Positions 1-64,000 of a DNA stretch of 64,000 nt are shown piece by piece. The position numbers and the translations under genes were made by a program. The stretch spans positions 317,278 through 381,277 of the forward strand of contig CAWAWS010000020.1 in the NCBI GenBank assembly GCA_963785725.1, written 5' to 3'. The notes under the pieces are model-generated. The model saw only the letters and a program-made list of their open reading frames with translations, was not told the origin of the DNA and did not search any database. Every line of letters begins with the position of its first letter. The first letter of the stretch is position 1. Origin of the DNA: an uncultured delta proteobacterium (GTDB lineage: Bacteria; Myxococcota_A; Polyangia; Palsa-1104).

Positions 1-212
1 TTCGAACGCGCTGATCGTCGCTCGCAACCTCTCGACGGGGAGACGTCGCGGCACGGCTTCGAGGTATCGGCAAATTTTCGTTTACCAGGCCGTTTGTCTG
101 ACAATCGCGATCGAAAACCGCGGTTGTTTCGATCGCTTGCGGACTTGTGATCAATGATGAGCCGACCAGAGACGCGACGGAATAGTCTCTCAGAGATTTT
201 GTTAGATCAGAG

Positions 213-491
213 TTGATGCGCCCTATCGTGGCTTACGTTCTATTCGCGATCTTCGCTCTTGTCGCTGCTGGAGCGCTCGCTGGCAATTGCGTTGTGATGA
301 TTCGTTGGTACGTGTATCGGAAACACGGTTCGATGATCCCAGCGGTCGGAGGCACGCTTATCACGGCTGGCGTGCTTCTGTATCCGGCGACGCGAGTGAG
401 GCAGTACGCGTGGATACCCTTTGTGATCGACCCCGGCTGTCTATACCTCCTTGCAATGACACTGTTCGGCGCGCTAAAGCCGAAGCATTAG
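213..491 (+). CDS. small hypothetical membrane protein
   Basis: 92-aa ORF with three hydrophobic segments in a lower-GC stretch next to IS remnants. Confidence 0.55.
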   Translation: MMRPIVAYVLFAIFALVAAGALAGNCVVMIRWYVYRKHGSMIPAVGGTLITAGVLLYPATRVRQYAWIPFVIDPGCLYLLAMTLFGALKPKH

Positions 492-525
492 CTGTTTCAT
501 CGTGGCCGGACGGCCGTCGACGCCG

Positions 526-1456
526 GTAAATGTCCGACTGAGACGTATTGACGAGCTACGAGGTGTCAGTCCAGCGGAGCGGCGGCGTCCAGTTGTGCGG
601 CAGCAGTTCGTCGATGCGCGAGGCGGGGTGAGTGTCGACGCGCATCAGCACGTCCTTGAGATAGGCGACTGGATCAAGATCGCGCGCTTCGCAGGTGGCG
701 ACCAGCGAATAGCGAGTGGCGAGATGATCGCCAGCCTCGACGTCACCGACAAAGAGGAAGTTCTTCCGACCAAGAGCCACCACTCGCAGCGCGGACTCGC
801 TGGCGTTGTTGTCGACGGGCACGTTCGCGTTTTCGAGGAAACACAAGAGGCGGTCCCACTGGTTGAGCGCGTAGCTGATCGCCTGACCGAGCGGTCCCTT
901 CGGTAGGTGTCTCGGCTGCTCCTCGACGAGCCACTGGTGCAGGCAGTCCATCGCTGCGCGCGAGCGTGTCCGCCGCATCGCAAGTGCTCCGGCGTGCGCA
1001 CGATCTTGAGCGCCTTGGCCTCGTGCTCGACGCGATAGACGTCGAGGATTAGTTCCAGCGCTCGGCGCGCCTCGACGGGCGCCGTCGGCAGGGCGTCGAA
1101 TATCTTTCGCCGCACGTGCGCCAGACATCCGGCACGATCGCGGCCGTCGACGTCGGTGACGCGGTTGTAACCAGTATAGCCGTCGATGACCAGCGTGCCC
1201 TTCGTCCCGCCGAGGATCTGCAGTGGCGTCTCGCCCGAGCGACTTCTCGGCGAAGCGATACGCGATCAGATCGCCGGCGAGGAAGGTCGCTTATTCGGCC
1301 GCTGCATCTTGAGCGACGTCTCGTCCGCCTGGACGGTCTCGCTCTGTGCAATGATCGCAAGCAGTCGCTTCCACAGTGGTTCCAGCTTCTCGGCGGCGGC
1401 ATGAAACAGGTCAGTCAGCGTCGAGCGCGCCATCGGGATGCCGAGCCGCTTCGACG
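526..1456 (-). mobile_element. tnpC: IS66-family element remnant: frameshifted, 5'-truncated TnpC transposase with probable right end
   Basis: Motifs ADET, DGYTGY, CLAHVRRK, AISYALNQW, DNNASE, GRKNFLF and YLKDVL spread over several frames; stop at 556; GTAAATGTCCG at 526 resembles an IS66 terminal repeat. Confidence 0.9.
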
Positions 1457-2172
1457 TTGTTCCAACTCGCAGCCGCCGCGCCGCGAGGGATTGCCCAGGC
1501 GTGCCGCCACTTCGGCATCTCGCGTAAGGCCTTCTACAAGTGGAAGAAGCGCCACGACGATCACGGCGACTCTGGGCTATGCGACCGCTCGCGCACCCCA
1601 TTGCGCTCTCCCAACGCCACGCCGCCGGAAGTCGTGAGCAAGATTCTCTACCCGCGGCAGAACTACCACTTCGGGCCGCGCAGGATTGCCGACTACCTGG
1701 CTCGCTTTCACAGCATCCCATTGCCGGCTCGTCGGTGCATCGCATCCTCCGCAAGCACGGCGTGAACCGGCTGCCGGCCAATCAGAAGCACCAGCAACAC
1801 GCCAAGCGCTGGCTGCGCTTCGAAAAGGCCCAGCCCGGTCATCGGCTTCAGCTGGACGTGAAGTTTCTCGAGCGCATCCCTGGTAAGCGCAAGCGGCTCT
1901 ACCAGTTCACCGCTATCGACGACTGCACGCGCATTCGCATCTTGAAGATTTACGACGCCTGCAATCAATCCACTGCTGTCAGATTCATAGACGAGGTCAT
2001 TCGTCGTTTGCCCTTCCGGATTCTCGTCGTGCAGACGGACAACGGCGCGGAGTTCCAGTCGAAGTTTCACTGGCACTTGGACGAGCTCGACATTCGCCAC
2101 GTCTACATCAAACCGCGAACGCCACGCCTCAACGGCAAGGTCGAACGCTCACACCGCGTCGACAATCAGGAG
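1457..2172 (+). mobile_element. IS481-family transposase fragment (frameshifted, both ends missing)
   Basis: HTH 'ACRHFGISRKAFYKWKKR', then rve core 'QLDVKF', 'TAIDDCTR', 'QTDNGAEF', 'NGKVERSHR'; similarity ends abruptly at ~2172. Confidence 0.85.
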
Positions 2173-2357
2173 GAATCCGACCGACGAGACGCGTTTCGCC
2201 GACCGGATTCGAAACGCATCGCCGCCGCCGCGCCCGGCCCTGAGCCGCCGACTCCGCCGCGTGGCCTAGATCACATCGCACAGGCGCTACGAATAGGTCG
2301 TTCGTCGTACTCGTCCGTACTACGGTGCTCACACGCCCGACCCCGAGGCCGAATACG

Positions 2358-5300
2358 ATGAAGACGCGCCCGTATTTACTCGCCCTGCTGCTGCTCGCCC
2401 CGCCTTCCCTGGCTTCCGCCAACGAGCTGCCGAGCGACCCCGAAGCGCTGTTCACGCAAGGACAATACGAGGCCGCGCTCGTCGGCTTCGCCGCCGCCAG
2501 CCTACGCGAGCACGACGACGCACCGTACATGCGCGGGCTGGTGGGCGCCGTGCGCTGCGAAATGCTGCTCGGTCGCCATCCCGACGCGTTCGAGCGCCTG
2601 CGTCGCGCGCGGCTGCCGGCGGACGTCGGAATGCGCGCCATCGTCGAGCTGCTGCGGCTGCAGCTGCTGTTCGAGCTGCAGCGCGGTGGCGGCATCAGCG
2701 ACGGTAACGCGCCACCCGTCCACGGCGACCCACCACTGGCGCGCGCCGACGCGACGCGCGAGGCGGACGCGGCGACGCTGCACCTATGGCGCGACCGAGT
2801 CGAGCTGGCGCGCGTGCCGATCGCCAAGCTGGGCGACCTGTTCAACGTCGAGCACGCCGACCTGACCCGGTTCCCGTCGCTGTGGGACTTCTTGGTCGAG
2901 CGCATGTCGATCTACCTGGTCGACCGCACGGCGGGCGGAACGATCGATTTGACCGCCGAGACGGTGCCGCGCGACTTCGAGCACATGCGCCCGTCGCGCG
3001 ATCGGCTGGCGGCGCTCTTCGAAGAGAGCGGCAACCTCGACGGCGGCGACGTCGATCGCAAGAGCGCCGCCGAGCGCTGGCGCATCGACCGCGTGCTCCT
3101 CGACGAGAACCACGCGTCGACGGACGACGGCACGGCGTGGCGCGCGCGCGCCATCGCACGCTTGAGCGGCTGGGCGCGCACCATGACCACCCCGGCGGCG
3201 CGCGCCGAGGCGGCACTGCAAGCGGCCACGTTCTTGCGCTACAAAGACCAGGATGACGGCAAGCTCAATGCGCTGGCGCTGATCGACGCCGCGCTGAAGG
3301 ATTCGCCGAGCGGCCGCGTGGCCACGACCTTGCGCCAGCTGGCGGCGGAGCTGGGCCAGCGCGAGCTGTCGGCCTGGACGTGGGTCACGCGCGACGGCAA
3401 AGGCGCGCTGCACGTGAGCGCGCGCAACGTGAAGACGATTTATCTGCGGCTCTATCGACTCGACCCGACGAGCCAGCTGCAAGAGGAATTGGGTCGCCCC
3501 GCCGCCAATCCCCAGGTGCCGGCCAAGCGCATCGAAGGCTGGATGAAGACGCTGCCGAAAGTGGCCGAGTGGAGCGTGCCGACGGGCGATCGGGGCACGC
3601 ACGCCTCGATGGACCGCAATCTCGACGTGCGCGTGCCCGGCGTCGGCTTCTACCTGCTGCTCGTCTCGACCGAGCACGACTTTCCCGTCGGGCGCGCGAC
3701 CGTCCTCGCCGATTTCCTGCAGGTGAACGACATCGCGGTGGCGCGGGTGCGCGTGGGCGAGACCGTGCGCCACTACGCGTTCGATGCCGAGCGGCACGCG
3801 CCGGCCGCGGAGATGCCCTTTCGCCTGCAGCTGTTTCCGCACCGCTCGCTGACGCTGGCGACGCAGGAGCGCCTGCTCACCAATTCCGACGGCGTGGTCG
3901 ATTGGACCTATCCCGTCGGCCAGGACGATAGCGTCGAGACCATGGCGCAGCACGGCTACAGCTTCGGCATCTTCGAGAGCACGAGCGCCGCGCATCGCGT
4001 GAGCTATCCGCAGCCGGCGCCGGCGCCGCCGTTGGTGCTGCTGGTGGCAACCGATCGGCCCCTGTATCGGCTGCGTGACAAGATTCGCGTGCACGTGACG
4101 GCGCTCGTGCGCGCCGTCGACGGCGGCTACGACTTCGCGCACGACCAGGCCGTCGATCTCGACCTGCGCGAGCCGAGCCGCGGCGCCATCGTCGCCAGTG
4201 CCAAGATCGTCATGGGCGCGCTCGGCTCGGCGACGGCGGAGCTGACGCTGCCGGCCGACTCGGTCGCGGGCAACTACTCGCTGATGGCGAGCGATCCCGC
4301 GCCGTCGTCGGGGATCTACAAGATGCTCCAGCTGCGCGTCGAAGATCAGGAGCCGGGGCTCGACGTGCAGCTCGATCCGCCGCCGGTGGGCGCGCATTAC
4401 GGCGACAAGGTGCGCATCCAAGGGCACGTCAAGGACGCGGCCGGCAAGCCGGCCGCGCACGTGCCGCTTACCTTCACGGTCGTGGGCGAGCGTTGGGCGC
4501 CGCCAAACAGCGCGCCTCCGGCGGCGGGATGGCGAGTGTCCGACCTGGCGAAGAAGGAGCTGACGCACGGTCAGCTGGAGAGCGACGGCGAAGGCGCCTT
4601 CGTCATCGAGCTCACCGCCGCGTCGGCCGACCCGGTCGTGCACTTGGGCGTGCCGCCGGGCAGCGAGCCGCCCGACGTGAGCCGCCTGACCGTCGACGTC
4701 AACGCGCGCGACGCGGGCGGGCATCGGGTCGGCCGCCGCTGCGAGCTGTCGGTCGGCCAGCAGCCGCTGTTGCTGTCGGCCGAGGGCGCGGGCGGCTTCT
4801 TCATGTCGAACGAGCGGCCGCAGCTGCGCGTGTCGGCGACGCGCTTCGATGAGCAGCCGCTGGCGACGACGGTGCGCTGGACGGTCGAGCGGCTGGGCGC
4901 ACCCGACGGCAAGGCGGACCCGATTCATCGTCATCCACTGGCGGTGGAGCTGGCGCGCTATCCGGCGCTGCGCGAAGTGGCGCATGGCACGCTCGCGACC
5001 ATCGAGCACGAGGCGACCGAGCTGCAGCTGCCGGCGACCTTGCCGGCGGGCATCTATCGGCTGCGGCTCGACGGTGACGGTGGCAGCCGGGGTACCTTCC
5101 CGCTCCTGGTCGTCGACGCGCGCACGCAAACCCTGCCGGGCGTGTTGCCGCCGCTGGCGCTGGCGCGACGCGACGTCTATCGCCCGGGCGAGACGGCCGA
5201 GCTGCTCGTCGGTGGCGGCGACGCCGCGGGGACCTATCAGCTCGAGGTGTGGCGCGACGGCCGGCGGCTATCGAGTCAGCTGCATCGTGGCGCGCCGCTG

Positions 5301-6119
5301 CGCATCGTGCGCCTGCCGGTCGACGACCAGATCGGCGAGCTGACGATTCGCTGGATCGGCGTCGCCGGCGCGTCAGTCGTGAGCAGCGACGTGACGCTGA
5401 CGGTGCGGCGGCCCAATCCGTCGCTCGTCATCAAGCTGCAGAAGCCGCCGACGCTGACGCCGGGCCGAACCGCGAGCCTCGCGCTGGAGGTGCGCGACGC
5501 GCGCGGCAAGCTCGTCGATGGCGAGGCGCTGGTGAGCGTGTTCGACGACGAGCTGACGCCGCGCGCGCCGGCCATGAGCGAGTGGCGCCTGCCTCCGAAC
5601 CCGGCCGCGGAGAAGTTGCCGCGCCTCGATGTGAGTAAACCGATGTGGACCGCGATCTACCTGCACAACGACCGCGTGCAGGCGAGCGTGCCGCGCGCGG
5701 CGGCGCCGCCGCCTAACGGGGTGACCACGGCGTGGATCATGCCGCGCTTCGCGTGGGAGCGGCCGGTGCTCACCTACGGCTACGGCGCCATCGCGCCAGG
5801 GAGTGCGGTGCCGAATGCACGCGTGCCCGAGCCGCATTGGAAGAGTCCCCACAAGGGCACGAGCCCCAACAAGGCCGACGACGAGCGCGCGCCGGAGCCG
5901 GCGATCGAGCCACCGATGTTTGCGAGCGGCCGGCTCGGTCCGATGCCGGCGACGCAGCTGGAGACGGTGGCGTGGCTGCCGGCAGTGGCGCTGCAGTCGG
6001 GGCGAGCCACCGTCGAGCTGCGCCTGCCGGAGCGGCCGGCGCACTGGCGCGTGCGCGTGCTCGCACTGGGACGCGACGGCACCGTCGGCAGCATCGACGA
6101 CGAGCTGATCGCGCGCTGA
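2358..6119 (+). CDS. secreted alpha-2-macroglobulin-family (MG-domain) protein lacking the thioester half
   Basis: Signal peptide MKTRPYLLALLLLA; MG motifs 'TDRPLYR', 'YRPGETAEL', 'L.PG.TASL.LEVRDARGK' and 'ETVAWLP...LRLPERPAHWRV'; no CxEQ. Confidence 0.75.
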   Translation: MKTRPYLLALLLLAPPSLASANELPSDPEALFTQGQYEAALVGFAAASLREHDDAPYMRGLVGAVRCEMLLGRHPDAFERLRRARLPADVGMRAIVELLRLQLLFELQRGGGISDGNAPPVHGDPPLARADATREADAATLHLWRDRVELARVPIAKLGDLFNVEHADLTRFPSLWDFLVERMSIYLVDRTAGGTIDLTAETVPRDFEHMRPSRDRLAALFEESGNLDGGDVDRKSAAERWRIDRVLLDENHASTDDGTAWRARAIARLSGWARTMTTPAARAEAALQAATFLRYKDQDDGKLNALALIDAALKDSPSGRVATTLRQLAAELGQRELSAWTWVTRDGKGALHVSARNVKTIYLRLYRLDPTSQLQEELGRPAANPQVPAKRIEGWMKTLPKVAEWSVPTGDRGTHASMDRNLDVRVPGVGFYLLLVSTEHDFPVGRATVLADFLQVNDIAVARVRVGETVRHYAFDAERHAPAAEMPFRLQLFPHRSLTLATQERLLTNSDGVVDWTYPVGQDDSVETMAQHGYSFGIFESTSAAHRVSYPQPAPAPPLVLLVATDRPLYRLRDKIRVHVTALVRAVDGGYDFAHDQAVDLDLREPSRGAIVASAKIVMGALGSATAELTLPADSVAGNYSLMASDPAPSSGIYKMLQLRVEDQEPGLDVQLDPPPVGAHYGDKVRIQGHVKDAAGKPAAHVPLTFTVVGERWAPPNSAPPAAGWRVSDLAKKELTHGQLESDGEGAFVIELTAASADPVVHLGVPPGSEPPDVSRLTVDVNARDAGGHRVGRRCELSVGQQPLLLSAEGAGGFFMSNERPQLRVSATRFDEQPLATTVRWTVERLGAPDGKADPIHRHPLAVELARYPALREVAHGTLATIEHEATELQLPATLPAGIYRLRLDGDGGSRGTFPLLVVDARTQTLPGVLPPLALARRDVYRPGETAELLVGGGDAAGTYQLEVWRDGRRLSSQLHRGAPLRIVRLPVDDQIGELTIRWIGVAGASVVSSDVTLTVRRPNPSLVIKLQKPPTLTPGRTASLALEVRDARGKLVDGEALVSVFDDELTPRAPAMSEWRLPPNPAAEKLPRLDVSKPMWTAIYLHNDRVQASVPRAAAPPPNGVTTAWIMPRFAWERPVLTYGYGAIAPGSAVPNARVPEPHWKSPHKGTSPNKADDERAPEPAIEPPMFASGRLGPMPATQLETVAWLPAVALQSGRATVELRLPERPAHWRVRVLALGRDGTVGSIDDELIAR

Positions 6120-6611
6120 GCGCTGCGGCGCGGTTCGGGAGGTGACCGCGACGGCGACGAAGACCGCTTGCGACCTCGGCGGTCTCGTCGCCGCCGGCTA
6201 CTTCTTGGGCTGCTTAGAGCTCGAGAATCGTTCAGCGACTCTGCTGCTCCAGCTTAAGCCACGGATAATTTCGGGGAGCTGGCGACTGAGGCGTCTTCTT
6301 CGCCGGCGACCAAGTCACCTGGTGATCCTCGACAAACGCGCAGTCGGCGACGGTCCGATCGTGACACGCCGATCGGTCAGCATTTGCGAACGGCTGCTTG
6401 CCTGCTCAAGGAACCAACGGGAGAAGGACATCACGATGGACGAGGTCTTGTCCGGGAGCGCCGCGTAGGCCCGATAGGCCTGTCGTACGTCATCGAACCT
6501 CGGATCGTGTCCTCCGGCGAGCTCCCGGGGGCGTGCGTGGGTGCGGCGCGCGCGCGCCCGCAATAAACCTTCGATCGGCGTGCCGACTCCACGATGGCCG
6601 ATTCCGACGGA

Positions 6612-6652
6612 GCGAGCTCGGTCGCGCGCACCGCGCGCCCGACCGAGCTCGC
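6612..6652. repeat. GC-rich inverted repeat (hairpin)
   Basis: GCGAGCTCGGTCG ... CGACCGAGCTCGC, 13-bp perfect stem in an intergenic region. Confidence 0.6.
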
Positions 6653-6856
6653 CAAGCCGTAAAACCGCAGCCCACCCATTCGCATCATTAGATCCGCCCG
6701 CCGTTCCGGCCGCCACGCCCCGCGCAGCCGCTGCACCATCGGCCCCGCCAGCGGCCCGAATTCCGCGCGGCGCCGATCTTTACATTCGCGTCCCTCATGC
6801 CGCGGCCCTGCCTTCCGATTGGATCGTCACCGGCACCGATTGCCGCTCGAGGATCC

Positions 6857-9800
6857 ATGCGCCGCATCGTCGTCCCCACCCTTGCCCTGCTCGCGTTCGG
6901 CTGCACGACGCCGAAGAAAACAGGGACGCAGCCCACCCCGCCCAAGGTGGTCAAGGTCGCCATCGGCGGCAGCGTCAGCGGGCTCAGCGGTCACGGGCTC
7001 GTCCTCCAGAACGGCGGCGGCGACGACCTGACCATCGCCGGCAACGGCAACTTCACGTTCGCGACCACCGTCGCCGCCGGCACGAATTACGCGGTGACCG
7101 TGTCACAGCAGCCGTCGGCGCCGACCCAGCAGTGCGTCGTCGGCGCCGGCAGCGGCACGGCGTCGCACGCCGTCACCGACATCACCGTCACGTGCACGAC
7201 GAGCGCCTACCACGTCGGCGGCTCGATCGTCGGCCTACTCGGCTCGGGCCTCGTCCTGCAAGACAACGGCGGCGACGACCTGAGCGTCGGTAGCACCGGC
7301 GCCTTCCAGTTCGCCACGCGCCGTCGCCAGCGCCAAATCCTACAGCGTCAGCATCACGCAGCAGCCGACGAACCCGCTGCAGCAGTGCAGCGTCAGCGGC
7401 GGCTCGGGCATCATCGGCGGCGGCAACGTCACCAGCGTCGTCGTCAATTGTACGGGCGACAGCTACACCATCGGCGGCACCGTCAGCGGTCTCGCCGGCT
7501 CCGGCCTCGTCCTGCAAGACAACGGCGGCGACGACGTCGCGCTCACGGCCAACGGCAGCTTCGCCTTCGCGACGCCGCTCGCCAACGGCAAGCCGTTCGC
7601 CGTCACCGTCAAGACGCAGCCGTCGACGCCGCAGCAGACCTGCACCGTCACGCAAGGCGCCGGCACCGTCGACTCGGCCAACGTCAGCAACGTCGCCGTC
7701 AGCTGCGTCACCGCGCGCTACACCGTCAGCGGCAGCGTCAGCGGCCTCGCCGGCTCCGGCCTCGTCCTGCAGGACAACTTGGGCGACAACCTGCCGGTCA
7801 GCGCCGACGGCAGCTTCACCTTCGCCACGTCCGTCGCCAGCGGCAGCACCTACGGCGTCACCGTGTTGGCGCAGCCGACGTCGCCGACGCAAACGTGCAG
7901 CGTGACCCACGGCGCCGGCACCATCGCCACGAGCAACGTCAGCGACGTCGCCGTCAGCTGCACCGTCGACAGCTTCAAGGTCGGCGGCACCGTCGTCGGC
8001 GTCGCCGGCGCCGGCCTCGTGCTGCAAGACAACGGCACCGACGATCTCCCCATCAGCGGCGACGGCAAATTCACCTTCGCCATCGCGCTCGCCAGCGGCT
8101 CGACCTTCGCCGTCACGGTCAAGACGCAGCCCGCTTCGCCCGCGCAAGTGTGCGTCGTCTCCGGCGACACGGGCACGATCGGCGGCGGCGACGTCGGCAG
8201 CGTCACCGTCAACTGCACGACCAATCGCTACGTCGTCGGCGGCACCGTCAGCGGTCTCGCCGGCAGCGGCATGGCCATCGCGCTCAACGGCGGCGACTCG
8301 CTCGTCGTCACCGCCAACGGCAGCTTCGCGTTCCCCGACACCGTCGCCGACGGCGCGACCTACGGCGTCACCGTCGTCGCGCAGCCGACGTCGCCCGGCC
8401 AGACCTGCACCATCACCAACGACAGCGGCACCATCGCCACCGCCGACGTCAGCAACGTCGCCATCAGCTGCACCAACAACCCGTCGCACGTCGGCGGCAC
8501 CGTCAGCGGCCTCGTCGGCTCGGGCCTCGTCCTCGAGAACGAGCTCGGCGACGACCTCGCCATCGGCGGCAACGGCAGCTTCACCTTCGCCACCGCCGTC
8601 GCCTCCGGCCAGCCCTACTCGGTCACCGTCGCCACGCAGCCGTCGTCGCCGACGCAGACCTGCGTCGTCGGCAACGCCGCCGGCAACGTCACGTCGGGCT
8701 ACGACATCTCCAACGTCACCGTCACCTGCTCGACGAACCGCTACGCCATCGCCGGCGCCATCACCGGCCTTTCCGGCACCGTCGTCCTCACCGACAACGG
8801 CGGCGACACGCTGATCCTGAGCGGCGCCACCAGCTTCGTGTTCCCGACCAGCATCGCGAGCGGCGGCGCCTACGCCGTCGCCGTCGCCACGCAGCCGTCG
8901 ACGCCCGATCAGACCTGCACCGTCAGCAACGACGCCTCGGGCATCGTCGGCGCGAGCGACGTCAACGACATCGTCGTCAGCTGCGTCACCAACAGCTATC
9001 CCATCAAGGTCACCGTCAACGGCCAGGACGGCCCCGGCCTCGTCCTCGAGAACAACGGCGGCGACGACCTCGCCATCGACGCCAGCGGCAGCTACGCCTT
9101 CGCCACGTCGGTCGCGAGCGGCGGCGCTTACGCCGTCACCATCATCGCGCAGCCGGCCGCGCCCTGCACGCTCTCGGCGAACGCCAGCGGCACCGTCGGC
9201 AGCGGCCCCGTCTCGGTCACCGTCAACTGCTCGACGAGCTCGTGGGTCGTCGGCGGCACCGTCAGCGGCCTCGCCGGCGCCGGCCTCGTCCTGCAAGACA
9301 ACGGCGGCGACAATCTCGCCGTCAACGCCAACGGCAGCTTCGCCTTCGCCACCACCGTCGACGACGGCAGCGGCTACAACGTCACCGTCAAGACGCAGCC
9401 GACGAACGCCTGGCAGACCTGCACCGTCACGTCCGGCAGCGGCACCGTCAGCGGCGGCGACGTCACCAGCGTCAGCGTCACCTGCGTCTCGACTCCGTAC
9501 AACGTCGCCGTCACCGTCAGCGGTCTGGCCGGCTCGGGCCTCGTCCTCGAAGACAACAGCGGCGACGACCTCGCCGTCAGCGCCGACGGCACCTACAGCT
9601 TCGCCACGCCCGTCGCCAGCGGCAGCGCCTACTCGGTCACCGTGCTCGACCAGCCGACGTCGCCCTGGCAGACCTGCGTCGTCCAGTCGGGCAGCGGCCT
9701 CATCGCCAACGGCGCCGTCACCATCAACGTCACCTGCACCGTCGACATGCACACCGTCGGCGGCACGGTCGTCGCGCTCGAGAACAGCGGCCTCGTCCTG

Positions 9801-10566
9801 CAGGACAACAGCGGCAACGACCTGTCAATCGCCGCCAACGGCAGCTTCGTCTTCACCAGCGCCTTGCCGAGCGGCAGCGCCTACTTCGTCACCATCGCCA
9901 CGCAGCCCGTCGGCCAGTACTGCCTCGTGCGCTTCGGCAGCGGCACCATCACCGGCAGCGACGTCGGCAGCGTCATCGTCACCTGCGCGCACCTGACCAA
10001 CGGCAGCTTCGAGACCGGCGACTACAGCGCCTGGACGCTCTCGGTCGTCGACGCCTGCCCCGGCTGCTACGACTCCGGCACGTGGGGCGTGCTCGCGAGC
10101 GGCACCACGCTCAACTACAACGACTACGTCTACGATTACTTCACGCAGGCGCCGATCCAGGAGGAGTCTGTGAACATGCCCGAGTCGTTCACCGCCAGCG
10201 ACGGCAACTTCGTCGCCGTCGGGCTCGAGAACGGCCCCGCCGATCACCGCATCTACCAGGACGTCATCGTGCCTTTGACGGCGACGAACCTGAGCTGGGA
10301 GATGATGTACAACAACTCATTCGCAGGGCGCGTTCGATCCCGACAATCAGTACATCGCGCTCAACCTGCGCGACGTCGACACCGACGCCATCATCGCCAC
10401 GCTCTACAAGACCACCGAAGGATTGTGCCCCGAGGTCCTCGGCTCGATGACCACCTTCAGCGAGGACATCACGGCCTATCGCGGCCGCCTCGTGCGCATC
10501 GACTTCGAAATCCAGGCGCAGTTCGGCTTCTTGGACACCGGCGTCGATAACTTCCGCTTCGAGTAG
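6857..10566 (+). CDS. large surface lipoprotein with 12 tandem ~85-aa beta-rich repeats and a C-terminal CBM-like domain (two apparent frameshifts, ~7320 and ~10330)
   Basis: Lipobox LAFGC; repeat consensus 'GGTVSGLAGSGLVLQDNGGDDL...GSFxFAT...YxVTVxxQP...QTCxV...VxVxC'; C-terminal 'NGSFETGDYSAW...DNFRFE*'. Confidence 0.8.
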
Positions 10567-10573
10567 CCACGCA

Positions 10574-10612
10574 GCGAAACGAGGTCGGCCCAGCTCGGCG
10601 GCCTCGTTTCGC
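10574..10612. terminator. stem-loop downstream of the repeat lipoprotein
   Basis: GCGAAACGAGG ... CCTCGTTTCGC, 7 nt after the stop codon; no U-tract. Confidence 0.45.
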
Positions 10613-10887
10613 CACCCTCCTCGCGCTTCACTTCACGACCTTCTCCGCTACCTCCGCCTCAGATTTCGTCGGTCTCGCGCACCGTCGTCGCCCGCGACAG
10701 GCGAAGACGGAACGCCGCAACGATATCGGCCACGCAACCACGTCAGCGACAGCGCGCGACGAAGCTGCGTCACCGAGCGGCGCTAATCGTAAACTCCAGA
10801 TTTTGGATTTTGACTTGGGGATTACTGCGCCGACCGTTCAGACGATCGGCTGGGGACTACACGAGCTGCTGTGGCGCTGGGGCTTGG

Positions 10888-11238
10888 TTAGTAGCGACCG
10901 CCGCGGTCTCCACCGCGACCGCCACCACCGCCACGACCACCGCCGCCACCGCCGCGGCCACCACCGCCGCCGCCGCCACCGGTGCGCTCCTGCGCCTCGT
11001 TGACCTTGAGCGAGCGACCGTCGAGCTGCTGGCCATTCCAGGCTTCCATCGCCGCCTGCGCGTCGGCCGGGCTGCCCATCTCGACGAAGGCGAAGCCGCG
11101 GGGTTGACCGGTGTCGCGGTCGGTCACGATTTTGACCTCCACGACTTTGCCGCCGCCCTGCTCGAAAGCCTGGCGCAGCGTGTCTTCCGACGTGTGGAAC
11201 GAAATGTTACCGACGTACAAGCGGGTTCCGTTTGCCAT
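10888..11238 (-). CDS. RRM-domain RNA-binding protein with Gly/Arg-rich tail
   Basis: RNP2 'LYVGNI', RNP1 'RGFAFVEM', 'LKVNEA', GGGGRGG tail. Confidence 0.95.
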   Translation of the reverse strand: MANGTRLYVGNISFHTSEDTLRQAFEQGGGKVVEVKIVTDRDTGQPRGFAFVEMGSPADAQAAMEAWNGQQLDGRSLKVNEAQERTGGGGGGGGRGGGGGGRGGGGGRGGDRGGRY

Positions 11239-11298
11239 GGTATCCTCACTAACAACGTGGCCTAGGCCCCTTTGCAACTTTGTAAAGGGGCCTCGTAG

Positions 11299-11517
11299 CT
11301 ATTTATCGCGATAGGTAATGAGTCCACGGCCCGGATCGTAAGGGGACACGGCCACAGTGACGCGATCGCCCAGTACGACGCGAATGCGGTTACGACGCAT
11401 TCTGCCGGCCAAGTGCGCCAGCACCGAGTGACCGCCTTCGACGTCGATGCGGAAGTTACCGCCGACGAGGATTTCGACCACTTTGCCTTCCATCTCGACT
11501 AGATCATCGCGCGACAT
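11299..11517 (-). CDS. infA: translation initiation factor IF-1
   Basis: 72 aa; 'AHLAGRMRRNRIRVVLGDRVTVAVSPYD..RGLITYR'. Confidence 0.95.
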   Translation of the reverse strand: MSRDDLVEMEGKVVEILVGGNFRIDVEGGHSVLAHLAGRMRRNRIRVVLGDRVTVAVSPYDPGRGLITYRDK

Positions 11518-11546
11518 TCAATCCATCCCGACTCGCACTCGACACC

Positions 11547-11580
11547 CGCCGCCGGTAGGCTTTGAAACCCACCGGCGACG
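11547..11580 (-). terminator. hairpin between cspA and infA
   Basis: CGCCGCCGGT...ACCGGCGACG imperfect stem. Confidence 0.4.
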
Positions 11581-11620
11581 AGCTCGACTGCTTCATTACA
11601 GCAGAAAAAACCGAAACTTG

Positions 11621-11824
11621 CTACCCGACGCGGCGGACGTTCGACGCCTGGAGGCCCTTCTGGCCCTGCGTCACTTCGAATTCGACCTGATCACCCTCGG
11701 CCAACGTGCGGAAGCCTTCGGACTGGATCGCCGTGTGATGGACGAACACATCCGGGCCGTTCTCGCGCGTGATGAAGCCGAAGCCCTTCGCATCATTGAA
11801 CCACTTCACAGTGCCTTTTTCCAA
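11621..11824 (-). CDS. cspA: cold-shock protein (CspA family), TTG start
   Basis: '[15 protein letters not shown]...DVFVHHTAI...GFRTLAEG'. Confidence 0.95.
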
Positions 11825-12087
11825 AATACACCTTTTTCATTTGCCGGACCGGTCATCGCCACAGGGGACCGGCCCACATTCTACGTGCCCGCGTTGACAA
11901 GGAATTGTCCACGAAACGTGACGACGCAAACAGTCTGCGCCCGGGGGGCACGAATGTCAAGCGTCGTGGTAATCGGCTCATTTCCAAAGATTACCGCGAG
12001 TTGTTTTTGCTTCGGACACGTCACCATGGTCTCGCCGATGTACATGTAAGCGCCGGGCTTTTGACGACAAGTGGAAATATTCGGTGT

Positions 12088-13095
12088 CTACTGTCGCAGA
12101 ACGAGCCGGCCGGTCAGCCCACCTGCGCGCACCCGCCGCTGCCCCTCCTCCGCGCGTTCGAGCGGCAGCTCTTCGGCGATCGGCAGCGTGAGCAGCGTGT
12201 CGCCGAGCCGCGCGAACAGCCGCGCCATGTCCGCCGCCGTGGCGCCGCTCGAGCCGACGACGCGCAAGGCGTTGACGATGACGTAGCCGAGGTTGAGGTC
12301 GACGCGCTCGTCGACGACGTTGCCGATGACGACGACGCGGCCGCCGAGCCGCAAGCTGCGCAGGCTGGCGTTGAACGTCGGCTGGCCGACACATTCGAGG
12401 GCGACGTCGATGCCGCGGACTCGCTTGTGGAAGCTGCCGCCGCCGTCGACGACCACTTCGGCGGCGCCGAGCGCGCGCACGGCGGCCGCGTGGCGCTCGT
12501 CGCGGACGACGGCGACGACTTCGCAGCCGAGCCGCGCGGCCAGCTGCACGCCGGCCGCGCCGACGCCGCCGTTGGCGCCGGTCACGAGGACGCGCTGGCC
12601 GGGCTCGACGTCGCCGAGCCCGCGCCAAACGGTGCCGAAGGTGCAGTGGTAGACGGCCGCCTGCGCCGCCGACAAGCCGTCCGGCAGCGCGAACAGGCCC
12701 GACTCGGGCACCAGCAGCGCATCGGCGTAACCGCCGTCGGCCAGGATGCCGAGCACGAACGCCGCCGACGGACAGAGCGACGTTTCGCCGCGCGCGCAGG
12801 CGGCGCAGTCGCCGCAGCCGTCGCGATGGAGCGTGCCGACGCGATCGCCGACGCGGAAGCGCGTGACCTCGTCACCGACGGCGACGACGCGACCGGCGGC
12901 TTCGTGACCGGGCGTGATCGGCAGCTGCATGAAGGCGAAGCGGCCGGCGCGGTCGATGATGTCGCGCTGACACACGCCGCACGCCTCGACGGCGACGTGC
13001 ACCAGCTTGCCGGTCGGCGCCGGCAGCTCCGGCGCCGCCGACTCGACGTCCAGCTCATGGTCCCAACCGCGATGCAGCAGACGAACGCGACGCAT
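12088..13095 (-). CDS. Zn-dependent medium-chain dehydrogenase/reductase (acryloyl-CoA reductase/AibC-like)
   Basis: 'ACGVC', 'PGHE', structural Zn site CxxCxxC(7)C, 'TGANGGVG'. Confidence 0.85.
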   Translation of the reverse strand: MRRVRLLHRGWDHELDVESAAPELPAPTGKLVHVAVEACGVCQRDIIDRAGRFAFMQLPITPGHEAAGRVVAVGDEVTRFRVGDRVGTLHRDGCGDCAACARGETSLCPSAAFVLGILADGGYADALLVPESGLFALPDGLSAAQAAVYHCTFGTVWRGLGDVEPGQRVLVTGANGGVGAAGVQLAARLGCEVVAVVRDERHAAAVRALGAAEVVVDGGGSFHKRVRGIDVALECVGQPTFNASLRSLRLGGRVVVIGNVVDERVDLNLGYVIVNALRVVGSSGATAADMARLFARLGDTLLTLPIAEELPLERAEEGQRRVRAGGLTGRLVLRQ

Positions 13096-13131
13096 TCCTC
13101 CCAGTAGAACGTGTTTCAGTCGCTACGGCAA

Positions 13132-13275
13132 CTACCAGCGGCCGCGGCAGCCGTAGCCGTGGCAATGGTACGCGCCGTAATACGGGTGACGATAGCCGTC
13201 GTGGACGTAGCAGCCGGACAGCGCCAACGTCGAGAGCGCCAACGTCGCAAACATCAACTTGCGGAGCAGGCTCAT
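13132..13275 (-). CDS. 47-aa lipoprotein, Tyr/His/Gly-rich (below the ORF-track cutoff)
   Basis: GGAGG RBS, then MSLLRKLMFATLALSTLALSGCYVHDGYRHPYYGAYHCHGYGCRGRW*; lipobox LSGC. Confidence 0.75.
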   Translation of the reverse strand: MSLLRKLMFATLALSTLALSGCYVHDGYRHPYYGAYHCHGYGCRGRW

Positions 13276-13376
13276 CGGTTCCTCCTGGCACGAAGTAATA
13301 CAAGTGTCGTGCCGTTACGACGAGTCGGCGGTCGCATCGCTGGACAAGCGAGCCCGTCTCGTGCGAGGAACGCGCG

Positions 13377-14096
13377 ATGAGATCCGTCGTTTTATGCTCA
13401 TTCGCGCTCGTCTTTTCCGCCTGTGGCGCCAACGAAGCCGATCCTTGTGCGCGCGCGGCCGCTTATGTGAACGGCTGCGCGGGCGCCGATACCGTCGCCG
13501 CGGGCACGTGCGATGCCGAAGGCGCCAAGCTGCTGCTGACGCTCGACTGCGCGCAAGTGACGCTGGCCGTGCGGCAGAAAGTCACGCCCGACAGCCTCAC
13601 CAGCACCGTCGACTCCATCGCCTGCGCCGCCGGTATCACGCGCGACTGCCCCGATCCGGCGTGCACGGCGCCCGTCTATCCCGGCCCATCGACGACGTGC
13701 AGCGACTACATCGGCATCGCCGGCTGCGGCGGCTGCCAGTTCTACGCCTGCCGCGAAGCCGAGCACAGCTGCGGCCCGTCCGGCTACTACCTCGGGTTCG
13801 CCGAGAAATACTGCGTCCGCTTTCTGCAGCAGCTGCGCCCGCGCATGTCGCCCGCCGGCCAGCACTTCCTCGACGCCGGCCGCGACTGCTTGATGGACTA
13901 CGTCGACACGCAGGTCCCCGTCGACGAGAGCTGCGACCAGGTGAAGTCGGGCTCGCTCGCGTCGCACGTCGCCTGCTATAAGGACAACGGCTTCTGCCAG
14001 CTGCCGGTCAGCGATCAGTGGCTGCTCTTGAACACGATCGATCCCGCCGATTTTCAGCTGACCGAAGCGCTGGAGACGGGGTTGAGCTGCCTGTAG
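13377..14096 (+). CDS. Cys-rich lipoprotein with stanniocalcin-like C-terminal domain
   Basis: Lipobox FSAC; 'CQFYAC...CGPSGY...KYCVRF...CL...C...SHVACY...GFC'. Confidence 0.7.
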   Translation: MRSVVLCSFALVFSACGANEADPCARAAAYVNGCAGADTVAAGTCDAEGAKLLLTLDCAQVTLAVRQKVTPDSLTSTVDSIACAAGITRDCPDPACTAPVYPGPSTTCSDYIGIAGCGGCQFYACREAEHSCGPSGYYLGFAEKYCVRFLQQLRPRMSPAGQHFLDAGRDCLMDYVDTQVPVDESCDQVKSGSLASHVACYKDNGFCQLPVSDQWLLLNTIDPADFQLTEALETGLSCL

Positions 14097-14152
14097 CCGT
14101 CGTCACCGCCGGCTGAGGGAGAACGCGCGATTGCTGGTCCGAACGCGTCGGA

Positions 14153-15772
14153 CTAGGTGTTGCACTCGCTGGCGACGAAGCGCGCCTTCGACTGCTTGCC
14201 GAGCGTGATCACGCGGACGGCCGGGTCGGGCGTGTCGATGAACGGCACTTCGGGTCGAATGCCGAGCGGCGGCAGGCGCTCCTCGATCAGCTCTTCGTTG
14301 GCGTCGTAATAGTTGGCCTCGACCGAGCGCAGATAGTCGGTGTAGCGATCGAACTCGCCGCGATTGCGCTTCAACGTCGCCCAAATCGCCGCCAGCGAGC
14401 CGCCGAAGCGCAGCGCGTTGTTGACCTTGCCTTGCGCCGCCATTTTTCGCGGGATGTGCCGCGGATGATAGAAGCGATCGAGGCAGTCGAGCACCGCCTG
14501 CTGCAGCGTCGACGGGCGCATGTGCTTCGGAAAGAACGTGACGTAGTTGCCGTTCACGTAATCCCACGACGGCGCCAGCATGCGATGCCGCGGAATGCAG
14601 ACGTTCTCCTGCATCTGCGTCGGAATCAGGCAGTACATGCTGACGTAATCGACGGCGTTCGTCTCCGCCCAGGCCAGCGTCGAGTACAGGTCGTCGACGC
14701 GCTGTCCGTCGGAGCCCATCAAGAACGAGCCGTGCACGCGGATGCCGTGGCGATGATAGGCGGCGACGCAGTCGGCCATCTCCTGCAGCTTGAGCCGCTT
14801 GTTCCACTCCTTTTGCGTCTCGGTGTCGAGCGACTCGAAGCCGACGTAGACGTTGGTGAAGCCGGCGCGACGCAAGAGCGGCAGCATGTCCGTGTCCTGC
14901 GCGTTCTCGACGCGCAGGAAGCAGGTGTAGTTGCCGCCTTCGTGCAAGCCCTCTTGGATCATGCGCGTGAGCAGCTCGATGATGAAGTCGCGCTTGACGA
15001 CGAACAGGTTGTCGATGAACCAGATGCGCGACGAATAGCGGCGGCGATCGCGCAGCTCGTCGAGGACGCGGTCGACGTCGCGCGTGCGATAGCTGCCGTA
15101 TAAGTCGGGCGTGATGCAGAACTTGCAGGCGAACGGGCAGCCGCGCGACGCCTCGATGGTCATGAAGTAATAGCGACGGCGCAGGGCCTGCTCGAGCAGC
15201 GACATCTTGCGATAGCCGCGGATGATCGACATCGACGTCGGCACGCCGAGGCGCTTGGTGAACGCGCGCGGCCCGGTGTGCGCGAGCTTGCCCTCGTGCC
15301 AGTAGCTGACGCCGAGGACGTCGCGAATGTCGGTCCTGCCGTTGAGCGCGGCCAGCAGCTCGACGATGGTGTCCTCGCCTTCGCCGCGCACGATGAAGTC
15401 CACCGCTTCGGCGCCCGCCGACGGAATGACCTTGGCCAAGCCGCCGCCGCCGATCGCGACCAAATTCGGGTTGAGCTTGCGCGCCTTGGCCAAGAGGCGC
15501 TCGTTCTTGTCCAAGTTGCCGGCCACTTGATGGACCAACACGGCGTCGGCGTCGGCCAGGTCGCGCTCGTCGAAGACCGACATGTCCTCGAGCAAAGCCT
15601 CCACCTCGTAGCCTTCCTGCTTGAGCAAAGAGCCGATCAAGACCGTGCCATGCCAGGGCATGATCGCGTTCTTGATGAAGTCGGTGCGCGCCGAGCGCAG
15701 CTCCACCAACTTGATCTTGCGGATGGGACGGCCTTGATACGCGTACCGTGCGTCGAGCGTGGCAGCTTGCAT
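14153..15772 (-). CDS. B12-binding-domain radical SAM protein
   Basis: 'SRGCPFACKFC' CxxxCxxC, 'FIDNLF', 'VGFES', N-terminal B12-like domain. Confidence 0.9.
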   Translation of the reverse strand: MQAATLDARYAYQGRPIRKIKLVELRSARTDFIKNAIMPWHGTVLIGSLLKQEGYEVEALLEDMSVFDERDLADADAVLVHQVAGNLDKNERLLAKARKLNPNLVAIGGGGLAKVIPSAGAEAVDFIVRGEGEDTIVELLAALNGRTDIRDVLGVSYWHEGKLAHTGPRAFTKRLGVPTSMSIIRGYRKMSLLEQALRRRYYFMTIEASRGCPFACKFCITPDLYGSYRTRDVDRVLDELRDRRRYSSRIWFIDNLFVVKRDFIIELLTRMIQEGLHEGGNYTCFLRVENAQDTDMLPLLRRAGFTNVYVGFESLDTETQKEWNKRLKLQEMADCVAAYHRHGIRVHGSFLMGSDGQRVDDLYSTLAWAETNAVDYVSMYCLIPTQMQENVCIPRHRMLAPSWDYVNGNYVTFFPKHMRPSTLQQAVLDCLDRFYHPRHIPRKMAAQGKVNNALRFGGSLAAIWATLKRNRGEFDRYTDYLRSVEANYYDANEELIEERLPPLGIRPEVPFIDTPDPAVRVITLGKQSKARFVASECNT

Positions 15773-15802
15773 CCCCGACCCCCAATTCTGGCCCGTAGCG
15801 TT

Positions 15803-18800
15803 TTAGAACGGCGGCTTGTACCCCACGACAGTCGATAGCTGCTCGAGCAGATGGCTGCGGCGAACCCCGGTTTCTTGCGTGTCCGAGCTGGTGTCCGGCC
15901 CGTCGGGACGCGCGTGCGACGAGATGCCGCGCTCCTTCCAATACGCGCGCGGCGAGATCGGCGCGTCGGCGGTCTGAGGCAGGCGCGGCCAGAAGTCGCA
16001 GCTGGGATAGCCGAGCTGCGCGACCGTGTCGGCTTGCTGGCGGCGAATTTCGGCGGCCGCCTTGTCGTCGCCGATCGCCTCCAACGACTCGGCGTAGCGC
16101 TGCAGGAGCCACGGCCGCGCGGCGACGTTGCCGGCGCGATCGAGCTGCGCCAGCGCGCCGTCGGCCAGCTGGCGCACGCGCAGGCGACGCGGCGCCGGAT
16201 CGTCGAACGAGCTGACCGCCATCGTGTGCGCGAGGCCCATCGCGTTCATCGGGCCGGCGTAGTCGTCGCGCGCGGCGTCGGCCATCTCCAGGCCGCGCGT
16301 GTAGACGGCGCGCGCGTCTTCGAAGCGGCCGCCGACGAACATGACGTCGCCCAAAAAGGCCTGCGCCCACGACGCGAGCATGCCTATTTTGAGGATGCTC
16401 GAGAGGTTGATGGAGTTGGACAGGAGGACGCGGGCGCGATCGATGCGGCCGAGATGGAACTGGTGGCGGCCGGCGAACACGGTGCCGACGTAGACGTAGA
16501 GGCCGCCGATCGCGTGCTCCTCGGCGAACGCCAACAGGCCCGTCGACCAGCGCACGCCTTCGGTGTACTCGCACAAGGCTTCGCACAAGGCCGAGCGATA
16601 GATGTGCGCGCCCAAGATGCGCAGCGGATCTTCCAGCGCGGCGGCGAGCGAGCCGCATGCTTCGGCGGCGATGAGCGCGGTCTCGCGCCGGCCGGTGAAG
16701 CCGAGCGCGACCGACAAGAGGCCGTTGGAGTGCGAGAGCTCGCCGTATTCGCGCGACTCTTTGGCCAGCTCGATGCCGCGCTCCAAGACCTCGATCGACT
16801 GCGTGAACTGACCCGAGATGCACATCGTGCGGCCGAGAATGTTCGCCGGCAGGCATTGGAAGCTCTTCAGCTCGGGATCGTCTTTGGCGACGGCGAGGCA
16901 GCGACGCGAGGATTCACCGGCTTTGACGGCGTTGCCTTGCACGTAATAGAGCCGCGCGTAGGCGCCGGCGAGCGCGACCTGCTGGCGCGGCGAGCCTTCG
17001 CCGACGAGCGACGCGCAGCGATCGAGCTGGGCCAGGATTTCGCTGGTGTCGCCGAGCGAGCCGGCCACCCGCGACAGCTCGAAGGCGGCGCGCGCCAAGA
17101 GATCGTCGCGCTCGACCGTGCGCGACAGCGGCGCGATGACCTCGACGACGCGGTGAAAGGCGTTCGATCCGCCGGCGGGATCGTGCAGATCGTCGGCTTC
17201 GAGGCCGGCCTTGAAGTAGGCCTGCGCCGCCGGCAGCGGACGACCGGCGCGCTCCAAGTGATGGCCGAGCGTTCCCGCCGGCACTTTCCGCTGCGCCAGC
17301 CGATCGGCGATGCGCCCGTGAATGTCGGCCAAGCGACCGGGCGAAACCGTCGACTCCAGGTGCTCGCGCACGGTGTCATGCGCGAACGTGATGCGATCGC
17401 CGTCGGCGCGGCACAAGAGGTGGCGCGCGGCGTCGTCGACGGCGGCGTGCACCGCGGCGGCGGCGTAGAGGCCGAGGCCGATGACGTCCGAGAGGTGAAA
17501 CTGGCGGCCGATGAGCGCGGCCACGCCGAGGACGGCGCGCTCGTCGTGGCGCAGCTGCTCGAGCGTGCGTTCGAGCACCGCCGACACCGACGACGGCGGC
17601 TGGTAGTCGTCGAACGAGCGCTCGCCGCGCTGCAAACGACCGAGCGCGTCGCGGGCCAGAAAGTGCTCCGCCTCCAAGTTGTGCAGCACCTGCGTCATCA
17701 CGAGCGGGTTGCCTGCCGACAAGAGCGGGATCGCTCGCTGCAACATGTGGGTCAGCTCGTCGCCCGAGCCGGTCAGCTGGCGCATCAGCTGCTCGGAGTC
17801 GGCGGCGTCGAGCGGCGCCAGCGCCAGCTGCTCCATCGGAATGTTCGCCAGCGTCGACGTCGGCCGGCTCGTCGTGATGAGGATCGTGCGCGGCGTCGGA
17901 TGCGCCGCGCAGATGCGCGCCAGCACCGCCAGCGTGCCTTCGTCGGCCCAGTGCAGGTCTTCGATGACCGCGAACACCGGCATCAGCTGCGCCACGGCGC
18001 CGAGCAGCGACACGAGCGCGCGCGCCACCCGCTCGGAGCCGACGAGCCGCAGCGCCGACGACACGTTCTCGACGGTGTGCGCCTCGCCGTCGCGGGCGAG
18101 CAGCTCGGCCGTCTCCGGCGCCAGGCCGACGAGCACCGCCGCGTCGGAGATGGGGGCGGCGCGGATGCGCTCGCGCGCCTCGCGGCCGAGCTTGCCCGGC
18201 ATCATCGCCAAGGCCGAGCACAGCTGCGCCAGCGACTCGCGCAGCGGCGAATAGGGCACGAGGTCGCCGAGCTGGCGGCAGCGACCGTACGCGACGAGGC
18301 CGACGCGCGTCGCCGCCGCGCGCGTCAACGCCTCGGCCGCCAGCCGACTCTTGCCGACGCCGGGCTCGCCCACGATCGAGATCGCCGCCGCCTCGCCGCC
18401 GACCACCGCTTCGCAGCGACGGCGCAGCCGCTCGAGCTCGCGCGTGCGGCCGGCGAACGGCGACTGGCTCACGTCGATCACCGTCAGCGGGCTCGACGAC
18501 GCCTCGGCGTGCGGCACGGTCGCGCCCGTCTCGTACAAGGTGTCGTAATAGAGGTCCTTCAAGCGCGCCGACAAGAGCTGCGCCGAGCCGAACCGGAGCG
18601 CCGGATCGCGCTGCAACAGGGCGTCGATGAGCTGCGCCAGACCGGGCGAAATGTCGGGCAGACGCTGGCTAATCGGGATCGGATCCTTGCTCGTCTTCTC
18701 GGCGATGAGCTTCCAGTTGTCGAGCGCCTCGAACGGCAGCTGCGCCGTCAAGATCTCGTAAAACACCGTGCCCAGCGCGTACAAGTCGAGCTTGGCGTTG

Positions 18801-19390
18801 GGCTGCGAGCGACCGGACTCGAACGACTCGGGCGCCATGTACACCGGCGAGCCCGCCCACACCGACTCGGCGCGCGGCGCCACCGACGCCAGCTGCGACA
18901 GGCCGAAGTCGAGCACCTTGATGCGCGGCTCGAACGGATCCGCGATCATGATGTTGCTCGACTTGAGATCGAGGTGAAAGATGTTGCGCTCGTGGCAGTG
19001 CGCCAGCGCTTCGGCGACGCGGCGCACGATGCGAATGGCCTCGATCGGATCGAGCCGACCGCGCCGGCGCAGATGATCTTGCAGCGACTCGCCTTCGACC
19101 AGCTCCATCGCCAAAAAGAGGCGCTGCTCGGGCTGCTGCGTGCCGAAGTCGAAGATGCTCACCAGCGCCGGATGCTGCAACCGCATCAAGGCTTCGATCT
19201 CGTTCTGCTGGCGGACGAGATTCTGCGCCGTCTGTCGCGTCGCCGGATGGTGCGAAATCTTCAGCGCCACCACCTCTTGGCTGTGGTTGTGCGCGCGATA
19301 GACGGCGCCGAAGCCGCCCGCGCCCAACAGCTCGTCGACGACGTAACCACCGACGTCGACGCCGCGTGGCAGCGGAATGAAGTCGCCCAC
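15803..19390 (-). CDS. Ser/Thr protein kinase - AAA16/STAND-like ATPase - TPR protein
   Basis: 'LGAGGFGAVY', 'VALK', 'HLDLKSSN', 'DFG', 'YMAPE'; Walker A GEPGVGKS; Walker B 'IEDLHWAD'; helical C-terminus. Confidence 0.92.
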   Translation of the reverse strand: MGDFIPLPRGVDVGGYVVDELLGAGGFGAVYRAHNHSQEVVALKISHHPATRQTAQNLVRQQNEIEALMRLQHPALVSIFDFGTQQPEQRLFLAMELVEGESLQDHLRRRGRLDPIEAIRIVRRVAEALAHCHERNIFHLDLKSSNIMIADPFEPRIKVLDFGLSQLASVAPRAESVWAGSPVYMAPESFESGRSQPNAKLDLYALGTVFYEILTAQLPFEALDNWKLIAEKTSKDPIPISQRLPDISPGLAQLIDALLQRDPALRFGSAQLLSARLKDLYYDTLYETGATVPHAEASSSPLTVIDVSQSPFAGRTRELERLRRRCEAVVGGEAAAISIVGEPGVGKSRLAAEALTRAAATRVGLVAYGRCRQLGDLVPYSPLRESLAQLCSALAMMPGKLGREARERIRAAPISDAAVLVGLAPETAELLARDGEAHTVENVSSALRLVGSERVARALVSLLGAVAQLMPVFAVIEDLHWADEGTLAVLARICAAHPTPRTILITTSRPTSTLANIPMEQLALAPLDAADSEQLMRQLTGSGDELTHMLQRAIPLLSAGNPLVMTQVLHNLEAEHFLARDALGRLQRGERSFDDYQPPSSVSAVLERTLEQLRHDERAVLGVAALIGRQFHLSDVIGLGLYAAAAVHAAVDDAARHLLCRADGDRITFAHDTVREHLESTVSPGRLADIHGRIADRLAQRKVPAGTLGHHLERAGRPLPAAQAYFKAGLEADDLHDPAGGSNAFHRVVEVIAPLSRTVERDDLLARAAFELSRVAGSLGDTSEILAQLDRCASLVGEGSPRQQVALAGAYARLYYVQGNAVKAGESSRRCLAVAKDDPELKSFQCLPANILGRTMCISGQFTQSIEVLERGIELAKESREYGELSHSNGLLSVALGFTGRRETALIAAEACGSLAAALEDPLRILGAHIYRSALCEALCEYTEGVRWSTGLLAFAEEHAIGGLYVYVGTVFAGRHQFHLGRIDRARVLLSNSINLSSILKIGMLASWAQAFLGDVMFVGGRFEDARAVYTRGLEMADAARDDYAGPMNAMGLAHTMAVSSFDDPAPRRLRVRQLADGALAQLDRAGNVAARPWLLQRYAESLEAIGDDKAAAEIRRQQADTVAQLGYPSCDFWPRLPQTADAPISPRAYWKERGISSHARPDGPDTSSDTQETGVRRSHLLEQLSTVVGYKPPF

Positions 19391-19401
19391 GGCCGGCTCG
19401 T

Positions 19402-20235
19402 TTACCCGCGCACGAGCCCGGGCGTCTGCGGCGGCGCGTCACCGCGTCGATCGGGATGGTCGCGCTCGAGGAAGCGGCGCAAACCCTCTTGCATGTCCGA
19501 CGAGCCGAGGAGGCGATTGAAGCACTCGGCCTCGATGCGCATGGCCTCGGGCATGGGCGCGTTGTAGCCGCGCATGACCGATTCCTTGTCGGTGCGAATG
19601 GCCTCTTGCGGCAACGCGGCGATGAAGCGCCCGAGCTCCAGCGCGCGCTCCAGCGACTTACCGCGCGGCACGATCTCGTTGACGAGCCCGATGCGCTCGG
19701 CCTCGACGGCGCCGATGACGCGGCCGGTGATGATGAGCTCGAGCGCGCGGCCCATGCCGATGATGCGCGGCAGGCGCACGGTGCCGCCGTCGGCGAGGCC
19801 GATGTTCCAGCGCCGGCAGGTGACGCCGAAGCTGGCATGCTCCTCGGCGATGCGCATGTCCGCCCAGCACGCCCACTCGAGCCCGCCGGCGTACGCGACG
19901 CCGTTGATGGCGGCGATGACCGGCTTGTACAGGTCGGTCCAGCGGCTCGGTCCGAGATAGCCGGGACGCTCGCCGCGGTTGTTGGCGGCGATCTCCGACG
20001 GCGTCGACGGCACGAGCTGCGCGACGTGGCGCAAGTCGGCGCCGGAGCAGAAGGCCTTGTCGCCGCTGCCGGTGATGATGGCGACCGACGCGCTGTCGTC
20101 CTCGCGAAAGAGGTTCCAGGCGGCGATCAGCTCGTGATGCGTGCGCGGACCGATGCAGTTGCGCACGTCGGGTCGGTTGATCTGGATGATGCGCACCGCG
20201 CCGTCGCGCTGATAGAGAATCTCTTGGAAGTCCAC
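19402..20235 (-). CDS. enoyl-CoA hydratase/isomerase family protein
   Basis: 'FCSGADL', 'KPVIAAINGVAYAGG', 'GGTVRLPRIIG'; GTG start after GGGAGG. Confidence 0.92.
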   Translation of the reverse strand: MDFQEILYQRDGAVRIIQINRPDVRNCIGPRTHHELIAAWNLFREDDSASVAIITGSGDKAFCSGADLRHVAQLVPSTPSEIAANNRGERPGYLGPSRWTDLYKPVIAAINGVAYAGGLEWACWADMRIAEEHASFGVTCRRWNIGLADGGTVRLPRIIGMGRALELIITGRVIGAVEAERIGLVNEIVPRGKSLERALELGRFIAALPQEAIRTDKESVMRGYNAPMPEAMRIEAECFNRLLGSSDMQEGLRRFLERDHPDRRGDAPPQTPGLVRG

Positions 20236-20308
20236 ACTCACCTCCCGTCGACGGGCGCTCCGCGCAGAACAGCGTATCAACGAAAGAAAGGAAGCGTCAA
20301 GGACGCGG

Positions 20309-21247
20309 TCACGCGAGCTTGCAGCAGTCGTGACACCAGATGTTGCGGCCTTTGCGCCGCCACTCGGCGGCGCCGTAGTGAAATGACGCGCGTGCGACGG
20401 CGGGCAGCACGCGGTGCACGTGTGCGACGTCGTCGGCATGGGACGCACGCCCGAGCGCCTGCGACGCCGGCACGGCGACGACGGCATCGAGCGGCGGATT
20501 GACGAAGACGGGAATCGACAGGCGGCTGCGATCGCGCGCAAGGTTGGTCACGCGATGCGGCGTCGCGCGCAATGCGCCGCCGCTTTGGGCTTCGGCCAGC
20601 TCGCCCAGGTTGACGATGAGCGTCGCCGGCGCGGGATCGACCGCGCGCCAAACACCGTCGCGCGTCTGCAGCTCGAGGCCGCCGACGTCATCCTGTGCCA
20701 AGAGCGTCACCAAGCTGTAATCGACATGCGCCGCCACGCCCGAACGCAGCTCGTGCGCGCGTGGCTGCGGATGGTAGTGGATGAGCTTCGTGACCAAGTA
20801 GGCGTCGCCCGTCGGCAGGGGCAGCGACAACGACGCCAACAGACGACGACCGAGCGCCGCCAGCTCGTCCTGATGCGCCAGCAGCGTCGCCGCGAAGTCG
20901 GCACCGAGCGGCGGCGGCCATTGGTTGGGGCCGGCGAGCCGAGCCCACTCGGGCGCGTCCTCGTCGGCCCGCGCCGGCCGCTCGCTGCCGAGGTGCAGCT
21001 GCTCGCGCCAGTCGCGCGCGTTGTGCAGCTCGGAGTAGCCGCGAAAGTGCGGCGAGCGCGCGATGTCGAGCGCGCGTTTGTCCGCGGCCGGCAGCGCGAA
21101 GAACGCGCGCGCGTGCGCCATCGTCGCGCGCAGGCGCGCGCCGGCAGCGTCGTCGAGCTGCAGCGTAAAGGCGCCGACGTCGCTGCACGCCGCCCGCAGC
21201 GCCGCCCGATCGCCGTCGAGCGTGGCGGTACAAAAGCGCGGGATCAT
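20309..21247 (-). CDS. 2OG-Fe(II) oxygenase, isopenicillin N synthase family
   Basis: 'FRGYS', 'GPNQWP', HxD 'HVDYS', 'TPHRV', 'RLSIP'. Confidence 0.9.
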   Translation of the reverse strand: MIPRFCTATLDGDRAALRAACSDVGAFTLQLDDAAGARLRATMAHARAFFALPAADKRALDIARSPHFRGYSELHNARDWREQLHLGSERPARADEDAPEWARLAGPNQWPPPLGADFAATLLAHQDELAALGRRLLASLSLPLPTGDAYLVTKLIHYHPQPRAHELRSGVAAHVDYSLVTLLAQDDVGGLELQTRDGVWRAVDPAPATLIVNLGELAEAQSGGALRATPHRVTNLARDRSRLSIPVFVNPPLDAVVAVPASQALGRASHADDVAHVHRVLPAVARASFHYGAAEWRRKGRNIWCHDCCKLA

Positions 21248-22482
21248 GCGAGCGCGCGCGCCAGCCACTGCCGCGCGTCGTCGAGGCCGTCGATGTTAGC
21301 GAGCGGCAGCGTGTCGCCGTAGAAGCCGTGCGCGAGCTTGTGGCGCAGCTTGTCGACATGCCGGCCATGCGCCGTCTCGACCTGCAGCACGCGCGGATCG
21401 AAGGGCAGCCCCTTTTCGTGCAGCATCTCGAACAGCAACAGCTGCACGGCCTCGGCGGCGACGGGCGCGAGCGCTGCCGACGCCTGCGCCAAGCGGCTCG
21501 CGCAGGCGCTACGGCGACCAAGGATTGCGGCGTCGTCGAGCGCGGCGGCGGTCACGGCCGCGGCGGCGCCGTCGAGGATCGTGCGATGGCGCTGCGTGGC
21601 GGCGTCGACGAGCGTCGTGGCCGCGCCGCCGTCCGCCGGCGGCTGATAGGCGTCGGGCAGGTCGACGCCGCGCGACAGCAGCTCCTCGCGCACCATGAAG
21701 CGCGCGTGATCGACGTCGTGCAGGAAATATTCGAGCGGCGACAGCCGCGCGCCATCGCTGAAGATGGGCGTCGTGCGCAGACCGAGCGGATGCACGGGCA
21801 CGACGCGCGTGTGCACGAAGAAGCGCGGCGACAGCGGCGCGAACGTCGGAAACACGATCACGTCGGGATAGAGCTGCCCGAGCGGCGCCAGCTCGGCCGC
21901 GACTTTGGGCCGATAGATCGCCGGCAGATCGGGCTCGAGGGCGCGCGCTTCGGCGTCGACGGCGAGCGCGAACGCATGCGCGACCGCGAGCGCGGCGGCG
22001 TAAGGCGCGCCGGCCGCGGCGACGGCGCGCAGCTCGGCGGCGAGCGGCGGATGCGAACGATCTAGCCAAGCGGCAGCGTGCAGCAGCGTCGGCACGAGCT
22101 CGGGCAGCCGCGAATCGCCCGTCGCCGCTCGCTGTCGCAGCTGACGATAGAAGCCGACCGGATCGGCGGTCAGCGCGGCACCGAAGTGATCGGGCGGCGG
22201 CGGCAGCAACAGCGCGCCGCGCTGCTCGAAGCCGGCCGCCGCCAGCGCCAGCAGCTCGAACGCGAACAGCGTCAACCGTCCGTGGTCATCGACGAGCGTC
22301 GCGGTCGTAATCGGCGAGCCGACGTAGACGCGGCGACGGCACGCGACCAATTCGCGCACGAAGCCGTGATTGCGCAGGAGCGACCAGCCTTCGCGCGGCA
22401 AGATGACGTGGCCGGGCCACTCGCGCGCGACGTCGGCGTCGGCGAGCCGGCCGATCACCGCGATGTCGCCGGCGCCGTTCAC
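21244..22482 (-). CDS. hypothetical protein with HDxxH...HE motif
   Basis: 412 aa, overlapping the downstream gene by 4 nt; 'SPLEYFLHDVDH', 'LLFEMLHEKG'. Confidence 0.7.
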   Translation of the reverse strand: MNGAGDIAVIGRLADADVAREWPGHVILPREGWSLLRNHGFVRELVACRRRVYVGSPITTATLVDDHGRLTLFAFELLALAAAGFEQRGALLLPPPPDHFGAALTADPVGFYRQLRQRAATGDSRLPELVPTLLHAAAWLDRSHPPLAAELRAVAAAGAPYAAALAVAHAFALAVDAEARALEPDLPAIYRPKVAAELAPLGQLYPDVIVFPTFAPLSPRFFVHTRVVPVHPLGLRTTPIFSDGARLSPLEYFLHDVDHARFMVREELLSRGVDLPDAYQPPADGGAATTLVDAATQRHRTILDGAAAAVTAAALDDAAILGRRSACASRLAQASAALAPVAAEAVQLLLFEMLHEKGLPFDPRVLQVETAHGRHVDKLRHKLAHGFYGDTLPLANIDGLDDARQWLARALA

Positions 22483-22519
22483 CCGCCAAAGATAGCGCGA
22501 CGGCGGCGAACGCGCTCGA

Positions 22520-23383
22520 TCACCTGAGGTCGATCGCGGTCACGCGGTCGTGCACGCGCTCGGCCAGCGTCAGCCCGCCGTAACGCGCGTACTCGCGCGG
22601 GTAGCCGACCGGGCTCGTCTCGACCGTGAATTCGCCGCCCGGCCCGACGGCGACGGCGCGCTTGCGGAAGTGCGTGTGGCCGGCGGCGCCGTAGCGGACA
22701 TTTCCCGCGCGCTGCATGGCCGCGCCCAGCCGCTCCGAGCCCATGAAGCCGTTGATGAAGTCCCACGGCGGCTCGCCGCGCGACGTCACCAGCGCCGCCA
22801 GCGGCAGATGATGCGTGACCACGACCGTCGGCCGCGCGCCGGCTTCGTCGAGCTGGCGTTGCAGCGCGTGCACCATGCCGTCGCAGATGCCGAGATCGTC
22901 GAGCTTGCCGCCGCTGTCGTCGGGCCAGTGGACGCGCAGCTTGTCGTTCCAGCGCAGGCGTCCCCACGAGCCGCGCACGTAGTCCTCGCGCGTGAAGGTG
23001 CCGTCGAGCTCTTTGCAGCGCAGCGAGTAGTCGTACCAGCCGGTGGTGCCGCAAAAGACGACGCCGTCGATCTCGACCGGCGCCGCATGCAGCGCGTCGA
23101 CGCCGGCGCGCGCGCAGCGTTCGGGAATGTCGCGCTCGTATTTGTCGCGGCTGGTCGGCCCTTCGGCGGCGCACCATAAGTCGTGGTTGCCGGGCACGAA
23201 CACCGTGCGTGGCGCCGCCTTGCCGAGCCGCGCCAGCGCCGACTCGAGCGTGTCGAGGTCGTGCGTCACGTCCCCGGCGACGATGAGCACGTCTACGGCC
23301 AGTTCCTCGACGCGCGCGCTCACGAGCGGAATGACGTCGGGATGATGCTCGACATGAAGGTCGCTGGTGAGCGCGAGACGCAT
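22520..23383 (-). CDS. calcineurin-like metallophosphoesterase
   Basis: 'SDLH', 'AGD', 'GNHD', 'THH', 'GHTH'. Confidence 0.92.
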   Translation of the reverse strand: MRLALTSDLHVEHHPDVIPLVSARVEELAVDVLIVAGDVTHDLDTLESALARLGKAAPRTVFVPGNHDLWCAAEGPTSRDKYERDIPERCARAGVDALHAAPVEIDGVVFCGTTGWYDYSLRCKELDGTFTREDYVRGSWGRLRWNDKLRVHWPDDSGGKLDDLGICDGMVHALQRQLDEAGARPTVVVTHHLPLAALVTSRGEPPWDFINGFMGSERLGAAMQRAGNVRYGAAGHTHFRKRAVAVGPGGEFTVETSPVGYPREYARYGGLTLAERVHDRVTAIDLR

Positions 23384-23455
23384 CACCTCATTATGTAAGT
23401 CTCCATCCGCCGCTTGGCTTGCAAACTGCGACGTTCGGACTATGCTGCATGGCTG

Positions 23456-23963
23456 ATGTTCGCCTTGGGTGCCTACATGCTGTCCGCGGTCGCGTCGTTG
23501 TCGACGTCGCTGCCGGCGCATGCCGAGCCGCTGGCGAGCACCTACGAGCAGGCCGCCTGCGACCCGTCGGACTCGGGCGAGTGCGCCCAAGAGCTCGACC
23601 TGGCGTTCACGTGGGCGCTGAGCGAGCTCGAATCTGCCACCGGCGCCGGCCGTGCTCGACTGCAGCGACTCGCGCATGCCCGACTTCGGCGGCTGGTGCG
23701 ACCTGCCGCATCCGCAGTCGCCGCTGGCGCCGCGCGCGTCGAGCGTGCACAACGGCAGTCACGGCTTCGGCATGCGCGCCGGCCACGCGACCTCGACGCC
23801 GCCCTTGGCGTCACCGCAGCCGCCGAGCGACGACTCGCGCACGCTGCCGCCGTTGACGCTGACGTTCCTCATGCCACCGACGAGCGCCCCGCTCGTCCTG
23901 CATTACGTCGCGCATCACGTCGATGCCCCCAGCCTCCGCCTCGAACGTCCGCCCCGCATCTAG
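23456..23963 (+). CDS. hypothetical exported protein ending in ERPPRI (one apparent frameshift ~23645; start uncertain)
   Basis: Hydrophobic N-terminus/AHA, Cys-containing middle, Pro-rich C-terminus; stops 67 nt before the DsbA gene. Confidence 0.5.
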
Positions 23964-24030
23964 CGGTTTTCTTTTTCCGACATTTTGGTTCAGCAGCACA
24001 ACTCCTACAGGGATAGGTACAGGTGTACCC

Positions 24031-26647
24031 ATGAGTAAAGGTCTCGCAATTATCGGAATGCTCGTTTCACTCGTGGTCGGTGTCTTCATCGGCCAGACGT
24101 GGAACCACTCGTCGTCGGAAGGCAGCGCGGCCAACGTGCCGGCCGCGGCGCTGCCCGACTCGACCGTCGAGCGCTTCAAGATCCCGACCGGCACCGCGCC
24201 GGCCAAGGGTCCCGAGCACGCCAAGGTCACCATCGTCGAGTACTCGGACTTCCAGTGCCCGTTCTGCTCGCGCGTCGAGCCGACGATCGACCAGATCATG
24301 AAGACGTACGGCAAGGACGTGCGCGTGCTGTGGAAGAACCAGCCGCTGCCGTTCCATCAGAACGCGATGCCGTCGGCCGAGATCGCGATGGCCGGCTACG
24401 CCAAGAAGGGCAACGACACCTTCTGGAAGCTGCACGACACGCTGTTCAAGAATCAGCAGCAGCTCGACGCGCCCGGACCTCGAGAAGTACGCCAAGGAGG
24501 CCGGCCTCTCGGACGACGACATCAAGGACGCGCTCGACGCCAAGAAGTTCGACGCGCAGATTCAGGCGGACTCGGCCGAAGGCACGAAGTTCGGCGCGCG
24601 CGGCACGCCGGCGTTCTTCATCAACGGTCGCTCGCTCTCGGGCGCGCAGCCGTTCGACGCCTTCAAGAAGGTCATCGACGAGGAGATCGCGGCGGCGACG
24701 AAGGCGATGGCCAACGGCGCCAAGCTCGACAACGTCTACCAAGTGCTGACGTCGAACGGCAAGACGGCCGCGGGCGCGCCCGACGCGCCGAAGCCGCAGC
24801 AGGCGATGGCCGATCCGGCCGCCGTCTACAAGGTGCCGCTGGGCTCGTCGCCGGAAAAGGGTCAGAAGACGGCCAAGGTCACCATCGTCGAGTTCTCGGA
24901 CTTCCAGTGCCCGTTCTGCTCGCGCGTCGAGCCGACCCTGACGCAGCTCGAGAAGGAGTACGGCAAGGACCTGCGCGTCGTGTGGAAGAACAGCCCGCTG
25001 CCGTTCCACCAGAACGCGATGCCGGCGGCCAAGGCGGCCGTGGCCGCGGCCGACGCAGGGCAAGTTCTGGGAGATGCACGACAAGATGTTCGCCGATCAG
25101 GCGCACCTCGATCAGGCGACGTTCGAGAAGTACGCCGGTGAGCTCGGCCTGAACATGTCGAAGTTCAAGGCGGCGATGGCCGATCCGAAGACCGACGCCG
25201 ACATCAAGGCGGACATGGCGCTGGCGGAGAAGCTCGGCGCGCGCGGCACGCCCGGCTTCTTCATCAACGGTCGTCCGCTGCGCGGCGCGCAGCCGAAGGA
25301 GTCGTTCAAGGCGGTCATCGACAAGGAGATCACGGCGGCGGACGCGCTCTCGAAGAGCGGCACGAAGCCGGCCGACCTCTACACCGAGCTGACCAAGAAC
25401 GGTAAAGAGAAGGCCGACGCGGGCGCGGCTCCGGCGGCGCAGCAGCGCCCGGGCCAGCCCGATCCGAACGCGGTCTACGCGCGGCCATCGAAGACGCGCC
25501 GGTCAAGGGCGCCGACGCCAAGCACGCCAAGGTCACCATCGTGACGTGGTCGGACTTCCAGTGCCCGTTCTGCGGCCGCGTCGAGCCGACGCTCGATGCA
25601 GGTCATGCAGACCTACGGCAAGGACGTGCGCATCGCGTTCAAGCAGCTACCCGCTGCCGTTCCACAACAACGCGCACGCGGCGGCCGAAGCGGCGCTGGC
25701 GGCCAAGGCCCAGGGCAAGTTCTGGGAGATGCACGACATCATGTTCAAGAACCAGCAGGCGCTCGATCGCGCCGTCGCTCGAGAAGTACGCGGCGCAGAT
25801 CGGCCTCAACGTCGACAAGTTCAAGAGCGACCTCGACTCGGGCAAGTGGAAGGCGAAGGTCGACGCCGAGCAGGCCGAGGGCAACGAAGCTGGGCGCGCG
25901 CGGCACGCCGTCGTTCTTCATCAACGGCAAGTCGCTTCGTCGGCGCGCAGCCGCTCGACGCCTTCAAGGCCAAGATCGACGCCGAGATCAAAGAAGCCGA
26001 CGCCAAGGCGCACGGCAACTACGCCAAGTACTACGACGAGCTCATGAAGGGCGCGAAGACGGAAGTGCGCGGCGGCTCCGGCCGCGGCGCGCTCCGCCGT
26101 CGGACACGCAGGTCTACAAGGTCGATCCGGGCAACGGTCCGTCGGTGGGCCCGAAGAACGGCGCCGGTGCACGATCGTCGAGTTCTCGGACTTCCAGTGC
26201 CCGTTCTGCTCGCGCGTCGTCCCGACCGTCAAGCAGATCGAGGACAAGTACAAGGACAAGGTCCGCATCACGTGGCGCAACTATCCGCTGCCGTTCCACA
26301 ACAACGCGATGGCGCGCGGCCGAAGCCGCGATGGCGGCCAACGCGCAGGGCAAGTTCTGGCCGATGCACGACAAGCTGTTCGCCAATCAGCAGGCAGCTC
26401 GATCGCCCGAACCTCGAGAAGTTCGCCAGTGAAGTCGGCCTCGACATGAGCCAGTTCAAGGCGGACCTCGACTCGCACAAGTACAAGGCGTCAGATCGAC
26501 GCCGACGTGCAGTACGCCAACTCGCTCGGCGGCTCGGGCGGCTTCGGCACGCCGACGTTCTTCATCAACGGGCATAAGGTCGCCGGCGCCATGCCGATCG
26601 ACGCCTTCGCCGCCATCATCGACGGCGAGCTGAAGAACAAGCACTAA
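24031..26647 (+). CDS. membrane-anchored protein with four tandem DsbA/thioredoxin domains (multiple apparent frameshifts)
   Basis: Four 'SDFQCPFC' motifs (~24250, ~24900, ~25555, ~26190), each followed by 'PLPFH' and 'GTPxFFING'. Confidence 0.88.
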
Positions 26648-26674
26648 GACGTAGTCGCACTACACGTTTCACCT

Positions 26675-26709
26675 GAGCGGGGTTCCTTCGGGAGCCCCGC
26701 TCTTTTTTT
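26675..26709 (+). terminator. intrinsic (rho-independent) terminator
   Basis: GAGCGGGGTTCC-TTCG-GGAGCCCCGCTC followed by T7. Confidence 0.9.
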
Positions 26710-26771
26710 GCGCGCGAATGTGAGCCGCCGCGGTCGGACCAGCTCGCCGAGGCTGTGCTAGCATTGCCGGC

Positions 26772-27803
26772 ATGCTCATCCTCATGCACTCGACCGCCTC
26801 GCCGGCCGACGTGGACGCGGTCGCCGACAAGGTGCGCGCGCTCGGCTTCACGCCGCACAAAATGCCCGGCGCGCAGCGCATCGCCGTCGCCATCACGGGC
26901 AACTCGGGACCGGTCGACAGCGCCCACTTCGTGCATCTGAGCGGCGTCGCCGAGGCGGTGTCGATCTCGAAGCCGTTCAAGCTGGCATCGCGCGAGACGC
27001 ATCCGCACGACACCGTCATCAACATCAAGACGCCGACGGCGACGGTCGCGTCGATCCTCGGCGGCGGCACGTTCGCGGTCATCGGCGGACCGTGCGCCGT
27101 CGAAGGGTACGAGCAGACGCTGGCGGCGGCGCGCGCGGTCAAAGCCGCGGGCGGCAAGTTCCTGCGCGGCGGCGCCTACAAGCCGCGCACGTCGCCCTAC
27201 TCGTTCCAAGGCACCAAGCTCGAAGGCCTGAAGATTCTGTCCGAGGCCCGCAAAGAGACGGGGCTGCCGGTGGTGACCGAGGTGCTCGACACGACGCACA
27301 TCGAGCAGGTCGCCGAGCACGTCGACATCCTGCAGATTGGTACGCGCAACGCGCAAAACTTCGCGCTCTTGGAGGCGGTGTCGTCGATCCGCAAGCCGGT
27401 GCTGCTCAAGCGCGGCATGTCGTCGACGATTCAGGAGTTCTTGATGGCCGCCGAGTACATCGTCAAGGGCGGCAACTATCAGGTCATCTTGTGCGAGCGC
27501 GGCATTCGCACGTTCGAGCCGATGACGCGCAACACGCTCGACCTCGGCTCGGTGCCGCTCATCAAACGGCTGACGCACTTGCCGATCATCGTCGACCCGT
27601 CGCACGGCACGGGCGACAGCGTGCTCGTGAGGCCGATGGCGCGCGCGGCGCTGGCGGCGGGCGCGGACGGCGTCATGGTCGACGTGCATCCCGAGCCCGA
27701 GAAGGCGCTGTGCGACGGCCCGCAGTCGCTGCGTCCGTCGGAGTTCTCCGCGCTCATGGACGAATTGCGCGCCATCGCCGCGGTCATGAAAGTGACGATG
27801 TGA
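26772..27803 (+). CDS. aroF: 3-deoxy-7-phosphoheptulonate (DAHP) synthase, class I-beta with N-terminal regulatory domain
   Basis: 'GPCAVE', '[16 protein letters not shown]', 'KPVLLKRG', 'VDPSHGTG', 'CDGPQSL'. Confidence 0.95.
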
Positions 27804-28042
27804 AGGCGCTGACGCTGTACACGCGAGTGGGCTGCCACTTGTGCGACGTGATGAAGGAGCGGCTGGACGTGATCGGTCAAACGCATCCATTTACGCTGCA
27901 GCTCGTCGATATCGACCAAGATCCGACGCTGAAGCAGCAGTACGACCACGAGGTCCCGGTGCTGCTCGTCGACGGCGCCAAAGTGGCGAAGTACCGGCTC
28001 GACGAAGCCATGCTGCTGCGACGGCTGGAGAATCGAGCGTGA
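27800..28042 (+). CDS. glutaredoxin-like protein (DUF836 type)
   Basis: '[10 protein letters not shown]...VDID...EVPVL'; GTGA overlap with aroF. Confidence 0.85.
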
Positions 28043-28671
28043 GCGCGGACGACGAATCGAAAGCGGCGCCGGCGCCGACGTTGTTGCGCGCGGTCGCCTA
28101 CGGCACGGCCGCCGTGGTGACGGCGATTTTGGTCGTGCTCTATGGTCGCGCCTTGCCGGACGCGATGAAGCGGGCGCACGACGGCGAGCATGCCGGACGC
28201 GAAGCCGCGTGCGAGTCGCTGCAGCCGGCGCCGGGCAACGCGACCTTGGGCCAGCTGCCGGTGGCGGCGCCCGACTTCGCGCTCAAGGATTACGCCGGCC
28301 GTGAAACGAAGCTGTCGTCGCTCAAGGGCAACGTCGTGCTCGTGAACTTCTGGGCCACGTGGTGCGGCACCTGCGTCGTCGAGATGCCGTCGATGGAGAA
28401 GCTCGTCGAGAAGGAGCACGGCAAAGCGTTCCGCCTGCTCGCCGTCAGCGTCGACGACGGCTGGCCGGAGATTCGCAAGTTCTTCGCCAAGGGCACGCCG
28501 CTCGAGGTGCTGCTCGACACGACGCGCGAGGTGCCGAAGAAATGGGGCACCGAGAAGTTCCCCGAGTCGTTCATCATCGATAAGGACGGCAACATTCGTT
28601 ATTACGTCGTCAGCAATCGCGACTGGAGCACGCCCGCCGTCTCCGCTTGCATCGACGCCATGCTCGATTGA
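28039..28671 (+). CDS. TlpA/ResA-family thiol:disulfide reductase
   Basis: N-terminal TM, 'APDFAL', '[11 protein letters not shown]', 'FPESFIID'. Confidence 0.92.
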
Positions 28672-28768
28672 TCGCGCCCGCGTCGCCCGCGACGCGCGAA
28701 TTCCCGCGAAACCAAGTGTGAGCTAACGCGCTCGTGGAATTCGGCGGCGGCGGTTATGCTGCGCCACC

Positions 28769-30793
28769 ATGAGATCAACAATCGCATTCGCCCTCGCCGG
28801 CGTGCTCGCGCTGGCCGGCACGGCCGCCGCGACGCCACCCAAGCCCGGCGTCATCAAGCGCAACATCATCATGCAGAAGCGGCAGGCGGGTACGTCGATC
28901 GTGACGACGGCGCCCGACGGCACGATCAAGATCGTCCTCGACATGGTGGAGAACGGACGCGGCCCGCACTTCGACGACACGCTGCGGCTCGGGCCCGACG
29001 GCACGCCGGTGGCGTTCACGGCGGCCGGTCATCACACGTTCGGCGCCGTCGTGCACGAAGAGTTCACCCGCCAAGGCGATCACGCGCGCTGGAAGAGCGA
29101 GGAAGAGAGCGGCGAGCGCGACGTCAAAGGCCCGGCCTTCTTCGTGCCCGTGTCCGACCTCTTCGAAACCTACGGCTGGATCATCGAAGCGGCCATCGCC
29201 CACGGCGGCAAGCTGGCGCTGCTGCCCGGCGGTGAAGTGCGCGTCGAGAAGCTGACCGACATGACCGTCAAAGTGGGCGCGCAGTCGCGGCACTTGACCG
29301 ACTACGGCTATATCGGCCTCGACTTGATCCGCGGCCACGTGTGGATGAACGACGACGGCACCTTCTTCGGCTTCGTCTTCGCCGGCTTCTCGTTCGTGCC
29401 CGACGGCTGGGAGAGCGTCGCCGACACGCTCGTCGCCAAGCAGGAGGCGCTCGACCGCGCGCACGACGCGCAGCTGGCGGCGACGTTCGCGCACAAGCCG
29501 CCCGCGGCCGGCCTCGTCTACACGCACGCGCGCGTGCTCGACGTCGAGCACGGCAAGTGGCTCGCCGACAGCGCCGTCGTCGTCGCCGGCGACAAGATCC
29601 TGGCCGTCGGGCCGACCAAATCCGTACGCATTCCGCCGGGCGCCGAAGTGGTCGACCTCGGCGGCAAGGCGCTCATCCCCGGCTTGTGGGACATGCACGC
29701 GCACTTCGGCGACGCCGATGGCCTGCTCGACGTCGCCTCGGGCGTGACCAGCGTTCGCGACGTCGGCAACAATCCCGACAAGCTCGACGACTACAAGAAG
29801 CGGTTCGACGAGGACAGCGCCATCGGCCCGCACGTCTATCGCTTCGGCTTCATCGAGGGGCGCAATCCCAAGGCCGCGTCGAGCAAAGTCACCGCCGAGA
29901 CCGAGGCCGAAGCCATCGCCGGCGTCGAGTTCTTCGCCAAGCGCCACTACGACGGCATCAAAATCTACAACTCGGTCAAGCCCGAGCTCGTGCCCATCAT
30001 CGCGCGCGAGGCGCACAAACGCGGCATGGCGGTCACCGGCCACATTCCCGTGCACATGCTCGCCAACGAGGCGGTGCGCGCCGGCTACGACGGCATCGAG
30101 CATATCAACATGTTGTTTTTGAACTTCTTCGCCACGCACGACACCGATACGCGCGACACGACGCGCTTTACGCTCGTCGGCGACAAGGCGGCGTCCTTCG
30201 ATCTGAATGGCAAGCCGATGCGCGACTTCATTCAGCTGCTCAAAGATCACCACACGATCATCGATCCGACGGTCAACGCCTTCGAGGATCTGCTCGTCGG
30301 ACAGTCGGGCAAGATCACGCCCGGCCTGGAGGTCACGGTGGCGCGGCTGCCGCTGCTCTTGCAGCGGCAGTATCGCTCGGGCGGGCTGCCGCTCGGCGAC
30401 AAGACGCAGCTCTATCACGACTCGTTCGAGAAGCAGCTGGCGCTGGTGAAGCTGCTCGCCGACGACAAAGTGCCGCTCGTCGTCGGCACCGATTCCTTGG
30501 CCGGGCTGTTCCTGCATCACGAGATGGCGCTGTTCGTGCGCGCCGGGATTTCGCCGGCGGCGACGCTGCGCATGGCGACGCTCGACTCGGCGCGCGCGCT
30601 GCATCAGGACGCGCACACCGGCTCGATCGCGGCCGGCAAGAGCGCGGATCTCGTCGTCATCGACGGCGATCCGCTGGCCAACATCGCCGACATCGGCAAA
30701 GTCGTGACGACGATGCGCGGCGGGCTCGTGTTCACGTCGCCCCCGCTGTACGAGGCGATGGGCGTCCAGCCGCTCGCCAATGCCCGCCCTTGA
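28769..30793 (+). CDS. secreted amidohydrolase-family protein
   Basis: Signal peptide; 'PGLWDMHAH', 'IEH', 'GTD', 'GSIAAGKSADLV'. Confidence 0.9.
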   Translation: MRSTIAFALAGVLALAGTAAATPPKPGVIKRNIIMQKRQAGTSIVTTAPDGTIKIVLDMVENGRGPHFDDTLRLGPDGTPVAFTAAGHHTFGAVVHEEFTRQGDHARWKSEEESGERDVKGPAFFVPVSDLFETYGWIIEAAIAHGGKLALLPGGEVRVEKLTDMTVKVGAQSRHLTDYGYIGLDLIRGHVWMNDDGTFFGFVFAGFSFVPDGWESVADTLVAKQEALDRAHDAQLAATFAHKPPAAGLVYTHARVLDVEHGKWLADSAVVVAGDKILAVGPTKSVRIPPGAEVVDLGGKALIPGLWDMHAHFGDADGLLDVASGVTSVRDVGNNPDKLDDYKKRFDEDSAIGPHVYRFGFIEGRNPKAASSKVTAETEAEAIAGVEFFAKRHYDGIKIYNSVKPELVPIIAREAHKRGMAVTGHIPVHMLANEAVRAGYDGIEHINMLFLNFFATHDTDTRDTTRFTLVGDKAASFDLNGKPMRDFIQLLKDHHTIIDPTVNAFEDLLVGQSGKITPGLEVTVARLPLLLQRQYRSGGLPLGDKTQLYHDSFEKQLALVKLLADDKVPLVVGTDSLAGLFLHHEMALFVRAGISPAATLRMATLDSARALHQDAHTGSIAAGKSADLVVIDGDPLANIADIGKVVTTMRGGLVFTSPPLYEAMGVQPLANARP

Positions 30794-30820
30794 TTCATCC
30801 CTGCTAATCCGAGGCGCGCG

Positions 30821-33800
30821 CTAAAACGGCGCGTTCAGTAAGAAATAGACCTGATTTCCGCCGCCGGCGTTGACGCCGTGCGCATATCCGAGCTGCAGCG
30901 CCGCGCCGTAATAATAGGCGTAATCGATCTCCAATATCGCTTCGGCGCCCACGCCCAGCTTCAGCTTGTCGAACGAGAATCCGTTGTTGAAGGCGTTGCC
31001 ATAATCGGCGAATGCCTTGGCGTGTAATCGCCGCAAATAGAGCGGAAACGTGTCGATACTGCGTTCAATCCACACGATCGGAAAGCGATATTCGGCGTTG
31101 AGCACGTGAAACTGATCGCCGACCTGCGACGCGTAAGGGTAACCGCGCAGCGACGCCGTTCCCGGACGCGAGAAGTCGTAGATCGATTGCAGCAGGTTCT
31201 GCGGCGGATAACCGCCGAGCACGAAGCTCGACTTATGCGTCGGATCGCCGCCGGAAATACCGCCCGAATAGGCGAGCCACAAGACATGATTGCGTAAGAA
31301 GCGGCTGGGCCAAGGAATGGGAATCCATTCGTTGTAATACCAGCTGGCCGAATAGGTCTCGTATTGCGAGCCGAGCACGCGCGTGCCGATGGCCAGATTG
31401 AGCGATAGATAACGCCCCTCTTCGGTCGATATCGAATATTGATAGCGGCGCGCGTTCGAATAGACCCACGTCGCCGCCAAGCCGGCGATATTTCCCGTCG
31501 CCGGATAGACCGGAATCAGCGCCGACGGATCGGGCGTCGCCTTCTTGGTCTCGTTCCGCGTATTGGTGAAGTCGTAGGAAAATATGAGGTCGGAATATTC
31601 GACGATATGGCGATAAATCGGTAAATCCATACTCGTACCGACCGACCAGATATCGGCGTTCCAGCCGACGTCGACGCCGTTGATGATTTCGCCGGCGCGC
31701 TTCTGCAATTGGCGCGAGACGCCCATATTGAGCGACGGCCATAAGCCGGTATACGAATAGTTCGCCGCGAACTGCACGTCGTCGGAGCGGCCGGTGCCGA
31801 AGCCGAGCTGCAAGCTCCACGATTGGCGCCCGACGACGTCGGTGCCCGACAGCTTGAAGCCGATGATCTCGCCATAGCCGTCGGGATTGGCGTACGGCGA
31901 CCACGTCCACGGAATGAGCGTGCTCAGCGGATTGTAGCGGCGATGCGGCAACGTCGGGCCGTCGGGCGGCACTTCACCGTCGGGGCGATCGACGATCGCC
32001 GGCTCGGCTTCGTGCCACGTCGAGCGATCGAGCACCGCCGTCTGCAGGTCGTAGCCGTCGGAGTGAAAGCCGACGAAGGCCAGCATTTTACCATCGGGCG
32101 AGATGGCCGGATCGAACACGCCTTCGAGCACGTTCGTCACTTGCCAGGTCTTGCCGGTCTCGAATTCGAACGCGAACAAGTTGTAGACGCCCGTGCGATC
32201 GCTGACGAAATAGAGCAATTTCCCGTCGGGCGAATAACGCGGCTCGAGATCATAAGAACGATCGTTCGTAATACGAACAATCTCCCGCGTCTGTAGATTC
32301 ATCGTGTAAATGTCGCGAAATCCGCCTTTGCGCCACCACGAGAACGCGATCGATTGACCATCCGGCGAATAGACCGGCGTATAGGCGTGCTCCATGTTGG
32401 CGACGGGGATGATCGTCTCGATCGTCCCGTCGCCGTCGACGGCGAGCCGGCCCAAGCCGCGCGACGAATTGCCGGTCATTTCGAACACGACCCAGCGGCC
32501 GTCGGGCGAGAGCGCCGGATTCCAGGCGCGCGCGCCGTCAGTCAACCGGCGCTTTTCGTGCTTCACGCGGTCATAGAGAAAGACGTCATTGAAGTAATAG
32601 TTGGTGTGCCAAACGGTCTGCTCGTGAAACGCGATATAACGACCATCGCCGCTCAGCGACGGGCCGCCGGCGGCGTCGGTGAGCACCTCCGTCTTCTGCC
32701 ACGGCATGCGCGCGCCGATCTTGGGCGCGATCGGGCCATTGGCCGGCAAGCGCGCGATGCGCTGCCGCGTAAAGCCGTCATAGCGCAGCACGATGATCTC
32801 TTTGCCGTCGGGCGTGAACACCGGCCGCGCCGGCCCCGACGGATCGGGCGGCGACAATTCGCGCGTCACCGTGATCGGCCCACGCTCTTGAATAGCCGCG
32901 CGCTGCTTCCGATAACGATCGGTCAGCTCCGCTTTGAAGTCGCGATAGAGCTCGATCCAGGTCTTGCCCGTGACGTGCTTGATGCTGCGACTCATTCCGC
33001 CGGGAATGCACGACGAGCCGTAGTCGCGCGACATCTTCAAGAGCGCGCCTTCGCCGTAATGCTCGGCCACGAAGCGCGTCAACGCCGAGCCGTACAAATA
33101 AGCGGCATTTCCAAAGGGAAACTGATTGGGCGAGACCGATATCTGATCGATTCTTTGAAAGCGGTTTTCCAGCGTTTGCGTGCGTAAATACATATCCCAT
33201 ATCGCGTTACGCAGACGTCCGGCGGCGGTGCGCGCGGTCTCCTCGAAGACCGCCAAGCCTTCCAATCCCCAGCGCGGCTGAAATTGATTGGGCGGATAAA
33301 TGGTGCCGACGCCGAGGCCGAGCACGGCGTTGATGATCTTGGCGCAAGGCCCGCCGATCGTTCCCGTATGCAGAATATGCGTATATTCGTGCATGACGAG
33401 ATCGGTCAGCCAATCGTCGTAATCATTGAGCTCGGCGCGATCGTCGGGTGAATTGGCATATAACGTAATCGCCGGATAAGGGTAAACGCCGGCAAAGCCG
33501 TTATAGTCGTCGATGTCATCGGTCACGACGATATGGGTCTTCTTGTCGAGCCCTTTACCGAGCACCGGCGTCAGCTTGCGCCAGGCATTCTCGGTGGTGA
33601 CGGCCAGCCGCTGCGCCACCGGCTCTTCGCCGCCGCCATGCGGCAGCGTGTAGTAGTGAATGAGGAAGTGCGGCGTCTCGATCGTATGCCAGACGCGCGC
33701 GGGATCGTCGGCGCGCGCGTCTCCGGCTAGTGCGAGCAGCGACAGCGCGGCCACGATCGCGCCGGCCAGCGGCGTGCGCCGCGCCGCCGTCAACAGCTCG

Positions 33801-33841
33801 ACCCCGACGGCGAATGCGAGGCCGAGAGGACTACCGCCCAC
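30821..33841 (-). CDS. HExxH metallopeptidase-like domain + PD40/TolB beta-propeller + Omp85/BamA-TamA-like barrel
   Basis: 'HEYTH' then 'EGLAVFEE'; repeated 'SPDG'; 'LRGY', 'AEYRFPI', terminal Phe; start uncertain. Confidence 0.85.
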   Translation of the reverse strand: MGGSPLGLAFAVGVELLTAARRTPLAGAIVAALSLLALAGDARADDPARVWHTIETPHFLIHYYTLPHGGGEEPVAQRLAVTTENAWRKLTPVLGKGLDKKTHIVVTDDIDDYNGFAGVYPYPAITLYANSPDDRAELNDYDDWLTDLVMHEYTHILHTGTIGGPCAKIINAVLGLGVGTIYPPNQFQPRWGLEGLAVFEETARTAAGRLRNAIWDMYLRTQTLENRFQRIDQISVSPNQFPFGNAAYLYGSALTRFVAEHYGEGALLKMSRDYGSSCIPGGMSRSIKHVTGKTWIELYRDFKAELTDRYRKQRAAIQERGPITVTRELSPPDPSGPARPVFTPDGKEIIVLRYDGFTRQRIARLPANGPIAPKIGARMPWQKTEVLTDAAGGPSLSGDGRYIAFHEQTVWHTNYYFNDVFLYDRVKHEKRRLTDGARAWNPALSPDGRWVVFEMTGNSSRGLGRLAVDGDGTIETIIPVANMEHAYTPVYSPDGQSIAFSWWRKGGFRDIYTMNLQTREIVRITNDRSYDLEPRYSPDGKLLYFVSDRTGVYNLFAFEFETGKTWQVTNVLEGVFDPAISPDGKMLAFVGFHSDGYDLQTAVLDRSTWHEAEPAIVDRPDGEVPPDGPTLPHRRYNPLSTLIPWTWSPYANPDGYGEIIGFKLSGTDVVGRQSWSLQLGFGTGRSDDVQFAANYSYTGLWPSLNMGVSRQLQKRAGEIINGVDVGWNADIWSVGTSMDLPIYRHIVEYSDLIFSYDFTNTRNETKKATPDPSALIPVYPATGNIAGLAATWVYSNARRYQYSISTEEGRYLSLNLAIGTRVLGSQYETYSASWYYNEWIPIPWPSRFLRNHVLWLAYSGGISGGDPTHKSSFVLGGYPPQNLLQSIYDFSRPGTASLRGYPYASQVGDQFHVLNAEYRFPIVWIERSIDTFPLYLRRLHAKAFADYGNAFNNGFSFDKLKLGVGAEAILEIDYAYYYGAALQLGYAHGVNAGGGNQVYFLLNAPF

Positions 33842-33851
33842 GCGGGACGGA

Positions 33852-34418
33852 TCACAAGTCGGTCCCGAGCACCTGGCTGATGGTCCGATAGCCGAGCGCG
33901 GCGTAGAAGCGCTGCGCGTCCTCGTTGCCGTCCCACACCGTCAACAGCACCTGCGTCGCGCCCTGCTGGCGCGCCCACTCGGTGGCCGCCGTCATGAGCG
34001 CGCGCCCGCAGCCGCGCCGCCGCCGCGTGCGCGCGACGATGAGCGTCTCGATGTGCCCGCGTCGCTGCGGCACCATCGTCAGCGCCACCGGCGTGTCGTA
34101 GACCTGCACGTGCAAGGCGCCGTGCACGCTGCCGCGGTCATCGCAGGCGACGAGGATGGTCTCGTGCCGGCTCTCCTCGGCGTCGCGCAGCGTGTCGACG
34201 GCGCGCTGGCGGCCGCGCTCGGGATCGGCGCGGCGGAAGAAGGCGGGCGACAGCTTGGCGTGCAGCGCGTCCGCCTCGTGCCACAGCCGCGTCAGCGCGT
34301 CGAGATCGTCGTCCGCGGCGGCGCGCACTCGCCAGCGCCCGGCCGCGTCGGCGCGCCGCTCGACTTCGCCGTTGCCGTTGCCGGCGCCGCTGCGTACGCG
34401 CGAGCCCGAGCTACGCAC
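33852..34418 (-). CDS. GNAT N-acetyltransferase
   Basis: 'RRRGCGRALM', 'VWDGNEDAQRFYAALGY'; start uncertain. Confidence 0.85.
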   Translation of the reverse strand: MRSSGSRVRSGAGNGNGEVERRADAAGRWRVRAAADDDLDALTRLWHEADALHAKLSPAFFRRADPERGRQRAVDTLRDAEESRHETILVACDDRGSVHGALHVQVYDTPVALTMVPQRRGHIETLIVARTRRRRGCGRALMTAATEWARQQGATQVLLTVWDGNEDAQRFYAALGYRTISQVLGTDL

Positions 34419-34812
34419 CGAACGCCTCGGACAGGAGCTTGTCGATGTCGCGGCGGCTCACCGGCTTACGCAGGAAGAAGTCGGCGCCGAGCGCGCGCGC
34501 CTGATCTTCGGTCGCCTGCGCCGACTCGGTGGTGATGATGGCGATGCGCACGCGCTGGTCGCTCGCGGGCGGGCTCGGCTGCGCCGTCTCCGACTCGCGG
34601 ACGCGCTTGATGAGCTTCATCCCGTCGAGAATCGGCATGTTCAAGTCCATGAGCAGCAGGTCGTAGTGACTCGCCGACAGGAGCTTGAGCGCGGCCAGGC
34701 CATCGCCCGCCTCCGCGACCTCGACGTTGGGACGCTTCTTCACCGCCAACGTCAGCAGCTGACGCATGGCCGGCGAATCTTCGACGATCAGGATCTTGAT
34801 TGTTCGGCTCAT
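34411..34812 (-). CDS. single-domain response regulator (CheY-like)
   Basis: 'ILIVEDS', 'DLNMPILDG', 'FLRKP'. Confidence 0.92.
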   Translation of the reverse strand: MSRTIKILIVEDSPAMRQLLTLAVKKRPNVEVAEAGDGLAALKLLSASHYDLLLMDLNMPILDGMKLIKRVRESETAQPSPPASDQRVRIAIITTESAQATEDQARALGADFFLRKPVSRRDIDKLLSEAFGA

Positions 34813-34815
34813 GTC

Positions 34816-35679
34816 TTAAGCGGAGTGTGCGACGCGCGGCTCTAGAGCCGGCTGCGCGGACAAAAACGGACGAACGGCCCGCAGGAACTGCTCGGGACGC
34901 TCGATGAACGGCATATGGCCGCACGCCGGAATGACCTCGAGGCGCGCGCCGGGAATCGCGCGGCCCAGCTGCTTGCCGCGCGACAAGGGCACGAGGCGAT
35001 CTTCGTCGCCCCACACGAGCAGCGTCGGCTGCGTGATGCGCGCGGCGTCGGCGTTCTCGCTCGGCAGCGACGTCAGCATCTGCATGCAGGCGTAGAACGC
35101 GTCGCGCGCGCCGGCGCGGTTGAAGCGATCCCAGTAATAGTCGAGCCAGGCGGTGTCGAGGCTGCGCGGATCGCGCACGGCGTGCTGGCGATTGGCGCGC
35201 TCGAACTCGCGGCGACCGAAGACGTTCTTGAACACGAACGGCCCGACGCCGGGCACGAGCGCCAGCTTGGCGTCGAGCGGCAAGGTCGGCGGCGGATAGG
35301 CCGCGGCCGCCGACAAGACGAGCTTGCGCACGCGCGCCGGATAGCGCGCCGCCAGCGTCAGCGCCGTGCCGCCGCCCATCGACGCACCGAGCACGTCGGC
35401 GCTGGCGACACCGAGCTTGCCCATGATCTCGTCGACGAGCTTGGCGAACGCGGCGAAGTCGTAAGCAAACTCCGACGGCGACGGCTTGTCCGACTCGCCG
35501 TGACCGGGCAGATCGAGCGCGATGACGTCGTGCTCTTTGGCCAGCTGCGCGACGATGGGCCGGAAGTAGTAGTGCGACATCATCCAGCCGTGGATGAGCA
35601 CGAGCGGCTCGCCGTGGCCGCCGCGATGGACGAAGATGCGACCCGCGGAGCTGTCGACGAAATTGCCGGGAAGACTCAC
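34816..35679 (-). CDS. alpha/beta-fold hydrolase
   Basis: 'LIHG', 'DLPGHGES', nucleophile 'GASMGG', 'WGDED', 'GH'. Confidence 0.92.
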   Translation of the reverse strand: MSLPGNFVDSSAGRIFVHRGGHGEPLVLIHGWMMSHYYFRPIVAQLAKEHDVIALDLPGHGESDKPSPSEFAYDFAAFAKLVDEIMGKLGVASADVLGASMGGGTALTLAARYPARVRKLVLSAAAAYPPPTLPLDAKLALVPGVGPFVFKNVFGRREFERANRQHAVRDPRSLDTAWLDYYWDRFNRAGARDAFYACMQMLTSLPSENADAARITQPTLLVWGDEDRLVPLSRGKQLGRAIPGARLEVIPACGHMPFIERPEQFLRAVRPFLSAQPALEPRVAHSA

Positions 35680-35819
35680 GCCCGAAATTTAGCACAACTG
35701 CAGCGCGCTACATCAGAGGCACGATCGGGCGCTACGAGCGCGCAAAGCGCGCGTCGGCCGGGAGCCCGGCCGTGGGGCGGCTCGGCGAGCGCGCTGCTCG
35801 CCGAGGGTGCCTCCACCCT

Positions 35820-37631
<1,812 letters not shown>

Positions 37632-37671
37632 CGCGCGGACGCCGTCGCAAAGAGGTGTTCGCTCGAGCGCA

Positions 37672-37947
37672 CTAATCCTCCCCGAACTTGTCCTTCACCA
37701 ACGTCGACAAGGCCTGCATCGCCGCCGCCGCGTCGCCGCCCGTGCACTTCACCGAGATCCACGAGCCCTTGGCGGCCACCAGCATCAGCACGCCCATGAT
37801 GCTCTTGCCGTTGACGCTCTGCCCGTCTTTCTCGACGGCGACCGCGCTCTGAAACTTGTTCGCCGTCTGCACGAACTTCGTGGCGGCGCGCGCGTGCATG
37901 CCGAGCTCGTTCATGATCTGCATTCGCTGTTCGATGCTATCGGACAT
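37672..37947 (-). CDS. ptsH: phosphocarrier protein HPr
   Basis: 'GMHARAA' (His15) and 'KSIMGVL' (Ser46). Confidence 0.95.
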   Translation of the reverse strand: MSDSIEQRMQIMNELGMHARAATKFVQTANKFQSAVAVEKDGQSVNGKSIMGVLMLVAAKGSWISVKCTGGDAAAAMQALSTLVKDKFGED

Positions 37948-37989
37948 GCGCTTGGCCTCTGACTTTCACCACTGCTTGCACTAATTCCT

Positions 37990-38388
37990 TCACTCTTTGG
38001 GACCCATCGCCGAATGAATGTGGATGCTCTTGACGCCCGTCGCCTGCAGCTCCTCCGCCAGCGTCAGCGCGCTCTGATCGCGATTCGCCGTCGCCAGCTT
38101 GAACAGCATGGGCAAGTTCATCCCCGTCAACACGACGCTGCGACCACCGCACTTCTTGCAGCAGAGATTGTAGGGCGTCGAGCCTTCGAGATCGGTCAGA
38201 AACAGCACTTCATCGCTGTCGATGTCGCCGACGACATCTTCGATGTGCGACTCGGTCTCGACGCGCGGCTCACCGATACGCACGCTGATCGTGTGTACGT
38301 TGAGGCTGCCGACGACGCGCTCGGCGGCGTCGACCATCGAGCTGGCCGCGGTTCCGTGTGTAATGACGACGATCCCAGTCATGCCCAT
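37990..38388 (-). CDS. PTS EIIA component, mannose/fructose type
   Basis: 'IVVITHG', 'LTDLEGSTPYN', 'TGMNLPML'. Confidence 0.9.
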   Translation of the reverse strand: MGMTGIVVITHGTAASSMVDAAERVVGSLNVHTISVRIGEPRVETESHIEDVVGDIDSDEVLFLTDLEGSTPYNLCCKKCGGRSVVLTGMNLPMLFKLATANRDQSALTLAEELQATGVKSIHIHSAMGPKE

Positions 38389-38407
38389 TGTTTCACCATG
38401 CTACTCG

Positions 38408-39256
38408 TCATTCACGGCCTCTGCCCAGATCGCGATGACGGACCGTCAAAGGGTGCCGCTCCGGCAGCTTTTTAGCTAGCTCCTGAACGACGGCCACCGA
38501 TCGATGGCGACCGCCGGTGCAGCCTACAGCTACCGTAAGGTAAGCCTTTCCCTCGCGTTCCGCTCGCGGCAACACGAACTCGAGCAGCGCCTCGGCACGC
38601 TCGAGGAAGCCGCGCGCGTCGGGATTGTCGAGCACGAAGTCGCTGACTTGCTGCTCCTGCCCCGTCGACGCCGACAGCGCCTCGACGAAGTACGGGTTGG
38701 GCAGGAAACGTACATCGAGGACGATGTCGGCTTCGGCGGGCAAGCCGTGCTTGAAGCCGAACGACAAGAGCGTCACCGCCAGGACATCGGCAGACCGCCG
38801 ATAACGCTCCTGAATTACGCCTTTGAGCTGGTGAACGTTGAGGTTCGCCGTGTGCACGTAGGCGCTCGCATCCTCACGGAGCGGCCGCAGGATGTCGCGC
38901 TCGCGGGCGATGCCTTCGCGCAAGTCGTCGCCCGACAGCGGATGGCGCCGGCGCGTCTCCGAGAAGCGGCGCACGAGCACGTCGTCGTCGGCGTCGAGGT
39001 ACAGAATTTCCAGCTGGTGACCGTCGCGACGCAGCGCCGTGAAGACCTCGCGCGCCGACTGCAGGAACTCGCCCTCGCGCGCATCGACGCCGACCGCGGC
39101 TTGCTCGGCCTCGCCCGATGCCGAGAGCAGCTCGACGAAGCGACCCATGAGCGGCAGCGGCAAGTTGTCGACGCAAAAGTAGCCCGCGTCCTCGAGCGCG
39201 CGCAGCGCCGTCGACTTGCCCGCGCCGGAGACCCCGGTGACGATGATGATGCGCAT
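38408..39256 (-). CDS. rapZ: RNase adapter RapZ (YhbJ/YvcJ)
   Basis: 'TGVSGAGKS', 'VDNLP', 'ETRRRHPL', 'DVRFLPNP', 'GCTGGRHRSV'. Confidence 0.95.
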   Translation of the reverse strand: MRIIIVTGVSGAGKSTALRALEDAGYFCVDNLPLPLMGRFVELLSASGEAEQAAVGVDAREGEFLQSAREVFTALRRDGHQLEILYLDADDDVLVRRFSETRRRHPLSGDDLREGIARERDILRPLREDASAYVHTANLNVHQLKGVIQERYRRSADVLAVTLLSFGFKHGLPAEADIVLDVRFLPNPYFVEALSASTGQEQQVSDFVLDNPDARGFLERAEALLEFVLPRAEREGKAYLTVAVGCTGGRHRSVAVVQELAKKLPERHPLTVRHRDLGRGRE

Positions 39257-39294
39257 CGTGCGCCGCGGCGCGTTCGGCTCGCTCGTCACCGCCG

Positions 39295-39481
39295 TCACGT
39301 TTGCACCGCGCGCACGCGCCGCCGACGCGCGCGAAGTCGCCTCGCTGCACTCGCCTCCACGGCGCGAAAATCCGTCGGCGTCGCGTGCGCGCTCACGTTT
39401 GCACCGCGCGCACGCGCCGCCGACGCGCGCGAAGTCGCCTCGCTGCACTCGCCTCCACGGCGCGAAAATCCGTCGGCGTCG
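39295..39481. repeat. tandem direct repeat: two identical 89-bp palindromic units, 98-bp period
   Basis: 39295-39383 = 39393-39481; each unit contains a GCCGACG...CGTCGGC stem. Confidence 0.9.
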
Positions 39482-39490
39482 AGTTCGCGC

Positions 39491-40463
39491 TCACTCGACC
39501 TCGTCGACGCGCAGCCGCGGCTGCTCGGGCTTGGCTTCGATGAGCGCGCGATTCAGCCGATCCTGGAACTCGCGCGCCGAATGCTTGCCTTGGTACTTCA
39601 AGAGCTGGTTACGCGCCGCCACTTCGATGATCGACGTGATGTTTCGTCCCGGCCGAATCGGCACGCGCAGCATCGGCACGGCGACGTCGAGGATCGAGTG
39701 GCGCAGCTCTTCGACGCCGAGCCGATCGTACTCCTCCTCCTCGTTCCACTCGACGAGCTCGACGACCAGCTCGATCTTCTTGGCGTCGCGCACGGCGCTG
39801 ATACCGAAGAGGTCCTTGATGTTGATGATGCCGAGGCCGCGAATTTCCATGTGGTGCTTGATGATGTCGGAGCCGCCGCCGTAGATCATGTCGGGCGGTC
39901 GCTTGCGAATCTCGACGATGTCGTCGGCGACGAGGCGATGACCGCGCAGCACGAGATCGAGCGCCGCCTCCGACTTGCCGATGCCCGACTTGCCCATCAG
40001 CAAGATGCCGACGCCAAGGACGTCGATGAGGACGCCGTGCACGCTCGTCGTCGGCGACAGCCGATCTTCGAGGTACTTCGTCACGCGGTTGATGAACACC
40101 GACGACATGAGCGGCGTCGAGAACACCGGCACGTTGTACTTGTCGCCGCCGAGCACCAGCTCTTGCGGCACTTCGAGCCCGCGCGTCACGACGATCGTCG
40201 ACACTTCGAGCGCACAGAGCGCGTCGAGCCCCATCTGCCGCGCTTCCGGCGACGCTTGGCGCAAGAACGAGAATCTCCGTGAGCCCCAGAACCTGCAGCC
40301 GCTCGGGATGAACGTAGGCCGTGTAACCGGTGAGCGCGAGCCCCGGCTTTTGCACGCGCGGCCCGGAGATGCGCCGCGACAGCCCGCCGCGTCCGCCGAC
40401 GAGCTCGAGGGCGAGCCCGGCTTCGCGTGCCTCGAGCAGGCTGTCTACGCGGACGCTGGCCAC
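39491..40463 (-). CDS. hprK: HPr(Ser) kinase/phosphorylase (apparent frameshift ~40275)
   Basis: 'QKPGLALTG', 'HGVL', 'GKSGIGKSE', 'LVADD', 'EIRGLGII', 'RPGRN'. Confidence 0.93.
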
Positions 40464-40491
40464 GCGGCCTCCTAATCCTTAAGAACGCAGC

Positions 40492-41041
40492 TTAATTGCA
40501 GCTGAAAACCTTGAACGTGTCCTTGACCTCTTTGGCGCCGAAGTGCAAGTCGAAGGCGCCCATCAGCGGCTTGACCTTGGTGACGTCGAACTGCGAGAAT
40601 CGACACCGAGCCCGAATCGGCCTCGATCGTCATGTCCGGTGTCGTCGACATCGGCGGGTAGTGAAGAAACTGCGCCTGATCCGAGCCCAGACCGCTCATG
40701 CAGTTGCCGGGCGTAATCGGATACGGCATCGAGTTGCGCGTGCCCGGATAGTTGCCGTCGAAGTCCGGCGCCGTCCCGACGTTCAAGATGATGCGCAGCT
40801 CCGTGTGCGCGACGTTGGCGTCGCGCGCCTGCGGATGCGTCGGGTCGCACAGGAAGTCGAAATCGACGAAGTCGATCAGCATCTGTCCCGGGCTGCCTTG
40901 CGGACAGTACGAGGTGTCGGTGGTCAAGAAGTAGCCTTCGTCCTGGACGGCGAGCGAGTAGGTGCCGACGTCGTAGGTCTTGGCGCCGCCGCCGCAGCCC
41001 GCGGCGACCAACAGCAGTGACGGTAAGATGAAGTGGCGCAT
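40492..41041 (-). CDS. hypothetical lipoprotein (apparent frameshift ~40600)
   Basis: Lipobox AAGC; continues in another frame as '...FDLHFGAKEVKDTFKVFSCN*'. Confidence 0.65.
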
Positions 41042-41511
41042 CAGTATTTGGCATCCTCGTCGGCGATGACGCGGAAGATCTCCTGCGCGTCCTTGGCCTG
41101 CATGAGACGGGTGCGAAACTCGGGATCCTTGAACAGCCGCGAGATCCGCGCCAGCGCCTTCAGGTGCACGCCGGTCGAGTTCTCGGGTGCTACGAGGACG
41201 AAGAATAGATGCGTCGGCCGGCCATCCATCGAGTCGAAGTCGACGCCTTCGACGGCGCGTCCGACGCAGGCGACCAGCTTGCCGACCGCGTCCAGCTTGC
41301 CGTGCGGGATGGCGACGCCTTCACCGATCGCCGTCGACGCCAGCCGCTCGCGCTCGAGCAGAACTTTGGCCAATACCTCGCGATCGATCTTTTGCGGCCC
41401 ACTCACGTGCGCCGCCAGATGGTCCGCCAGCTCTCTGATCACCGCGCTCTTTTCGCGCGCCTGCAGCTGCGGCACGATGAGCTCGGGTCCGACAAAGTCT
41501 ACAATCTTCAT
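41041..41511 (-). CDS. ptsN: PTS EIIA-Ntr (fructose/mannitol-type EIIA)
   Basis: 'RERLASTAIGEGVAIPHG', 'HLKALARISR'. Confidence 0.92.
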   Translation of the reverse strand: MKIVDFVGPELIVPQLQAREKSAVIRELADHLAAHVSGPQKIDREVLAKVLLERERLASTAIGEGVAIPHGKLDAVGKLVACVGRAVEGVDFDSMDGRPTHLFFVLVAPENSTGVHLKALARISRLFKDPEFRTRLMQAKDAQEIFRVIADEDAKY

Positions 41512-41542
41512 TCGCTAAGCCTTTGCCCGTACGGAGCGTCCC

Positions 41543-42142
41543 TCAGCCCTTGCCGTTTCCGTTTTGCCCTGTCTCGATCAGCCCGTACGTCCCGTCGCCA
41601 CGACGATACACGACATTGACCTCGTGTGAAGCGGCGTTTGTATAGACCAGGAAATCGTTGCCGAGCAGGTTCATCTGCATCACGGCCTCGGGTGGTGTCA
41701 ACGGCTTCGCAAAGAATTTCGACTTCTTGATGATCTCGGGCTGCGCCGCCGCCGCCACGGCGCCGTCGGCCGGCGTCGCGCTGTCTTCCTCGGGCACCGA
41801 GAGCACCGAGTGCGTGATCTCACGCAGGCCGTGCAGGCCTTCGGAACCCTTGTGGCCGCGGATCTTTTCTTTGTAACGCCGAACCTGGCGCTCGATCTTG
41901 GCCATCACGAGATCGATCGACGAGTACATGTCCTCGGTCGTCTCGATGCCCTTGATGACGAGGCCGTTGTGCAACGTCAACATCACGTCCGCGGTGTGGT
42001 TGTAGCCGCGATCGCAGATGAGCACGACGTGCGCCTTGATCGGATCGGGGAAGTACTTCTTGATGCGCTCGATCTTCTCGCCCGCGTAATCGCGCAGCGC
42101 ATCGGTCGAGTCCATGTGTCGGAAGGTTACGGAGAGCTGCAT
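41543..42142 (-). CDS. hpf: ribosome hibernation promoting factor (long HPF)
   Basis: 'DMYSSID...KIERQVRRYKEK'; C-terminal 'EAVMQMNLLG...VVYRRGDGTYGLIE'. Confidence 0.93.
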   Translation of the reverse strand: MQLSVTFRHMDSTDALRDYAGEKIERIKKYFPDPIKAHVVLICDRGYNHTADVMLTLHNGLVIKGIETTEDMYSSIDLVMAKIERQVRRYKEKIRGHKGSEGLHGLREITHSVLSVPEEDSATPADGAVAAAAQPEIIKKSKFFAKPLTPPEAVMQMNLLGNDFLVYTNAASHEVNVVYRRGDGTYGLIETGQNGNGKG

Positions 42143-42193
42143 GGGCGTGCCTCCGTCAGGCGGGGACGAGGTCGGATGTCTAACGTACGTATC

Positions 42194-43688
<1,495 letters not shown>

Positions 43689-43884
43689 TCACTCGTCCTT
43701 TCGAACCGTTACCTAATCGCCGGCGCTGTCTTCCACTCTTGGTATAAACATAGCAGGACGGCTTTGAAGTGTAAAGGTCAAAAGGTCAGGGCAGGTATGT
43801 GACTTGCATGCAGGGCGCGAATTGTCGCCGGCGCCTGTGCTTCGACCGCTGTGGCGCGATCTTTGCCGATGTAAATCCGACTAC

Positions 43885-46047
<2,163 letters not shown>

Positions 46048-46051
<4 letters not shown>

Positions 46052-46623
46052 GCCGCTTCTTTCTCGTATTTCTGCTGCTTTTACCGGCGATTGCGCGGGC
46101 GCAGTCGGCGACCGCGCCGGCGACTCCGCCGCCGATTGCGCCGGTCGACGGCGGCGCCACCGTCAGCGTGCAGGTCGATCCCAACGGCGACACGACGCTC
46201 GACGTCAAGCGCGGCGACGTCAACGTCAGCGCCAACGGCAAGACCGAGCACGTCGGCCCGGGCGAGACGGTGCGCACGCAGAAGAAGCAGCCACTCAAGC
46301 GCATGGCGCCGGCGCCCATGATGACGACGCCGGCCGATGGGACGACCGTCAACACGCTCGACGTCGGCTTCGCCTGGCAGCCGGTGCCCGGTGCCAATCG
46401 CTACTTGTTGGAAATTGCGCCCGATCCGCAGTTCCAGAGCACGCGTACACTGACGACGGCCGGAACGACGACGCGCATGACACTCGACGGCAGCACTTCC
46501 TATTATTGGCGCGTCACCGTGCTCGACGGCAGCGGCATGCCCGGAAAGCGCGGCCAGCCCTGGCATTTGACGATCGACACGACTCCGCCCAAGCTCAAGG
46601 CAGGCAAACCCAAGTGGCGCTGA
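46048..46623 (+). CDS. secreted protein: FecR C-terminal-like segment plus FN3/Ig-like domain
   Basis: Signal peptide; 'LDVKRGDVNVSA', 'WQPVPGANRYLLEIA..PQF', 'YYWRV', 'IDTTPP'. Confidence 0.6.
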
Positions 46624-48383
46624 AGCTGAAGCTGGCCTCGCGCCTGGCCCTCTTGTTCGTCGCCGCCGGGCTCGTGCCGCTCGGCGTGACGATGCTGGTG
46701 CTGGTGCCGCGCGGCGAAGATGCGCTGCGCACCTCGGCGAAGCTGCTGCACGAGGCGCAATTGGAGGGGCTGCGCGCCCGCGTCGACGGCGCGTTCGACG
46801 ATCTGTTGGCCGACGTGCGTCTGTTGGCGGCGGGCGAAGGCGATCAGGCCGAGCGGCGCGCGCTCTTGCGCTTCTTGCTCGAGAAGCATCAGGAGCTGAC
46901 GATCGTCACGCTCTACGCCGACGGGCAAAAGGTCGCGGGCGCGCAAGCCTACGATCGCGGACAGGTGACGCCGGCCGAGCTCGACGAGCACGAGCAGCGG
47001 GCGCGACCGCTGCTCGGCGGCGGCGTGCAGGCGAGCCCGTTCTACGCGTCGGCCGAGCGGCGCGAGCTCCTGATCACGCTGGTGACGCCGCTCGGCGGTC
47101 ACGGCCGCGCGTTGGCGACGGAAGTGAGCCTGCGCAAGCTGCAAGAGCTCATCGCGCATACGAAGGTCGGGCGCCGCGGGCTCGCCTATGTCGTCGACGG
47201 ACAAGGGCGGCTCGTGGCGCATCCCGATCTGGCGCGGGTGTTGGCGCGCGAGGATGTGTCGGCGCTGCCGATCGTCGCGCAGCTCTTGGCCGACCTGCCC
47301 GCCAACGGGCGCGCGATGACGGTCGTGACCGACTTTACCGCCGACGGCAAAGCGCAAGTGGGTGCGTTCGCGCCGCTCGGTCGGCTGCGCTGGGGTCTCG
47401 TCGTGTCCGAGCCGCGCGAAGACGCCTACGGCTTGGCGCGCGCGACGTGGGCGCACGCCGCCGGCTGGACGGCGCTGGCGCTCGCGCTCGTGCTCTTGGC
47501 CGCCTTCTACTTCGCGCGAGGAATCACGCGGCCGGTGGCCCAGCTCGTCGTCGGCACGCGCAGCTTGGCGGCGGGCGCGTTCGGCGCCATCGTGTCGGTC
47601 GAAGGGCCGCCCGAGATCGCCGAGCTGGCCTCGGCATTCAACGAAGCCTCGCAGCGGCTCGATCATTACGATGCCGAGAATCGCCGCCTGCTGCTCGAAG
47701 TGGAGCGCGGCTATCTCGAGGTCTTGCGCGCGCTCGTCAACGCCATCGAAGCCAAAGATCCGTATACGGCCGGCCATTCGCAGCGCACGGCCGAGTTCGC
47801 CGTCGCCATCGGGCGCGAGCTCGGGCTGACCGTCGACGAGCTGCACGAGCTGGAGGTCGGCGGGCTCTTGCACGACATCGGCAAGATCGGCATCGCCGAG
47901 CAGATCTTGCGCAAGCCGGCGCAGCTCGACGACGCCGAGATGCGCATCATGCGCGGCCATCCGGCGATCGGCGACGGCATCGTCGGCGACATCGAGCTGC
48001 TCGGCCGCATCCGCTCGATGGTGCGCAATCATCACGAGCGCTTCGACGGCTCGGGCTATCCCGATGGGCTCGTCGGTGAGCAGATTCCGCTCGGCGCGCG
48101 CATCATCGCCGTCGCCGACACCTACGACGCCATCACGTCCGATCGTTGCTATCAGCCGGGCCGGCCGCCGGCGGAGTCGGTGCCGATTCTGCATCGATTG
48201 GCGGGCCAGCAGCTCGACGAGATGGTCGTCGATGCGCTGTTTCGCGCGCTCCTGACGCTCGGGCAGCTGCACGAGAGCGACATGATGCTGCCGCCGACGA
48301 CGCCGGCCTCGCCGACGCAGCGGCGCCGGCCGACGCTGGAGCTGAATCTGCCACCGCCGCCCAAGCGCAGCGACGTGAATTAG
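46614..48383 (+). CDS. Cache-HAMP-HD-GYP cyclic di-GMP phosphodiesterase
   Basis: Two TMs, 'AYVVDGQGRLVAHPD', HAMP 'EIAELASAFN', 'HDIGK', 'HHERFDGSGYP'. Confidence 0.92.
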   Translation: MALKLKLASRLALLFVAAGLVPLGVTMLVLVPRGEDALRTSAKLLHEAQLEGLRARVDGAFDDLLADVRLLAAGEGDQAERRALLRFLLEKHQELTIVTLYADGQKVAGAQAYDRGQVTPAELDEHEQRARPLLGGGVQASPFYASAERRELLITLVTPLGGHGRALATEVSLRKLQELIAHTKVGRRGLAYVVDGQGRLVAHPDLARVLAREDVSALPIVAQLLADLPANGRAMTVVTDFTADGKAQVGAFAPLGRLRWGLVVSEPREDAYGLARATWAHAAGWTALALALVLLAAFYFARGITRPVAQLVVGTRSLAAGAFGAIVSVEGPPEIAELASAFNEASQRLDHYDAENRRLLLEVERGYLEVLRALVNAIEAKDPYTAGHSQRTAEFAVAIGRELGLTVDELHELEVGGLLHDIGKIGIAEQILRKPAQLDDAEMRIMRGHPAIGDGIVGDIELLGRIRSMVRNHHERFDGSGYPDGLVGEQIPLGARIIAVADTYDAITSDRCYQPGRPPAESVPILHRLAGQQLDEMVVDALFRALLTLGQLHESDMMLPPTTPASPTQRRRPTLELNLPPPPKRSDVN

Positions 48384-48448
48384 CGAGCTGGTGCGCCTTC
48401 GCTTCGTCGCGCCGTAACGGAACGGAGCGTCCCGTTGGATCTTCGACT

Positions 48449-48667
48449 CTAGCGAAGCAAAGTCGAGACGACGATCGCGACGAACAGCGTCACGCAGCCG
48501 AGCGACATGTAAACGACGACCGGATCGATGTCGGTGCGCTTGATGAGCTCGGCGGCGGCCTTTTTCGTGGCTTCGTCGCCGTTCGACTGCACGACGGCCT
48601 GCGCCAGCTTGCGCGCTTCGGCGAAGTCGCCGGCTTCGAAGGCGCGCTGAGCGGCGTCTAGAGACAT
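48449..48667 (-). CDS. small hypothetical protein with C-terminal TM
   Basis: 72 aa, TPR-like 'AFEAGDFAEARKLA', hydrophobic tail. Confidence 0.65.
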   Translation of the reverse strand: MSLDAAQRAFEAGDFAEARKLAQAVVQSNGDEATKKAAAELIKRTDIDPVVVYMSLGCVTLFVAIVVSTLLR

Positions 48668-48693
48668 CGATTGAACCTATAATAGATGGCATC

Positions 48694-49629
48694 GTGCGAC
48701 AAGACATCGTGGAGCGGCTGAAGCGGCCGGGGCGAACGTTCGACGTCATCGGCTGTGGCGAGAGCTCGATCGACGAGATTTGGGTGCTGGGCACGGCGCC
48801 CGATTGGGGCGGCAAAGTGCGCGCGTCGCGACGAGAGCGCATGGGCGGCGGGCAGATCGCGACGGCGATGGTGGCGTGCGCGCGGCTCGGCCTGCGCGCG
48901 GCGTTCGCCGGCGGCGTCGGCGACGACGAAGACGGCGTCGAGCTGCTCGAAGGCTTGCGCGACGAAGGCGTCGATGTCGCGCACGCGCGCCGGCTGCCCG
49001 GCGTGACGACGCGCGCGGCCTTGATCCTCGTCGACGAGCGCAACGGCGAGCGCGCGGTCATCGAGCACGGCCCGGCGCGCACACCGCACGCGCCGCACGC
49101 CGTGCCGCCGACCGTCGCGCAAGCGCGCATCGTGCATTTGGACGCGACCAATCCGCCGTTGGCGCGCGAGATTGCGCTGCGCGCGCGAGAAGCAGGCGCG
49201 ATCGTGTCCCTCGACGTCGACCATCCGGCGCCCGGTCTCGACGAGCTCCTGCCCTTGTCGGACATTTGCATCACGGCGCGCGGCCTGCCCGAGCTCTTGA
49301 CCGGCGAGCGTGAGCTGGAAAAGGCGCTGCGCGTGCTCGCCGAGCGCGTTCCGGGCGGGCTCCTCGGCTGCACGCTCGGGAGCGACGGCGCCGCGCTGCT
49401 CGACGAAGGCCACCTGCTGCTCTCGCCCGCGTTTGCCGTGCGCGCCGTCGACACGACGGCGTGCGGCGACACCTTCCGCGCCGGCTTCTTGTGCGCGCTC
49501 GCCGACGGGCGCGCGCCGGCCGCGGCCTTGCGCTTCGCCAACGCGGCCGCGGCGCTGAAGGCGCGCGATCTCGGCCGGCGCGGCTGTCCGACGCGCGCCG
49601 AAGTGAACGCGCTGCTCGCGCAAGCGTAA
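48694..49629 (+). CDS. PfkB-family carbohydrate kinase
   Basis: 'GGGQIATA...ARLG', 'VDTTACGDTFRAGF'. Confidence 0.9.
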   Translation: MRQDIVERLKRPGRTFDVIGCGESSIDEIWVLGTAPDWGGKVRASRRERMGGGQIATAMVACARLGLRAAFAGGVGDDEDGVELLEGLRDEGVDVAHARRLPGVTTRAALILVDERNGERAVIEHGPARTPHAPHAVPPTVAQARIVHLDATNPPLAREIALRAREAGAIVSLDVDHPAPGLDELLPLSDICITARGLPELLTGERELEKALRVLAERVPGGLLGCTLGSDGAALLDEGHLLLSPAFAVRAVDTTACGDTFRAGFLCALADGRAPAAALRFANAAAALKARDLGRRGCPTRAEVNALLAQA

Positions 49630-49673
49630 TGGTCGAAGCTGACGAAGCGGGAGATACGAAATAACGACGGAGA

Positions 49674-51206
49674 TCAGCCTTCGCCGAGTGGGCGACTGCG
49701 CTGCCAGTTCGTGCGCTCGGTCGACGCGGCGGCGCCGTTTGCGGCCGCCGTCGTCGCCGTCGGCACGTCGAGCGCGTGCAGCGCGGCGGCCGCCAACGCG
49801 GCGTCGAGCGCCTCGTCGGAATCGCCGAGCTCGAGGGGCCTCAGCAGCTCCGCTTTGTGCTGCTCGATGAACGCCGTCGAATATTTGCCGGCGCGGAACG
49901 CCTCGTTGCGCAGGACGCGGCGATGGAACGCCAGGTTCGTCTTGATGCCGCCGACGCGATATTCCTTGAGCGCGCGCTCCATCCGGTCGAGCGCCTCTTG
50001 TCGCGTCGCGCCCCAGGTGATCAGCTTCGAGATCATCGGATCGTAGAAGACGCTGATCTCGGAGCCTTCGTAGACGCCGGAGTCGTCGCGCACGAACGGG
50101 CCCATCGGCTGGCGGTACTGCACGATCTTGCCCGGCGACGGCAGGAACTTCAGCGGATCCTCGGCGTAGATGCGGCATTCGATGGCCGCGCCGTGCACCT
50201 TCAAGTCCTCTTGTTTGAACGGCAGCTTCTCGCCGTTGGCGACGGCGATCTGCAAGCGTACGAGGTCGCGCTCGGTGATCATCTCGGTCACCGGATGCTC
50301 GACCTGCAGGCGCGTGTTCATCTCGAGGAAGTAGAAGCTGCCGTCTTCGGCGAGCAGGAATTCGCAGGTGCCGGCGCCGACGTAATTGACGGCGGCCGCG
50401 GCGCGCACGGCGACTTCGCCCATCTTCGCGCGCAACTCGGGCGTGACCGCGGGCGACGGCGCCTCTTCGATCACCTTTTGATGGCGGCGCTGAATCGAAC
50501 AGTCGCGCTCGAACAGATGCACCGTATTTCCGTGCGCATCGGCGAACACTTGGATCTCGACGTGACGCGGGCGAATCACCGCTTTTTCGAGGTAGACGGC
50601 GTCGTCACCGAAGGCGCCTTTGGCTTCGCGCTGCGCGCCTTGATAGGCGGCGACGAACTTCTTCTCGTCGTCGACGAGGCGCATGCCTTTGCCGCCGCCG
50701 CCGGCCGACGCCTTGAGCATGACCGGCAGGCCGATCTTGAGCGCCGACGCGAGCGCCGCTTCCGCCGACGGAAAGCCGCGACCGGTCGGGCCGTTGTCGC
50801 CGGGAACGACCGGCACGCCGGCCGCTTGCATCTTGCTGCGCGCGCGCGTCTTGTCGCCCATGGCGTCGATGGCGTCGGCGGGTGGGCCGATGAAGATGAC
50901 GCCGGCGTCGGCGCAGGCGCGGGCAAACTCGGCCTTCTCCGACAGAAATCCGTAGCCGGGATGGATGGCGTCGGCGCCCGACTTCTTGGCCGCGTCGAGC
51001 ACCTTGGCGATGTCGAGGTAGCTCTCGCGCGCCGGCGGCGCACCGACGGGATAGGCTTCGTCGGCGGTGCGCACGTGCAGCGCCGCGCGGTCGGCGTCGG
51101 AGTAGATGGCGACGGTTTTGATGCCGAGCTCGCGGCAGGCGCGCATGACCCGCACGGCGATCTCGCCACGGTTGGCGATCAGTATTTTCTTAATCGGACG
51201 CGGCAT
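49674..51206 (-). CDS. accC: acyl-CoA carboxylase biotin carboxylase subunit
   Basis: 'ANRGEIA', 'HPGYGFLSE', 'GGGGKGMR', 'EMNTRLQVEH', 'YDPMISKL'. Confidence 0.93.
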   Translation of the reverse strand: MPRPIKKILIANRGEIAVRVMRACRELGIKTVAIYSDADRAALHVRTADEAYPVGAPPARESYLDIAKVLDAAKKSGADAIHPGYGFLSEKAEFARACADAGVIFIGPPADAIDAMGDKTRARSKMQAAGVPVVPGDNGPTGRGFPSAEAALASALKIGLPVMLKASAGGGGKGMRLVDDEKKFVAAYQGAQREAKGAFGDDAVYLEKAVIRPRHVEIQVFADAHGNTVHLFERDCSIQRRHQKVIEEAPSPAVTPELRAKMGEVAVRAAAAVNYVGAGTCEFLLAEDGSFYFLEMNTRLQVEHPVTEMITERDLVRLQIAVANGEKLPFKQEDLKVHGAAIECRIYAEDPLKFLPSPGKIVQYRQPMGPFVRDDSGVYEGSEISVFYDPMISKLITWGATRQEALDRMERALKEYRVGGIKTNLAFHRRVLRNEAFRAGKYSTAFIEQHKAELLRPLELGDSDEALDAALAAAALHALDVPTATTAAANGAAASTERTNWQRSRPLGEG

Positions 51207-51221
51207 GCCGCGGACGATACA

Positions 51222-52973
51222 TCACGGCGCCGCCGGAACGCCACCGTAACGCGGATCGGAGGCGGCGGTCAGGCGCTTCGGGCCAAAGCCGATGGCCTGC
51301 GCGGCGGCCAGCGTCTCGACCTCCTTCACTTTATGGCCACGCTTCGTCAACGCCTCTTGAACGTCGTGCGAGACATCGACTTCGACGGCGGTGACGTCCG
51401 GCATCCACTGCGCATGGACGCGCGGCGCGTTCACGGCCGCTTGCACGTCGAGCCCGAAGTCGATGACGTTGACGATCGCCTGCACCGTCGCCGAGATGAT
51501 GGTCGGACCGCCGGCGGCGCCGACGCACAAGACCGGCTCGCCGTCGCGCGTGAGGATCATCGGCGTCGTCGACGAGGTCGGCCGCTTGCCGGGCGCGATG
51601 GCGTTGGCGAAGGCGCCGATGAGCCCGAAGGCGTTGGGCACGCCCGGCTGCGCCGAGAAGTCGTCCATCTCGTCGTTGAGGACGACGCCGGTCGTGCCGG
51701 CGCTGAAGCGCGCGCCGAAGTAGAGGTTCACCGTCGAGGTCATGCTGACGACGTTGCCTTCACCGTCGGCGACGCACAGGTGCGACGTGCCGCCGTCGTG
51801 CGCGGGCTCGGGCGGCACCAAATTCTTGTCGCCGTAGGACTCGGGCTTGCCGACCTTGTCGTCGTGGATGCGCGCCGCCAACTCCTTCGCGTAGGCTGTC
51901 GACAACAGACGCTCCGTCGGCACCTGCACGAACGCCGGATCGCCGAGCGAGCGCGCGCGATCGGCGAACGCATGCTTGAGCGCCTCGACGACGACGTGAT
52001 CGGCCGCCGACGAGCCGCGACCGAGCGATGTCAGCGGCGGGCGCGCGTCCAAGATGTTCAGCGTCTCGAGCGCGGTCACGCCGCCGCCCGGCGCCGGCGT
52101 CGCCCACACGTCGTTGCCGCGAAACTGGCCGTGCAGCGCCTCTTTCCACAGCGGCTTGTAGTCGCGTAGATCCGCCGCCGTCAGGATGCCGCCCTGCTCC
52201 GCGATCGCTTTGACCAGCTGCGCGCCGATCGGACCTTGGTAGAACGCGGCCGGACCACGATGCGCGAAGGCTTCGATCGTCTTGGCCAGCTCCGGCCGGC
52301 GCACGCGCTCACGCTCGACGAGCGGCTGACCTCCCGGCGACAGCAGCACGGCCAGCGGATCCTTGGGATCGACCGGCGGCGGCGGGATGAAGCCGATCGG
52401 CGGCTTCTTCGGCACCTGCGCGGAGGCGGCGTCGTACAAATGGCGCGACGCGAGGAAGCCGTTGCGCGCCAGCCGAATCGCCGGCTGCGCGGCGGCGCTC
52501 AATCCCAGCTTTCCGTACTTCGCCTCCATTTCCGCCAAACCGGCCGGCTCACCGGGCACGGCGACGGCGAGACCACCCCACTTCGACTTGTTGGCGTCGG
52601 GTTTACCGTCGACGAGGAACATGTCGCGCGTGGCTTTGGCCGGCGCCGTCTCGCGGAAATCGAGGACGTGTGCCTTTTTGTCCTTGGCGCTCCAGACGAC
52701 CGCGAAACCGCCGCCGCCGAGGCCGCTCGACTCGGGATCGACCACGCCCAGCGCCAGCGCCGCAGCGACGGCGCCGTCGATGGCGTTGCCGCCTTTGGCC
52801 AAGACCTCGGCAGCGGCACGGGAGGCGTCGGCGTTGGCGCTGGCGGCGATGCCCTTGTCGCGCGGGCTCCACAGAGGCTGCGGCGCGGCTCCGTCGGCGG
52901 ATGCCGCCAAGAAGATCGCCACCGCTAGTGTCGAACCGGTCGAAACCGCCGTCACCATCGCAAGCCGTTTCAT
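51222..52973 (-). CDS. ggt: gamma-glutamyltransferase
   Basis: 'GGNAIDGA', 'SGLGGGGF', 'DFRETAP', catalytic 'TSHL', 'LNDEMDDF', 'GKRPTSS', 'SDPR'. Confidence 0.93.
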   Translation of the reverse strand: MKRLAMVTAVSTGSTLAVAIFLAASADGAAPQPLWSPRDKGIAASANADASRAAAEVLAKGGNAIDGAVAAALALGVVDPESSGLGGGGFAVVWSAKDKKAHVLDFRETAPAKATRDMFLVDGKPDANKSKWGGLAVAVPGEPAGLAEMEAKYGKLGLSAAAQPAIRLARNGFLASRHLYDAASAQVPKKPPIGFIPPPPVDPKDPLAVLLSPGGQPLVERERVRRPELAKTIEAFAHRGPAAFYQGPIGAQLVKAIAEQGGILTAADLRDYKPLWKEALHGQFRGNDVWATPAPGGGVTALETLNILDARPPLTSLGRGSSAADHVVVEALKHAFADRARSLGDPAFVQVPTERLLSTAYAKELAARIHDDKVGKPESYGDKNLVPPEPAHDGGTSHLCVADGEGNVVSMTSTVNLYFGARFSAGTTGVVLNDEMDDFSAQPGVPNAFGLIGAFANAIAPGKRPTSSTTPMILTRDGEPVLCVGAAGGPTIISATVQAIVNVIDFGLDVQAAVNAPRVHAQWMPDVTAVEVDVSHDVQEALTKRGHKVKEVETLAAAQAIGFGPKRLTAASDPRYGGVPAAP

Positions 52974-53093
52974 CAAGTTAGCCCTCGCTCGCATTGCTAG
53001 TTCGTCAACGGATTTGCTACAATGAACGGCGCTGATAACCGTCCGCATGGCGGATGTAATGAGGTACCGACGGTGCCGGACACGCGGAGAGAC

Positions 53094-55124
53094 ATGAGAA
53101 CGCCCATCACGCTCAAGATCAAGTTCAAGAGCTCCAACCTCGAACAGTTCATCGAGCGCTACTCCGTGGACGTCTCGAGGGGTGGCATCTTCATTCGTAC
53201 CAAAGAGCCGCTGCCCGTCGGTACGCAGCTTCGTTTCGAGTTCCAGCTCCAGGACGCGTCGTCGCTGATCGCCGGCGATGGCACCGTCGTCTGGATCCGC
53301 GAGCACGATCCGGCGCGGCAAGGCGTGGCGCCCGGCATGGGCGTCAAGTTCGATCGCCTCGCTGCGGAATCGCAGAAGGTGCTCGACAAGATCCTCGCCG
53401 AGAAGCAGAAGCGTGGCGACGCGCAGCTGGAATCTCGCTTCGATGCCGGCGTGCGCGCTTCCGCTTCGGCGTCGGGCACGTTGTCGACGGTGACGCCGCG
53501 TCCGCGCGACGACTTCTCGGGCGGCGATTCGAAGGTGAACACGCCGCTGCCGGGCGCGGTGCCGGGCCTCGAGTCGCCCGGTGACGAGTTCGGCAACGAG
53601 TCGACGCGCGTCATGCAGAACGAGCTGGTGCGCTCGCTCGCCGATCGCACGCGCGGTCACGACGAGGCGCACAACGCGTTCTCCGATCCCGAGCCGACGC
53701 GCAAGGCCTCCGTCGAGGAGCTGAAGCTGGCGGTGCAAGGATCGGCGGTCGAGAAGTCGGGCGACTCGATCGACGTCAAGCAGGAGGCCAAGGTCGAGAT
53801 CGCGCCTGAGGCGTCGAAGCCGGAGCCGGTCGTCGAGCTGAAGGCGGACGCCAAGAAGCCGGAAGCGATCAAAGAGGAGCCGAAGCCGGCGGTCATCGAG
53901 GCCAAGAAGGACGAGCCCAAGCCGGCCGTCGTCGAGGCCAAGAAGGACGAGCCGAAGCTGGCGCTCGTCGAATCCAAGCCCGAAGCCAAGAAAGAAGAGC
54001 CGAAGGCGGTCGATCCCAAGACCAAGAAGGCGGAGCCCAAGGTCGAGCCCAAGAAAGAGGAGGCGAAGCCGGCGGTCGCGGCTGCGGCGCCGCCGCCGAA
54101 GAGCTCGTCGGTTTGGCTGGTGTATACGGCCGTCGTGCTCGTGGCCGTCGCGGGCGCGTATACGTTGGTGCGCTCGCACAATAATAGTGAAGAGCAGCCG
54201 ACCACTCCGCCGCCGGTCGCGCAGCCGGCGCCGACGCCACCGCCGGCCGCGCAGCCGACGCCGACGCCGCCGCCGGCGGCGCAGCCGACGCCGACGGAAG
54301 CGGCGAATCCGCCGCAAAAAGAGCCGGCGGCGACGCCGGACAAGGAGCCTGCCGCGGCTGCGGCCGGATTGTCGGTGCCGGTGACGTCGGATCCGCCGGG
54401 CGCGATGATCACCGTCGACGGCAAGCCGCTGCCGGAGCCGACGCCGACGACGCTCGGTGGGCTCGACGTGAAGAAGATCTACGACGTACGCGTGGCCTTG
54501 AAGGGCTTTCACGAGTGGAAGGTGAAGCTCAAGCCGAAGACGGGCGACAAGCTGGACGCGGCGCTGGTGCCGAACGAAAAGATCGTGGAGGTGGCGACGA
54601 CGCCGGCGGGCGCCGAGGTCGTGCTCGACGGCAAGCGCGTCGGCAAGACGCCGTTTACGATTCACAAGCTCGATCTGACCAAGGCGCACGCGCTCGAGCT
54701 CAAGCGAACGGGGTTCGTGTCGCAGACGCGCTCGATCAGCGCGACGGATACGTTCGAGTCCAAGGGCGATAAGGACGTGTTGGCGGTGGCGATGACGCTG
54801 GAAGCGGCGCCGAACGTGCCGGCGCCGCCGAAGCCGCATCCGGTGGCGGTGAAGAAGCCGGCGCCCAAGAAGCCGAGCGACACGACGTCGCCGCCGTCGG
54901 ACACGGCGCCGGCGACGGCCGAGAAGCCGACCGAAGCGGCGACGCCGAGCGAGAAGCCGGCGGCGCCGACCGACAAGGCGCCGACCGACGACAAGGCGGC
55001 CGCGGACAAGCCGGCGGCGCCGACCGACAAGGCGCCGGCGAGCGACAAGCCGGCGGAGAAGCCGAAGTCGAAGCCCGAAGGCGACACCAGCGCGGCGCCG
55101 GCAGCGGACGCGCCGCAGCAGTAG
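53094..55124 (+). CDS. TIGR02266/PilZ-like domain membrane protein with PEGA-like domains and Lys/Glu/Pro-rich linkers
   Basis: 'DVSRGGIFIRT..PLPVGT', 'GMGVKF', single TM, 'SDPPGAMITVDG', 'TTPAGAEVVLDG..VGKTP'. Confidence 0.85.
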   Translation: MRTPITLKIKFKSSNLEQFIERYSVDVSRGGIFIRTKEPLPVGTQLRFEFQLQDASSLIAGDGTVVWIREHDPARQGVAPGMGVKFDRLAAESQKVLDKILAEKQKRGDAQLESRFDAGVRASASASGTLSTVTPRPRDDFSGGDSKVNTPLPGAVPGLESPGDEFGNESTRVMQNELVRSLADRTRGHDEAHNAFSDPEPTRKASVEELKLAVQGSAVEKSGDSIDVKQEAKVEIAPEASKPEPVVELKADAKKPEAIKEEPKPAVIEAKKDEPKPAVVEAKKDEPKLALVESKPEAKKEEPKAVDPKTKKAEPKVEPKKEEAKPAVAAAAPPPKSSSVWLVYTAVVLVAVAGAYTLVRSHNNSEEQPTTPPPVAQPAPTPPPAAQPTPTPPPAAQPTPTEAANPPQKEPAATPDKEPAAAAAGLSVPVTSDPPGAMITVDGKPLPEPTPTTLGGLDVKKIYDVRVALKGFHEWKVKLKPKTGDKLDAALVPNEKIVEVATTPAGAEVVLDGKRVGKTPFTIHKLDLTKAHALELKRTGFVSQTRSISATDTFESKGDKDVLAVAMTLEAAPNVPAPPKPHPVAVKKPAPKKPSDTTSPPSDTAPATAEKPTEAATPSEKPAAPTDKAPTDDKAAADKPAAPTDKAPASDKPAEKPKSKPEGDTSAAPAADAPQQ

Positions 55125-55368
55125 CCCTCCGCGCTTTCCGGCGGCGCCAAACGGCCGGGCGCGCACTTCCTTCGCAGCATCTCCACTTCCAATTCCGCTA
55201 CGGCAGCCTTCGTTCGCATTCGCGGCCGCAGACCTTCGTAGCTCGGGCTCGAGCGACCGCAGCTTCGCTGCGTTGCGGGCGGGCGGGCGCACGTGCCGCG
55301 CGAGCGGCGTTGCGGCAGAGCGCGGCGGGCGCGCTTCCGATTGGCGGCGAGTGCGCTACGATGCGCGC

Positions 55369-56568
55369 ATGCGGCGCGCCCTCCTCGTCTCGATCGTGAT
55401 GGTTTCGGCGTGCCGGCACGAGGCGGCGCCGACGGCGGCGGCGGTCGTCGACGCGGCGGCAGCGGTCGTCGACGCGGCGGCGACGGCCAAGCTGCCCGAG
55501 CTGGCGCCGGTGGCGCCGGCGGTGCCGCGCTTTACGCCGAGCGACATTCCGCGCATCGACGTGCACACGCACATCATGCCGGGAGCGCTGCAGCACGCGA
55601 TCACGCTCATGCAGGCGCACGGGATCGTGCACATCGTCAACTTGTCGGGCGGCTCACCGGGCGGCGATGGGCTCGAGGATTCGCTGGCGGAGGCGGCGGC
55701 GGTCGGGCATACGAGCGTGTTCGTCAATCCCGACTTCCGGCAGATCAAGCGCGGACCGGGCTATGGCGCGCGCATGGCGGCGAAGATCGCGGCGGCGCGG
55801 GCGTTGGGCGCGCGCGGCGTGAAGATCACCAAAGGGCTCGGGCTCGGCTACACGGATGGTCACGACCAGCTGGTTCCCGTCGACGATCCGGGGCTCGACC
55901 CGGTGTTCGAGGAGGCGGGCAAGCAGAAGATGCCGATCGCGATTCATACCGGCGACCCGAAGGCGTTTTGGAAGCCGCCGACGCCGGACAACGAGCGCTT
56001 CGACGAGCTGAGCGTGCATCCCGATTGGAGCTTCTTTCGCGCGCCGGTGACGTGGGAGCAGCTGTACGCGCAGTTCGAGCGGCGCGTGGCGCGGCATCCG
56101 AAGACGACGTTCATCGGCGTGCACTTCGGCAACGACCCGGAGGATCCGGTGCGCGTCGGGCAGATGCTGGCGCGGCATCGCAACTTGTATATCGACACGG
56201 CGGCGCGCATTCCCGAGATCGGGCGCGTCGACGCCAATCACGATGCCACGCGGATGCGCGCGTTCTTCGAGCGCTGGGGCGATCGCGTGCTCTTCGGGAC
56301 GGATACGGGCGTGGGCGCGGGCGAGCTCGATTTGATGCTGGGCTCGACGGGCGCGGAGCCGCCGACGCACGCGGATGTCGAGCGCTTCTTCGAGTCGACG
56401 TGGCGCTGGTTCGAGACGCGCGATAAGGACATCCCGACGCCGACGCCGATTCAGGGGCGCTGGAACGTCGATGGCATCGGGCTGCCGCGCGAGATTTTGG
56501 AGCGCGTGTATCACGGCAACGCGGAGAAGGTGCTGGGGGTGAAAGTGGTGACGGAGGGGGCGCGTTGA
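55369..56568 (+). CDS. amidohydrolase_2-family lipoprotein
   Basis: Lipobox VSAC; 'IDVHTH', 'IHTGDP', 'VLFGTD', 'VYHGNA'. Confidence 0.88.
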   Translation: MRRALLVSIVMVSACRHEAAPTAAAVVDAAAAVVDAAATAKLPELAPVAPAVPRFTPSDIPRIDVHTHIMPGALQHAITLMQAHGIVHIVNLSGGSPGGDGLEDSLAEAAAVGHTSVFVNPDFRQIKRGPGYGARMAAKIAAARALGARGVKITKGLGLGYTDGHDQLVPVDDPGLDPVFEEAGKQKMPIAIHTGDPKAFWKPPTPDNERFDELSVHPDWSFFRAPVTWEQLYAQFERRVARHPKTTFIGVHFGNDPEDPVRVGQMLARHRNLYIDTAARIPEIGRVDANHDATRMRAFFERWGDRVLFGTDTGVGAGELDLMLGSTGAEPPTHADVERFFESTWRWFETRDKDIPTPTPIQGRWNVDGIGLPREILERVYHGNAEKVLGVKVVTEGAR

Positions 56569-56575
56569 ATTGCGC

Positions 56576-56603
56576 TTGACAGGAGACGCGAGAAAAACAT
56601 AAT
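56576..56603 (+). promoter_or_regulatory. sigma70-type promoter for tRNA-Asn
   Basis: TTGACA-N16-CATAAT, ending 18 nt before the tRNA. Confidence 0.7.
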
Positions 56604-56621
56604 CACCCGACCGTTACGCAT

Positions 56622-56694
56622 TCCGACGTAGCTCAGTTGGTAGAGCAGGTGACTGTTAATCACCGGGCCACAGGTTCGAGTCCTGTCGTCGGAG
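56622..56694 (+). tRNA. tRNA-Asn(GTT), CCA not encoded
   Basis: Acceptor TCCGACG/CGTCGGA, D arm GCTC..GAGC, anticodon arm GGTGA-CTGTTAA-TCACC, T arm ACAGG-TTCGAGT-CCTGT. Confidence 0.97.
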
Positions 56695-58050
56695 CTTCGT
56701 ATCACCTCGTAGTTCTTCGTGATTCTCAAACACTGTACCAAGGACTGTACCAAGCCCCGCGGGCACGATGGGCCGCACGCAGAGCTTGGACAGCTCGTCG
56801 CATTTCAAAGCCCACAGAGGCGAGTTGTAGAGATCGATGATCTCGCCCTTCTGGCCGTGCGTGATCCCTTGCAGGACGTCACGGCGCGCGCCGTCGTTCA
56901 GCGCCAGCGTGATCATCGTGCGCCGTGTGTCGTGGACGCGGCGCGGACGCAGCTCCAGGCGCACCAGGTCGTCGCGCAAGCGGCTGTAGGCTTGGCTCGG
57001 CGTTCGGAAGGATCCGTGGTCCTTCGTCTCGCGCTTGCTCTTCTGAAGTCCTTGGCAGACCGCCGCCCGCGAGACGCCGAGGCGACGCGCCAGCTCCGCT
57101 TGGGTCGTGTGGGGCGAACCCGTGAGCAAGGCAGCGTAGTCCGGCCGGCCGTCGAGCGTGCGCTGGCCGATCTCGCGCGCAGGCACGATCAGATCTTCAG
57201 GCGTCGGCTCGCGACCCATCAAGGTCTGCCATCCGTCCTCGCGCCAGCTCTCCAGAATGCGCGCCAGCAACGGATGCACCGGGACTTCGCGCGGAACGTT
57301 TGTTTTGACCGCCTTCACGCGCTGAAGCCGAACGCTGTAGCTCTCCCCGACGCGCAGACGGCCAAGTGGACGCGCCGACGTGTCGTAATGCTTCCAGCGT
57401 AGGGCGGCGCACTCGCCCCACCGCACGCCTGTCATGAAGAGGATCGAATAGATGACGCGGCGATCTTCGGGGATCCGTTCATCCGAGATCAGCGCCTCCA
57501 CTTCTTCGCGCGCAAAGACTGCCGTCGGCCGCCAATGGGGATCCTTGTCCATCTTTTCCGGCAACTCGCCGCGCTGGAGCAGGCACGGATTAGAATCGAT
57601 TAGCTCGTCGACCTGTGCGTCGTGGAAGAACGTGTGCAGCATGGCGTAGACGTTTCGCAACGTGCGCGGCGCCATCGGCTCCTTGCCCTCGCGCAGCTTC
57701 CGCACCAGATCGCGCACGTGACGCGGGCGTACATCATCAAGCTTCAGCTCGCCGATGAGAGGTCGCACGTGCATGCGAAAGCGCGCTTTGTCGTCGATAG
57801 CGCTGGTAAGCCCGCGCGCTTCACGAATACCGAGCCAGCGATCGGCGTAACGGCCCACCGTCAGCGGGCCTTGCTCGCCTGTCTCGCCGAGATCGATCAG
57901 CGCGCACACCTTCGCCTCGGTCTTCTTTAGCAGGACTTCGGCATCCTTCTCCTGCCCAACGTCGAGACCGGTAGGCTTGTTCTTCCAGTCGCCGGCGACG
58001 TTCTTGTACTTCATCCATAGCTTGTGACCCCGTGCGAAGATCGAGCCCAT
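56656..58050 (-). CDS. int: tyrosine recombinase/integrase with internal HTH insertion
   Basis: Catalytic R (GVRWGE), K (VKTN), HxxR (VHDTRR), H (ITHG), Y (IIDLYN); SAM-like 'LKLDDVRPRHV'. Confidence 0.92.
   Translation of the reverse strand: MGSIFARGHKLWMKYKNVAGDWKNKPTGLDVGQEKDAEVLLKKTEAKVCALIDLGETGEQGPLTVGRYADRWLGIREARGLTSAIDDKARFRMHVRPLIGELKLDDVRPRHVRDLVRKLREGKEPMAPRTLRNVYAMLHTFFHDAQVDELIDSNPCLLQRGELPEKMDKDPHWRPTAVFAREEVEALISDERIPEDRRVIYSILFMTGVRWGECAALRWKHYDTSARPLGRLRVGESYSVRLQRVKAVKTNVPREVPVHPLLARILESWREDGWQTLMGREPTPEDLIVPAREIGQRTLDGRPDYAALLTGSPHTTQAELARRLGVSRAAVCQGLQKSKRETKDHGSFRTPSQAYSRLRDDLVRLELRPRRVHDTRRTMITLALNDGARRDVLQGITHGQKGEIIDLYNSPLWALKCDELSKLCVRPIVPAGLGTVLGTVFENHEELRGDTKLRRQDSNLWPGD
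56732..56754. repeat. 11-bp direct repeat, candidate integrase arm-type sites
   Basis: ACTGTACCAAG at 56732-56742 and 56744-56754, ~40 nt from the tRNA end. Confidence 0.65.
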
Positions 58051-58265
58051 TAGCGCTTCTCCTTCCGTTCTGGCTCGTAGTCGGCCAAGAACTTTTCGAC
58101 GATCATGCGGGCCAGCTTGCTGCGCCCGACTCTGGTTTCCTTGGCCATCGCCTCGAACTTGCGGGCTTCGGCACCGGCCAACCGGAAATTGATCTGCGTC
58201 GCTCGCTGCGTTTCGGGCACGGGTAAGCCCAGCTCGCTGAGCTTGCTCTCTCCAGACCGCGGCAT
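58050..58265 (-). CDS. ribbon-helix-helix (CopG-like) DNA-binding protein
   Basis: 'TQINFRL...ARKFEAMAKETRVGRSKLARMIVEKFL'; stop overlaps the int start. Confidence 0.7.
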   Translation of the reverse strand: MPRSGESKLSELGLPVPETQRATQINFRLAGAEARKFEAMAKETRVGRSKLARMIVEKFLADYEPERKEKR

Positions 58266-58330
58266 GACCCGTACCGTATTACGGTTCGCATCCCACGATC
58301 AAGGGCCCCGCCTGCTTGTGCTACTCCGCG

Positions 58331-58657
58331 TCACATCGCAGCCAGTGCGGCGGCTCTCTCATCGAGATCGACGACCTTGGTCGACGTCAGTCCATCCATG
58401 AATGTGTCCAGTTCCGATTGTCGAACGCGGTGGTGACGTCCCGCACGATGGCCCTTCAATTCACCCTTCCGAATCCACCTCCGGATGGTCGCTTCATGAA
58501 CTCCGGCCGACCTGGCGGCCTGCGATACCGTCAGGTATCCGCCCTCATCAGCTCGCGTAGGAGCAACTAGCGCCGTCACGCTCTCTCTCAATGCCGATCG
58601 TAACTCGTCGCGGACGACCTCTTTAACCACCTCGCGAATTTGCGTCTCGATACTCAT
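58331..58657 (-). CDS. excisionase-like HTH protein
   Basis: 'YLTVSQAARSAGVHEATIRRWIRKGEL...HRVRQSELDTFM'; GGAGG RBS. Confidence 0.85.
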   Translation of the reverse strand: MSIETQIREVVKEVVRDELRSALRESVTALVAPTRADEGGYLTVSQAARSAGVHEATIRRWIRKGELKGHRAGRHHRVRQSELDTFMDGLTSTKVVDLDERAAALAAM

Positions 58658-58735
58658 CGCTGGACCTCCAAGCCGTAGTTGTGGCTAATCGTGTCAGACA
58701 TTCTCGTGGAGCGGGCATCGCATTACGAGGTGCGA

Positions 58736-59110
58736 CTATTCGGTTCTGCACGCTCGGCTCGAACAAGGACCGAGAGCGCGCGGTCTCAGTTTTCGCGCCG
58801 GCTCACCAGGACCCTCTAAGGTCGCGGACACCGGCCTAACGCGCGCGAACGATGGCAGGATTGGATAGTCGATATCGGGATCGAATCGACCCCGTTCGCG
58901 ACGTGTCAGATAGAGCAGGTAGTCGAGCCGGCAATAGAACCGAGGATCCGATGCCGGCAGGACGCCGCGCTCGTAGCGTGGCGTCGATGCCAGCTGCGGG
59001 TTGCGCGCCTCGATGATCGAATTCAGGAACCACTCGTGCTGCAAGAGCCGGCGTTGATGCCGCTCGGCTTGCTTGGTGACCAGATCGGGACCCGTACGCG
59101 AAAGCCTCAC
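58736..59110 (-). CDS. hypothetical protein
   Basis: GTG start within a GTGA overlap; 124 aa; no recognisable motif. Confidence 0.5.
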   Translation of the reverse strand: MRLSRTGPDLVTKQAERHQRRLLQHEWFLNSIIEARNPQLASTPRYERGVLPASDPRFYCRLDYLLYLTRRERGRFDPDIDYPILPSFARVRPVSATLEGPGEPARKLRPRALGPCSSRACRTE

Positions 59111-59366
59111 GCTTGCACCCGCGCGCGTCCACAAGCAGGTTCTTGGCGGCGATCAACTGCTGGGCATAGGCGTCAGTGTGGCCACGCCCCTGCTGATCGT
59201 GGAAGCCTCCGCGCGTGACCTCGGCCTTGATCCGTGCGCGAAATGCCGCGCGAACGTCGGCAGCGCCGGCTGTCAGCGCTACGCCGAGCAGCGCCGCCGC
59301 ATCGCGCGCTGCAGTGTCAACGTCATCGCCGTGTGACGCATCTGCCGTTGGCGACTGCCTCTTCAC
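59107..59366 (-). CDS. degenerate J-domain-like protein (probable frameshift near 3' end)
   Basis: 'ALLGVALTAGAADVRAAFRARIK...FHDQQG...AQQLIAAKNLL'. Confidence 0.5.
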
Positions 59367-59499
59367 CGAGTGTCGTGCAGCCAGTCCACGAGCGCGCTAA
59401 TGCCCGATTCGCGAGCGAAGATAGCAGCGCTCGAAGCGGGTCTCGGAGGTCACGAGCGTCGGAACGGAACGGATTCGGAATCGTCGTCTGAGATTGCAT
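59323..59499 (-). CDS. small hypothetical protein
   Basis: GGGAGG RBS, then MQSQTTIPNPFRSDARDLRDPL...; 3' end uncertain. Confidence 0.45.
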   Translation of the reverse strand: MQSQTTIPNPFRSDARDLRDPLRALLSSLANRALARSWTGCTTLGEEAVANGRCVTRR

Positions 59500-59510
59500 G
59501 GTTCCTCCCT

Positions 59511-60015
59511 TCAGGCCCACAGCTCGAACGCACCGACGGTGGTACGCGCACGTTGGCCATCACGAATCCAATGCTCGCGCAGCTGCGCCGACGTGAATCG
59601 ATATCCTTCACGATGAGCGGCGACGAGCTTGTCTTGCACGCGCGGCTCGAAAAACGAGGTAGCGCCACCGGTCGGATCGGCCGACTGCGGCGCCCCGAGC
59701 ACACGCACAGCCAACTCGCGGTTGACGACCGTCGACGGGCGCGCCGACGAGAACGGCCGGCCGTGGCAGCAAGGGCCGCAAGTCGGCGTGCAAACCAGCT
59801 GGCGATCGACGTCCCCTGTTTGCGCGCGCGGTTGCGGACGCACCAGGCGATGGCCGTTCTTTCGACCTCGCTGTAGCCGTCGGCTTCGCTCGTGATGACG
59901 CGCGCCAATGCGTCGACCTTGTCGCGGGCGCCGTCCTCGTCGGGCGAGCGCTTGCGGCCGACGAGCCACGAGATCCGACGGCCCCGAGCCCAATCCACGC
60001 CAAGGCGCGGCTCAC
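59511..60015 (-). CDS. SleB/Hydrolase_2-like cell wall hydrolase with N-terminal membrane anchor (apparent frameshifts)
   Basis: 'LARVITSEA...AIAWCVRNR' and 'DPTGGATSFF' in adjacent frames; N-terminus 'SRALAWIGLGAVG'. Confidence 0.7.
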
Positions 60016-60239
60016 GACTCGTCCTCTTGGAGCGCTTGTCGGTGTGCTTCGATCGCGGCGCTCACGTCGTAGATATCGAGCGTCCGTTCGTGGCTCGCGC
60101 TCATCGAGAACGCATCCAGCGCGCGTCCGTTCTCGTCGAGGATGTTCACTATCGTCCCACCGTGCCAGACGAAGAGCAGCCCTCGCTCTTCATCGGTGAC
60201 GACCAGACGTGCGCCATCCAACTCAGAAAAGAGGCTCAC
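60012..60239 (-). CDS. hypothetical protein (acidic, 75 aa)
   Basis: GTGA overlaps on both sides. Confidence 0.65.
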   Translation of the reverse strand: MSLFSELDGARLVVTDEERGLLFVWHGGTIVNILDENGRALDAFSMSASHERTLDIYDVSAAIEAHRQALQEDES

Positions 60240-60808
60240 GAGCGCGCCCGCCCGTTGTTGTCGTCGTTCCTATCGCGCTTGTCGGCGGCGGCTTCGAGCT
60301 GGCGGTTCAGCTCGGCACGACTACGCAGCCCATCGCGGCTGGGCGCGACGGCATCCAGCGCCTTGACCGCCAGCCACAGACCTCCGCCGACGAGCAGAAG
60401 CTTTAGCGCGTCATTGGCCTTTTCGGCCGCGATCGACGAGCGATTGGTCAGCCAGTGCCAGTCTTGGCTGAATTCGCCGGCCAGCTCACGAAGGAAGCCA
60501 GCCGCAGGCTCCGCGCGCTGCACCTCGCCCGGAAACAGATTGGTGCGCGCTCGGTTTTGCGGAGCGCCGGGCAGGCTCTCCTCGACACGGTCCGCCAACA
60601 GCTCGGTGTCGCGGGCGACGCGCGCACGCTCCAAGTCGTTGGTCGCCCGCATCCACTCCAGCTCCAGACGCTGCAGCCCTTTACCGATCGCGACTGTCGG
60701 TTCGTCGCCAACGTATCTCAGCGGATTCCACTGCGCTGGCTTCGTGGAATCGACTGCACGCTGGACGTACGCAGCGGCGGCATCGTATCGCTCATGAATC
60801 GTCGCCAT
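60236..60808 (-). CDS. hypothetical membrane protein
   Basis: 190 aa, helical, TM 'LLLVGGGLWLAV' near the C-terminus. Confidence 0.7.
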   Translation of the reverse strand: MATIHERYDAAAAYVQRAVDSTKPAQWNPLRYVGDEPTVAIGKGLQRLELEWMRATNDLERARVARDTELLADRVEESLPGAPQNRARTNLFPGEVQRAEPAAGFLRELAGEFSQDWHWLTNRSSIAAEKANDALKLLLVGGGLWLAVKALDAVAPSRDGLRSRAELNRQLEAAADKRDRNDDNNGRARS

Positions 60809-60828
60809 GGCCAACCCTCGTGGGAATC

Positions 60829-60867
60829 GGCGGGCGCCCCGCGCCAACTACACAGGAGGCGCCCGCC
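60829..60867 (-). terminator. hairpin between element genes
   Basis: GGCGGGCGCC...GGCGCCCGCC 10-bp stem. Confidence 0.45.
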
Positions 60868-60889
60868 ACTGTTGAGCTACGGTCGTTCG

Positions 60890-61224
60890 TTAGAGAGGCT
60901 GGATGCCCTGACCTGCCGAGAACCGCGCAGTCACCGCGACGCGCAGATGCTCGGGCGCCAGCTCGACCCACGGCGCATAGCGCCACGGTAATGTCACTGT
61001 CACTTGGTCGCCGCCGTGGAGCGCGCCGTTGACCAATCCCGTCGCGATTTGGGCTCGCCGAGGGTGACGACGAGCTCCAGGTCATCGTCCACGCCGATGC
61101 ACGGGTCGACCTCGACGGCGCCGAAATAGAAGTCGACGCGGCTGTAGCCTTGGGGCACGACGAAGGCGACCGGCGCGCCGCTGGCGGAGTGCATACGCTC
61201 GCTCAGTAACGGCTCGTCGATCAT
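60890..61224 (-). CDS. hypothetical beta-rich protein (one apparent frameshift ~61045)
   Basis: MIDEPLLSERM...VDFYFGAVEV...LELVVTLG / GDQVTVTLPWRYAPWVEL...VAVTARFSAGQGIQPL*. Confidence 0.55.
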
Positions 61225-61232
61225 GTCGTCGA

Positions 61233-61868
61233 TCAGCTGCTCGTGTGCGCGGGCCGCCCGCGCACAAGCCGCGGGTTGTAGGCGTACGCCTGCACCAGCT
61301 TGTCGCACGGGTCGCGTCGGCGCCGACCGTCGACGTCTCCGTGCTCTGCGCTAGTCGTACGGTGGGCGTCGTCGGTGCCAGGCTCGCGGTCGTGGTCGCC
61401 GAGGCCGAGGTCCCCGCGCTGGCCGCCGTGCCCGCGGTAGGACCGGATGCCGCGCTGGCTGAATCCGCCAACGTCGGTGGAGTGGCGGCGACGGCCGGCG
61501 TACCGACGTTGATGATAATCTGGCTTGGCGGCACCGTGGTCGCTGCGGTCGGCGAGACTGCTACGCCACCATTGCCCGGTGTGGCCGTCGAGTCGATCGC
61601 TCCTTGACTGCCAGCATTGCTGGCCGGAAGTGCAGCGATTGTCCCCGTGGCGCTCGCCGGCGGCGAGCACGTCGGCGGCAATGCCGAAGCCGTGGACAGA
61701 GGATACGGAAGATCATCGGGTAAAGATGCTGTTGAACAGGCCGTCCCGCGCCGTCGGCTGATAGCTGCCTTGCGAGCAGTTGGCGGCCCGGGTCGGGCAA
61801 TTCGGATCCGTCGTGGTCGCCTGCCCCGGATACGGCGTCGCCGTGGGCATCACGAAATTCCAATTCAT
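61233..61868 (-). CDS. hypothetical Ala/Thr/Ser/Pro-rich protein (apparent frameshifts)
   Basis: GGAGGG RBS; MNWNFVMPTATPYPGQ..., low-complexity stalk, C-terminus 'DPCDKLVQAYAYNPRL'. Confidence 0.55.
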
Positions 61869-61921
61869 GCCGCGTCCCTCCATCGTGCGTCGCTGCCGGG
61901 GCGAACGCGCACTTCCTGAAG

Positions 61922-61955
61922 CGGGAGCCGCGGACGAGTTGTCCCGCGGCTCCCG
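61922..61955. repeat. strong inverted repeat in element intergenic region
   Basis: CGGGAGCCGCGG...CCGCGGCTCCCG 12-bp stem. Confidence 0.6.
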
Positions 61956-62021
61956 TCGAATCACTGGCGGGAACCGCCGATGTCAGACATCCACCATCGC
62001 CGAGAGCGAGGGCGGAGTCGA

Positions 62022-62623
62022 CTACAACGCGCGCGCCGGCGAGCTGGTCGTGCGGCCCGGCAGCGCGTCGATGATCGTCTGCGCCGACGCGTAGCCGAGC
62101 AGCACCATGCCGAGGTCCTTGTACAGGTCCATCCGGCGCTGAAAGCGCTGCTGGTTCTGGTTGTAAATCATCATCCACTGGTTCGCCGTCGCCTCGGGCA
62201 GACCGTCGGGCACCGTCGGCGGCTGCGGCTCGTCCGTCAGGTACGCGGCGGCGACGAGCACGCCACCGACGACCGGCGCGATCGGATGCTTCATCAGCGA
62301 CTCGATCGGCGCTCGCCCTTCTGCTCGACCGCGACCTCCGGCCCCGCCGCGGGTTGAGCGGCCGGACGCGCCTGCGGACGCGCACAACCGGCGCGACTGG
62401 AGCCGGCGTCGCCGCGGGCGCGCTCGGCTCCATCCACGCGCGCTTCTGCCAATCGTACGTCCAGCCGGCGAGCGGCCCGCCCGCCTTGCCGATCAGTCGA
62501 TGCGACGACGGCACTTACTCCTTGCCCGCGTATCCACTGACGTCCGTCCCAGCTCACGCGCCCGTCGCTGGCGTCGATGACGGACCCCGCGGGCGGGTAA
62601 TAGGAGTAGTGACGGACGGCCAT
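62022..62623 (-). CDS. one or two hypothetical proteins; C-terminal part has two hydrophobic segments (frameshifted)
   Basis: AAGGAG RBS before ATG 62623 and before GTG 62514; 'GWTYDWQKRAW', 'PVVGGVLVAAAYL', 'DLGMVLLGYA'. Confidence 0.55.
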
Positions 62624-62779
62624 AGCTCCTTCTTCCTGCCGTCTGACAAGCGACGGCCCTTGGTCGCCGTCGGCCATCCGCGTCGAGTCTCCCGGCTCGG
62701 CCACGACCTCGCCCCATGCGCGCCGCTCGTCGAGCGCGGATGTCGCGCCGTCGCTGAACCGACGGCGGAGAGTCCCGAA

Positions 62780-63712
62780 CTACTCGGCGCCGCCGTTCCG
62801 TCGCGTTCGTCGTCGCCATACGCGTTACGCTCGTCGTCGCCGTCGGAGTCGCGTTCGTCGTCGCCGTACGCGTTTCGCTCGTACTCGTCGCCATCGGAAT
62901 CGCGCTCGTCGTCGTCGGCGTTGCGCTCTCATTCATCGCCGTAGGCGTTGCGCTCGTAGTCCTCGACTTAGGCGTTGCGCCGGCTCTTGGGGCCCGACGA
63001 ACCGCCGGTCGCGTCCGCGCGATCGACGCAGGCGTAATCGGCACTGCGAACGCCGGCGACGGCAGTTCGCGCGTGCTCAGCTGCGTCTCGACCAGCACTT
63101 TGCGGATCTCCGAGTGCAGCGCGGTCATGAGGTCGCACGTCTGCTTGTGGCGGTCGTCGTCTTGTCCGCCAACTGCGCGAGCGCGGCGTTCAGCTCGGTG
63201 CGCGTGACGTACGGCTGCGGCGAGTCGCCGTCCGCCTGCCGCTTGGGGGCATCGCGCCGCCGCATCGTCCGCACTTCTGCTTGCCTACAACCCCGCGAGC
63301 AATTGGACACCGGCGACCCCATTCCGCCGAGTCCCGCGGCGAAGAACGCGTCTTTCAGCATCGGGTTCGGGAAGAGCGCCGAGCCCGAGAACGCCAGGCC
63401 GCCAGTCGCCGCGCCCGCCCACGCCGGCGAGAGCCCGGCCTTCTCGGCGACGATCAGCGTCGCGCCGCCGCCGGCCCGGCGCCGCCCATCAGCAGCAGCT
63501 TGTTCGTGCGCGGGTTGTTGAACACCCCACCACTCGCTGTCGTTGTTCCTGCCGCGTCGCGGCTTCTCTCCGGCGTCGTGTGGATCGTAATCTCCTCGCG
63601 CAGCGGCTTCTGTGAGCCTCGGTTCGGCGCCACTGCGGAAGCGTGAGGTTGGTCGCCGTGACCGCCGGGTGCTCTTTGATCCTCGGATTGCTCGCTTGCG
63701 TTTGGCCGCCAT
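62780..63712 (-). CDS. basic N-terminus / Gly-Ala TM segments / helical region / acidic ERNAYGDD-repeat protein (frameshifts and two in-frame stops)
   Basis: AAGGAG RBS; MAAKRKRAIRGSKSTRRSRR..., 'AWAGAATGGLAF', 'YVTRTELNAALAQLA', repeat tail at 62800-62985. Confidence 0.55.
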
Positions 63713-63729
63713 CGATTCTCCTTTTTGAG

Positions 63730-64000
63730 TTGTTCCGACTGCTTGCTTGTGCTTGTTTCCCCCGGTCGGCGAGTTGCGCGCCTGCGGCGGCGCTGGCCGA
63801 GGGCGACGACTGTTTTTCGGGCGCCGGCGTGGTTGACGATCTGCCGAGCACATGTTCTCCCCGCCACCGATCGCGTCGGCGACCTTGCCACCCGTCGACT
63901 GGCCGAGGTAAAATTGCAAAATCGGCTTGCCGATGACGCGGTGCACGCCCTGCAGGCCGCTCGCGATTTTGATCCAGGCTCACGTTGCGCCTCACGTCGC
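63730..64000 (-). CDS. 3' part of a hypothetical gene entering from beyond the window
   Basis: 'GLQGVHRVIGKPILQFYLGQSTGGKVADAIGGGENM'; end uncertain. Confidence 0.35.

Follow-up and report, generated by a model that had tools for sequence, protein, structure and literature searches.

A protease-marked family of tRNA-targeting, membrane-protein-rich elements in myxobacteria, possibly temperate viruses without a recognisable capsid

What is an element that integrates into a tRNA gene, encodes membrane proteins and a wall hydrolase, and has no recognisable capsid, tail or transfer gene? The question is raised by the end of the window, i.e., the whole stretch of 64,000 nt analysed here, which stops at the contig end inside such an element. 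From this contig-terminal arm a sequence-only reading had proposed either one arm of a tectivirus- or corticovirus-like provirus or a new class of integrative element in a myxobacterium.

The arm at the tRNA-Asn gene

The integration target is a tRNA-Asn(GTT) gene (56622..56695, plus strand; ARAGORN), which is an island hotspot also in genomes G002, G004 and G010. The att core is the tRNA 3' end, 24-27 bp in length (56670..56696, plus strand). The second copy, for which the sequence-only reading had suggested a search, is absent from the element's own assembly (G000): the core is single-copy even if 4 mismatches are allowed, and the window runs to the contig end. Second copies are seen in G002 at distances of 34.8 and 39 kb and in G010 at about 95.6 kb. 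When the other arm was sought in the own genome, neither a DNA match nor the N-terminus of the protease (see below) was found on any other contig. An approach to the host junction via the distal flanks of neighbours failed, because nested islands occupy the tRNA-Asn site.

All genes of the arm, from the integrase to the protease, lie on the minus strand. The tyrosine integrase (464 aa, frame open; 56656..58050) matches PHROG 1 with E 1.7e-33, has locatable catalytic R/H-x-x-R/H/Y-like motifs and is 62% identical to the G004 integrase, which also resides at tRNA-Asn. Its end codons run antisense into the tRNA; att thus lies inside int. A ribbon-helix-helix regulator follows (71 aa, 58050..58265; weak PF12651, E 0.004), with syntenic homologues at loci L018, L022 and L026, and then an excisionase-like HTH_17 protein, Xis (108 aa, 58331..58657; PF12728, E 2e-14; PHROG 66). 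About ten tightly coupled genes come next, and an RBS-like motif precedes the start of six; the layout as first described is thus confirmed. As a family tracer, the integrase alone mostly reached unrelated islands, and the hydrolase alone mostly lone chromosomal genes.

The row begins with a small gene of uncertain start (58736..59117), of which 58856-59044 is 62% identical to a syntenic gene of L062. The next gene (59100..59499, end approximate, RBS at 59499, 5' part in a different frame) encodes a protein with a C-terminal J-domain-like helix pair; its stretch 59130-59321 matches L062 and L067, and a homologue matches PF00226 with E 0.003. The membrane-anchored SleB-like cell-wall hydrolase (59511..60015) is broken by indels. 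It had been recognised as such from the start, and homologues, one with a weak PF07486 match (E 0.002), bear this out; relatives fill the slot with M23 or SLT enzymes. Two intact genes follow, one for a conserved protein of 75 aa (60012..60239; 47% identity to L062 and L067), the other for a helical protein of 190 aa with a single hydrophobic segment near the C-terminus, as judged from hydropathy and alignment A2 (60236..60808). The homologue set of the latter comprises 18 proteins, itself counted.

The next protein (60890..61868, 4 indels; 49% identity to L063 over 321 aa) combines a PxY-rich head, an Ala/Thr/Pro stalk and a C-terminal beta-sandwich, and is likely the spike. The "small beta-rich" and "Ala/Thr stalk" proteins of the sequence-only reading are its parts: the features are present, but they belong to one gene, about 327 aa long, that indels have broken up. 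The model of a homologue (pLDDT 73.5) is best matched by Ig/adhesin folds. As a capsid or penton, the beta-domain, a sandwich of 110 aa that is absent from the largest subfamily, was rejected: there was no Foldseek match at E<=0.001, and the best VIA match (Z 5.3) is to a generic Ig/adhesin-like sandwich. Its Atlas score of 0.83 to NPCBM is a lead only.

A Trp-rich domain, a Pro linker and a helical hairpin make up the following protein (62022..62623, 3-4 indels), which has 60 homologues, shows identities of 50-62% and is the candidate major structural protein. The 4-copy model of the hairpin predicts a homo-oligomer with a score of 0.65, against 0.00 for the best control; the runs agree in no fewer than 6% of contacts, with a pLDDT of 62 or more. 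This mark is attained by 20/30 solved homodimers and 1/23 monomers, a calibration that applies only roughly here. The protein has no PDB sequence match and no usable Atlas hit. Upstream of it, a protein with a basic N-terminus, three Gly/Ala hydrophobic segments and an acidic tail of RNAYG/RDSDG repeats is encoded (62780..63712, at least 3 indels; 47% identity to L074 and L158); the hydropathy profile of a homologue supports the segments. Here, too, the Gly/Ala transmembrane piece and the basic/acidic piece had been rightly seen, but as separate proteins instead of a single gene of about 340 aa. Weak PHROG 30549/30550 rows were not reproduced with intact homologues.

The 5'-open ORF at the contig end (63520..64000) had escaped identification. 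It is the C-terminal part of a transglutaminase-fold Cys protease, corresponding to residues 135-212 of a G001 protein (E 1.9e-7); its low end is approximate and overlaps the neighbouring gene, and the catalytic domain lies beyond the contig end.

Is this copy still alive? At least 12 single-base indels, away from long homopolymers, are scattered over the structural genes (59766-63476); int, the 190-aa and the 75-aa gene are free of them. Host genes upstream align unbroken to their G004 orthologues, a deleted remnant (L041) is known in G001, and some family matches elsewhere contain internal stops. All this would fit a decayed remnant whose structural genes are true pseudogenes, whatever the family does. 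The breaks, however, are mostly missing bases clustered towards the contig end, the only two stops met adjoin an indel in the repeat tail, and 47-62% identity to intact homologues is retained. Sequencing errors are the more likely cause; decay, which would concern the window copy only, appears rather doubtful.

The family in related genomes

A search for syntenic elements in related genomes had been suggested, and such elements exist: the protease marker is present in 50 of the 401 genomes from the class of the host, with at most 6 matches per genome. Alignment A2 reached 2/401 genomes of this class; in phylum-wide samples the hydrolase reached 3/401 and alignment A3 the own genome alone (1/401). 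Intact relatives start with a sigma-like regulator, a conserved protein of no recognised type and the transglutaminase-fold Cys protease, continue with the basic Gly/Ala membrane protein, the helical-hairpin protein, the stalk/beta-sandwich protein and a helical membrane-anchored protein, and end with one to three swappable peptidoglycan hydrolases, xis and the integrase. The arm missing from the window, as read from them, would hold the sigma-like gene, the conserved gene, the protease and variable cargo. The latter includes Rhs/Ntox44, an HNH toxin with SUKH immunity, TIR/STAND and metal efflux genes.

The elements are inserted beside many different tRNA genes or tmRNA, and 8 of 14 extended loci are bounded by att, which marks the relatives as tRNA-targeting elements; the window contributes the near site only. 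The closest relative, G060, is complete, with 24.1 kb between 44-bp repeats; islands measure 24-49 kb. Related proteases are found at different tRNAs with unrelated recombinases, tyrosine and serine recombinases being exchanged. Clear homology across subfamilies is confined to the protease and the preceding gene; the others match by position and architecture, and profile links between subfamilies and to phage SSIP-1 were mostly not significant. That family copies are under purifying selection is shown, at the level of sequence, by dN/dS values of 0.12-0.20 in 6 pairs of G001 copies and family medians of 0.25-0.42.

The protease was modelled with pLDDT 84. In the PDB it is matched best by transglutaminase-like enzymes (best Z 8.4, rmsd 3.3 over 118), and its alignment retains the catalytic Cys in 102/103 and the His in 97/103 sequences, the third residue being spread over two columns (Asp in 57/103 and 27/103). 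The model thus points to a papain-like fold with a Cys-His-Asp triad, as in transglutaminase-like cysteine proteases. A search of phage and plasmid records gave no match. The best viral fold match is a protein of 304 aa (E 0.002, rmsd 4.2 over 144), which, judged from accession and length, is presumably gp34, a virion protein of the membrane-containing phage SSIP-1.

A likely, sequence-based candidate for its maturation-cleavage site is R-N-A/G. The motif occurs 96 times in the structural proteins versus a shuffle mean of 10.8 (maximum 19 in 200 shuffles), i.e., about 9-fold, and at 37.7 versus 2.95 per 10,000 residues of the host, counts that are inflated by repeats and kinship. It is invariant in 12/12 hairpin proteins of one subfamily; in the window's own subfamily the hairpin, stalk and 190-aa proteins do not contain it.

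Searches for capsid, motor and transfer genes

Among 21 ORFs of the arm there is no terminase, portal, tail, relaxase or T4SS gene, just as the sequence-only reading had stated for the visible part; rows of the PHROG head-and-packaging category arise only from the HTH of Xis. Caudoviricetes HK97 capsid, terminase, portal and tail are equally absent from the relatives' scanned proteins, as are relaxase, coupling protein and T4SS from their core, 48/90 cargo ORFs and 2 others. With neither an HK97 nor a conjugation module in the relatives, the proposal of a new class of integrative element therefore holds: it is mobile, non-tailed and rich in membrane proteins.

Such an element need not be viral. 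The module might instead work at the cell surface or in vesicles, either to transfer DNA on contact or to lyse neighbours or prey, and so spread the island together with its toxin and defence genes. In line with this idea are the multiple peptidoglycan hydrolases of a copy, the toxin, immunity, TIR/STAND and metal efflux genes and the variable island size, as is the failure of the integrase and core genes to hit IMG/VR. Yet relaxase, coupling ATPase and T4SS are absent, the core is fixed while the cargo varies freely, and basic/acidic core-like proteins, a shared cleavage-like motif and a protease play no part in the transfer systems known. We regard a non-viral element as improbable.

Pfam and PHROG scans of 125 + 50 + 44 proteins yielded no double jelly-roll capsid; two core domains were folded and searched. 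A packaging ATPase of the FtsK/HerA/A32 type was not found in the elements by Pfam, PHROG or Walker-A scans. Six-frame scanning of 29 element spans for Walker A produced 11 matches in 8 spans, none in G060; one sits in a TPR cargo protein, the rest are off the coding strand or frame as read. AAA proteins of the cargo are of WHD-AAA or STAND types. One of them gives a weak Zot row (E 6.7e-6) below its AAA row (E 1.7e-30).

Because jelly-roll capsid, A32/FtsK ATPase, terminase, relaxase and T4SS all went undetected, also in the relatives' counterpart of the lost arm, the tectivirus/corticovirus-like reading is not supported. Of course, the capsid and ATPase genes of a true Varidnaviria or Singelaviria provirus could be too divergent for detection. 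Membrane proteins, spike and virion-type hydrolases would suit such a virus, and the scans are insensitive to remote jelly rolls, since they missed the putative capsid genes of locus L057 too; a capsid of novel fold may be beyond their reach. In G060, however, all ORFs between the att sites are accounted for, with no Walker A and no spare slot for 200-400 aa, and the family's sole beta-domain, of 110 aa, sits on the stalk and is not universal. A hidden provirus of these realms is thus very unlikely.

Alternatively, the element could derive from an SSIP-1-like internal-membrane virus by reduction, or be its satellite. It would have retained the genes for membrane, spike, protease and lysis, and would rely on a helper virus for capsid, packaging motor and replication. 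In architecture it is similar to the structural region of SSIP-1, the SleB-like hydrolase is 48% identical to that of a complete 87.9-kb IMG/VR virus, and most copies are devoid of a replication gene, none being recognisable in the two larger subfamilies. That virus, however, lacks the protease, and the L057 putative capsid protein was matched in 0/5 carrier genomes searched. SSIP-1 gp45/46/47 and the L057 putative capsid proteins, used as single-sequence queries of limited reach, had no match in the own genome or the fetched loci; the structural proteins of both matched there hydrolases and one primase-like hit only. Also, no satellite is known to have lost only the capsid while keeping the full membrane set. 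Dependence on such a helper is unlikely.

Membrane proteins, a protease and wall hydrolases in the absence of a recognisable capsid or motor therefore suggest a virus in a membrane-wrapped particle, likely of a kind undescribed for walled bacteria. Our main reading, with a probability of roughly 0.55, is a temperate virus whose particle, a membrane or nucleoprotein body matured by a protease, would lack an icosahedral shell. After switch-on of the sigma-like, IrrE or HTH regulators, Int and Xis would excise a circle. The DNA might be coated at the membrane by the basic membrane protein and the self-associating hairpin protein in a motor-free co-assembly. Cleavage at R-N-A/G by the protease would remove acidic pro-segments and expose an amphipathic helix behind the protease's own catalytic domain. 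Finally, attachment to a new host cell would fall to the stalk/beta-sandwich protein, and the anchored hydrolases would breach the wall of that cell. Points against this reading are the lack of IMG/VR, phage and plasmid matches, the lack of a recognisable replication gene in the two larger subfamilies, the missing sequence link to SSIP-1 and the absence of R-N-A/G from three proteins of the window's own subfamily. More tentatively, and at somewhat less than even odds, the family could be an undescribed, class-wide lineage of temperate viruses of walled Gram-negative hosts, with a hairpin nucleoprotein in a lipid envelope, matured by the R-N-A/G protease, free of capsid and motor, and invisible to current virus finders.

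In a 2026 survey of myxobacterial viruses, 98.4% of vOTUs are Caudoviricetes (bioRxiv 10.64898/2026.09.14.751636). No description of the protease-marked family was found in the mostly open-access literature covered; supplementary tables of that survey could hold members. A selected, cargo-carrying, multi-copy family in 50/401 genomes that Pfam, PHROG and IMG/VR miss would amount to a mobile lineage that is large and has stayed hidden. Particle formation, if it occurs, would add one more virion architecture and a route of maturation driven by a protease. The protease profile and the R-N-A/G motif are direct markers.

Comparison with known systems

The likeness to SSIP-1 is one of architecture only. 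In SSIP-1, too, the gene for a transglutaminase-like virion protein is preceded by a coiled-coil gene, and a membrane protein rich in Gly/Ala, small proteins with a membrane anchor and an anchored transglycosylase are encoded. By sequence there is no significant link to the core genes (protease profile E 0.23). SSIP-1 encodes two major capsid protein types (PMC6356626). The family elements have neither these nor the SSIP-1 P-loop protein and are integrated at tRNA genes.

Capsid-less enveloped DNA viruses of prokaryotes are described for wall-less hosts (PMC6356626); in Plasmaviridae (Acholeplasma phage L2) and Pleolipoviridae the genome is housed in a lipid vesicle that contains proteins but no rigid capsid. 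The family, on our main reading, would resemble them in being temperate, small in genome and without a rigid capsid. Their hosts, in contrast, are free of peptidoglycan, and the family adds wall hydrolases and a protease; Pfam gave no link to their spike or membrane proteins, and neither did PHROG for the core proteins among 44 scanned. With Tectiviridae, Corticoviridae and related double-jelly-roll phages the family shares a virion-type wall hydrolase and an abundance of small membrane proteins, whereas their capsid and packaging ATPase are undetected. The text of the census PMC5894146 contains neither "Myxo" nor "transglutaminase".

Mx8 and Mx9 are tailed phages with genomes of 46-56 kb and differ from the family in their head-tail genes. 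Their attP lies within the int coding sequence (PMC6070905), as in the window (56656-56696), and integration therefore alters the C-terminus of the integrase.

Inoviridae, Fuselloviridae and Adnaviria have coats of helical hairpins and processed precursors. The family hairpin, predicted to self-associate, is likewise small and highly conserved; it differs by having no sequence, PDB or Atlas match, and the core contains neither a Zot/pI assembly ATPase, as in Inoviridae, nor a rolling-circle Rep. Charybdis elements are different again, their hallmark being a Greek key (10.1101/2025.08.03.668216).

The integration site and the repaired structural genes

The element at window positions 56656-64000 is, in our judgement, real: a truncated representative of a widespread and so far undescribed family of virus-like elements that integrate at tRNA genes. 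It is cut by the assembly, since the window forms the final 64 kb of its contig, C20. Its integration target is a tRNA-Asn (56622-56695), into which the frame of a tyrosine integrase of 464 aa runs (56656-58050, minus strand); an RHH protein and an HTH_17 excisionase (xis) follow on the same strand. Because the int frame stops within the tRNA, the att site lies inside int, as has also been reported for myxophage Mx8 (PMC6070905). The att core, as defined from relatives, comprises the final 24-27 bases of the tRNA and is repeated at a distance of 34.8 and 39 kb in G002 and of ~95.6 kb in G010, both genomes with tRNA-Asn islands. The own genome holds a single copy at up to 4 mismatches, so that the far att expected by the sequence-only reading was not found there. 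The catalytic domain of the integrase contains an HTH insertion (57000-57160, residues ~308-340; MarR_2/HTH_24 rows).

Beyond xis, the 18 ORFs tested have no meaningful Pfam or PHROG match. A 190-aa ORF among the element's genes has 17 homologues, which gave access to syntenic loci in metagenomes and in the same-genus genome G001; the latter harbours three partial, intact-looking copies and one deleted remnant. By frameshift-aware alignment to these relatives, pieces that had been read as separate ORFs fused into whole genes. At least 12 single-base indels, mostly lost bases, are scattered over 59766-63476, and none is seen in int, the 190-aa gene and the 75-aa gene. They are likelier due to low-accuracy sequence close to the contig end than to decay. 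The core genes of the relatives are under purifying selection: dN/dS is 0.12-0.20 across 6 G001 pairs, and the medians of 8 gene families, taken from pairs that are at least 65% identical, are 0.25-0.42. The final 300-480 bases of the window encode the tail of the element's protease, a protein that is complete in G001 (E 1.9e-7). Its Trp-containing C-terminus overlaps the start of a basic membrane protein in another frame over ~50 codons (~63520-63712), and the G001 copy L074 has the same overlap (3236-3396). The host gene at 53022-55124 codes for a 700-aa protein with a TM segment, presumably with a PilZ-type (TIGR02266-like) N-terminus and PEGA-like repeats.

A protease-marked family

The protease has 156 relatives at 50% clustering. 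Its model, built on an alignment of 103 rows, is confident (pLDDT 84). In the PDB it is closest to transglutaminase-like enzymes, foremost a protein annotated as a putative protease (Z 8.4, rmsd 3.3, 118 aligned), TglA, PeiP and LapG. Of the 103 rows, 102 keep Cys79 and 97 keep His110; the Asp is divided over two columns. Among viral structures, a 304-aa protein matches best (E 0.002); we take it to be the structural protein gp34 of SSIP-1, the sole 304-aa product of that genome, and a profile test was not significant (E 0.23).

Of 401 genomes in the host class, 50 have a match to the protease profile, with at most 6 matches per genome (35/67 in family f17, 10/23 in f3, 3/14 in the host's own). 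This tally takes in the unpublished genome G686, which no other result depends on, and kin genomes that are not independent. From more than 100 matched places, 40 were retrieved, with long contigs preferred, and clustered together with 7 earlier loci; the gene caller used misses genes where GC is lower. A recurrent order emerges. Regulators (sigma-like, and HTH or IrrE) come first, then a conserved gene of unknown function, seen in 25 loci, and the protease. Next are a Gly/Ala membrane protein of basic character, the helical-hairpin protein (23 loci, and 3 more of the type found in the window) and a stalk or PxY protein. A helical protein anchored at its C-terminus, 1-3 hydrolases (M23, SLT or SleB-like) and xis follow, and the series closes with a recombinase of the tyrosine or serine type adjoining a tRNA or tmRNA. 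The protease tree has three separate subfamilies, and near relatives on it use different tRNAs and unrelated recombinases. Clear homology across subfamilies is confined to the protease and the gene before it; the other core genes correspond by position and build. In a lower-GC genome, one member (L044:10942-17456) is flanked by a Rpn-like transposase and a RepA-like gene, the integrase not being adjacent.

A tRNA 3'-end repeat of 15-44 bp, with copies 24-49 kb apart, was found in 8 of 14 extended regions. One of these is a reduced relative in the own genome (G000:C2 ~63.4-87.3 kb; L058, L059), a protease-less, 23.8-kb island at tRNA-Gly with a 27-bp repeat. It carries an HTH gene and the conserved unknown gene, and in addition a single Gly/Ala membrane protein, an integrase and a sigma-HTH fusion. 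G001 has a comparable short form at tRNA-Asp/Val (L026). The closest relative, that of G060, is a complete element of 24.1 kb; its gene set is that of the window, except that an M23 peptidase occupies the hydrolase slot and that transposases and an Rhs toxin are added. In G002, the island at tRNA-Asn (L103, G002:C4 2043101-2052538) encodes a 2484-aa protein, presumably a Tc-toxin-family component, which has a relative in the own genome (C33 386188-388878, 42% identical).

For every known group tested, membership fails or cannot be shown. No account of the family was found in the literature searched, bioRxiv supplementary tables lying outside its coverage; the searched terms do not occur in PMC5894146, nor is there an account in the covered parts of PMC6356626, 10.64898/2026.09.14.751636 and 10.1101/2025.08.03.668216.

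Shell and motor genes, and links to viruses

No gene for a capsid, portal, terminase, packaging ATPase, relaxase or T4SS was revealed by Pfam in 125 of the 170 proteins of 14 loci, nor in 50 cargo proteins from 5 elements bounded by att sites (48 of the 90 ORFs listed there and 2 others), nor by PHROG in 44 proteins. The absence of terminase, portal, relaxase and T4SS noted from the sequence alone extends to the core and cargo proteins of relatives that were scanned. One cargo AAA protein gave a weak Zot row, and one island carries an eCIS tube gene. When 29 spans were searched in six frames for Walker-A, 8 of them had a total of 11 matches, one within a TPR cargo protein; by our reading, the others are not on the coding strand or frame. 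For the beta-domain of the stalk protein, the model (pLDDT 73.5) is a sandwich of Ig/adhesin type (best Z 5.3). The capsid and FtsK/HerA-type ATPase of the proposed tectivirus/corticovirus-like provirus did not turn up in these scans. Of course, a jelly roll might hide from these libraries, which are also blind to the putative capsid genes of the IMG/VR virus L057. The stronger argument is therefore that in complete copies no gene with the size and make-up expected of a capsid gene is left unassigned; a hidden jelly roll appears very improbable.

IMG/VR scans with int and the core genes gave no match; among the element's genes only the hydrolase reaches viral contigs. One of the latter is L057 (G723), a complete virus of 87.9 kb with direct terminal repeats and no protease. 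Its region 531-10468 has two copies of the hydrolase family and encodes a Gly/Ala membrane protein as well as basic proteins. Four beta-rich genes of 177-248 aa in it, without library match, are assumed to resemble single-jelly-roll capsid proteins. SleB-like hydrolases also stand alone in chromosomes (L042:12531-13103, L046:12738-13304, L048, L050), adjoining the same host genes in two genomes, a possible case of domestication.

Proposed co-assembly and the R-N-A/G motif

Shell and motor apart, these elements have what a temperate virus with a membrane would need: core-like proteins of basic and acidic character, membrane anchors, a likely spike, wall hydrolases with anchors, a presumed maturation protease and int/xis. 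We therefore favour a particle that would form by co-assembly at a membrane, to which, as a prediction from genes, we give a probability of roughly 0.55. A replication gene is not evident outside subfamily f3, which has a Prim-Pol and a helicase by Pfam; a satellite that depends on a helper is nonetheless doubtful, and a non-viral machine for transfer or lysis is about equally so. Four copies of the hairpin protein are predicted to associate: the score is 0.65 against 0.00 for the best control, at least 6% of contacts are shared between runs, and pLDDT is 62 or more. Among solved structures, 20 of 30 homodimers but only 1 of 23 monomers reach this mark, which is roughly applicable to the hairpin.

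In adenovirus and poxvirus, maturation proteases cut at a shared motif. The proposed particle might have its counterpart in R-N-A/G, which occurs 96 times in 25,475 core-protein residues of 20 loci versus a shuffle mean of 10.8 (maximum 19 in 200 shuffles); host proteins show 2.95 per 10,000 residues. It is invariant close to the start of 12/12 hairpin proteins of one subfamily, lies directly behind the catalytic domain of the protease in ~73/103 rows and is repeated in an acidic tail (window 62830-62980). Within the window's own subfamily, the hairpin, stalk and 190-aa proteins lack it. Judged from these sequences, R-N-A/G is a candidate site at which the element's protease would cut the structural proteins. 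Other lineages apparently repeat short motifs of their own, G-M/L-G 8 times in SSIP-1 (L178, gp34-gp53) and an A-Q-G-like one in structural proteins of subfamily f3 (L159, L167, L177); these are possibly alternative protease sites.
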